The notes beneath the pieces were generated by a model, which searched no databases, was not told where the DNA came from, and saw only the letters and a program-made list of their open reading frames with translations. DNA of 58,768 nt from Chara braunii (lineage: Eukaryota; Plantae; Charophyceae), in contig BFEA01000017.1 of the NCBI GenBank assembly GCA_003427395.1, positions 1,976,342-2,035,109 of the forward strand, given 5' to 3'. Each line of letters begins with the position of its first letter. The first letter of the stretch is position 1. A program made the translations under genes and the position numbers. Below are positions 1 to 58,768 of the stretch, piece by piece.

Positions 1-51
<51 letters not shown>
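1..51. repeat. (AG)n microsatellite
   Basis: Pure dinucleotide run. Other (AG)n/(CT)n/(CA)n/(TCAA)n tracts at about 655-700, 22818-22901, 24745-24870, 25103-25280, 29348-29540, 40970-41045, 54330-54436 and 58665-58768. Confidence 0.95.
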
Positions 52-55
<4 letters not shown>

Positions 56-557
56 GTAACCGTTTGAACGCCGTGAACGCGCGTTCGGGTTTAAATGTGC
101 GTTTGAACGCGGATTGCACGTTCGCGTTCAAAATTGAACGGCGTTCAATAATTTTATTATTTTTTTATTAAAAACAAAATCATTTCAGTGCCTAAAAATA
201 ATGTTTTTTTTTCTGATTTTTGTTTTATGAGTTCTGTATGATGTGAGGTACATGCCTCTCAATTTTGGAGTCATTTTGCTAAGGCAAACAAAAATGAAAA
301 ATCGCCAAAGATGGCGGTGTCAAATCGTGTTCGCTCACTAATTTAAATTCTTTTTTAACTTTTTTTTATTTTCTGTTTTCTACTTGTTTTTCCAATTTGG
401 TAACAAATTTAGATGTAATGCTCAGGCAAACGTTGCTTATTTGATTTTTCTTCATAACATATTGAACTTTGCGTTCGGTCCCGTTCATTGAACGCGCGTG
501 CATTCCGTTCAATTTCTGAACGGAAAACCTGCGTTCAATGAACGCGCGGTTTCATAG
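52..557. mobile_element. Non-autonomous DNA element (MITE) with CT(G/A)TG termini
   Basis: Ends CTGTGTAACCG ... CGGTTTCATAG form an imperfect TIR; dense subterminal GAACG/CGTTC motifs; AT-rich core; inserted in (GA)n. Confidence 0.7.
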
Positions 558-652
558 GAGAGAGAGAGAGAAAGAGAGAGAGAATTTGCGCCGAAGCCAG
601 TGTCTGACGCCGAGTTAGGTGCACCAAACTCTGCGTCAGACACTTGCTGACG

Positions 653-699
<47 letters not shown>

Positions 700-1049
700 T
701 CTCTTTTTCTTCCCCCCCTTCCCCCGTGGATGCCGCGCCCGTCTGTTTTATTTCTTCATCTGTCAGCCAGTGTTTTTTTTTTTTTTTTTTTTTTTTATGG
801 TGCCCATTTTTTGTGGGCTACCGGTCGCACCGTGGTGGGTACCCCGCCCGACGCGGCGCGTTAACGGCCGCGTCGAATTTATAAAGCAGGGCGAGGTACT
901 GGTGGTTTAATAATACCTGGTGACGGGGCATGGATAAATTGGTAACCCATCGGGGCCGGCTCAGGTGCAGGACGGGAGGGGCCAGGTACTTGTTGTGCCT
1001 TTTGCCTAGGTGCATTCCCTTCCCCAGGACGCGATGTAGCACCCTGAGA

Positions 1050-1800
1050 GTGCATGTGGTGCTGTGGGTGACGTGGACATGCCGTGCTGTCCTCTGTGTG
1101 ATAATATCATTTGCACTTCTTATACCAACTTGAATCCGGCGCCTGTTTTTCAAATTCATGTTTCTCCTTCCAAGTTTGCCTTGCCTCAGGGGCAAGATCG
1201 AATTTGATGTTCATCAGGCGGGGAAAGTGACTATCCTTCTGGGGTGGATGCGTCCTTTGGATTTTTGCCATGGAATTTTCCACTGCCCAGAGGAGGTGGA
1301 ACATAGCCCGAGGGGAAACCCTTGTAACCATCACCCAAAATTTGCCAGCGGCCTCCTGTGCACGTAACTCGTCCAATTCTTTCTTTGTAGCCCGGCGGCG
1401 GAACTGGACCTGGTACCGAATGTCGGGACTCCCCTTAGTGTGTGGGTCTTTAAGCACGATTGTGTCCAAACTTTTTTGGACCATGAAGTCAGCGATTCTT
1501 TCGTCGTTGTCACACATGAAAACACACTAGAACCCTCAGATTTAACTCTCCCCCTTTTCAAAGACGGAATAACAGGGGGATTAGCGAACCATCCATCCTC
1601 ATGTATATGGATGAGCATTTCCTTTATTTTGTTCGGCAAGTCTCTAGCGTCCCCTTGGAAAATAACAACCACGGTTCTTTCCTTTAACCATTTTACCACC
1701 ACATCATCCAATTTTGAGTTGAGCGTGATCGTTGTCGTCCGCCCTTCCATCACACACGTCCCGTGATTCAACCCCTCTGGTAAGATCCCGTCCATTTTTG
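1050..1800 (-). pseudogene. LINE ORF1 (Gag-like) remnant
   Basis: Frameshift-linked ORFs 1331-1795 and 1107-1517; reading through the stop gives W-Y-K-K-C-K-*-Y-Y-H-T-E-D-S-T-A-C-P, a decayed CCHC knuckle like the one at 5135-5182. Confidence 0.6.
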
Positions 1801-2011
1801 AACCATCTCTCTGATCCTATCCGCATCCGAACTGGATGGGGGATCCATTTGAGATTTCTTTGAGGTCGTATAATACTTGGGACTGTGGTTCTACTCGACT
1901 TCCAGATCCAACCACTTCACGGCCAAAGCTTTGTTGGCTTTTTTTTTTTTTTTTGTGATTCTGACAGTGGTGCTCCCCGTGTTCCTCGTTCTGCTGAAGT
2001 GCCCTCACTGA

Positions 2012-2464
2012 GGGCCTCGCCACACCACTCTTGAGAAAGAGTTTTCAAGAGTTGTGGTGCCGCCACACCGCCTCTTGAGAGGTTGGATCGGAAAAAAACT
2101 TCAAGCGCTGTCAGAACGAGGGTTCAAGAGTCCCGCTTGAGAAACCCGAAATCCCTGCAACAGTGGATATGTCAAGCGTCCTCGGCCCGGTGGTCGACGG
2201 ACGCTTGATTCTCAAGAGTTGTCAGGTCTTCAATTCTGACAGCCATCAGTGGTTTCGGTCTCCACTTTCAAGAGTCAACTCTTTTGATTTCGGCCACCGG
2301 GTGCGTCCCAGGCCGCCGGTTAGCAATTCTCAAGAGTCGGCCTCCTCGCCACACACAACTCTTGAAAGTCCTCCAGCGGTCGGGGCCTTTTCTCAAGAGT
2401 CCGTTTGTCAAGAGGTCTGTGTGGCAAAGAGCCCGAAACTCTTGAAACGCGGACTCTTTTGTGG
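2012..2464. mobile_element. Harbinger-type MITE remnant
   Basis: Starts TGA|GGGCCTCGCCACACCACTC, the same terminus as at 10866; filled with inverted CTCTTGA/TCAAGAG motifs; right end degenerate. Confidence 0.55.
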
Positions 2465-2469
2465 AAAAT

Positions 2470-2832
2470 ATGTTCAAACTGGGTAGGCGGAGCGTCTTAT
2501 GGACTATATGGTGGAAGCAATGTATCCTGGAGATAGAGGGGGCGCAGTTAGAGGATGGAGAAGTGATGGAGCAAGTACGAACACTGGTTCAATATGAAAT
2601 CGCAACCCAATGGAAAGCAGCGAAAGACAAGCTCGATCGTTCATATACCTGGGGGGACATGAACAAGATTATCTCCTGTTTCAGCAAAGACTGGTTGAGC
2701 GGGAATAGAGAAGGCTGGGTGGCAGAGATAAAGTGGTCCGTATTCAACCAGAGTAAAGAATCCCGGGAGGAAATGGCAAGGGACTACCAGCTGATTTTTC
2801 ATGATTGGACTAAAGTGGACCTGGGCATCCCT
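2470..2832 (+). pseudogene. LINE ORF2 C-terminal fragment
   Basis: Translation (RRSVLWTIW...QWKAAKDKL...FSKDWLSG...YQLIFHDWTKVDLGIPF) aligns by eye with the ORF2 end at 9785-10130 (RRAILWAIW...QWDKQKDKL...FSSDWLGG...YKLLFNNWSEIDPSIPF). Confidence 0.8.
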
Positions 2833-3360
2833 TTTTTTTTTTTTTTTTGAAAAGGCCCTTGCGCAAGGCCTCTACCCTGGTGATGGTAAGAGAACCACCG
2901 GGATTGAGGCTTTGCCTGGCGGGCCGGTCCATCTATTGGTGGGGAGCATCACCTGCTGGAAACCGGGTCCAGCGTCCCTTAAATAACACCTTGACATACA
3001 GTACATCATTTGAAGCGACGCCATTGCTGGAAACCGGGTCCAGCGTCCCATAACAGTAAATTCAGCTAACCTTCCCTGCAGCCGGGGCGGGTAATGGAGG
3101 GAGGCACTGGGGGGCACCAGTGTGATCTCCCTTCCATCCCTAGCCCCTGCCAATCGTCTAGCCTCCGGGCGTCTGTTGTATCCAAAACAACGTATCTAGC
3201 TGCTGAACCTCTACTAAAGGTAGGGGAAAAATAGCAGAAAGCAGAAAAAAAGCAGAAGACAGAAAACAAGAGATAATCCTACTGTTGTATCCAGAGCAAT
3301 GTATCTGTCTGCTGAACCTCTACTGAAGGCAGAAGAACCAGAGCTGATCCTGATGACCCT
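2832..3360 (-). mobile_element. Short non-autonomous LINE derivative (5'UTR fused to 3' tail)
   Basis: Poly(T) at 2832-2848 is a minus-strand poly(A) tail; 2850-2981 is the reverse complement of the 3' module seen at 10489-10612; 3025-3137 is the reverse complement of LINE 5'UTR sequence at 3804-3929. Confidence 0.7.
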
Positions 3361-3606
3361 TTTTTGGCCCCATGTGCAAGCCTCCATCCCGGTGGTGGTA
3401 AGAGAACCACCAAGATTGAGGCTTTGCCTAGCGGGCAGCATCACCTTCTCGAAACCGGGTCCAGCGTCCGGGGTCCCACTACGGCCAGCCCAGGACTTCG
3501 CAGTCCCCTTCCCCCCCCACCCGTTGTCCTTGGTGGAAGCACTACCAGCGGGATAAGCCGGGACGCCAGCAGGAGCAACTTCTGTTTCTCAGCCAACATA
3601 CTATCT
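3360..3606 (-). mobile_element. Second LINE 3'-tail fragment
   Basis: 3368-3470 repeats 2868-2978 with an internal deletion; short poly(T) at 3360-3365. Confidence 0.6.
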
Positions 3607-4085
3607 TAAGGGACGCTGGGCCCGCTTTCCAGCAGATACATTCCTAATACTCTCCTCCTGCATTTTCCTGCAATTTTCCGCATTCTTCTGTTGTCTTCTA
3701 CATTCTTCGGTATTGTCATTCTGTATTTTCCATTGCTGGATTTTCAGCCTGCATGGTCATTCTGCATTTTCCGTTCTTGTATTTTCAGTCTGCATTCTCA
3801 TTCCATGGAGGGAGAATTCACTGGTGCCCCCCAGTGCCCCCCTCCAATCCTTGGCCCAGCTGCAGGATAGGCAAGGTAGTGATCGTTTTGATGGGTTTTG
3901 ATATGGAACGCTGGACCCGGTTTCCAGCACAAGGGTGGCACCTTCCATCGAGCCAAAAGGTCAGGATCAGCAGATGGGCGTCTCCCTGTGAAGTGATGGG
4001 GATGTTTGCACAGCTAATCCCCTCTCAGCGACACAATCACTCCACTCAAACACAAAGTCCAACCATTCAACAAACACAACACTCC

Positions 4086-5722
4086 ATGGTAAAGGAACAG
4101 ACAAACCAGCCAATGGAAAGGATCAAACAAGGAATCCCATCCCCACCACACTCCCCACAGACAACAATGGAAAAACAGAGTGAAGAAGAGGACTGCATCA
4201 TGCAAGAAGGAGAAGAAATCCTAACGGAAGAGGAACGAAGATGGGAAGAGAGCCTCTTGGCTCATAATCAACCCAACTCCCAATCCCAGGCTCTAACTCA
4301 CATCGCAGATAAGGGGAATGAATCACCAGCGCCAACATGGGCCCAAAGAGTGAGAGTGGCACTTCAAGAAAATCTCTGAATGTGCCAAGACCTGCAGTGG
4401 ATCCCAATGGTGAGCCAGCGGAAGAGCTAAAGATTCCCCTCATAAATCTCTTTTCTGCTAGAGCCTACTTTTTAACTTTATTTCTTCTTCCTTCAGAAAA
4501 AAAAGTAATTGATCAAGGAGGTAGGAAAATGGTGATGAAATCCTACCCCACGGATAAACTGGTGCAGCGAGATGCAGTATACACTAAGCATGCGAGTAAC
4601 TGGATATTCTTCAACGACGGTGCTTACAGATCAACGAACGACAAGATCAAATGGATATGTAAGAGACTTGAAATAATGAAAGGAAGTACGGATGCGGTCT
4701 CTGAATTCTTCTTGATCCAACCGGTATCACCCACCATCTACACGGTTCTGTGTCTGTTAAAAAACGACAAGAAGACGATGGATGGCTAGAAGAAACTCAC
4801 ATTGGGCGATTCCCAAGTTAGGATCTACCCCTGGCTGCCGAAAAAGATTGGACCGGAAGAGAGGAGGGAACAACTCATGAGAGACCACTACTGGGTGGAA
4901 CTTAGGCACATTCCGATTGAAGTGCAGGCAGCTTTCGTTCACGATTTTGGGCAACAGTACAAGGTGGTAGACTTCATAGATCCCCTCCCTTCTCATGTGG
5001 CAAAGAGGGATGACTATCTCATGTTGGCACTGGAACTGCAGAAGGACCAACTATTTTCGATGGACGATATCATACCTTACAAATCGGGGGGTAGGATCTA
5101 TCAAATACACACAACACACAAATTCAGACCCTGGTGTTTCAAATGCAAAGCATATGGCCACCAGAGTTCTGAGTTTGCATGCCCCCAACACCCCCAACAT
5201 GCTGTACCTCTGGAACAGAAACTTAAAAGAGATCCCAAACGTCCACACCGTTGGATTCGTACAGTTCCGGGTTATGAGGGATGGACCTACAGCGATAAAA
5301 TGATCCCCAAGGGGACGCCAATTGGTTGGTATTGGGAAGGAGGAGGCGATCAACGTAAGACCCTGTGACCTCCGCAGGATTGGATCCCCCCGCACCACAA
5401 CCAGCAGCAAGCACAACAGTCTCACCACAACAAACAAAAAGAACAGGTTAGTAAGAGTAACCAGAATTCACATACTCAGAATCTCCAGAATAGTTCAGAT
5501 AAGACAGTAAGTTTGGAAGGGCTCACACAGCAGACAAGTGTGTTGGGCGACTCACACTCAGGGTTGTCCAATATCAAACAAGAATCAGGACATTTGGTAG
5601 AAGAGATCTCCGGGCCTTACAATTCAACTTACAAGGGACCAGGCCCCTCTCCTCACGCATATTTACTCAAGAAAAATCAGCAACCTAATTTGGAATGGAA
5701 AGAAGTAAAAAAAAAAAATTAA
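4086..5722 (+). pseudogene. LINE ORF1 (Gag-like nucleic acid binding protein)
   Basis: Fragmented ORFs 3753-4379, 4337-4789, 4802-5368; WVELRHIP motif and knuckle CFKCKAYGHQSSEFAC; boundaries approximate. Confidence 0.8.
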
Positions 5723-6669
5723 TTATAAAAATAATAAATCAGTAGATTCAGAGAATCAGGGGAACCAGACCCAACAACAGGGAACCCAGTTTTTGTCATC
5801 TCAACCATCAGGCCAGACCTCCCAACAGGACCAGCAGGTAAGTCTGCAGCCCAACTCCACGACTGCTGTCACGCCTCTCATACAGATTGATTCCATGAAA
5901 ATGGATCAGCAGGTAGTTCTACAACCCAACTCAGCGACTGCTGTTACTTCCTTGGAACAGATGGATTCAATGGAAGTGGACATTCTCAAGGACGTGTTTG
6001 CAGAAGATTGGGAGGAGGTGGAAGCAGCACCGGTAGCTGACTCCCCTTTTGAAGTAATGGGAATGAAAATCGACACTCTGAACACACTAGGAGATCTGCA
6101 GATCAGTTTAAGAAAAATGTTGATGTGGATTGTGGCAAACCTCAAATTTAAGTACAAAATAAAACCTGAAATAAAGTGGATAGAAATTGAGGAGAGCCTC
6201 TCTCAAATGTTGTGCGGGAGCAACAGTCTCAAGATGGCACTCCAATATGGTCTCACTCCGGAGTTAGATTGGAATGACATGTGCAACAGACTTCTGCACA
6301 TTGATAACCAAAGGTTGAGAACACAACTCACCTCGTCTATACCTCAAAGCTCTACAGATCTTTCTGTCCTACCAAAGAATATGCAAATATCACATGGGTT
6401 GAGAACAAATGGATCTAGAAGAATCAAGGAACTGGCTAGAAAAAAGAACACTCCTAACGGTACACAACAGCTGCGAAAATTTGAGTATGGATAGAGACGG
6501 AAGACTTTCAAAAAATCGCACAACTATGCAAAGTTACTGCGAAGACTTCCCCTCACACCCAAGTCTGGAAAACAAGGTATCAGATCCAAAGTACCAAAAA
6601 GGCAAAAGAGATTAGCTAACAAATGAATATTCCAAAGCCCTGGCTAACCTACGACATTAATAGGAAATA

Positions 6670-9600
6670 GAATTACATAAACAAATTCATAATCTACAAG
6701 AAAAGGAAACTAATTCATTATCCTTAGATGAGCTAGAGTCCCTGGCTGATGAGATCAGAGACTTGGATGATCAACTTTTCAAGTTCAAAGAATATAGATG
6801 GCAAGGTGCAAGGATGAGAGGGAAACTTAACATACATCAGATGGAAGGATCCATGGACGCGAGATTCTTCTTTATGGCCAGAGCAAGAACGGGCAGAACT
6901 ACAATTGAAGCATTGGCAGATCCTTTTAATTCAAATGTACCGCTAGTTACATCCACAACAGCCAGCACAAAGATTGCCAGAGATTTCTATAAAGATTTGT
7001 TCACTTCCCACAATGTTACCATCTCCAAACTCCACCGTTCTATAGAAATAGAAGAAATTATTCTCCCGCTGAAAAAGTCCATCACAGAATCCCAAAAAGA
7101 AAAATTAGAAATGCCTCTATCCAAGGAAGAAATTTGGAAGGCTTTAATTTTGATGGAGGAAGAAAAAACACCAGGAATAGACGGTCTCCCAAAGGAATTT
7201 TGGGAGTCTTTGTGGAATCACCTTTCTAAGATCTTATGGATTTTTATCATGAAGCTTGGATAACTGGGGACATGGGTGAGATAGTGAACCAAAGAATCCT
7301 AACTCTATTATATAAAAAAAGAGATAAATCTAATATTAGAAATTACAGACCCATCACCTTACTAACGGTCGTATATAAGATGGTAGCCAAAACACTAGCA
7401 GATAGGATTAAAAATGTCATAACAGACATTATTCACCCGGCACAAACAGGCTTTATTACAAGACGCAATATCCAAGATAATATCCTGCTAATAAATGAAC
7501 TCTTAAAAATCACACGCCAATCCAAACACAATGCTGCTTTTATATTCATTGATTTTAAAAAATCATATGACCATGTAGAATGACATTTTCTAGACAAATG
7601 CCTAGAAAAAATGAATTTTGGCCCCAATTTCAGAAGATGGATAGAAATCCTACACCAAAAAACAACCACAAGAATAACCATAAATGGCAATATCGCCCCC
7701 CCATTTAACTTACAGAGATCAGTCAGACAAGGAGACCCTCTGACTCCCTATTTATTCATCATAATTATGGAAGCCCTAGCAGCCAACCTCAGCACACACA
7801 AAGACATAAGGAGAATATAGATCTCATCTATCCCAGAAGAAGCAATCCATATCTGCTCCCTGTTTGCGGATGACCTCATTGATGGTAGATGCAACTATAG
7901 AGAATTTGGAAGCAATCAAAGCCTTACTAGACAAATTTAGCAAATTATCTGATATGAAAGTCAACTAGGGAGAAAAAACCTTGCGGTGGTGGATTCACCA
8001 TCAAGGGGTCAGACCACCAGAAACACCTCGTATTAAATGGATCCTAAGGAAAGGTCAATTAGAATCCTGGAAATTTTTTTATCAGCAGAAGGGAAACCAA
8101 TGACAAATGATAGAACCACTATGCAAAGTGCTCACGCCAAATTGGAATTATGGAAAAATAAACCCACGTCTATCATAGGTCGATCTTTAGTAATCAATAA
8201 CGTAATCCTGACATCAACCTGGTACAAATCCTCAATATGGGCATTAGACGAACCATCAACTAAATCCTTCCAACAACTGCTTAGAGCCTTCCTATGGAGA
8301 GGTAACCACGATCTCAAAAATGTAATTAGCAGAGTAGCCTGGATATCCATCATACAACCCAAGTCAAAAGGGGGACTGGGAATCATTGATCCGTCTACTC
8401 AGACTATGACACTATCCATGCAATGGGTTAAAAGGCTCCTTTTCAATCCACAGACTCCATGGACTGCTTCAGCATGAGAGCAAATTAGAAGACTAGCACC
8501 CATCACTGAAAGAGAAGTTGATCCAACATTATGGTTAGAAAACAGGGCATGGACGATTCCAATGACCACACAAAGGAATTATACCGCTCATGATTTTACA
8601 GATAAGGAGGAGGCAAGACGGGACATAAGTAAAGATCCATTCTGAATAAACATTCTCAAAATCTAGAAAAAAATTCCCTTGCCTGATAAGCAACACCTCA
8701 ATAGGTGGGAAGAGATTGTGAGACAGCCACTCTTTAACAATGAGAGAATCAGGGACTCCCAAAGTTATACTCTACATTGCATGGAGAGCCCTTGGAAGGG
8801 TTGGATGGATAAAAAAAGGAATAATCAGAATCAAAGATATTTGAGATGAAACAACTAGAGATTGGATTCTCCCTGAATCCCTGCACAATAAACTTAAATA
8901 TTGTCACCACGTGAGTGAAAGTCTAGACAGGATTATAGACTTAATTCCTCTACATTGGATTCAGATCCTTAAAAAAGGAAAGTCATAGCAAAAAAGCGAT
9001 TGGGTGGGAATAAAGAATCATCCCCAGCTAGTCGGAAACATCCTTATCCCTCCCACCCAGGATTCATCAGCACTCACATGTTTATACCTCCTAAAGGAGG
9101 ACAATTCAGTAATTCAACTCCCTGAAAATAAGACTGAATGGATTCCAAAAAACCAAATGTTTAAAATTAGAGTACTCCAAAAAGATTCATCATCTTGGCT
9201 AGCATTTAGACTAGAGGTCGACATAGCGGATCTTCCTATAGACCCAGCAGGCTGGACATGGAGGACAAACAACAAAAAAGGGAGAAACTTCACTCGTTCC
9301 CTACATTCCCTATCAGTCAAATCAACCTATCGGATGCTCAGACCTGCAATCAACCTCAAAGACAAAGTAGTAAGAAGATGGATTAATCAACTAAATGTAA
9401 GTAAGGAAGACCTGAGGCTAGTTCGCTGGTTCAAAGAAATAAAATCAAAGCCACCTAAGATTGTCTCGCTGCAGTGGCAAATAGAACACCGTTGCCTCCC
9501 CACAAATGATTGGTTGATAAGGAGGTCCTCTCTGGAGAAGAAAGGGTTGGCAGAACCTTGGTGTAAGCTTTGTAACTCAGCCTTCCCCAGTAGAAAGATC

Positions 9601-10218
9601 CTGGAAACTATAGAACACATCTTTCAGGCATGCCCAGGTTCCATCTCGCTATGGAGATGGTGGGACCGCATATGGGGTCAGCTGGAAACATTCCAACCTT
9701 GGCCGTGGGGTTGAAAAGTAATCCTGCTAGATGTCTGGTCTCTGGAACAAACGGACAATTTTACTCAGAACCTATTTACAATTAGTAGAAGAGCAATCCT
9801 CTGGGCAATTTGGCAAAGAAGATGCAACTCTGAATGGGATAAAGTTAGACTTGATGGCCCATAATTCACTGACAACATCAAACAACAAGTGCAGAGCGAT
9901 ATCCATGTGCAATGGGATAAACAAAAAGACAAATTACAACACAACTCTTTAAAAACAGACATCCTCAAAGCAATCAAATCCTTCAGCAGTGACTGGCTCG
10001 GGGGAGAAAAAAGGGGAAAGATTGGAAGGATTATATGGAAAGGAGGGATAGGAGACGATGGGCAAAAAGTAAACAGAAACTATAAACTGTTGTTCAACAA
10101 TTGGTCTGAAATAGATCCCTCCATTCCTTTTCGTCCCATGCTAGACTTCCCAAACCCCTTCCCTCCATCCCCTAACGCTGTTGTCCCTTTGTCTTGGCAT
10201 GATCTGGATCTCCCATGA
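6670..10218 (+). pseudogene. LINE ORF2 reverse transcriptase plus C-terminal zinc-binding domain
   Basis: KTPGIDGLPKEFW, NYRPITLL, QTGFI, FIDFKKSYD, SVRQGDPLTPYLF, LFADDL (about 7860-7877), KSKGGLGI, WCKLC...ETIEHIFQAC; many stops and frameshifts. Confidence 0.93.
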
Positions 10219-10865
10219 AAGTTCAGTTTTTTGAAATCTTGCTTTAGTAAGAGTTAGGCACTATACCGAGCTAGGAGTCAAAGTTCTTTTTATCTGACGC
10301 CCTGCCATGGGTGAAGAAGCTCAGTTGATCACAATTAGATCTGTTCATAATGAAATTGGTTAGTTGTAGGAATAACAGGGAGCCAGTGCGTTGAAGCAAG
10401 GAATCTGTCGCTGAAAATAAGGTGAAGAGGCTCCCCTCCTACGGTCCTTTCTGATGTGTGCTGATGAAATGTGAAAGTATCATATTTATAAGGGACGCTG
10501 GACCCGCTTTCCAGCAGGTGAAGCTCCCCACCAATAGATGGGGTCGGTCCCCTGGTGCTAGCGGTGTCTGCTCTTATCAGCATCGCTAATACTGACGGGA
10601 TCTGTTTTCTTAAAAAAAAAAAAAAAAAACTCGTTTTTGTGACTCTACTGAAATACTACCCCTTAAAATTTTCAAAAGTTCTCAATAGAGCTATCCAGGT
10701 CTCCTACAAAGACGGTGAATGGCACTCAGTCTGGGGTTGGGATGGAGTGGCACTGGGGTTGGGATGGACAAATCCTTGGGCATTGCTCCATTACTCTCCA
10801 CATGCACGAAACACAAGAAATATGACATTATATCTTCCCAGGTTCTAGGGAAGGATTCAGTCTCA

Positions 10866-11016
10866 GGGCCTCGCCACACCACTCTCGAAATGTGAAAAAG
10901 AAGAAAACGTGGTGGGTGCATCTGGCCATCTTCTACCGGGATGTTCGTTCTCATTTTGCACTGTACGGCCATGCCCCCAGTTTGCAAATTTGGAGAGTAC
11001 TAGTGGAGCCAGGCCC
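10866..11016. mobile_element. Harbinger-type MITE
   Basis: GGGCCTCGCCACACCACTCTCGAAATGTG ... GGAGAGTACTAGTGGAGCCAGGCCC imperfect TIR; related copies at about 13690-13808 and 14381-14592. Confidence 0.6.
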
Positions 11017-11039
11017 GCTGTCTATTTTTTATATATATA

Positions 11040-11112
11040 TTTTTTTCGAAATTGCTCCAATCTATTTGTGGGGAGCAGCACGTGCTGGGAACCGGGCCTA
11101 GCTTCCCTTATA
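11040..11112 (-). mobile_element. Decayed copy of the LINE 3' module
   Basis: Reverse complement reads TAAGGGAAGCTAGGCCCGGTTCCCAGCACGTGCTGCTCCCCACAAATAGAT followed by an A tract. Confidence 0.65.
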
Positions 11113-13949
11113 AGGGAAATACATTGATGATTGATGATCATTGATGATAATTTGGGATGATTGAGGATGATTTAGGATGATAGAGTGGATGATTGAGGTC
11201 ATGAAATAGAGATAGATGATGACTAATCAGAATGATTGTCTACTCAACACTCAAATACTATCCTATCCCTAATTTCTTGTATCCATTCCAACCAACCAAT
11301 CACAACTGAGCCTGTGCTGTGCACCAATCAGGCCTCTTCCCGGTCTCAGATCCCAATCTGGCTCGGTTACAGGGCAGCGTTACCCACCCCAGTTCCGACC
11401 ATCATCGACCAGATTGTAGCCATTAGTCAAGTTTGCAGATTGCCTTCCTCCCTCGGAAATCCCAGACTACTCAAGCAGGTTACAGGGCACTGCCCCAGTG
11501 TCGGCCAGCGTCGTTTCGGCGCCAACTCAACCTGGCCATTACACAAAAGGCTCCATTAGGAAATTAGCTAAGCTAGAATGCCAACTAGAAATATAGGATC
11601 TGATAATATCAGAATCTTGATAAAAGATCTTTCTGATGATGAAATTTGACGAGTACCCTGAGATGATCACAAAAATGATGGATAATGATGATGATGATGA
11701 TGACTATTCCTCTCCACCCCTCCCCTTCCTCCATGTACTCGCCTCCTCTCCCCTAGTTTCCTCTTCTCCCCTTCTCCTCTCGCTGCCTCCGCTGAGCTGA
11801 ACCCCGCTATCAGCATGAAGTTCCTATCAGCCCCAACGAGAGAGATAACCTCCCCATTCCCTTCTGCCTTGAAGTAACCAGTTCCCCTAAAAGGTGTACC
11901 TCAAATGTAACACTCTGACCTAGTCTGCCTCCGCTAGGAGATAATGCGTCCCCATACATATCTCCCAGTCCCACGCCAGGTCAGCTCCCATCAGCTGCGA
12001 CTACTCCCTAGAGGGCAATCACCTCCAACCTTGTGTTACCCCTGCAGAGTAGCGCTCCCTTCCCGACCGACCTACCTACCAACTAGACCATAACCTATGT
12101 GGGTAAAGAAAATATAACCACCGACACAGAGATAAATACTGATTGATGAAAAAATGAATAAAGCAACCGTGATGATGATGATGATGATAAAGGTTCAGAT
12201 TGGTACATGATGATGATGATGAAATCAAATTGGCGAGAGATAAGTAAAAAACGTTTGACTTTCGATGCCCTAATCGCACTGGTGTGGAAGATTGATAGCT
12301 CACTATTGCTTTAATGAAAATGGAAGACGATGATTCCAATTTTGACGGAGAAGTCCGAATGATGATCATAAAGAAGATAAGGAAGCGAAATGGTGATGAT
12401 GACCACCGTCAACAGTGAAATGCAGATGGCGCCCTGCAGCAAAAAAAGATGGGAAAAGTTATATAATCTCCCCACAATGAAACCTTTGTATCCATTTCTC
12501 CCGAAACGGAAAAAAGGTGCCACAGACCCTAAAATCATTGCATCCGTCATTTTCACACCCTGCAAAACACTTTCCTGCCATTTTTACACAACAGTCGTTA
12601 CTAGCCCAGCCAGGGTGCAAAAATGACACCAAAAGTGATTTTGGGACGCGCCGCACTTGTTGTCTCATTTGGGGGGAAATGGATACAAAGGTGTCGTCGG
12701 GAGGAGGTTTTATGACTTTTCCCAAAAAAGATGCGGGTGACGTAAATGACGAGCAACTTTGATATGTGAAGATCACCAGTGGCAATGTTGATAATAAACC
12801 AACCCTTCTAGCGAAAAAACCTGCACAGGGAACAAAACAACAAAAGAACACAAGAATGAAGAAGAGCTCCCTTGATGATGATCTCGTCGATAATCATCCC
12901 GCTGTGATGATGCTCCAAGCTGGTCCAGCGGTCACCACACTTTGGTTCCACGGGGTTGACTCCACTTTCTTCCACCAACGTCGACTTTCGCCAACACGCT
13001 CAAGCGCCACATCCTCTATAAGGGCATTGCCTATGAGTACTTGACGTGGAAAGCACAGGGGAAACCGACAAGCAGCAACTTCCACCACTATGCTCCCTTT
13101 TCCACAATGCCTCAGGCCAGCCAGCACATCAGCCTGTGATGTGGATTGGTCGAGTGCCTCTGAATGCCACGCGTGCGTTAAGCGCTATTGCCACATCCTT
13201 CTATCCCCTCACAACGTCCTCATGCCAATGCGTCCCCACGCACTAGCTGTCAGCACCATGCCACGTGCATGAAGCCAGCACCACGCCATCCGTCAGTCAT
13301 CAGCGCCTCGCTGCCTACCCGTAGCCAGCGCCTCGCCGTCCGCGAGCAACCACCGCCTCGCTCCTCTCAGGGATCCAGCGCCTCACCACCTTCAAACCAC
13401 CAGCGCCCCACTACCAGCGCACAACCAGCGCCTCGCCACCGATCACTGACCAGCGCCCCGCCAAGCGCACGCTGCCAATGCCACACCTCCAGCACGCGCG
13501 TTGACATCAGCATGCTCTGCCATTGCGTGAGCGCTAACGCGCGCTCGCCGTTCCTTCATTGATGTACCTTGTAGCTTCGCCAGGCTCCCTATCCTATCCT
13601 CAACCGCGTTCGCTTCTTTCGGACTTGCATTTGACAATGTGCATTCGTCACTTCATTGCTGCTGTGTGGTGAAAAGGGGGGAAACTCAACATTGCCACAC
13701 CAGTTTCAAAATGTGCAAGCTGAGAGTGAGCTTCTCGCTAGGACATGGTCAGATGCACCTGCTGCATTTTTGTCTTTTTCACATTTTGAGAGTGTTGTGG
13801 CTATGCCCACTGTCGAAAGGGCGGTTGTCAAATGTTTTTTTGACAGAAGTCCAAATTTTGAGGCTTTCGACAACAAAAAGAGAACGAATCTTCCCCTGGA
13901 ACATGGGGAAAATACAGCACCATATTTTTTATGGTTTGTGCATGCAGTG

Positions 13950-14076
13950 AGTGGTGGAGTTGTAATTCATGGATCCGTACATCTGGGCCTCAACCCTCCT
14001 CTGTGGAAGCACAGTTTTGAACTGGTGACCTTGGCTTCAGGAGCATAGTCTCTTAACCACTACAGCTAGCACACGG
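13950..14076 (-). mobile_element. tRNA-derived SINE remnant
   Basis: Minus strand GCTAGCTGTAGTGGTTAAG (A-box like) ... CCAGTTCAAAAC (B-box like) at tRNA spacing; body 13969-14010 repeated at 14317-14358. Confidence 0.55.
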
Positions 14077-14380
14077 TGTTCGGTAGCGTGACTATACCAG
14101 TCATGATATCCAGCCCACCCCTGCAAGGCTGTAGTGTCGAACTCAACATACACCACACACAACACCACACGGGAAAAAAACACTAAGGCACGACAATTCT
14201 CACACACTTCGCGCCAATCAGCACGTAACCCCCACTGGTACTTATACCTCGTTACTCATTGACAAATGAGACTTATAGCATGCCCACAAGTTCCATGGGC
14301 GCATTCACAGTAGTTTATGGATCCGTACATCTGGGCCTCAACCCTCCTTTGTGCAAGCCAGGCTCATTGTGCCACATTCT

Positions 14381-14592
14381 GGGTATTGCCACACCACTCT
14401 CGAAATGTGCAAAATGAACTTCCCACTAGAACATGGCCGCTAGAACATGACCGTTAGAACATGGCCGCAAGAACAAGGCCGATTTTCAAATTTGTCGTTT
14501 GTGCATGTGGTGAGTGGTGGAGCAGAGATGGCCAGATGTGCTTGCCACACTTTAAATTTGTCTTTTTCACATTTCGAGAGTGGTGGGTGACC
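14381..14592. mobile_element. Harbinger-type MITE
   Basis: CCACACCACTCTCGAAATGTG ... CACATTTCGAGAGTGGTGG inverted termini. Confidence 0.65.
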
Positions 14593-14746
14593 AATACAGA
14601 CCTTAGATGGGAGGGCTGCTCATACCACGCTACTAGGTTCTCCTGGGTCTTAAAAAAAAAAGGGGGTAACATCAGTAGAGTCACAAAAACGAGTTATAAG
14701 TGCACTATGGGGCAGGATACAGTTTGCAATTGCACTTGGGGCCCCC

Positions 14747-16860
14747 TGTGACGCCCAAACCTCACGCCCTGCGCGACTTCCCGATCGGAGTGATGGTGGG
14801 CCTGGAAGTGCAAGAACGGGGTGTGCCAAGGATTTTAGGAAAATGGGGATGGAGTCCCATGTCCGAACTGAGATCTCTTGCATCAAGTTTCAGGGATATC
14901 AATGCAAGTGGGCAGGAGAAGGCTCTGTTTTGGGCCTCATGGAATGGAGGCGGTCACCTCCATGGGTCTTGTTGCCTGGGACGGATTCATGTTATGTGTA
15001 TCGTCTGGACACTATGGCTGTCCCGTTGGTACTGTACCCGTCGTCGACGGGTTTCGCAGATCTCAGAATCGGACGTAGTCGGCCTCAGCCGAAGGCTGTG
15101 CTCCCGTTGTTCGGCTTCCGAGTGGGTTCGCTAGATGAATCCCGATGCTCGGTAGGCGTGGTCTCACAGGCACTCGGAACACTGGGGTTGTGACCAGTAG
15201 GGGGCGAGTGTCCGCGAAGGGGCGAGGTTAGGCAGTGGAAGGGCAATAGACGATGATAGGGAGGGAACTCTGTTTCAAGGATAACAATACCGTGTTCAAC
15301 GATGATTTGACACGTGTATGGGCTGGGACAGTGGGGGAGATGGGAAATACGTTCTAAGGCCCGCCACATATCCCACTCGCATATGCGCTTGTGACGAACC
15401 ACTTTCTGTGCTGCGCGACTTTCTGCGCGATGACAATGAGGGGTCCTAAGATGGGAAGGTTGGGCCAATTACTGGAGGTGGGATCGACGGGAAATTGCAT
15501 CAGTATCCTTGTTTGATCTTGAAGTTCTTTTTACGTCGCCTTTTTTTGGATGGCTGGGGCCAGGGATGGGCAAATCCCAGTATGGTCGATTGAGTGGCTG
15601 GCGCGCCGACAGAGGCGCGATTAATAATGTTTGACGTCGCTTCTTTCTTGTTCTGCTGTCCAGTTTTCGGCGCGGTAATCGCATGGGAGTTTTTGCTTCT
15701 TTCTTTTTAAATTCCTTTTTTTTCGAATCTTGTCGAGGCCACGATGACTCTCGGAATTTCGGACTTTCCTTTCGGGATTTGTGCTTTAATAAAGGTTTTT
15801 TTGCATTTTCGCATTAAATAGGAGTTTAGTAATTTAGTAATTTGGAATTTCTTTTGTCGCGCGGTGCTCTTTGCTCGCGCGTTTCTTCTTGCGGCTGCAA
15901 CGGAACTCTGATTAGTCGACGCCCTTAATCTTGCGTGTAACTGTAATTTTGGGCAGGGCGCCCTTGTAACTGTATCTTTCTTCTTGAGCTTCGTCTTTCC
16001 CGCCCTCTCTCTTCTTTGCTGTGTCTAGTTGGCCCGCGGGCTGCATAATCGATCGATGCGTGGAGAGTGGCTACGTCCCCCACGCCGTGATCTGGCCATG
16101 CAGAACATAGGCATTCCCTCCCCTTCTCTCCCTTCTAAGTCCTTGCAATTTCATGTTCATCGCGCATGCATGCACACTATAAATTTCAGCTCCGCGATTA
16201 GATAGCTCTCTTAAATAGTTGCTGGAAACTCGAGGTTCCGCGATCAGTAAGGATCGGCTCACGAGCGAAGTAAGAGGTGAGTGAAGTGGGAGTTGGGCGA
16301 CTTGACGAGCTGGTGTCAAATGTGAGGGGTTCACGCGTGGGGCTACGACAGACTGTAGCGCGCGGGCGAACCTGACGGGCATAGGAGGACTAAGCGGGGT
16401 GACAACTTCGTGGGTTGGTGCGTGACGATGGACTGTCCACATCGGAGAGAGACAGAGAGAGAGTTGAGAGGGATGAACGTGGGATTGTGCTTTTTCTTTG
16501 TCTTCTCCAAACTTGTACATAAGTTTTGATTTCGTCTTTGGGCGATCCGCCCTTGCTTTTCGATTCAACACCTCTCCTTGTTTTCGCCTTAATTGGCGTT
16601 TTTGCTTGATTTTGATCCCCTCTCTTTTCCTTGTGTATGGGTTCTGCATAAGGGGTGATTGAATGACATGCTCGTTGTTTCTCCCTTTTTGCTCGTGATG
16701 AATGACTAATGACAGGAGTTGTTGGTGTTCTGATGTCTGATGCGTATGATGTCATTTTGCATGATCGAAAACGATTGTTTGCAGGATCATTGAATGATTA
16801 GATGATTGGGTAAGTATTTATGCCACATGGCGATTTTTCATGTAGGATTGAACTCTCACT
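14747..16860 (-). mobile_element. Ty3/Gypsy-like LTR remnant
   Basis: Begins TGTGACGCCCAAACCTCACGCCC; first ~130 bp homologous to 18270-18397 (inverted) and to 30540-30680 (direct). Orientation inferred from the PBS at 18398; right boundary uncertain. Confidence 0.6.
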
Positions 16861-17308
16861 TTTGCACAAAAATCAGCCAACAGGCCCGTGTACGACCGAA
16901 CACCTCGTGTGCACACGTGTAAGTGCGATCTGATCGGCGCGGTCTACACGTGTCCACACATGGGCGATTCGCGATCACTGAGGAACTTGGCACCCCTAGC
17001 ATCGGGATAAGCGCGAAATTTTCTTTTTTTTTTTGCGAGAGTTTGAGCCGGTAGGAATTTCCGCCCCCATACTCGGAAATTCCCTTGTCGATCGAAGTAC
17101 GATCCGATGCGAGCAGAAGGTTCTCATTACGCCGTAGCTAGTGATCCGCCGGGATGCCAAGATGTCGTACCTCGCGGACCAGGAAGGATTGTGGGATCTA
17201 GAGTACAGAGAATACTGGGAGGGAGAACAACTAAGGCTGAGACATCCAGAATTCCCCTGTCTAACCTAGAACGACCGACTGTGTCCCAGGGACTCCCGCC
17301 ACACCATT

Positions 17309-17808
17309 CAACAGAAAAATTCCCAAAGTTAAATAATCATTCTAGAGTAAAATTACATTCTAAATTTTAAAATTTCATTCTATCTTTAAAAATGTTATTC
17401 CAATTTTAAAAATTTTCGTCTTACTTGAAAAATTTTCTTCCAAGAATGGGGTATCCCTTTTTATTTGAACTGCATGCTAGAGATGGAATGAAAGTCTGGA
17501 TTAGTTCATTAAATATTTTAATTAGACTGTCATTCTAAGTAAGGATTTTCAGTCATAAATAGGTTAATCCAATGTAGTAGAATAAAAGTTTAATTAAAAC
17601 ATTTGATAAACTCGTCCAGACTTCTATTCCATCTCGAACAAATAGATCGAGCTGGAAGGGAAAGCTCATATTTAGACAGAAAATTATCAAATTAAATTCA
17701 AAATTTTAGAATTGGATGAACATTGGAATTATAATTTATAAATATGAATGATTTTTTTTTTATGGAATGTTTTTTCAACTTTCATTTCTCGTGTGAACTT
17801 TTCTGTTG
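17309..17808. mobile_element. AT-rich MITE, probably Tc1/mariner type
   Basis: TIR CAACAGAAAAATTC ... GAACTTTTCTGTTG; homologous over its full length to 21448-21969; flanks compatible with a decayed TA TSD. Confidence 0.75.
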
Positions 17809-18397
17809 TAATCAGCGACCCGAGGGCTCCCGACTACCCAACTACGTATAACATGCAATATTTCATATCCCCCAGCTTCGTCGTTATCGCTACCAATTGC
17901 CCTCATTTCCATCTCCTCCTCCCCCATCACCAACTCACAGTGATACCATGAAACTCTATAGCCCCGTATTGGCCCCACATGCCGTGCAGAAATTGCAGAC
18001 GACGCGGCAACCGACGAGCCTCTAGAATTACAGAGCCTAACCATATTGCGCGACGTGAATCACCACATACTCACACCCGGAGATCTGACCTATAGAAATC
18101 ACAACTCTCACAAACAGACCTCTCCCGAACCGCTGTCACTAGAACGGTCGGATCGAACGGCCCAAGATGCACCACGCATGCCATATGCCTTATGCTACAC
18201 GACATCAACCGCCATCAGACCGAAAGTATCCCGTCCCTAAGCCTCATTACACCTACGCCCCTGAAACCTTGCCACATGAGATCTCGGTTCTGACCTGGGA
18301 CTCCACCCCCAATTTCCCAAAAATCCTTGGCACACCCCTTTACGTTCTTTCAGGCCCCCATCCCATTCCGATCAGGAAGTCGCGCCGGGCGTGAGGT
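17809..18397 (+). mobile_element. LTR 3' part, same family as 14747 and 30540
   Basis: Inverted homology to 14759-14878 and to 31523-31562; followed by a PBS. Confidence 0.6.
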
Positions 18398-18410
18398 TGG
18401 TATCGGAGCC
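18398..18410 (+). promoter_or_regulatory. Primer-binding site (tRNA-iMet type)
   Basis: TGGTATCGGAGCC, one mismatch to the plant consensus TGGTATCAGAGCC, directly after LTR-like sequence. Confidence 0.6.
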
Positions 18411-18423
18411 AACACGTGGCACG

Positions 18424-18790
18424 CTACATTGACCCTCGGCCGCGGCCCAGTTCGGCCGTGGCCGAGGCCGCTCCGACCGCGTTTTTTCGGCCGAGGCCGC
18501 GACCGAACTGGGAGGTGGTTTCAGGAGAGGAGAGCGGGTTTTGGGTGGGGGTGGGGCGCCGCATGCCCTCAAAGTGAAAGACCGACAAAATAATAAAAAA
18601 CGGGGGGCCCCTAAACATGGGTCTAGCAGGGTGGGCCGAGAAAATTATTGCGTCCACCGGACTGCGTTTCGTTGATGCGGGTGCATAGGGGGGAAGGTAA
18701 GCAACACAGAAAAAAAAAAAAAAAAAATGCCCCCACTGAGGGTTCGTTTTTTTGGGGGTGGGGCTCGTGGGGGTATTTGGTGGGTGGGAG
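18424..18790. mobile_element. Left end of a CGGCCG-rich MITE
   Basis: Starts CTACATTG; CGGCCG subterminal motifs as in 36170-37157; runs into an N gap. Confidence 0.6.
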
Positions 18791-20994
18791 NNNNNNNNNN
18801 NNNNNNNNNNNNNNNNNNNNNNNNNNNNNNNNNNNNNNNNNNNNNNNNNNNNNNNNNNNNNNNNNNNNNNNNNNNNNNNNNNNNNNNNNNNNNNNNNNNN
18901 NNNNNNNNNNNNNNNNNNNNNNNNNNNNNNNNNNNNNNNNNNNNNNNNNNNNNNNNNNNNNNNNNNNNNNNNNNNNNNNNNNNNNNNNNNNNNNNNNNNN
19001 NNNNNNNNNNNNNNNNNNNNNNNNNNNNNNNNNNNNNNNNNNNNNNNNNNNNNNNNNNNNNNNNNNNNNNNNNNNNNNNNNNNNNNNNNNNNNNNNNNNN
19101 NNNNNNNNNNNNNNNNNNNNNNNNNNNNNNNNNNNNNNNNNNNNNNNNNNNNNNNGGATGGGGGTGCGTATGGCAAAGCAGAGGCAGCCTCAGGCAGGCA
19201 TCAATTTCATTCGTGAGGCTGGTGAAATAACACATTGATTAGCATATCATCCATATTTGGCATACCAAATTCACAACACATTCACAATGAGGGCAACCAC
19301 AACATGCATGTGTGTGGCATCAGCAAAAGATACAATTTGCAACATTGCGACAACAATTTCCGCTCTGCGCGGGACATTTAAGACAACAAAACACTCACCG
19401 AACAACATCGACTCACATGCAAAAGCGAGTGTGGAAGAGGAGCGTGTAGAAGAACAAGACAGTGGAAAAAAAAACTCCACTCCAAATGCATATGTATGTG
19501 TCTGAAGCCAAAAACCGGACCCGTCAACGTCAACCAAACCGTGACACACGGTGCCTCACAAAAAAAACTAAGGCGATCGTACCATCTGTCCCTATGAAAA
19601 CTACCCTATGAAAACAGGGTCATGTACAAAACTATGATACAACCTCGAGCAACAACATCAACATGAATATGAACCTACCCTGTCAAAACGACGTCCTGTA
19701 AAAAAAAAAAAACAAAAAAAAAAAAACTAATAAAAAAGGCACTCACGCCTCCCTCTCCCTGCGGAAGGTCCAGATTCTCTGCCTCCGGAAGGACGCCCGT
19801 GGCCTCTCCCCGTGGACTGTCGAGCACGCGCTCCTCTCAGGCCCCCTCCACCACATGTGCCCTGCGCACCGCTGATGTATGCCGCCTGTGCTACCGCGGC
19901 TGCCGCGAACACGGACGCTCTATGTTTGCGGACTGCAATGTCGATCGGCTCGGACTCTGTGTCCGGGTCCTCGTCCTCGGCCTCCGCTGCAGCAATCGTC
20001 TGTCGCTGCTTCTGAATCGCGTCCAATGCAGCCTGGCCGACGGCGAGCTCTGTTGCGAGTCGAACCTCAACCTCCGTGCACACGTGGTCAACGACACTCC
20101 GAATCTTCGCTGAAACTAATTCTGAAGTGGAGATCTTTCTGTATTTTTGAAGTTCTCTGAATCATGTTTCAACGATTTCAAAAGTGTTGAAAACGTTGAA
20201 TGCCCCTATGTTGAATAAATCTTCAAAATGTTAAGTGTTTACCCCCTGTCTTTGCGTACAAAAACGCTAAACATTCTGAAGATTTTGAACTTGTGAAGAT
20301 GCTGAAAATTTTGAAGTACACCCCCCCTATCCGAGTGTGTAGGAACGCTAAAGATTCTGAAAATTCTGAAGTGGTGAAAACGCTGAAGATTCAGACCCCC
20401 CCCCCCCTCCCCTCCCCATGTTTTGGAGGGGGGTTTGAAACGCTGAAGATTCTGAAAGTTCTGAAGTGGTGAAAATGGTGAAGATTTTGAATCCCCTCCC
20501 CCCCCCTCGCCTCCCTCTGTTTTGTTTGTTTAAGGGGGGGGGGTTCAGAATCTTCAGCATTTTCACCACATCAGAATTTCTAGGATCTTCAACGTCCCCC
20601 CCCCAATCTGAATGTGTAAAACCGCTGAAGATTCCGAAGATTCAGAAGTGGTGAAGATAATAAAAATTCTGAAGTACACCCCCCTCTGTACGAGTGTGTA
20701 GGAATGCTGAAGATTTTGAAAATTCTGAAGTGGTGAAAATGTTGAAGATTTTGACCCCCCCCTCTTCCCTCTGTTGGAAGGGGGGGTTATAATCTTCAGC
20801 GTTTTCACCACTTCAGAATTTTCAAAATGTTCAGCGTTTGTCCCCTTGTCTGAGTGTGTAGAAACGTTGAAGATTCAGAAATGATGAAGATGCAGAAAAA
20901 TCTGAAGTACATCCCCTTTGTCCAAGTGTGCTGGAGTGCTGAAGATTTTGAAAATTTTGAAGTGGTGAAAACGTTGAAGATTTTGAACTCTCCC

Positions 20995-22730
20995 ACCCCC
21001 ATCTCTAGGTTTGTCAAAGCGGTGAAGATCGTGAAAACTTTGAAGTGGTAAAACAACCGGAGACGCTGAACCCACCCCCCCTCTCTAGGTTTGTCAAAGC
21101 GCTGAAAATTGTGAAAACTTTGAAATGGTGAAACGATCGAAAACGCTGAACCTACCCCCCCTCTCTAGGTTTGTCCAAGCGCTGAAAATTATAAATATTT
21201 TTAAGTGGTGAAACAATCGAAAATGCCAAACTTACCCCTCATCTCTAGCTTTGTCAAAACGATGAAGATCGTGAATATTTTGAAGTTGTGAAAGAACCGA
21301 AAACGCTGAACCTACCCTCCATCTTTTGGTTTGTCAAAACGGTGAAGATCGTGAATACTTTGAAGTGGTGAAACGACCAAAAATGTTGAACCCACCCCCC
21401 ATCTCTAGGTTTGTCAAAGCGGTGAAGATCGTGAATATTTTGAAGTAAAACTGAAAAATTTCCCAGAAAATAATATTCATTCTATAGTAAAATTACATTC
21501 TAAATTTAAAATTTTCATTCCATCTTAAAAAATGTCATTCCAATTTTAAAATTTTTCATCTTACTTGAGAACTTTCCTTCCAAGAATGGGGTATCCCTTC
21601 TTATTTAAACCGCATGTTAGAGATGAAATGAAAGTCTCGATGAGTTCATGAAATATTTTAATTTGACTGTCATTCTAAGTAAGGATTTTCAGTCATAAAT
21701 AGGTTAATCCAATTTAAATCAGAAGATATTTGTTGTAGTAGAATGAAAGTTTAATTGAAACATTTCATAAACTCGTCCAGACTTCCATTCCATCCGGAAC
21801 AAATAAATGTAGTTGGAAGGGAAAACTCATATTTAGACGGGAACTTATCAAATAAAAATGGAAATTTTATAATTGGACAAACATTAGAATGATAATTTAT
21901 AAATATGAAGGATTTGTTTTTTATGGAATGTTTTTTCAACTTTCATTTATCGTGGGAATTTTTCTGTTGTGGTTAAACGACCGAAAACGCTGAACCTACC
22001 CCCCTTCTCTAACTTTGTCAAAGCGGTGAAGATCGACCGAAAATTATGAACCCACCCCCCATCTCTAGGATTGTCAAAGCGGTGAAGATCGTGAATATTA
22101 TGAAATGGTGAAACGATCGAAAAAACTTAACCTACCCCCCTTCTCTAACTTTGCCTAAGCGGTGAAAATCGTGAATACTTTGACGTGGTGAAATGGCCGA
22201 AAACGTCGAACCTACCCCCCATCTCTAGGTTTGTCAAAGCGGTGAAGATCGTGAATACTTTGAAGTGGTGAAACGGTCAAAAATACTGAACCCACCCCCC
22301 ATCTCTAGGTTTGTCAAAGCGGTGAAGATCGTGAATACTTTGAAGTGGTGAAACGACCAAAAACGTTGAACCTACCCTCCTTCTCTAACTTCGTCAAAGC
22401 GGTGAAGATTGTGAATACTTTGAAGTGGTGAAAGGGCCGAAAACGCTGAACCTACCTCCTATCTCTAGGTTTGTCAAAGTGATGAAGATCGTGAATACTT
22501 TGAAGTGGTGAAACCACCGAAAATGCTCAACCAAACCCCCATCTCCAGGTTTGTCAAAGCGGTGAAGATCGTGAATACTTTGAAGTGGTGAAACGACCGA
22601 AAACGTTGAACCTACCCCCAATCTCTAGGTTTGTTAAAGCGACAAAAATCGTGAATACTTTGATGTGGTGAAACGACCGAAAACGCTGAACGTACCCCCC
22701 CCCCCCCCCCCCTCTCTAGGTTTCTTCAAA
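20995..22730. repeat. 80-bp tandem satellite, about 16 units
   Basis: ATCTCTAGGTTTGTCAAAGCGGTGAAGATCGTGAATACTTTGAAGTGGTGAAACG recurs at 21001, 21081, 21161 ... 22221, 22301 ... 22621; interrupted by the MITE at 21448-21969. Confidence 0.92.
21448..21969. mobile_element. AT-rich MITE, second copy
   Basis: Homologous to 17309-17808; splits a satellite unit at GAAGT|GGT. Confidence 0.8.
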
Positions 22731-22835
22731 CTCTCGAAACTTATCACGTGCACTGTATGAATTCTAAATTTTATAGGACCCGTTAACCTCCCTCACCACC
22801 GCGGATACGTCCGCCATCTCTCTCTCTCTCTCTCA

Positions 22836-22901
<66 letters not shown>

Positions 22902-23653
22902 NNNNNNNNNNNNNNNNNNNNNNNNNNNNNNNNNNNNNNNNNNNNNNNNNNNNNNNNNNNNNNNNNNNNNNNNNNNNNNNNNNNNNNNNNNNNNNNNNNN
23001 NNNNNNNNNNNNNNNNNNNNNNNNNNNNNNNNNNNNNNNNNNNNNNNNNNNNNNNNNNNNNNNNNNNNNNNNNNNNNNNNNNNNNNNNNNNNNNNNNNNN
23101 NNNNNNNNNNNNNNNNNNNNNNNNNNNNNNNNNNNNNNNNNNNNNNNNNNNNNNNNNNNNNNNNNNNNNNNNNNNNNNNNNNNNNNNNNNNNNNNNNNNN
23201 NNNNNNNNNNNNNNNNNNNNNNNNNNNNNNNNNNNNNNNNNNNNNNNNNNNNNNNNNNNNNNNNNNNNNNNNNNNNNNNNNNNNNNNNNNNNNNNNNNNN
23301 NNNNNNNNNNNNNNNNNNNNNNNNNNNNNNNNNNNNNNNNNNNNNNNNNNNNNNNNNNNNNNNNNNNNNNNNNNNNNNNNNNNNNNNNNNNNNNNNNNNN
23401 NNNNNNNNNNNNNNNNNNNNNNNNNNNNNNNNNNNNNNNNNNNNNNNNNNNNNNNNNNNNNNNNNNNNNNNNNNNNNNNNNNNNNNNNNNNNNNNNNNNN
23501 NNNNNNNNNNNNNNNNNNNNNNNNNNNNNNNNNNNNNNNNNNNNNNNNNNNNNNNNNNNNNNNNNNNNNNNNNNNNNNNNNNNNNNNNNNNNNNNNNNNN
23601 NNNNNNNNNNNNNNNNNNNNNNNNNNNNNNNNNNNNNNNNNTATATATATATA

Positions 23654-24373
23654 CAGGGTAGCCGGCGTTCGGGACGGGCCGAACACCCAAACCCGAACGC
23701 CCGAATGTTTGGGAACCCCTCTCGACGCGTTCGGACGTTCGGCCGAACGCGAAACCAAAAAACAAAAAAAAAGTTTCCAAAAATTCTGGAAAAACAAATG
23801 TCATGCAGAAGAATAAACTAAACAACATTTGCCTCAACAGTACATCCAAATTCCTTACCAAATTTGAAATAAAAATCAAATATAAAAAATAAATAATATT
23901 TATGAAAATAAAAAAAAATAAAACGATAATGAAATTATTGCGTTGGCGAGCAAGTTTTTGACACCGCAATCTTTGGCGATTTTTTATTTTTTTTTGGCTC
24001 TGTCGAATGCCATGAAATTTTATACATATGTATCTTACATAATCGAGAACCTACGAATAAAGTTTTAAAAAATAATAGTTTTTTTTAGACCCCGAAATAA
24101 AGGGAAAACAAAAAGTGAAAAGAGAAAAAAACAAATTAGTAAGTGGGAAAGCAAGTTCTAACACCACCATCTTTGCCGACTTTTCATTATTGTTTGGCTC
24201 CACGGAATGACTTTAAAATTGAGAGACAGATAGTTTACATAACAGAGAACTCGCAAAAAAACAATTAGAAAAAAAAAAAAACCCTTTGAGTTCGGGCCCC
24301 GTACGGGGACCCGAACGCTCGAATGTTTGGGGGTCAGCTTAGGGGCCTCCGTACATTCGGCCTGGCAACCCTA
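23654..24373. mobile_element. hAT-type MITE
   Basis: TIR CAGGGTAGCCGG ... CCTGGCAACCCTA, subterminal CCGAAC/GTTCGG motifs, inserted in (TA)n. Confidence 0.75.
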
Positions 24374-24417
24374 TATATATATATATATCATCACAAATAT
24401 ATATATATATATATATA

Positions 24418-24625
24418 TCGTCACAAACAGAACTGCCCGGTAAACCGTAGGAAGAGAGAGAGAAGAGGACAACAAACGAGGGGCTGTGACAAACTGTTTC
24501 GTCAGAGTTTCACCGACCCATCAGGAGGCTGAGCCCTCAACAGTCTGAAGAATCCCCTCACTGATTACAATGTAAATGATAATCTACCTTAACCAAAATC
24601 AAAGTAGACTATATATATGTGACGA
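24418..24625 (-). mobile_element. Short hammerhead-carrying element, copy 1
   Basis: Inverted termini TCGTCACA ... TGTGACGA within (TA)n; near-identical to 56428-56582. Confidence 0.8.
24490..24547 (-). ncRNA. Type III hammerhead ribozyme, core-mutated copy
   Basis: Minus strand CAGACUGU U GAGG gcucag CCUC CUGAUGG GUCGG ugaaacu CUGAC GAA ACAGUUUG; A9 is replaced by G. Confidence 0.8.
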
Positions 24626-24829
24626 TATATATATATATATATATGAGAAACTGATGCAGTAACGGGTGGAGAGACATCGAACGATCGACCACTCGCACTG
24701 CCAAAAGATCGTTTAATCAATTCTTTGGCGAACCGTAAAACGATCAACCAATCAATCAATCAACCAAACAATCAATCAATCAACCAATCAATCAATCAAT
24801 CAGTCAACCAGGCAATCAATCAATCAATC

Positions 24830-24867
<38 letters not shown>

Positions 24868-25102
24868 TAATTAAACAATCAAACAATCAGTCAACGATGT
24901 GACAATTGAGCAAACAATGATATTGTCGATCGAACGATCAAACAATTCACCTTCGCGATGACCGCACAAATTGCGAACTCGTAAAAAAAGACACCCTTCA
25001 TTCGCATGTAAAGTCACTGCGTTGACACACCGAAAGAGCGATCAATCGATCGATCTCAAGAGAGAGAGAGATGAATAGAATGATAGAATGATAAAATGGG
25101 GG

Positions 25103-25182
<80 letters not shown>

Positions 25183-25229
25183 CATGTTGTCCTTCACAAA
25201 AAAAACGTCAGTTGTTCGGTAAAACACGT

Positions 25230-25281
<52 letters not shown>

Positions 25282-25823
25282 CGACAATTGCGCTATCTCC
25301 ACGGACATGGCGGCAGTGCACCATGAACATCCACATGATGGGCCACATGTTCAATCAAGCTAGCCATGACCCTCGCTCCGAGGTCGGAGCCGTAACTAGG
25401 ATCAATCTCCGGCACGGCTTCGATGATCAGATCAGGAATATGACGTGGCAATCGCCGGCGGCGACGCCAGCGTGGACGGGGGTTGCGCGGCGGCCCGTCA
25501 CCCTCATGGTCGCTAGTGCTTGCTACTGTGGTTCAACAAGGCCGGGTCGATCTCCACCTTGTGCTCAATCATGAGGTTGTGCAGTATGCACACAACCATG
25601 AATTCCTTGCGTAGCGTCTCCTAGTTCGCAATGTGAGTGCGGATGAAATTCCTCCATATGGTCTTCAAACATCCGAATGTCCGCTCTATACAAGATCTCA
25701 CCGCTGAGTGACATTCGTCGTAAGTCCGATCTGCATCAGTTCTGGTGAATCTTCCCATAGGTGTCATGATCCATGGGAGAAGGGGCTAATTAGCATCTCC
25801 AAGCAGGTAACGACCCACGTGTG

Positions 25824-26336
25824 CAGTGCTGTACCCGTGACCGTGACCATAACCGGTCACATGAACGTGATCGGCCATTCATATGGTGTTTTTTTGGTGA
25901 ACTGGCGTTCACGATGAACGGGCCGACCACTAAAGAGTGGTGTTTTTTTTTTTTTTTTTTTGGGAGGGGGGCTTCCTCACGTACATTCGCCCTAAGCCCC
26001 ACAGCGTGATGACATTGAAAAAAAAAAAAAAAATCGGAATGACCTACAAAATGGCAAACGAAAATGCTTATTTTGGCTGGTTGATTTTTGTTTTTGTTTT
26101 TAATAAAAAAATATATTATTCGTGAATTTTTTATTTTTTTTTAATTAAAGGGAGTTACCCTCCAATGTCCCCCACCCTCCTATAAAAAACAAAAAAAAAA
26201 AACAGCCAAAAATAAAAAATAAAAAAATAAACCGCTCTTCGTGAACTCCGTGAACTCCCGTGTCGTGAACGGGGTGAACTCCATGGACGGTCTCCATCCA
26301 CAGACCCCGTGAACGGTGACCGGTGGTATGGCACTG
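25824..26336. mobile_element. hAT-type MITE inside the Harbinger transposase
   Basis: TIR CAGTGCTGTAC ... GTATGGCACTG; perfect 8-bp TSD CACGTGTG (25816-25823, 26337-26344); subterminal CGTGA motifs. Confidence 0.9.
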
Positions 26337-26698
26337 CACGTGTGCCCCATCGTGCATGATAGCTCCGCCCTCACATACCACACCTCTGCCTGCCATGGTG
26401 TTGTGGTACAGTGGCGACATCCGCAGCACACGAGAGTCGTGCATGGACCCAGGGCAACCGACATACACACTGACAATTCTGCACTCATTGTCACACACAA
26501 CCTGGGCGACGACCGAGAAGTCTCCAATGTGATGATAATAACACTCTGACCGCGTCCTGTTCGGCTTGTCAATATACACGTGTGTGCAGTCGATGGCCCC
26601 CATGCATCCGGGAAACCCCTTCGCCTCGAAAGCATTTTGGACTTATTCCAAACGCCTTCATGTAGGGAATTGCAGAAGGTGGCCGTACTCGTGGAGGA

Positions 26699-27131
26699 CA
26701 CAAGCGGTTATCGGGTAACTGAAAATTCAGGAATGAAAATACTGAAGTGAGAGTTTTTGGCTGGTGAAAGGTATGAAGACCCTGAAAACCACCTGTTTAG
26801 GCAGATTCCATCCTAAGGAGGTGAAGGGTGTCCTGAAGTGGTCATGCGAGAGTTTTGGGCAGTCTGAAAATCCTGAATGGTCCTGAAGTAGTGAAAGGTC
26901 CGAAGACCATGAAAACCACCCTTCACCACTTTAGGATGCAGCCTGCCTAAACAGGTGGTTTTCGGGGTCTTTAGAGCTTTCACCACTTCAAGACCATTCA
27001 GGATTTTCAGACTTGAATGGTCCTGAAGTGGTGAAAGGTCCGAAGACCCTGAAAACCACCTGTTTAGGCAGGCTGCATCCTGAAGTGGTGAAGGGTGTCC
27101 TGAAGTGGTGACGAAAAATACGACTGTTGTG
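26699..27131. mobile_element. CACAA-terminated non-autonomous element with 5-bp TSD
   Basis: CACAA ... TTGTG ends; TSD GAGGA (26694-26698, 27132-27136); removal restores transposase codons D-A-I-L-H-E-Y. Confidence 0.8.
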
Positions 27132-28084
27132 GAGGATAGCATCTCGACGTCCTCGTTGCTTCTCAACGCACACGCAAGGTCCATACCTAAACTGTGGGCC
27201 GATTGCCAGTAGTACCCGCCCCTCGCCCATCGGATGAGTGCGCAAGCGAACTTCTGTCCGGTCGGTAGAGGCAACCGAAAATTGGTAGGGGAACACTGGA
27301 TATGGGGGGTGATGCGCTGGAGAACTTGCAAAAACAGAGATCGCGGTAATCGAACACCTTTTCGTTCTCCCCACCCACCCTTTGCAGGTCTTTCCACAAA
27401 CCTCCGCTACGCTCCAACATCCACAATCGCCTTCTCCGAAACCTCAGGTGTTTTCCCAACTCCTGCGCTGCCAACCAGCTCAACGCCATTCCGTGAACCA
27501 CCCCCCCTGCAAGCATCATCAGCGCCCCCGATACATCCCGGAACATGAACGGGGTGATGGTGACTGCTTCAAGAATGGCCATGGCCGCATCGTTGTGCCT
27601 ATTCACCCACTGGGTCATGAGGAGAATGAGCATGAACATCATGTCCTCCCACTCCTACTCCGTACTAGCCACATCCCATGGAGACATGGCCACAATGTCA
27701 CTGTTATGGGAACAGTGTCGACCCTTGCACACCAGTTGTGGCGGCCGCTTGACGATCGCACCACCTTCCACAACCCCTATTCCTCACCAACCCCTCCACC
27801 ACAATCGCCGGCTATGGCTTCCCGTCAATGCTTCGTGCATGCACTCCCACTCTGGAAGGACCGCGTCGGGGAACAGTGGTACCAACGGCAGGAGTGGGGC
27901 GGGCGAGTGTTGGGGGGCGATGGAGTGGGACACCCGCCGATATTCCCAACGGTCATTTCCGTGCACAATCGCACCCCGGCGGCGAGCGGACCATGCGAGG
28001 CCGTTGTGATGTGCACGGTACCTGTGCGGCGTGCGCCACACGTGGTCGCGCACAGCCACACACGGACATGTCCTGGTGCATGCC

Positions 28085-28422
28085 GATAGAAGGGCCTGGA
28101 CCACATCCCCGGGCCTACTTGCCTTTCTGGGAAACACCCTGGGCGGATTTCATAATCGAGCATGTCGAAGAGTTTCCAGTCCCAAAAGTCCAGGGCTGCG
28201 GTGGGGTCCCAACAAAACGCGGAAACTTCTTTCCAAACACGGTCGGCCGTTTTTTGTGGCCAACAGCACTTTCCAGCCGGAAACCAGTGGGGTCCAAGCC
28301 ATACTCATAAGGGACGCTGGACCCGTTTTCCAGCATGTGATGCTCCCCACCAATAGATGGAGCCTATCCCCAAGTGCTAGCGGTATCTGCTCTCATCAGC
28401 ATCGCTAGCACTGGAGGGATCT

Positions 28423-28454
<32 letters not shown>
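28085..28454 (+). mobile_element. 5'-truncated LINE 3' end with shared structured tail
   Basis: Short open frame ending KPYS* exactly at TAAGGGACGCTGG..., same module as 10489-10612, poly(A) at 28424-28454. Left boundary uncertain. Confidence 0.75.
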
Positions 28455-28456
<2 letters not shown>

Positions 28457-29344
28457 AAACAGGCAAAGAATGCCTCAACTGATTTCCAAAGGGTTTTCCT
28501 TTTTTTTGTTTTCGGAAATTGCACTTCATTAACAGGGCCCTGTTTTCCAACCGCATTTGGTCCTCTGCGATGGGGTCCTGGAAAAAGTACTTTATTTTTA
28601 TTTATTTATTTATTTTTTTCCCCTTATTTGTGGGGACTTGCCCGCTTTTCATAGGCAAACGTCTTGCAGTGGGGTCCTTGCCAAAGTTGCCATAGTTACC
28701 AATCAGTATACATGCGTTTTATACGAGGAAGAAGGTGGTGACACTGTGTGTCGTGTCGTAATCGTGTGGAACGCACTCCAAGGTGTACAACGTGCCCTGG
28801 TATGTTTGTCTTTTGTTTTTTTTTTGAAGTAATCTATCTTCTTCTCTCAATTTATTTCATCTTTCTTGGTGGTACGCATCAATCTCATCCTCTCACTAGT
28901 CTATTTATCGTACGGGGGAATACCAACCAACCGGGATCTCTCCCCAGCCCACGGGGTAGGTTTGCACCACAACTGTGGTGCGAGAGCAAGGCTGTACCAG
29001 TCCGTCATCACTGTGACGAGGGGTGGGCAGGCATTGCCGATGGGGGAAGCCCTGGTATAAGGTGTTGCTGACTATTTGACTTTCGTGATGGCCACGTGCC
29101 ACCGCGCCCTGAATTCTTCAATCGGAGCAGAGGGAAGGGGAGGGGAGGATGTTGAAGGCGGTGTTATCCGCTTCAGGGCATACTCACACTAGCTCTATAT
29201 GAATTGTTCCTGACCGCATTTACCTCCGAGCCTGGATGCGTCTGACAGCAATTACGTCTAGAAATCAGAAGAAAGTCCTCCGGTGAGTATCTTCTCAGCC
29301 TCTTCAATTTGCTGCCTTGCAGGCACGGTTCCACACCCCGTGCG

Positions 29345-29430
<86 letters not shown>

Positions 29431-29500
29431 CCGACCAATACCCACCCACAAAATTGTACAGGAATAAAAAACGCGCTCACGCGCGTGCACACACCGTGAC

Positions 29501-29545
<45 letters not shown>

Positions 29546-30539
29546 TACACATAGTACTATACACACACGCACACGCGAGCACACACAGAGGCACAGTCGT
29601 ACGTAGTCGTACACAACGAAGACACAGGCCATACTTTCGCATATAGCTGCCGTACATGGGGAACACAGGGGATACTCACACTAGGATCTTTTGGGATGAG
29701 CTTAAGGACGTCATTGTGGTCATGTACATCCACGGCAGGGCCCGATTGTGGTCAGATGCATCCAGGAAAGTCCCAGTGCGGGGATGCCCACAGACACTCA
29801 CACTATCAAGTTGAATCTCAAAATTAGGGGATGGCAGAGGAACATTCACATCTTTTTCTTTTGTGTATGTTTCTTCTCGGGGGAGCAGAGAGGATAGGGG
29901 TAGAGGGAAGAGGGGAGGGGGGAGCGAGGGGTTCGTTTCCAATTTTTTTTCTGCGATGAATGATGTGAGCGTGGAAGCACTCATGTCATATTACTTGCAC
30001 CGTGTCCTTTTTGGATGTATCTGAACACAGATAAGGCAGGTTACGAATGTATCTGACCGTAATTGCCCCCACTGATCATTGGAAACGGTTGCAGACTTGC
30101 ATCTTTTTATCCCACTTGCCTTCCCAAGCTTGCACCAACACCAGGATCGGCCGCGTGCCTTCCCCAACTTGCACCAGCACCAACACCAAGATCGGCCCCA
30201 GGTTCCAAGAAAAAAAAAATAAAAAACTACGGGCCCGCACGATGCTAAAAATAAAAGGGAAAGGATGGGTTGAACCGGTGCGCTTCCGCCGGCGCTAGTG
30301 CGCTCCGACCAAGCGCTTCGCGGTCGGTGACGATGGAGTGTCAGCCCGTGGTGGTACCATCGAGATATCCCCTCGGCAGTTCCTATGCACCGTCACCTAG
30401 CTTTGTCCTAGGTCATGTCTGTAGTCCGAAGACATGGAGGTTGCATAGGCTTGACACCCGGTATGCCTCGTCTGAGTAGAGATGGTGACTAAGCTAGGTC
30501 TCAATTTTTACCGAGGAACTTACTGCAGATACTATTGTA

Positions 30540-31880
30540 TGTGACGCGCAACCTCACGCCCTGTGCTGTCTTTCGTTCGGAGTGCTAGATGTGCGGAAAG
30601 AGGCCCAGAAAAAACAGCAAGATGGGGTGTGCCAAGGATTTTTGGAAATTGAGTGCGGGGACACAGACGGAACTGAAATCCCTCGTGTTGGTCCGATGAA
30701 GTAAGTCGGGGGCTTTCGCGCGTTGCTGAATGTGCGCGTGGGCACGGCGCGAAAAGAGAAAAATCCAAATTCAATCCAAAAAGTATTGTCGAGCTTCCCA
30801 CCGTGCTACGGCCCGTCGTTTAGAGTGGAAGGGCTTGGGCACGCTTTGTGTGTCTCGTTTTCGTATCAAGTCCCGTCGTCGCTCGCTGGTCAGTTCTGAG
30901 TCTGACGTGGATGGTCTCAGCCGCGTGTCTCTTTCCTTATGCTCGTCTTCACTCCATATTCGGTAGTGGAAGCCCTTTGCTTCGTAGCGATCGAAACGCT
31001 GGCACTCTGTGCACAGGGTTCGAGGCCAATGGGGCGCCACTGCCGTCCAAGGAATGACGATTAGCTCGTTAAAGGGGAGCAATACTGAGTAGGGTGGAAA
31101 GTGCGTATCGATAATGACAAACCCGGCCTCTACGAACCCTGAACAACGGTTTGCTGGAGGGAAGTAGTATTGTCCGCCGATTTGTGCGACAGCTTCTCGT
31201 ACGTCCCACTCGCATACACGTGTCCTTTCCTCGTTATAAGGAAAAGGTCGTGTTGATACGGGAGGTACGAGAGGCAGACGCCCGATCGAAGGGTGCTTTT
31301 AAGTCCACATGTCAATCAATTGCAAAAATTCCGAGACGTCATTAAGAGAAAACACTCGCGCAATCACCAATCAATCCTTTTCGACACGAGAGAGAGAAAG
31401 CACTCATCAGCTCGATCATGCATGTAACTGAGGGACCGACGCGCGACTCAAGTTTCCGTAAGCCACCGCGGTGTTGATCCCAGGCGCCTTATTTCTCGAG
31501 GCTGCCCTGTAGATCGGCTGCAGATGTCGTGCAGCATAAGGCAGATGGCATGCGCAGTGCATTCAGAACTACAAATATAAATACTCTTGCATTCTCAAAC
31601 AAAATCCCGCAAAGTGCGGCGCCTAATCAATACAAAAACGCAAGTATTTCCATACATACATTCACTGTGGAAGGTGCGAAAATGACAAGGGTACACAGGT
31701 CGAAAATCAACCGAGGAAATTGTACACACGCATCCACCATTCACAATACGAGAGGATCAATTGCTCGACATCTGGGGATTACCCAGGAAACTAATGGAAG
31801 AGTTCAGGAAGAAGTTCTTTCACACAGGAAAGCACACAGATTCATTCCCATCCAAGAGAGAGAGAGACAAACATCTAGAA
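30540..31880 (-). mobile_element. Ty3/Gypsy-like LTR remnant, third copy
   Basis: TGTGACGCGCAACCTCACGCCC...GGGGTGTGCCAAGGATTTT matches 14747 onward; right boundary uncertain. Confidence 0.6.
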
Positions 31881-34572
31881 ACATCATCTAACGACCCCCT
31901 TCCCTGGCCCAAAATTTTTATTTTTATTTTTCATGTATTCAACACCTCCACACAGACCCCCCAGCGGCGAACACGCCCCTCCACGCCCGCCCAAAAAATT
32001 ATTCAACCCCCCCCCCTCATCACCCCAACGGAAAAAAAAAAGTGTTTTTTTTTTTTTTTTTTTTTTTTTTTGCAGACGGACTCCCCACGACACCCGAAAC
32101 CCGACCACCCGAAAACCGCGGTCGACCCCCCCCGGAAGATGCCGAACGTACGTACGGCCCGTATGGGACCCCGGTCGTACAAGAGTACGTACGGCCCGTA
32201 TACGACCGGGCGTATACACAGGCAACTGCTATGTCTACGAATGTCTTTACTCCTCTCTTTGCTGCCACTAGTCTCGCTCTTGAACTGTCGGTTGTCCTGC
32301 TGGCTGCCCTGCCCAGGATCTCGATCTCTGTCTCAACTTCCGTCTCGATTTCTTGCTCCCTCATTCCTCTTGCGGTGGGCATCAATTTCGCACACTCCTA
32401 ACAATTGCTCTCGGATCGAGTAGGATCGTCTAAAGCGTCGATATGGACTCCGCCTTCAGTTTTGAAGAAATGTTGCATCTGGCGGATGAAGGAATTCCAG
32501 ACCCTCATGTAGAAGCACAACCGGAGGTGATGTTTTTTTGTCGTTATACCCTCGATCTCCAACTCCTACCCCACACCTATACTACCTTTAACGGTTCTCA
32601 ATGTTGGTTACCCTTGCGTTCTTACTTCGTGCTTTCATATATTGGAATACCTCTGACAAGCTAGTATGCGGCATAACTAGCGAAAAACATATTTCAGGAT
32701 GCATGCCACCACCCGAGTCGGTGAATACGCATGAGTCTCTCACCTACCCTTAGTGTGGTAATTTGGTGGGCAAACCAATTTGTTGAGAACCTACTTATGC
32801 TATTTATTCCTTTGTATAAAATTAGGGGGATAGTCCCTTGCGGATTGACCTCCACCAGCTTACCATGACTTGTGATGCCATCGTACGCCATCGTATGCTA
32901 TTTTATGTGATGATTGCCATGTGTCACGATGATGTGTGGTATTGTTATTTGTATGATTTGCTTCTCGTCTACCACCTTCCCCTTCGGCTTTATTTGTCTT
33001 CGTTGAGCCTTCCGGATGGGGTTTGCTGTGAGGAATTGTGTTTTTTTGTGCGGCATGAGGGGATCTCTTATCTATAGAATGGGCCAGGCAATGTTGAAAG
33101 CGCGCAGGCTACGTGGCGTGTGAAGGATTAGAGGAGGTATGCTCGGTTGCTGCCATCAATTGGATATGGCTATCATCCGAGTACGGTCTCCACTGATGAG
33201 ATCAAAAAAAGTAGGCAATGATGGACGGATCGTGCTCACACGGCGGCGTGAATGAAGTGAGCGGAGGGAAATCCTCAGGAAGGGTGGGGGTTCGTGGTGG
33301 CGATGTTTGCGGCATAGAGGGATCGAAAAATAGATGGGATGTATCTGCGCGGAGGTCTGTTATTGAGTTCAGGAGCGGTACCCCATAGGTGGCGGGAGTA
33401 TGGTCATGTGAAGAGGAGTTGAGTGGGATTATTGGAAATTGATCCCTGATGGAATTCGAAGCCCTGATCAGAGGGCGTGGGTGTGTGAACGTATCACCGA
33501 AGTGCGGCAATAATGGGGGAGCATCCGGCCATGGTGTGGATGCGGATCTGAGTTTATGTGCACTCAAGCGGGGGTCTACATCTTTTTTTCATCGTTTTTC
33601 ATCTATTTTTAGTTGTTTGTCATCTTTTTTCATGTTTTTCTGGACCATTGTTATATAGTGAATACGTACGAATGCAGTGTGTGATTGGGTTTCTAGGGCA
33701 TGTGGTCCAAATTTCTCGATTTGTTGGATTACGTACTACACTGTAGATAGAGCCTAAGGAGAGTGTTTGCTATCGGAAGGATTGTGTCGACCTAATGGGG
33801 TGGAGTTGGAGACTTTGGAATAGAATGAGTGTGTATCAGTAGTCGCGTACCTTCAACAAACTTCATTGTGTAGTAATGAATTTGTCATCAGATAACATCA
33901 AGGAGGGGGCATAGAGACCATGTTTAGATCGAGCTGTGGGTTTGTTGCTGCGTTGCTATGATTGGTTCGATACGAGTTAATTCACATGAAATTCATGTTC
34001 ACGGTTTGATGGCCTTGAGCGGTTCTGAGAGTTTTTCTTGTTCTATTGGGTAATGTATGGATGTGATCCCGTGTGAGCCTTTTTATTCTTCCCGATCACA
34101 CGATTATAGTCTGGATTCGTGATATTGTGTTTAGTACTTTTACATGCGTCCAAGCACATGGTCGGCGGTGTTTCCTAAGTGAGATGCATTCGTCCTCGGT
34201 TTAGGCCCAGGGGGCTTTATGGTGAAATCGCTAGGAAAATTGCGAATGATGAATGAGAATCCCTGTTGGAGAAATGTCATGTGTTGTGACAACAATTTGG
34301 AGTACATATTGTGTATGTACTGAAGTGTCCGCAATATATGTTTTCAACTTTTTACACATATCATCATGTACACACACACCCACCCACACACACGCACACA
34401 CACACATACACACGTACTGTGACAAAAAAAAAAAATGTGTGGTAGTGTATATTTCCATGTCTACTGGCGGATTCATTCGATTTTGGTCATCCAAGCGATG
34501 GAAGTAGCATGAGGCCAACCGTGGGGTTGGAGACTTACCTGTTGGCTGGTGTGTTGCTCAACCTATTGATTG

Positions 34573-34622
<50 letters not shown>

Positions 34623-34727
34623 NNNNNNNNNNNNNNNNNNNNNNNNNNNNNNNNNNNNNNNNNNNNNNNNNNNNNNNNNNNNNNNNNNNNNNNNNNNNNN
34701 NNNNNNNNNNNNNNNNNNNNNNNNNNN

Positions 34728-34786
<59 letters not shown>

Positions 34787-35717
34787 ATACACGCACACAC
34801 ATAGACATACACGGCCCCCAGCTGACACCCTTGCTCCAAAAATGCCTCCTGCGTAAACACGTTAAACGCGTTTAACCGCATTCAATGAACAATCGTTCAC
34901 CAGATTCAAAACATGAACGGGAAACGCACGTTCATTAAACGTGCGGCAACATAGGTATCCGCCACCTCCTCACCATGTAGACTTAACCCTGAACACTTAA
35001 CCTTCCTACCTTAAGTTGGAGTCTAACTTATCTATTTCTTCCCTCCCGACAATGTTACTTCAAGCAGTCTACACCTACCGTGTCAGACTAGTGGGCAACG
35101 AGCAATTTTATGGTTAGCCAGCAACTACAACAAGGACCTCAAAAATTATTTAACGACGCAGACAAGACGTTGTGCCCACCAGTACCAGGATCTAAAGGTT
35201 TGCTCTCAAGACTTATAAGGTTAGCTCCTCACTACGTTAACTCGAGTTCGGTTGCATGCCAATCATTAGTGGTCTTAGGGCTAGACGAGTTGTTTTGCGA
35301 GCACTCGCAACTCATGCCCATGCTTCTTACTTTACGGGTGATACATCCAGTTGTCGAGCTTCTAGCGTAGACACGACCTACTTCATATGAATATGTCTGA
35401 CTAGATGCGGACTCTAGACAAAACCAGATTCTCACCAAGTGTTTTGTCCAGCAGCAGTGATACCAAGATATGGGAAAGTATTAGGACACTCATTCGTTCA
35501 TTAAGACAAATGCAGGGTTTTCGGTGGTGATGCACTTCACTCATGAACGTTCCTTCCATGACACTCCACGATGCTTCATGCATGCACGTACGTAATCACC
35601 ATCCCTAACCTAGCCACTTCTTCTTCGGCCTATAGCCCCTATGTCAAACTCTCAACTCCCTCCTCGTCGTCCTTAATCATGCCAGCGTTCATTACCAGCT
35701 GATGCAGCGACTTACCA

Positions 35718-35729
35718 GCTCCGATACCA
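35718..35729 (-). promoter_or_regulatory. Primer-binding site (tRNA-iMet type) of a decayed LTR element
   Basis: Minus strand reads ...TGCA AT TGGTATCGGAGC. Confidence 0.5.
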
Positions 35730-36055
35730 ATTGCATTGACCCTCACTGCTCGTCACCATGACCGCATACACACACACACACGCATTGAGAGATCACACGA
35801 AATTTATACTGAAGTGGAAAGATCCAGATATGCACAACTTAGAAATCCCAACAAATTATCATATTGAACAATTTCCGAGATCGAGTGACCAAGCACTTGA
35901 CAACGCAGATTATAGCAACCCAATACCAGCGTCCTCATCAAAGGTAGGTGAACTACGATTTCGTCAAAACAAACATTTTTTCCTTTTTGAATGAAATTGA
36001 AAGTCGATTTTTTTTTGCCTCAATTGTCTTCATTTGCGAATCATTTATGACAGGA

Positions 36056-36749
36056 TAAGGGGGGTAAGTGGTAACGGGTCAAGGGGTAAGGGGTAAGGGG
36101 TAAGGGGTATGGGGTATGGGGTATGGGGTATGCGATAAGGGGTAAGGGGTAAGGGGTAAGGGGTAAGGGCTATATTGCACGCCAGGTCACGGCCGGGGCC
36201 GAAAACTCGGCCGCGGCCGCGGCCGTCGGCCGAATCGGCCGGGTTCAGCCACGGCCGACCAGCTGAGTTTGGTGCAACTATTTTTTTTCTATATTTTAGC
36301 GCACAAAAAAAAAAATATATATATATATATGGGCGTGTAGGGTTTTTTTAACCCTACACGCCTATATTTGTTTTGGGGGCATTATTGTTTTCTATTGCGT
36401 AAAAAAAAAAAAAAAAAAAAGATGAAAATGAAAAAAGAAAAAAATGCTTTGAAACCCCGCGCAAGTGTGTGTGTGCGTGNNNNNNNNNNNNNNNNNNNNN
36501 NNNNNNNNNNNNNNNNNNNNNNNNNNNNNNNNNNNNNNNNNNNNNNNNNNNNNNNNNNNNNNNNNNNNNNNNNNNNNNNNNNNNNNNNNNNNNNNNNNNN
36601 NNNNNNNNNNNNNNNNNNNNNNNNNNNNNNNNNTGTGTGTGTGTGATCGGGAGGGGGTGGAGGGGGCGACCCCTCCCCCACCAATCAATCAATCAATCAT
36701 TCAATAAATAAATAAAAAACGAGAAAATGAATTTTCAAACCCCGTGCAA

Positions 36750-36785
<36 letters not shown>

Positions 36786-37232
36786 ATCAGGTGGGGGTGG
36801 GGGGGGCGACCCCTCCCCCACCAATCAATCAATCAGTCAATCAATCAAAAAAAGAAGAAAAAAAAACTGAAAAAAATCGTTTTGTTTTTTCGGCCCCAAA
36901 ATTATTCACCCCCCCTCAAAAACTTTCCAGATTCCTCCCCCCCCGGTTTTTTAAGTTTTTATGTTTTTTTTTTTGCGAGGAGGTAGGGGAGCCCCCCCCA
37001 ACTCGAAACCCACCCCCCGCTCCCAACACCCCCTCCCTGATCGGCCACGGCCGCAGCCGAAAGTTCTCGGCCGGAGCGGCCGCGGTCTGGGGGGTCCCGT
37101 CCACGGCCGGCGGCCGCGGCTACGACCGAACTCGGCCGCGGCCAGGGGGGAACATAGGGTAAGGGGTATGAGGTAAGGGTTATGGGGTAAGAGGTAACGG
37201 ATTGGGGGTAAGGGGGTCGGGGGTTAGGTATA
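36056..37232. repeat. (GGGGTAA/GGGGTAT)n heptamer array split by a MITE
   Basis: Repeat at 36056-36169 and 37158-37232. Confidence 0.85.
36170..37157. mobile_element. MITE with CTAT termini and 8-bp TSD
   Basis: CTATATT ... AACATAG; TSD GGTAAGGG (within a repeat, so weak by itself); CGGCCG subterminal motifs at both ends. Confidence 0.8.
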
Positions 37233-37454
37233 AGTGTTTGTCACATACTCATTTATTGCCTCTATAAATCATTCCTACATTAACCATTTTTGTCATACGG
37301 TGTCTGTCGTGCATGACCAATTACCTTTTTTTGTCGACTGCATCATTAATCCTGAATACTCTTGCCAGCTTATTTTTCTTATTATCACCTCTACTTGTGC
37401 TCATTGCATGGTCCTCTCATATGCTTGGATGACTATTGTACCCAACTCATATAT

Positions 37455-37937
37455 CTACTCCACAACAGCTACATCAAAAGTTATTTGGCATCGTAGTCTC
37501 CTAGTGTCATCTGATGTGAAGGTAATTGGTGGCAGAAACCCTATCGCCAATAGGGATGCATATGCAAGCATAAACACACTGCACTTGTTGAAGTCGCGCT
37601 GCTTTGGAATATCTTTCACTACCCATCGATGGTTGAAGTTTTTTGTGTCAATCTCTTGACCTTGTTCGACCAATCTCGTGTACAAAAATTTTGCGAACCC
37701 CCCTGTCACCTTCTTTGCGAGTTCAACATTTGGTGTCAGCGAATCACAGCACTCAAATTTCATACGCCTCAGGTCTGCTACTATGAGTGTCCAATGCAGG
37801 TCTGCGACTATGAGTATCCAATGTCGGTTGTGTGCGATATGGAAAGGTGCAATAATCAAATCCATATCGCTTATCACAACCTCTATCAACCATTTGTGAA
37901 CCCTATCATACTGAAACTTCATATAACTATCAAATAA
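37455..37937 (-). pseudogene. Ulp1/SENP-like C48 peptidase, C-terminal part
   Basis: DLIIAPFH...HWILIVAD...CDSL...IPKQRDFNKCSVFM provides the His, Asp, Gln and Cys catalytic motifs. Confidence 0.85.
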
Positions 37938-38451
37938 AACCAGAACTGGGATTGTGGGGTGGGACGACCTGGGTTTATTTGCCCAAATTGAACAAGGACC
38001 AGACATAGGAGAGGACAAGTACCGTTACTGGGTCCTGGCCACAGCGCCGACTATGGGCCGGCCGAGAATTAGGACAAGAACCGGAAAGTTCCAGAAATCT
38101 TTTTACCGAGTTCCAGGTTCTGGTAGTCCGCAGTCCGGGTCTGTCGAAAAAAAAGCAGAAGACACGGGTTGGGAAGCGGGATTAGCTGTTAGTAGTATTA
38201 ATAGTGGTTAAACTTTTTGTCTTGTAGCGGATGGGTGTGTGGAGTGGGGGCCGTAGGGCCAGGGAGAGAGGGTAAGGGCCGCACCGATAATAGCATGAGC
38301 GTACACGATATTGGTCACGAGTTTCTCGGCTACAGGCTATGTTTTTTCTTTCGATCGCTAAGTTTTACAACGTTTGTTTTTTCAAGTGTTTGTTGTCCTG
38401 GCATAGTGTGCTACATGCATGGTATGCACGTGTGATGTTGTTTTTCAATGC
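37938..38451 (+). repeat. 5' pseudo-LTR of the Penelope-like element
   Basis: Direct repeat of 51974-52159 plus 53197-53560; lacks TG..CA ends. Confidence 0.9.
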
Positions 38452-38636
38452 TTTACACTGGTCTCGTAACCTGCTTGGAACTATACCTGGAGAGGGTGGC
38501 AGAAGTATTTGCTGAAGTATTCCAAAGTATTCGAAGGAATTGGAGAGTATATAGAGAACGGAGGTTGTCCATGAAGGAGAGGACGAAGGAGAACGAAGAT
38601 TAAGAATAGTGAGAAAGTTTTTTGTTGCTGATAAAG

Positions 38637-39865
38637 ATGAGTCAATCTAGCGGCTCAGGGGGAACAGGTGGAATGGGCGGAAGTAGTGGACAACCACCGA
38701 TACCACAGAGAATTCAACCCATGTTGGGAAAGATGTGTTTCAAATGTGGTGAAGCCGACCACTTTGCAAATGTATGCGAAGAGTGTCAGGACGCCAAGGC
38801 AAGAGGGGTGAAGTTCATTCCGCCGCCGCCGAGACCAAGATTGGGAAGAACAACAACGGTGAGTGGCGAACGACCAAGGAGCCTTTCGGCCGAGAGTTTG
38901 GCAAATCGGTCGGAGACAACGTACACGGATAAATTGATGCGGGAATATTTAACGGAATTGGTCGAAGAATGGGGGGCGAGAAAGGAACAGGAAGCAAGGG
39001 AGCATGAAGAGAGGCAGGCAGAAGAAGCACGTATGGAGAAAGAGAAGAGAAGATTGGAACGTCTTGAGGAAAGGAAGAAATATGAAGATGAGCGGGTTGC
39101 AAGGTTGCTACGTTGAGTTCGTGGAGAATGGGGAAGGGGGGTGCGAGGCAACAGCGAGAAACAAGAGAAAAAGAAAAGAGGAAAAGAAAGAGTCAACGAA
39201 AGAGGAGAGACAGTTGAGGAAGAGAAGGAGAGGTTAATAAAAAAAATCGCGATGCAACCAAACTCGAAAAAAGAGAAAGACAACGAGTTGCTGCTGTTAC
39301 GAAGGCGAGCAGCGAGGATTTACATTCATGACAAATGACGAAGAGACACAGAGAGCAAGATGGATAGCAGTTCGCCGATGACTACACCAAAGAAAGGACA
39401 GAGAGTGGGTCTGATGACGGACACAAGGGGAGGAAGAATCAGATTGGGAACAAAGGCAAAGGAAAAGATAGGGGAGATCCGGGGCCCCGAGGCACTGAGT
39501 CAGGAAGAGCAGCGTCGACCTCAGTGATACTTGCACCAGTTGGCAAGCTGTCATTGAGCATGAAGCACGTTATGCCGGGGAGCGGACCTGGCGATCGGGA
39601 AAGATATGAGGCCGAATGCAGAGACTTGTTTGAAGCCTTGAGCGTAGATGAATTGAAAGAGGTGTGCAAGAGCGACAAGATTAGCTACGCCAACAGAGAT
39701 ATTGTAGTCAAGCAACTGGTAACAACGCGGCTGCTCAAAGCATATGATCCGATTAACGTACCTCTGCCAGATTCACCGAAAGAAACACCGAAGGTGCCGA
39801 GATCTGCAAGGTCAGCATGAATCAAGCAAACAGTGGAGGTCACTGACGAGGAGGTATCCGAATGA
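38637..39865 (+). pseudogene. PLE ORF1: Gag-like CCHC knuckle, charged coiled-coil, SAP/HeH-like C-terminus
   Basis: CFKCGEADHFANVC; E/R/K-rich helix; LSVDELKEVCK...IVVKQL; in-frame stops and a frameshift. Confidence 0.75.
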
Positions 39866-39889
39866 TGTGTCGGGCGCGTGTGGAGATAA

Positions 39890-40571
39890 ATCAACGTACT
39901 TCGAAGCCTAAGATTAAAGATCGGCTGTAATGATGAAGCGTCCGAAAACAGATTGCGAGCGAGAGTGATCGAATTAGTGCTGCGTGGTGAAGTGTCGTGG
40001 TGTGAGAAGCTGTTGGATTACTGGCGAGACGCGTGTTCGAGTGATGTTATAGAATTGACGAGACCAGTGGGATGTGTCTACGCGTTAGTATCTCCATGGT
40101 ACAAACAAACTTATATTGGCATGACGGAGCGGATGTTGAATGCAAGATGGAAAGAGCACGTGGCGTGTGGACAGAAGAAGGGAAGGCGAGAAGAAAGAAT
40201 AAGGAATCTGTATAAATGGATGAAGAAGGTTGGAGTTCAGAACTATGTGGCAATTCCGTTGTATTTTCACAAGGATAGACAGGAGCTGAAAGTGGTGGAG
40301 AGATTGCTGATAAGAACGTGGTCCCCATCATTTAACACGAAAGTAAAAAAACAGAGGACAAAGAGCAGACGAAGACGAGGAAAGAAAGAACAGAGAAGAG
40401 ATCAGGGGAACGAGGGGACTAGGGTGGCCCCGGATAAGAAGACCGGGGAATTGGCGACTTCGAAGATCCTAGCCATGAAAACGGAAGATGGAAGCGAAGC
40501 GACTGTACGATTGGTCCACTTATTTCAGAAGCTGGAAAACGCCGGGAAAGGGAAGGAAGATAGGCTGCTAA
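39890..40571 (+). pseudogene. PLE ORF2 part 1: GIY-YIG endonuclease
   Basis: GCVYALVSPWYKQTYIGMT...RWKEH...ERLLIRTWSPSFN: GIY/YIG pair plus conserved R, H, E and N. Confidence 0.88.
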
Positions 40572-40965
40572 CTGTGTATCTTTTTAACGGAGAACGGGGG
40601 AATTAAACTCCCGTTGAATCCCGTTAAATTAAAAAAAATCTCATTGAATTCACGTTAAACTTGAAAATGGGCCGCTCCCGTGCTTTTCGGAAAAACGGAA
40701 TTGATGCGTGGGATCCGAAACACGTGGCCCTACAAAAAAAAAAAAAAAAAACCTCCTACCCTTGAAGCATCTCCCATACGCCCCCACATCCCCCAACCCC
40801 CAACGCCCCAGTTATGTGTGTGTAGGTGTGCTGTGTGTTCGTGTATGTGTGTATGTGTGTATGTGTGTATGTGTGTATGTGTGTATGTGTGTGCGCCTGA
40901 GAGTGTGGTTGTGCATGAATATGAATGTATGCGTGTATATTTGTGTATTTGTGTATGTGTGTGTT

Positions 40966-41046
<81 letters not shown>

Positions 41047-42351
41047 ATGCATGATTGTTGGCGTGTGTCCATTGTTTCCGTTTTGAGAGATATAGTTTTT
41101 TCCCGTTGAAAACTGAGGGCAGGCGATATGGGTTTGGGTGGGCGATTTGGGTCTGTGTTTTTTTTTTTTTTTTTTCTCTTCTACTGCATCTTCCCATAAA
41201 TACAGTATCCAAGCATTCTGCTGTTTGTTACCAAGTAACGAAATATAGAATGGACTGCCATGCCAAGTTGGCAGGGCTTGCTAAGAAAAGAAAAAAAAAA
41301 AAAAGGTACTTACCTTTGCCATGCATCTGGTAGAACATAGGTAGATACACTGCCAGTAGTTTAGAGCTTGAAATGTCATTTTTTCTGGCCGTGTGTGGGG
41401 CGGCACAACCCTCAGTAGCTTGCTATTCGTTTTTCAGGTTTTTTTCTTTTTCTTTTTTTCCCTCTTGCGATCCAAGAATCTGGGCTCCGTCCAGCGGCCT
41501 AGCTCAGTTGATTAGGCACGCAAGTGGCATTCAGGAGGTTGTGCGTTCAATCCCCGCCTATGGCACTGTCGATAACAACCAACTAAGATAGTAAGTTGGA
41601 TCCTCCCAGTCTGTATCAGTAAGGTCTTCAGCCAACACGGCTGGGAGGCACCTGTTGTCCCTACTATCCTACCTCGATGTGACCAACACTAAGGACCATC
41701 ACCCTTAGGCTACCAGTATTGAGGGCAACTTAGACCACATAGCAGTGACAAGCACCAGGGTTGGGCCAACCTCCCAGCCCTAATAGAAGCAGAGGCGGAC
41801 GAACCATGTCGTACGGGAACTTCGGACGCTAGACTCATGCAATCTGCTACAGAACCAATTTTGTGTGTGTGTGTGTCTTTTTTTCCTTTTTTTATTTGCT
41901 TTTTATGGTTTTGTTTTTTTCAAAAATACACGAAGTTCTAAAAAAACTATATTAAAAAAAAATTGTTGTACATCTTTGACAGATCTACAACCCTATATTT
42001 TTTATTTGTTTTTTTGTTTTTGTCTTAGCCCTTAAAAATCTGTGTGAAACCCAAAAAAAAAACACTCATTTCATTTTAGTTTTTGTTTTTTTCATTGTGT
42101 GTTTATGTTTTTGATTTTTAAAAAATATATTTAAACATAAAAAAATAAAAATAAAAATACAGGGTTGTAGTGCTAAAAAAAAACTACAACCTCAATTTTT
42201 GTATTTTTATTTTTTGGATAATTTTTAGCCCAAGAAAAAAATCATCCCGGACTCAGTTAATTTGCGTCTTGAACGGGAGTTTAACGTGAATTCAACGCCC
42301 GTTGAATTTTTCAACGCAGAACCCCTGTTGAATTCAAAATCGGACACACAG
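40572..42351. mobile_element. Non-autonomous DNA element with CTGTGT termini and 8-bp TSD
   Basis: CTGTGT ... ACACAG; perfect TSD GCTGCTAA (40564-40571, 42352-42359); subterminal CCCGTT/AACGGG and GTTGAAT motifs; removal restores the ORF2 frame. Confidence 0.88.
41482..41860 (+). mobile_element. tRNA-derived SINE
   Basis: A-box TAGCTCAGTTG (41500-41510) and B-box GTTCAATCC (41545-41553); no intact cloverleaf; unique body follows; 3' end approximate. Confidence 0.65.
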
Positions 42352-42359
42352 GCTGCTAA

Positions 42360-42530
42360 GCAACGGTGGGAAGGTGTGGACAAACAATTGGCGAATAGTA
42401 TAGAGACTGTTCGGGGAGAAAAGAGTCTACGTGGGAAAAAGGACCAGACCATTGAGGAAGTGTAAAATGATATTGGAACAAGAAGGATGGGTGAGGGTTC
42501 AAGAAGTGAAGGAGGCATCACCAATAGCGT
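42360..42530 (+). pseudogene. PLE ORF2 part 2
   Basis: In frame with part 1 after excision: SNGGKVWTNNWRIV*RLFGEKRVYVGKRTRPLRKCKMILEQEGWVRVQEVKEASPIA. Confidence 0.8.
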
Positions 42531-45500
42531 TGTCGGCGCGAATACCCTTACAAGGGTATCCGCCCTGTTTTATGCAAGTGGCAGAAAATGAATTTGGTTT
42601 AAAGTTAAGTATACCGCGCTAGGTGCGGCTGTGTCTGTGACTTACGTTGACTGGATGGCTGACTAGAGTAAAGAGTGCGTGGGTGCGCAGGTTTAAGGCG
42701 CGCGTGATTCATCCCCTGATGTTGATTACGAAACCGGCGCGGGCGTCGGTCTGTTTATTTTTATTTTTATCTTTATGTTTTGATTTTTGGGTACTCGTGA
42801 TCAAACTAGGATCTAGGGGATATTTTCTTTCGATGGCTACGCTTGACCGAGTCGAGCGTGTGAGCGGGAGACGACCCCGACGACGGCATCGGCAACGGCG
42901 ACGCAACTTCGACAGGTGAGCGGGGTGTTGTAGGATGGCGCGCAGGGCGATTATGGCATGGTATAAGCGACCGGGCGCGGGCACTGGGAGCCGCGCGGCC
43001 GGTTTGTTGGCCCAAAGCATCGCGCCGCACTGCCTTGTATGGTACTCTGCGGGCGCTGGTTTCAAGCTTGGGCTTAGCCCTATAGGTTACGGCATTGGGT
43101 TGACAACGCGGAAGTCCGGGGATCGAGGCCAGCAGGGCGTCGGCGCAACGACTTCAGTAGAGTGTCGTGGAAGGGACCGATGGGGTTGAGGGCCGCCAGG
43201 GCTATCCCCCTCGGTTTTGTTTTCGGGCGCGCCAGCAGCCCCGCGGTTTTTCCGATACTATTGTTATTTAATTTTATTTTCCCTTTGTGTTTTATTTATC
43301 GTGTCCCGTTCGGGGACGCGAGACGACAATGGGATCACATGAAGTGCATTGTATTCGTGGTGTTGCCTGAGGGGCAATTACAAACTGTCTTCGTGGCTGC
43401 GCCGGAGCCGCGCCCCGTTCTGCCTTGGGGCGCAGTGCCGTGGGGGCGGCTGCTACTCAAAGGCCCATCTCAGTGGGTACACAATGGAACTGTTGAAATA
43501 CAGACCTGTGCTTGAGCCCAAACGATGGAGCTCAATGAGTGGAACCAGTTATTTTGAACTGGCCTGCGCTTGCTTAGGTTCAGAAGGGCCGCGGGGCATT
43601 GCCCCGGTAGAAATCTTTCCGGGCACCGGGTGGCAATCCGCTGTAAGACCGCTGCAGGCTGGGTGTTGGGCGGGGCCAAACAGGCAGGGCCGACCGACGA
43701 ATCTCGAAAGTATAAATCAAGGGGCGGCGCCCGGCCGTCCATCAGTACCTGTGGGAGCCGTGCCGAAGCGCTGCCACAGCGCTTAGTGTAGGAAGGTTGG
43801 CAGTAAAGGGCAGCGCGGGGCATCGGGCAACGAGCATCGATATGGAGTAAGCGGCGCAGCAGGGAAGAACGCGAGAGGTAGGTGGCAGTAGGGCAGACGG
43901 TGGGTGTGGAAGTGGGAGTGAACCCGGACGCGGAAGTGCGTCGGGTACGTACGTGACAGAGGGACGATGGTGGATTGAATGAACCAGGGGGGGGTTCTCG
44001 TCGGGGTGCGTGCAGGGGCATAGAGGGCGACAGTGCAGGAGGAACAGGAGGCAAGCGGGGGGAGTGAACCTGGGCGGCGTTATGCATTGGGTGCGCTCGA
44101 TAGTGGAGCGGTGGACGCCGGGTGCTGAGCCGGTGAGAGAAGGCCGGGGCAGCAGGAGAGGATGGCACAGAGCTGCAGAGTGAGGCAGAGTGGAATGCAG
44201 GCGACGAGGGAGGTGAAGAAAGAAAGAAGCAGAGAAACTCGAATGAACCCGGACGGGTTCCCGCGTCAGGTACGTGCGAAGGAGGGAGGAGAGAAAGTAT
44301 CTATCCCACCCGTTTCTTGATGAAAACGGGTGGGAGAAAGGTCTACTCCAATGTTTTCGTGTAGGGCGAATCTAGATGTGTAGTTAGTTTTAGGAGAGGA
44401 TTAGCGAAAAGAGAGTTAATAAGAAAAAGAGCTGCGCGGAGGTGGCAGAAACGGGCTATGGCAGAAATAGAAGAAAGCGATATTTCGCTCGATTCTTAAC
44501 GAAATCGAGCGAAATAAAGTTGTACACTGTAAGAATCGAGCGAAATAAAGTTGTACACTGTGTTCTTTAGGTGCTGCGAACTAGAATATGATGTTAGTTT
44601 TAGTAGGGGGTCGGTAGATCGGGAGTTAGGAAGGAATAACAGTGCGCAGAGGTGCCCAGAGGAGAGACGGGTAGAAGGGGGGGATGTATTTGGCTATGTA
44701 TCTTTCCATGTTCTAGCGGAAGATTCATTCGTACTTTGTTGCTTAGCCTGACGATGAAAGTAGGGTGAGGCTGGCCAGGCAATAGAGATCTTACTTGTTG
44801 GTCGAGGTGCTCGCGCAGGAGAACGGGGACGATGGGGAAGGGGGTGTTACCTCGTGCTGGTATGAGCGTCGGGGAGGAGTTAGTGAGGTGACGAGGTATT
44901 TAGCCGTTTTTTGTTGTTGTTTTTTGGTAAGTTCATTCTGCAGCTACCCGCCCGAGCAGCCGAAGAAGTTGAAGACAGGGGCTGGGTTGAAGACTTACCC
45001 GCTCAACGGTGCACTGCTCCTCCTGCCGAGGGGAGTGTCACCTCTCTATTTCCTTGCGCAGAAGGCTGAAGAGCAGTGAATACTTCCGTATTTGAACGGA
45101 AGATTCACTTAGTTCCTACTTATGCTACGTTCGAAAGTCTGCGAGAAGGGAGGTAAAGAAGGCTGGAGACTTACCTACTAACCGGGACTCTGTATGTCTC
45201 GTTGATAACTTACCGGCCTGCTGAGTGAGGGGGCGACAGGCAATAAGGTTGAAGCTGCAGGATAACCAATGTGACCAGAGCACGCCTCGCCATTTCTATT
45301 GGAAGTACCGGAGGTCAGGCTCAGGCTGCGAGCGTGAAGGTCCTACCGTGGCTGAAGCATTGCCTAACTGTGTACGACCAAGCTAGCAGGTTGCACGTTA
45401 ACTCTGAATGGCCAACCTGGAAGTAAGGGGGCAACCACGGAGCTTGAAGACTAACTGAGCAGCAGTGCAAGGCTCGTATTACCGATGAGGGTAACGTAAA

Positions 45501-46539
45501 GAATTGTTGGCAAACTGTTATTTGTCTCGATGGTACCGATGGTCGGAGCTAGTGTCGCCGTGCGGTAGCACTCGGACTTGCTGAGTTACTCTGGGATCAC
45601 CTGCGCCTGGACGAGATCGAAACCCGTGTTGGCCAAGGGAGTTGCGGATTGGGCGGCAAAGTTGGAGATTTACCTGTCGGCTGGCGTACCGCTCCTCTCG
45701 TCAGTTGGAAACATCGTTAGGCAACAACGAAGTTATAAGCCTAGCCGCTGACTAATGTGCGGCCTCGTCCGCTGAACGAGCCAGTTGCAAGTGAGTCACG
45801 TCCTGAAGGGTTGCCTGCTGATTGATGAATTGCTCAGCCAGCCGGATGGAGTAGTCAGAGGGGAGTCGTGAGCTTGCGGACTTACTTGTGTAGCCGCAGC
45901 ATTTCGGGTCGCAAATCCTGTAGAGGAGTTTGTGTGTGAAGAGGGGGAGTTATTGCTGCAAATAAGGAGGTCGTCAGGAGGGTATTGACTTTAGATTGAT
46001 CAAGCTTGTTGCATGCGTTTGTTGGCCATCATTGCGGGGCCCTTAGGCGTTTTGAAGGTACCAAGGCCCTCTCCTACGAGACTCAGAGCACCATTCTTGG
46101 ATCTGAGAGTCTCAAATCTATCTCCTTCTGCCCTTTTTTCTCTAAGTCTAGTCTATTGGTGCTGAGAGGAAGGCGGCAGGCGGGATTGCAACCCGTAGGA
46201 CCGCACCAAGACTCTGTGGGGAGTCTACCCACTGATTGCGGGAGCTCTGCCGGGACTCAGGAGGAGTTATGGAGGCAGGGAATTGTCAGATAAACCATTT
46301 CCATTTGTACAACCTACTACCACCCATGTTTTGTTTATCCCCCTGCAGTATGACTGTTGTATGCATGAGGTTGTCCCTGTGGTTTTTGTTTTCTCTTCAA
46401 GACCCAATCAGACTGAATGGAAGGAAAGTGTGAGAGTGAAGCCTAAATTTCTTCTTTATTTTTGTTGAAAGCAGGCAAAGGGATAAACTGGAGGAAGATG
46501 GGAGGAAGGCAGGCTGCATGCGTTTGACCGGGTCAACCA

Positions 46540-47170
46540 AAGCCTGAGCATTGTTTCCATGGTGAATGGCTCAGGGCTGTGTTTATTTGGCTATTTTCTG
46601 AAGGACCAGGCATTGCTTCCATGATGAATGGCCTGTTTGCTCTAGTTAACTCTGGGGGGTTGCCTGATTGAAGGAGTTTGAGTTCTTGTTTATTCTGAGG
46701 GAGGATTCCCGGTCTAAGGCTAAGCATCGTTTCCATGGTGAATGGTTTAGCCTGAAAACCACACACATAAGTTAAACCGAGTATAAAAGGGAAAATACTT
46801 TATATATATATTTGCATGTGAACTGGCAGCTGAGCATTGTTTCCATGGTGAATGGTCCAGCGCTAAGTCATATCATTGAGAAGAGAAAGGGAAAAATACG
46901 AAGTATAAATGGAAAATAGTTTTTGGCAAGCTACACATTATTTCCATGGCGAATGGTTCAGCCCCCTGCCCATATTTGCTTCCTTTTTTTAAAACAAAGT
47001 CAGAGAAATACTAAATTTTGGATATTAAACGGCTCAGGGCGGCTAGGCATTGTTTCTATGGCGAATGGTCTAGTCATATGCTCAAAATAAGAGAGAAGTA
47101 GTTGTGCAACCTGTTCGTGTATATCTTAAAGGCAAGTTGGGCATTGTTTCCATGACGAATGGTCCAGCGC
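46540..47170. repeat. Seven spaced copies of GCATTGTTTCCATGGTGAATGG
   Basis: Copies near 46547, 46610, 46723, 46833, 46935, 47047, 47141. Confidence 0.85.
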
Positions 47171-47369
47171 TATGTCTTATGTAAGTGGGAAATAAGGGTT
47201 CAAGGACTTAAAAGATTCATAAACTATCTATATGGAATGAACTTGGGGCTGGTGAAAGTACCTACCTTTTGTCGTTTGGCTTGCATGCGACTAAGTGAGG
47301 CCACTACTTAGTCTGAGTCTTATATTGATAGGTAGTTGCTTCAGTTGCTCGCTACGCGCTAGAGCTATA

Positions 47370-48030
47370 GGAGTTAGTTTCAATTCCTGCATTTTCTGAG
47401 CTAAGTTTTTTTTACTTAGATCAATTTTCGCATTTTCTGAGATCATTTTTTGTACTTGGCTTTGTATAAAATTTGGGAAGCTACTTTCTCTACAGGAAAC
47501 GCTGCCGAAATTTCTACAAATCCAATGAGTTAGTCAGTTGTTGACTTGCCAAAAGTTCAACTCATCTTTCTTTATATCTGACCTAGTAAAAATATGAAAA
47601 GTCTCATTTTCAAAAGGGAGTGCTGCACAAATTTTTGTTAATTCAGGGAGTTAGACAAAAATTGAACTTTGAGAAGTCGAAGTTATTCTCAAAATTTTGA
47701 TCTTAGCCTTGTATAAATTCTAGAATAACTCTTTTCTAGAGGAAGTGCTGCCGAAATTTCTACAAAATTAAGGAGTTAGTTAAAATTTATCTAAAGTTGA
47801 GCTCGAGCTGTCTTTCGAGTTCATATTTGACTTAGTATAAATCTAGGAAGTCTCCCTTTCTAAAGGGAGTGCTGCCCAAATTTCTGTTATTTCAGGAAGT
47901 TAGACATAATTTTGACTTTCCGGAGTTAGAAATTATTTCTGCTTTCATATCCAGACTTATATAAATTCTGAAAAGGCACATTGCCTACAGGAAGCGCTGC
48001 CGAAATTTTCTTAGTTTAAAGGAGATAGAT
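47370..48030. repeat. About 124-bp degenerate tandem repeat with alternating A/B units
   Basis: GCTGCCGAAATTT-type motif near 47501, 47622, 47747, 47871, 47996. Confidence 0.75.
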
Positions 48031-49800
48031 TATATTTTGACAGGTGGCGATTCTGGCGATCCACCCTGAATAAGGGAGATTTTGCAGTTGGTCTACCTAT
48101 GCTTAGGCACTGGCTTAGAGGTAGACTTAGACTTAGCTTTTAGGGAGATTTTTAGTAAGGATGTGTTATGGAGTTGTATTCTCCATACACTTATGATCTT
48201 AGCTTGGGGATTGGTCTGTCGTGTGTTACAGGTCTTCTTGATCGTTTGATTCAAGATCCGGACGAGATTCAGCTTGATCCCTTGAGGGTCATCTTCTGTT
48301 ATCATTGATAACAGGTCGGTTGCCGATTCGTCGGTTTACGATTCAACTCCAATTCACTCATGCCACTCAACCTAAAGGTTTTAGCCTTATGATTGAACTG
48401 TTTTGTTGTGTTCTCACCCGGACTTTATTTTGAATGGTCATTTAAGGAAAAATACTGAGTATTTTATTTTGAGGAGTTGCACAAGAGTAAGGCTTGTATG
48501 GCTAAAGCGAGGGGTGTGAGTACAGAGAATGGTTGAAGTTGACCCCGTGTAGTGCTTGGTTTGTGTTGGACTTTTGATGTGATTGCAGGTATGTTTGTGG
48601 TTCGGACTCTGGATGTGATTGCGTGCGATTACATACTTATATGACTGAAAGGAGGAACCCCACTGTGACTGTGAGAAGTGATCGTCCTATATAACTAACC
48701 CTTATATATTTATAAGTGCCTTGAGTATTCGAGAGGCCTACTGCCATTGTGTATAAGGGTGAACCGGACTATGGTTTGAGAGAAAAGGAAGACCCTCTGT
48801 TATCCTTTGTTTTCTAGAGTTTTCATGGTTGAAAGTTATCGTCCGTGGCAGCTGTCAAAGTCAAACCCCTTGACTTTTGCCCAGGCCTAGGGAGAACTTA
48901 CCCCTAGGGCCGCAAGAAACGATTGTCACCACAGGTATGAACCTGTGTACCACCCACTGTGCACAGAGTGCAAAAGAGGGTGTGTGGTCTTCAACCGCGC
49001 ATGGCGGTTGTCCAGCGTCGAGAGATTAACCCTCAAGGCGCGTGTCAGCCGACACTTGAATGTCGAATGCGATCCTCGAGATTAACGAGGACCGCATGAG
49101 TATGGGTACTACATAGTACGCCATCGTTGCGACTGCTTGCGCATGTTTGCACTGGTGAGTCAATATGAGTTAGCCCTGCGTCTGCGCGGTTATATACTAA
49201 GTCTCGCGCATGACGCCCATTTGATTTCTGCATCGAAAAGTTATGGTTTGACTACCGAGGGGCTAGGAGCGTTGTCGCGTTGTTTGGGTTGTGTCGTTTC
49301 GTATGCGTATATGTGTTGTTTTGTGTGTATGTGTGTTTGTAAAGTGGAGTGTGCGTGGTGTGTGGGATGCGTCCTAGTCGACCGACGACGAACCGCACTT
49401 GGGACTTCAGCCCCCCATGATGCCGGTTCGTGTGCGGGTCCGATAGAGGCGTATTACCTCGCGTACCCCCTATGCTACAGCGAATGAGAAACACCCTCGG
49501 CTGGTCCACCTCTGCGACTGCAACTGATTAACTCTCGTACTGTGGACTGGTAGCTCAGCGGGGATACGCCCACCGAAGGAAGGTGACAGCTCCCGTAAGG
49601 TGGAGGTAAGTCGTGCCTCGCGTAGGCCCTATCCTGTCGTAGGGGCTCGCGAGAGATATGGCTGGCGCACTCGGCCGGAGCGGCTTGCGGAAGCTCCATC
49701 ATGTATTCACGACGAGGATTGAAACCAACTCCTGCGTGACGCGGCCGGGAGGGTCCCACGCTGCCCTGGTGCGGTGCCGGACCGATGCGCTCGACAACGC

Positions 49801-51878
49801 TGAAATTGAAAGGACAGTTAGTGCAGATGTTCAAATTCAGGAAGAAACAGGGGAAACTAAAGAAACTGTCGATCAACGACTTGGTCAGGTATTACAATGC
49901 AGCGAACATATTTTCAACCAAGAGAAGTCGATCACGGGCTAAGAAGATGGTGAAGGATGTGGTAAAGGAGAAGTTTGGAATACAGATAGGTCGTCGAGTG
50001 GTTACTAAAGTGAGGTATGATGAACGGATTAAGAAGGGGGAAGTAGCAAGACTTGTGGAAAGTAAGATTGGTGGACTACCTCTCAACAATGCCGTGAAGG
50101 AGATGGTAAAGCAACGAACTCGAGTAGTTTGGACAAGAGGGTCAAACATCGGGGAAATCATCCACAATTATCACCGGTATGCGGCGAGTAGGGTTGTGAG
50201 ATACTCTTGCATCGATCCGTTCCTTTAAAAAGAGAAGGGACACATTCATTTCCGACTAGGCACATGGGAGGGATGCCCGGAGATTGCAAAAAACGCTAAG
50301 AACGTTTCGAAGGATTGGGTAGACGAATGTGGAAAGAGAGTGGGGAAGGAGATTATGAGCTCAATCCATGGTATCGATTGGCTTAACATGGATGTGAGCG
50401 TCGCCAAGGTAACCGCGACAGAGTTGAGTCGGTGCATTGATACGTCGAAGAGAATGTAGAGAGGGAATATGAAGGAGGTGATAGATCTGAAGAAGAAATT
50501 GGACGAATTCGTATGCACCCCCCTGAACCGGAATCCAGGTGAGACCCTTGTGATGTGTGTCGAGGTATATGCTGCAGACATAGGCAACACATTCATTGCG
50601 AATGAAGGATACGAGAGAAGGGAGGAAAAGGAAAAGGATATATTGACAAGAATGAGGAAGGAGTATCGAGAGAGAAAGTTCGGTGAGCACGGGTGTTGGA
50701 AGAAGGGAGCCTCAGGAAAACTTGGGCATGCATATGCGCTTCCCAAGCACAAAGATATTACAAAATTCTGGCCCATTTGTCCAACGTTCAGCGAACCATG
50801 GAATAGATTGTGCAAGAAGGTTTCACAAGGGCTAACCGGTCTGCTATTCAACTTACATGAGAGCAGACATTTCAACCTGAAATCGGTGCACCTAATGTCT
50901 GAAAAGTTGCAGAGAATGAACAAAAGCTTGGAGAAAGGATGTGCAAACGTGGGTGTGATGACGAACTCCTACGACATGAAAGAATCTGATATGTTTAGCA
51001 GGTTGCCGCATGAAATCATCTTGAAGGTTGTGGATTGGTGTATCTGGTGGTTCGAGACCAGAGGTTTCTGTGGGATTTTTGTGAAAGTGAGGGGGAAGGG
51101 GGCAAGATTGAGTAAGTGTACAAAGATAGATGGGTATAAGTTTTTGAGTTTTACCTTTGTTCGTGAGTACATGGAGTTTGATTTGGAGAATTGTTATACA
51201 ATAGCATCCGGTATCATCCTAAGACAGACTGTGGGAATTCCAATGGGAAAGTCCTCAAGTCCCCCGCTGACCTGCCTAATATGTGCGAAAGCAGAATGAG
51301 ACTTTCTGCTCATATTGGGTAGCCAAAAAATATTGGTGGCGAGAATAAGATTCGTTAACGATGCTTCCCTCTTTGTAACATATAATAAAAGAAGTGAGAA
51401 ATCGAGAAGAAGGGCGGAGGAGACGGCGCAAGCGTACAAGGCATGTTACGATGCGAACCTGACACTGAAACGTATAGTTTCTGGGGACAAAAAATGAGAA
51501 TTTATGGGATGTCGACTGGAGGTAGGAAACGAAACCCCCTTCCTTGGCTGCTATCAAGTGATAAAATACGAGGCTGATCTGATCGATGGCGGCCCTGGCG
51601 GCGAACTGACATTCGTCACATTGCAAACCTTCAAGGACTTTGGTTCCTAGACTGGAAAGAAAGCGAAGGTAGCAGCCATCACAAGCTGCTTACATCGGAT
51701 ACAACAAAACTCGACGTCAACCCCTCGAATGGTTGGAACAGTGATTCTGTTGCGAATTAAACTTCGACGAAGAAGCTACCCGGATGGGCTGTTCCGGCAG
51801 GCAATCCGGATTTTTGCAAAGGACAAAGAGAGTGTGTGGAAAATGATAGCGAAACTTTTGTGTCCATGTGGAGAATGA
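49801..51878 (+). pseudogene. PLE ORF2 part 3: linker and reverse transcriptase
   Basis: (Y)SC...GHI decayed CxC linker, PLNRNPG, YALPKHKD..KFWPI, SYDMKESDMFSRLPH, RQTVGIPMGKSSSP, RFVND (decayed YxDD), EFMG; one frame with several stops. Confidence 0.88.
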
Positions 51879-51973
51879 GTAGATTAGTGAAGAAGTAGGC
51901 AGAGAGGGAAGTAAAGTGGATAAGTAGGATGAAACTTTTAGTAAGGACGACCTGGGTTGGTTTGCCCGAATCG

Positions 51974-53072
51974 AACCAGGACTGGGATTGCGGAGCGGGA
52001 CAGCCTGGGTTTATTTGCCCAAATTGAACGAGGACGAGACATAGCAGAGGACGAGTACCGTTACTGGGTGTTGGCCATAGCGCAAACTATGGGCCGGGCG
52101 AGAATTGGGACAAGAACCAAAAAGTTTCAGAAAGTTTTTTACTTAGTTCAAGGTTCCGGGACAAACAGAAGGTTAACGGACCCCTCATTTTTCACCCCCA
52201 CTTATAAAAAAAACAAAGGGTCATTTTAACAATACTTCACACGAATTTGTAGAGTGCATCTCCAGGAACCCAACAAACACCAAACTTGGCACATACATGC
52301 TTTGACCAAAAACAAATTAGGGCAAAAAAATATTAAAAAAATATGATCCCCACTGCACTTTTCATGGATGTGAAGGTTACCCTAGAGGTGAAAAGTGGGG
52401 GTACCTGTTAACCATTTGTGGGTTCCGATACTCTGTTGTGAAGTATTGTTAAAATGACCCTTTGTTTTTTTTATAAGTGGGGGTGAAAAATGGGGGGTCC
52501 GTTAACCTTCTGTCCACAAATGGTTAACAGGTACCCCCACTTTTCACCCCTAGGGTAACCTTCACATCCATGAAAAGTGCAGTGGGATCATGTTTTTTTT
52601 TTGTTTTTTTTTTTTTTCCTGTTTTGTTCTTCGTCAAAACATGTATGTGCCAAGTTTGGTGTTTGTTGGGTTCCTGGAGATGCTTGTTTTGGACAGCGGT
52701 GAGAATTTTCACCGCTCCCCAAAACAAGCATCTCCAGGAACCCAACAAACANNNNNNNNNNNNNNNNNNNNNNNNNNNNNNNNNNNNNNNNNNNNNNNNN
52801 NNNNNNNNNNNNNNNNNNNNNNNNNNNNNNNNNNNNNNNNNNNNNNNNNNNNNNNNNNNNNNNNNNNNNNNNNNNNNNNNNNNNNNNNNNNNNNNNNNNN
52901 NNNNNNNNNNNNNNNNNNNNNNNNNNNNNNNNNNNNNNNNNNNNNNNNNNNNNNNNNNNNNNNNNNNNNNNNNNNNNNNNNNNNNNNNNNNNNNNNNNNN
53001 NNNNNNNNNNNNNNNNNNNNNNNNNNNNNNNNNNNNNNNNNNNNNNNNNNNNNNNNNNNNNNNNNNNNNNNN

Positions 53073-53112
<40 letters not shown>

Positions 53113-53560
53113 GATCCCCACTGCACTTTTCAAGGATGTGAAGGTTACCCTAGGGGTGAAACGTGGGGGTACCTGTTAACCATTTGTGGGTTCCGGTAGT
53201 CTGCAGTCCGGGTCTGTCGAAAAAAGAGCAGAAGACACGGGTTGGGAAGCGGGATTAGCATAGATGTTAGTAGTATTAATAGTGGTTAAACATGTTGTCT
53301 TAACTCCCTTTGCACCTCGTGTGCATAGGAGTCGGTAGCAGACGGGTGCATGGAGAGGGGGCGTAGGGCTAGAGAGAGAGGGTAAGGGCCGCACCGATAA
53401 TAGCATGAGCGTACACGATATTGGTTACGAGCTTCTCGGCTACGGGCTATGTTTTTTCTTTCGATCACTAAGTTTTACAACATTTGTTTTTTCAAGCGTT
53501 TGTTGTCCTGCATAGTGTGCTACATGCATGGTATGCACATGTGATGCTGTTTTTCAATGC
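51974..53560 (+). repeat. 3' pseudo-LTR, interrupted
   Basis: Matches 37938-38451 once 52160-53196 is removed. Confidence 0.88.
52160..53188. mobile_element. Composite foldback insertion with CACAAATGGTTAAC ends
   Basis: 52515-53188 is a long palindrome centred near 52704; 52160-52240 is inverted at 52438-52514; the block is flanked by GGTTCCGG (52152-52159, 53189-53196). Confidence 0.75.
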
Positions 53561-53570
53561 TATCAAATAA

Positions 53571-53990
53571 TGTGGCAAAAAAAAAAAGAGTTGAGAGTTT
53601 CTATTATAGCAATGCGCCCCTTTCCTGTTCTAGCCATATTCTCGTTCGTCGAGTCGCAATTCTCGTGATTCACACGACACTCGTTGTCTAGTCGAACAAG
53701 GTTTAGATAAAAATTCACTATCTCCTCCTTCATCTATTTTTTTTCTATCATGAGCAAGCTAAAATCGTTCACTCTCATTGTCAATTATTCTTTCGTATCT
53801 TTGTTAAACGAGTTTGCTATGACGTCTCTATTCCCGATTTGCCCTACAATCGCGTGAGTGCCTTCATCTCTTGCTTCGTCAAGTTCGTTGTTGCCAAGTG
53901 TATGGTCCATCCTTTTTCGCACCTCCGATTATCTTCCATTGTCGTTTGCTGTCCACATGACAACGAGTCATGACTTTATGTGATCTATTG
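53571..53990 (-). pseudogene. Ulp1/SENP-like peptidase, N-terminal part of catalytic domain
   Basis: Minus strand NDFSLLM...*MKEEIVNFYLNL...LNSFFF(A)TLFD resembles WLNDEVINFY and NSFF motifs and joins 37937 through the TSD; upstream limit approximate. Confidence 0.75.
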
Positions 53991-54377
53991 TTCCAAGACG
54001 TGCAGTTTAAGTTATAGTCATGTTGATTGTATGTAGTTTATTGCAATTAAGCATACTAAGGGTTACGTTAACGGAGTGGGGTGCTTATAAGAAAATTGAA
54101 GTTTGGGGAGTGGAAATTCATACACTCCTGCTTATTTTTTAACGCACTCATACACTTGCATAGGCTGCACTAACAATGTTGTATGACATACCACACTAAG
54201 AAATATACTTACATGAGATTCGTCGAGGGTGATATATGCATTATACAATACCTATGAAGAGAGATACGAACGCATACGTATCTATAGTTCCGCTCATTCA
54301 TTGAAATTTTTATGAAGAGTTAAGGGGGGGGAAGAGAGAGAGAGAGAGAAAGAGAGAGAGAGGGAGAGAGAGAGAGA

Positions 54378-54441
<64 letters not shown>

Positions 54442-56427
54442 TATGTATCATGGATGACACTCGTATCTGATATTCTCTAAAATTCCAAGCGGAATGAATT
54501 ATTTCATCACGCGTCTTCCTCAAAATATTTATCCGAGTTGAGTACGAACACTCACACACATACATACACACACACGTTCCATATATACACACACATACAC
54601 ATTTTCTCCTTAGGAACATATGAACCCATATATCACCCTCTGCATATCTCTATACATTCATCTTTTGTCTTTTCGTTTTTTCTCTCGTGGACCATCTTGT
54701 GCATCGACCTCCTTCATCCATATCCTTTTGTCAGGGGTTCGATCCCCTTCACAAGTATGATCTCACCTCCGAGTTCTCCGTGGCATTGCAACCACCAACA
54801 CATCACATTTTTCGATCGATTATTTTCAAAACAAAAAAACAGATAATGATGATAATCCTTTCGAAATGTGAGGGGTAGGGGTTCGATACCCTCCACGAGT
54901 ATGATCTCGCTTCCTATGTGGCATTGCAACCACCAACACATCACCATTTTCGGTTGATTATTTCCACAAAAAAAAAAAGCATAATCCTTTCGATATGTGA
55001 GGGGTAAGGGTTCAATCCCCTCCACAAGTATGATATCGCCTCCTACATGGCATTGCACTCAAATGGACATCAACTTTTCAATCCATTTCACAAAAAAATA
55101 AAACAGATAATCCTTTCGAAATGTGAAGGGTAGCAGTTCAATCCCCTCAAAGAGTATGATCTCGCCTCCTACGTGGCATTGCAACCAGCACCACATCACC
55201 ATTTTCGATCGATTATTTCAACAACAAAAAAAAAACCCTTCCGAAATGTGAGGGGTAGGGATTCAATCCCCTCTATGCGTATGATCTCGCCTCCTACGTG
55301 GCATTGCAACCAAACGGACATCACCTTTTCGATCCATTTTCAAGAAAAAAAAAATCATCGTTTCGAAATATGAGGGGTAGGGGTTCAATCCCCTCCATGA
55401 GTACGATCTCGCCTCCTATATGGCATTGGAATCAAACGGACACCACTTTTTCGATTGATTTTCCAACAAGAAAAAAACAGACAATCCTTTCGAAATGTGA
55501 GGGGTAGGGGTTCAATCCCCTCCACGACTATGATCTTGCCTCCTATGTGGCATTGCACCCAAACAGACATCACCTTTTCGATCGATTTTCCAAAAAAAAA
55601 AAAAAAGATAATCCTTTCAAAATGTGAGGGGTTAGGGTACGATCCCCTCCAGAAGTATGATCTTTCCTCCTACATGGCATTGCACTCAAACAGACATCGG
55701 CTTTTCGATCCATTTTCCAAAAAAAATAAAAAGATAATCCTTTGATTCCTTTCGAAATATAATGGGTAGCGGTTCAATCCCCTCCACGAGTATGATCTCG
55801 CCTCCTACGTGGCATTGCAACCACCAACACATCACATTTTTCGATCGATTATTTCCACAAAAAAAAAACAGATAATCCTTTCAAAACATGAGGGTTAGGG
55901 GTACGATCCTTTCAATGAGTATGATCTTGCCTCTTACGTTGCATTGCAATTAAACGAACATCACCTTTCTAATCGATTTTCCAAAAAACAAAAACAGATA
56001 ATCCTTTCGAAATGTGAGGGGTAGGGGTTTGATCACCTCTACGAGTATGATCTCGCCACCTACGTGACATTGTACTCAAACAGGCATCTGCTTTTCGATT
56101 GATTTTTCAGAAAAAAAAACACAGATAATCCTTTCAAAATGTGAAGGGTAGGGCTTCAATCTATGAAACACCCGCGGACACGTCCACGGGTCCGATGTCG
56201 GATGGCGGACGCAGATTGGGCTGCGTCCGCGGACCCGATTTTACCAGAATTTTCCTGAATAAAATAATAGGTTAAAAAAAAAACCAAAAATATGGGGTTG
56301 TAGGAACTTTTAAGCCCTACAACCCCATATTTTGTTTTTTGGAATCCAACTTTGTTTAGGATTTTGAAAAAAACAAAAACTAAATTCGATTTAAAGAAGA
56401 AAAAAAAAAAATATATATATATATATA

Positions 56428-56582
56428 TCGTCAAATAAAACTGCCCGGTAAACCGTAGGCAGAGAGGGAGAAGAGGACAACAAACGAGGGGCTGTGACAA
56501 ACTGTTTCGTCGGAGTTTCACCGACTCATCAGGAGGCTGAACCCTCAACAGTCTGTAGAATCCCCTCACTGATTACACTGTA
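56428..56582 (-). mobile_element. Short hammerhead-carrying element, copy 2 (cut by N gap)
   Basis: Follows (TA)n; near-identical to 24418-24574. Confidence 0.8.
56498..56555 (-). ncRNA. Type III hammerhead ribozyme, intact core
   Basis: Minus strand CAGACUGU U GAGG guucag CCUC CUGAUGA GUCGG ugaaacu CCGAC GAA ACAGUUUG: stems III (8 bp), I (4 bp), II (5 bp), full CUGAUGA/GAAA core, GUU cleavage triplet. Confidence 0.9.
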
Positions 56583-57483
56583 NNNNNNNNNNNNNNNNNN
56601 NNNNNNNNNNNNNNNNNNNNNNNNNNNNNNNNNNNNNNNNNNNNNNNNNNNNNNNNNNNNNNNNNNNNNNNNNNNNNNNNNNNNNNNNNNNNNNNNNNNN
56701 NNNNNNNNNNNNNNNNNNNNNNNNNNNNNNNNNNNNNNNNNNNNNNNNNNNNNNNNNNNNNNNNNNNNNNNNNNNNNNNNNNNNNNNNNNNNNNNNNNNN
56801 NNNNNNNNNNNNNNNNNNNNNNNNNNNNNNNNNNNNNNNNNNNNNNNNNNNNNNNNNNNNNNNNNNNNNNNNNNNNNNNNNNNNNNNNNNNNNNNNNNNN
56901 NNNNNNNNNNNNNNNNNNNNNNNNNNNNNNNNNNNNNNNNNNNNNNNNNNNNNNNNNNNNNNNNNNNNNNNNNNNNNNNNNNNNNNNNNNNNNNNNNNNN
57001 NNNNNNNNNNNNNNNNNNNNNNNNNNNNNNNNNNNNNNNNNNNNNNNNNNNNNNNNNNNNNNNNNNNNNNNNNNNNNNNNNNNNNNNNNNNNNNNNNNNN
57101 NNNNNNNNNNNNNNNNNNNNNNNNNNNNNNNNNNNNNNNNNNNNNNNNNNNNNNNNNNNNNNNNNNNNNNNNNNNNNNNNNNNNNNNNNNNNNNNNNNNN
57201 NNNNNNNNNNNNNNNNNNNNNNNNNNNNNNNNNNNNNNNNNNNNNNNNNNNNNNNNNNNNNNNCGTGTGTGTGTGTCTGTGTGGGCCTGTTGGGGATGGG
57301 GGGCCGACCCCGCCCCCACTAATCAATCAATCACTCAATCAATCAATCACTCAATCAATCAATCAATCAATCAATCAACCAACGAAAAAAAAAAAAAAAA
57401 ACCCTCGAATGAATCTTCCGCTAGAACATGGGAATATACAATCCTACCTATGTGTGTGTGTGTGTGTGTGTGTGCCTGTGGGG

Positions 57484-57515
<32 letters not shown>

Positions 57516-58128
57516 CGAAAAACAAAAAACAAAAAAACGCGCTGTTACTTCTTTTTTTTTTTTTTCGAAATACCTTCACTCGCCCAACCCCCCCCCAACA
57601 AAAAATAGTTTTTTTCATTTATTTTTGTTTGAGGGGGTGGGGTTGGGGATGGGCCGCCCCATGGCGTTTCCGAAATCCCCAACCCCCCTTCCCTTTGGCT
57701 GCCACGTGGCGTCAAAGCCGCGCGTCCGCGGGGTCGGCGGACTCGCCGCGTCCGCGGAATCGACCGCACTTGGCCGCCGCCGAGGGAAATTCCTAGGCTT
57801 TTATCCCCTCCACGAGTATGATCTCGCCTCCTACGTAGCATTGCAACCACCACCACATCACCTTTTTCGATCGATTATTTCAAAAAAAAAAAACTGATAT
57901 TCCTTTCGAAATGTGAGGGTTAGAGGTTCGATCCCCCCGAAGACTATGATCTCGCCTCCTACGTTGCATTGCAACCACCAACACATCACCTTTTTCGATC
58001 GATTATTTTCAAAAAAAAAAAAAAAAGATAATCCTTTCGAAATGTGAGCGGTAGCGGTTCGAACCCCTCGACAAGTATTATCTCGCCTTCTACGTGGCAT
58101 TGCAACCACCAACAAATCACCTTTTCAG

Positions 58129-58716
58129 CTAGGTTGCTTCATCGGACGTCCAGGCCCTCCTGCGACACCCGGGTCGTCCGACCGGACCACCGGGCCGATG
58201 GTCCGGTGCCTGCCAGAGGTCCAGCCCCTGCGGAAAATAGGGGCCATGCCTCTGAGGGGTTTTGGGGGGTTTAGGAGGCTGGTGGTTGGGGTGGCGGGTC
58301 CTGCTGGACTTCGGTCTCCAGAATTCGAGGCCAGCAGCGCCTCCAAAATTATCGAAACATGAAGGCCCGACCTGGGCCGTCAGACCGATCCGATCCGCGA
58401 CCCAGATCGGGCCGAATTCATATTTGAATTTCGAATGTCGATGGGGGGGTACCGCCCGCCCGCGTCCGCCGCCGCATCAAGCCCTGCCGCTGCCTCCCTA
58501 TAGGTGCCGCCCTCTCGACGACGAGCGCGTGTGCTAGCTCGCGAGGACGCGTCACTCCACGCCCGACAGCTCTCTCTCTCTCCCGCGTCCGCCGCCGCGT
58601 CAAGCCCTACCGCTGCCTCCCTACAGGTACAGCCCGCCCTCGTCCGCCATCGACAGGTCAGTTTCTCTCTCTCTCTCTCTCCCTCACTCCCTCTCTCTCC
58701 CTCACTCTCTCTCTCT

Positions 58717-58768
<52 letters not shown>
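58129..58768. mobile_element. Left end of another CTA-terminated GC-rich element
   Basis: Satellite stops abruptly at CTTTTCAG|CTAGGTTGC; GGAC/GTCC subterminal motifs; right end not in window. Confidence 0.45.

Follow-up and report, generated by a model that had tools for sequence, protein, structure and literature searches.

A hammerhead-like sequence close to one end of the window (the whole 58,768-nt stretch of Chara braunii DNA analysed here) raises the question of what kind of repeat carries it and how that repeat multiplies. The original prediction was of an intact type III hammerhead in a short, microsatellite-inserted element, a candidate member of a retrozyme-like family.

The hammerhead motif and the element that carries it

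On direct reading, a complete type III hammerhead lies at 56499..56554 on the minus strand, within the element copy designated copy B (Table 1), and the stems, cleavage triplet, core, loops and stem III extension are all present as first described. Stem III is formed by CAGACUGU/ACAGUUUG, with a GAGGGG/CCCCUC extension beyond it; GUU is the cleavage triplet, stem I (GAGG/CCUC) closes with a 6-nt loop, and the core CUGAUGA is followed by stem II (GUCGG/CCGAC, 7-nt loop) and GAAA. Cleavage is predicted between U56547 and G56546 of the minus strand. A covariance-model search, the check proposed for this motif, returned a match to the full RF00008 (Hammerhead_3) model (positions 1-54) at 45.8 bits (E = 2.5e-9 for the local stretch; E = 7.1e-7 for the whole window). 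Hammerhead_3 was the best member of the hammerhead clan for the site, with helix III open and helices I and II closed by loops. The score is 2.7 bits below the gathering threshold of 48.5 bits, which is why an Rfam scan of the window at that threshold gave zero matches. Stem II with loop 2, and loop 1, are near the RF00008 consensus, which derives mostly from plant sequences.

The minimum-free-energy fold of 56565-56490 (76 nt) is a three-way junction with an energy ordinary for its composition (z = -0.95 versus shuffles). A 29-nt core pattern allowing up to 3 mismatches matched twice in the window against 0.00 expected, and a relaxed Rfam search combined with a regular-expression search found no hammerhead cores in the window other than those of copies A and B. 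The hammerhead of copy A reached 34.9 bits with RF00008; its core reads CUGAUGG and, judged from these letters, it is probably inactive. Within the element the hammerhead was the sole small-RNA match in Rfam, the hits to mir-702, fstAT, ylbH and ZNFX1-AS1 (E = 3-9) being judged chance.

A non-coding element of ~210 bp, present twice in (TA)n, had been proposed around the motif. Two copies are indeed present and both abut (TA)n, while the length comes to about 195 nt once TA is left out. Copies A and B are 91-94% identical (91% by alignment of 24395-24574). On the sense strand, copy A consists of a 5' hairpin, the ribozyme with its extended stem III, a CT-rich spacer and a tail ending ..GGGCAGTTCTGTTTGTGACGA, after which (TA)n begins; the hammerhead lies some 65 nt in from the unit's 5' end. 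The last 40-60 nt of the element end ..CCTACGGTTTACCGGGCAGTTCTGTTTGTGACGA, and its fixed 3' end can be written ..GGGCAGTTCTGTTTG(TG)AC(GA), followed by (TA)n. On the far side of the assembly gap that interrupts copy B lies microsatellite-rich DNA unrelated to the element.

Table 1 Positions of the element copies, their surroundings and the Penelope-like element in the window
Feature	Position	Strand	Description
Copy A	24418..24609	-	sole complete unit seen, ~195 nt; 3' tail ends ..GTTTGTGACGA
Copy A hammerhead	24491..24546	-	G for A at 24518; stem II G-U pair at 24504
Copy B	56428..56582	-	3' 155 nt of element, ending ..TTTGACGA; 5' part enters assembly gap
(TA)n tract	56411..56427	.	directly 3' of copy B
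Assembly gap, 681 N	56583..57263	.	conceals 5' ~40 nt of copy B and upstream sequence
(TA)n tracts 3' of copy A	24372-24388, 24397-24418	.	sequence reading
(TA)n tract 5' of copy A	24625..24644	.	sequence reading
Inverted 8-nt stub of element 3' end, TGTGACGA	24618..24625	+	inside (TA)n 5' of copy A
10-nt stub of a further 3' end, TTTGTGATGA	24388..24397	-	between two (TA)n tracts 3' of copy A
Chlamys-type Penelope-like element	38200-53560	+	domain and repeat analysis
Its gag-like zf-CCHC ORF	38613-39113	+
Its N-terminal GIY-YIG domain	39890-40603	+
Its RT	49740-51296	+
Its pseudo-LTR	about 38200-38500, repeated about 53200-53560	+

The element contains no long ORF (ORF check). A SINE would have a Pol III head of tRNA, 5S or 7SL origin, and ARAGORN found no tRNA-like sequence in the element. 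A primer-binding-site (PBS) pattern with up to 2 mismatches gave 4 matches, a chance-level count, zero of them near the elements. Direct repeats are absent around copies A and B, and each unit has one ribozyme and no LTR pair. An architecture unlike that of Gypsy-type plant retrozymes had been anticipated, and the lack of an LTR pair, a PBS and an ORF agrees with it. The proposed TCG..CGA ends fared differently: they are no terminal inverted repeats of the element. Copy A does possess 27 nt of perfectly complementary arms when its TA repeats are included, and Tc1/mariner-type elements duplicate TA, as would suit a Stowaway-like miniature inverted-repeat DNA transposon with a TA target duplication and CGTCACA/TGTGACG termini. 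The unique part of these arms is only 7 nt, however, and the 5' 'inverted terminus' of copy A is best read, on its sequence, as a stub in which 8 nt of the element's own 3' end stand inverted. Stubs and inverted copies like those of copy A recur in two other Chara sequences (L001 and L003), and the 10-nt stub 3' of copy A reads as an extremely 5'-truncated insertion.

A large family with truncated 5' ends in (TA)n

Reads and contigs from four Chara braunii runs, among them X1 (DNA) and X21 and X22 (RNA), were mapped onto copy A. In X1, 10,624 contigs match copy A, and in the sampled DNA there is about 1 copy per 18 kb, making the family far larger than the two copies of the window. The genome of Chara braunii is close to 2 Gb in size, and a rough extrapolation from 1 per 18 kb suggests a family copy number near 10^5. 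Contigs of GCA_003427395.1 hold copies of the element at up to 98% identity. A scan of public metagenome contigs with a 19-mer from the tail gave one match (L003; BFBZ01009962.1), with two copies 98-99% identical, and a scan with the ribozyme pattern gave 0 matches in public metagenome contigs. A scan of viral contigs also gave 0 matches. A match in a bacterial coding region from the genome-contig scan was set aside as a chance 19-mer, and a protein search with the open sense frame of the element returned no candidate loci. Three soil and rice-paddy metagenome or metatranscriptome runs (X7, X16 and X17) contained about 1/4 or less of the sampled words of 56200-56582, which could reflect charophyte DNA or RNA in the samples.

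Over 24459-24491, in the 3' part of the element, the summed word depth of X1 is 3.4-3.7 million; from 24514 it is only 1.1-1.5 million, and as far as 24590 it remains close to 1 million. This fall at 24514 followed by a nearly flat stretch constitutes a 5'-truncation step and a plateau. Roughly 60% of the X1 mass is truncated inside or just 3' of the ribozyme and the remainder extends at least to the 5' end of copy A. Loose ends of X1 contigs at 24510, 24521, 24530 and 24537 continue as ATATAT, and the truncated copies therefore abut (TA)n.

Direct reading of about 200 kb of Chara DNA free of Ns (the window and the further sequences L001-L009) yielded eleven copies. Nine of these are 5'-truncated, at varied points and with TA directly upstream. 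The 3' end is common to all but one, a 3'-shortened inverted copy in L003, and every copy has TA-rich DNA on its 3' side (11/11; degenerate in L008). Conversely, 8 of 19 sampled (TA)>=6 tracts touch a copy. Inverted pairs, both tail-to-tail and head-to-head, are found at L001 21403-21713 and L003 255-414, and end stubs of 8-11 nt occur in both orientations among the sampled Chara DNA. Taken together, the shared 3' end, the varied 5' truncation, the inverted pairs and the stubs are the signature of target-primed reverse transcription and not of a DNA transposon; the same pattern of truncation and inverted copies has been described for Penelope-like elements (PMC8557442). The reading favoured here, with a probability of about 0.7, is that the motif is part of an abundant ~195-nt non-coding, non-autonomous retroelement whose RNA is copied into (TA)n by target-primed reverse transcription. 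At the level of sequence, the copies read in Chara DNA support the earlier proposal of a non-coding, non-autonomous, self-cleaving-type family tied to (TA)n. Against the miniature transposon, truncation is mostly one-sided: the 3' end is kept by all but one copy and the 5' end is missing in 9 of 11, the X1 depth gradient agrees with this asymmetry, and isolated 3'-end stubs of 8-11 nt stand in both orientations; we regard a DNA transposon as very improbable.

In the favoured scheme of target-primed copying, a reverse transcriptase/endonuclease supplied in trans by a Penelope-like element or a LINE would nick (TA)n and prime on the 3' end of the RNA, and reverse transcription would often halt within the structured ribozyme. 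The hammerhead would cut sense transcripts between U74 and G75, and in this way the element RNA would lose any upstream sequence from the host or a neighbouring copy, as ribozymes trim R2 and Penelope-like transcripts; where two sense copies are stacked in one (TA)n tract, cleavage could release unit-length RNA. The 5' processing of R2 by its ribozyme (Eickbush and Eickbush 2010, as cited in PMC5680766) offers a functional analogue, in that a self-cleaving-type ribozyme near the 5' end of the element would likewise free the RNA from an upstream co-transcript, although the R2 ribozyme is HDV-like and R2 itself is an autonomous element with 28S rDNA as its target. No autonomous partner was found among the Penelope-like elements inspected (window, L007 and L009). 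The 5' boundary of the unit rests on copy A and the depth plateau, since a single complete unit was read. Some of the (TA)n could be a product of the element and not a target that was there before it, and with 8/19 sampled tracts touching a copy the family may account for a large share of the TA microsatellites of the genome.

Variation within the family bears on the state of the ribozyme. At 24518, where copy A departs from the core, the base of the intact CUGAUGA makes up 781,755 of 787,066 in X1 depth (about 99%). At six sites nearly all reads are unlike copy A, and copy B has the family majority at five of them, among these the base that restores CUGAUGA; 24548 is the exception, with C as the family majority and a minority T in copy B. 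The cleavage-site base in the family DNA is U with some C and A and no G, that is, the allowed H, and a C to U polymorphism in stem III keeps a G-U wobble pair. Polymorphism at 19-45% was found at three sites in the 5' part of the element and one in the 3' part. An alignment of four hammerhead sequences has 95.6% of its cells paired and shows 2 compensatory pairs, a covariation that is not significant with so few sequences (62/500 shuffles). With its thousands of naturally occurring variants of a single ribozyme, the family lends itself to testing.

A related type III hammerhead lies at L009 17047-17102 (+), where it scores 46.0 bits, is ~85% identical to that of the window and has the triplet GUC; its stem III differs by one compensatory change (C-G to U-A) and one G-U to G-C. 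Its host is a long repeat-rich non-coding region with flanks unrelated to the (TA)n element, and the ribozyme thus behaves as a module present in different kinds of repeat in the Chara genome. The same non-coding region has ~110-nt tandem-like repeats at 16558-16881.

Transcripts, cleavage and the retrozyme alternatives

The RNA runs X21 and X22 are raw oligo-dT RNA-seq, a selection that would lose circles. In the two runs, 5,147 and 11,482 reads fall on the element, with a 4:1 strand bias over its 3' part. Transcripts contain the element, and, on the assumption of standard stranded libraries, the major RNA strand is the one with the ribozyme. Relative to DNA depth, the major strand in X21 falls from about 900-1,300 per million on the 3' side of the cleavage site to ~100 upstream (a ~10-fold drop), and in X22 from roughly 2,000-3,000 to 400 (a 5- to 7-fold drop), compared with a drop of only 2- to 4-fold across the cleavage region on the minor strand. 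The drop is compatible with loss of the upstream piece after self-cleavage. Much of it, however, comes from reads passing from truncated copies into their flanks (loose ends at 24510, 24521, 24530 and 24532), and there is no pile-up of X21 or X22 read ends at the predicted cleavage site, so that cleavage in vivo remains putative. RNA variants at the cleavage base were considered as a sign of selection against cleavage, a reading rejected since they are strand-specific and from diverged copies; they reflect locus-specific expression. Roughly one third of the DNA depth extends upstream past the cleavage site, so many templates had not been cleaved.

The name retrozyme implies a unit excised and circularised between two ribozymes. 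Pairs of intact hammerheads in tandem, a check raised together with covariation in the original prediction, number 0 among the 11 read copies, of which copy B adjoins the gap. The name is thus not earned, because none of the copies is in tandem with a second intact ribozyme and circularity is hypothetical here. Two versions of such a cycle were weighed. In a true retrozyme, tandem sense transcripts would be cut at two hammerheads and the ~200-nt unit circularised as the template for new copies, a course of events that we consider unlikely. In a streptophyte-algal non-LTR retrozyme, equally doubtful in our judgement, the unit, bounded by its own (UA)n, would be cut out of stacked sense copies by the plant-like type III hammerhead and ligated, and the circle reverse-transcribed in trans into (TA)n, seeding much of the TA microsatellite. 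In favour of circular templates, a (UA)n tract in the circle could pair with a nicked (TA)n target, the full unit has TA on both sides, and stacking in one (TA)n tract makes sense-sense pairs likely. A type III motif with a stable stem III should be able to act as a monomer, stem II with loop 2 and loop 1 approach a consensus that is largely plant-derived, and the third of DNA depth upstream of the cleavage site is what religated templates would be expected to give. Against them stand the lack of head-to-tail pairs with two intact ribozymes (0/11 read copies) and the fold of the whole unit, which is neither rod-like nor unusually stable (z = -0.56). There is also no dominant back-joint in DNA or RNA, in a search that is blind at the unit boundaries, which were masked as repeats.

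Plant LTR retrozymes are 600-1,500 nt long, with a hammerhead in each of two LTRs, a tRNA-Met PBS, a PPT and a 4-bp duplication (PMC4918200, PMC5680766). Like them, the Chara element is non-coding and non-autonomous, is transcribed, belongs to the streptophyte lineage and has a type III hammerhead with loops like the plant consensus. Unlike them, it is ~195 nt long with one ribozyme and has no LTR pair, tRNA-Met PBS or 4-bp duplication, and in place of Gypsy-type integration its insertion would be target-primed into (TA)n. The metazoan non-LTR retrozymes have type I hammerheads, are defined by tandem arrays and have been proposed to move in trans with the machinery of Penelope-like elements or LINEs (PMC7229834; preprint 10.64898/2026.07.22.740005). 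With these (170-400 nt) the element shares its short length, non-coding nature, hammerhead, lack of LTRs and very high copy number, whereas its ribozyme is of type III and its read copies are dispersed, or stacked and truncated, often inverted, in (TA)n.

Penelope-like elements and the place of the family among known systems

Hammerheads of Penelope-like elements reside in pseudo-LTRs, including those of Chlamys-2_cBra and PLE-X of C. braunii (PMC4209133, PMC8557442), and hammerhead-bearing retroelements of this alga are thus already published (PMC8557442). The element resembles Penelope-like elements in its 5' truncation, adjacent inverted truncated copies, preference for microsatellites, non-coding hammerhead and host genome. 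The published Penelope-like hammerheads differ in being of type I, often minimal and dimeric (PMC4209133). Reported targets are (CA)n and (C)n for Chlamys and (TA)n for animal Naiads (PMC8557442). Craig et al. described three Chlamys kinds in C. braunii, two of them with canonical hammerheads and some of very high copy number, and a gag-bearing type with a 3' hammerhead (PMC8557442); theirs is the only literature link found between hammerheads and C. braunii. The present ~195-nt hammerhead family was not found in the accessible literature, a comparison that leaves Repbase outside.

These likenesses raise the alternative that an autonomous Penelope-like (Chlamys) element contributes the repeat as its non-coding 3' tail or pseudo-LTR, the short copies being extreme 5' truncations. 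The family shows hallmarks of such elements, namely copies heavily truncated at the 5' end, truncated copies standing inverted beside others, insertion at a microsatellite and possession of a hammerhead, and the C. braunii Chlamys types combine canonical hammerheads with very high copy numbers (Craig et al., PMC8557442). The window itself contains a Chlamys-type element (Table 1) in which about 9 kb of insertions separate the endonuclease from the RT; a search with its RT piece located relatives in GCA_003427395.1. Regular-expression and relaxed Rfam searches found no hammerhead in this element, as assembled, or in its pseudo-LTRs, and local alignments of the repeat with the window pseudo-LTR/UTR stayed within the shuffle range. 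One score just above the shuffles was rejected as a 15-nt match, and a shared 13-mer (CGTTTGTTGTCCT) was not significant.

Other Chara elements do have hammerhead-core motifs. The coding element at L009 8641-14610 is flanked by 728-bp pseudo-LTRs, 97.5% identical, with such a motif in each; the pseudo-LTR motifs of the L007 Penelope-like element are at 9617 and 14885, and a similar single motif, not tied to an element, occurs at L002 14621-14590 (-). Those of L007 and L009 are laid out as CCCC-CUGAUGAG-stem-CGAAAC-..GUC-GGGG, and the L009 pseudo-LTR motifs reach Rfam scores of 16-17 bits only; by inspection, the L007 and L009 motifs look like the minimal type I ribozymes of animal Penelope-like elements (PMC4209133). 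The L007 and L009 elements have no sequence in common with the repeat and are not inserted in (TA)n.

Penelope-like elements with readable ends thus have either no hammerhead (window) or a different core motif (L007, L009), and the 3' region of the one in L001 enters an assembly gap. Similarity to the repeat was seen in neither the window element nor those of L001-L009, a sample of few C. braunii families. Published Penelope-like hammerheads are of type I (PMC4209133) and that of the repeat is of type III. For an extreme truncation product, moreover, DNA depth should go on declining in the 5' direction, and it remains level between the ribozyme and the 5' limit of copy A, where the copy ends in (TA)n. 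Descent of the repeat as the tail of an autonomous element appears quite unlikely on this evidence, and a separate, target-primed retroelement remains the preferred reading.

The Chara family unites a plant-like type III hammerhead with a non-LTR, target-primed signature and a strict (TA)n association. The published groups fall on either side of this combination: land-plant retrozymes have type III ribozymes in LTRs and are moved by Gypsy elements, and the animal retrozymes and Penelope-like elements have type I ribozymes, no LTRs, and tandem arrays or pseudo-LTRs. An origin of plant retrozymes and viroid-like RNAs from Penelope-like elements has been proposed (PMC5680766). The family bears on that proposal, as it would put a type III ribozyme in streptophytes before or outside an LTR context. 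Were the doubtful non-LTR retrozyme version true, the family would be the missing link that joins hammerhead repeats of the Penelope-like or non-LTR sort to the LTR retrozymes (type III) and viroid-like RNAs of land plants.

Several other features were noted around the Penelope-like elements. Some 170 nt after the downstream pseudo-LTR motif of L007 lies the 5' half of a U6 snRNA (15080-15134, +; model 1-56, 39 bits), which may be a template-switch chimera; a full U6 (81.5 bits) is present at L001 581-685 (+). In the window, 52164-52751 forms long near-perfect hairpins whose plant microRNA-precursor matches (61-90 bits against gathering scores of 160-211) are spurious and which resemble MITE inverted repeats inserted into the Penelope-like element's 3' region. 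Adjoining the 5' end of that element is an ORF with an Ulp1-type Peptidase_C48 (37455-38018, minus strand; E = 2.3e-12) that probably belongs to another transposon. A repeat starting with (CAAT)n and then CAACGAAAAAAA occurs in the window at 57320-57700 and 24740-24800 and in L009 at 14657-15153, with about 80% identity between window and L009, and has the look of a further dispersed family, one end of which is a microsatellite.
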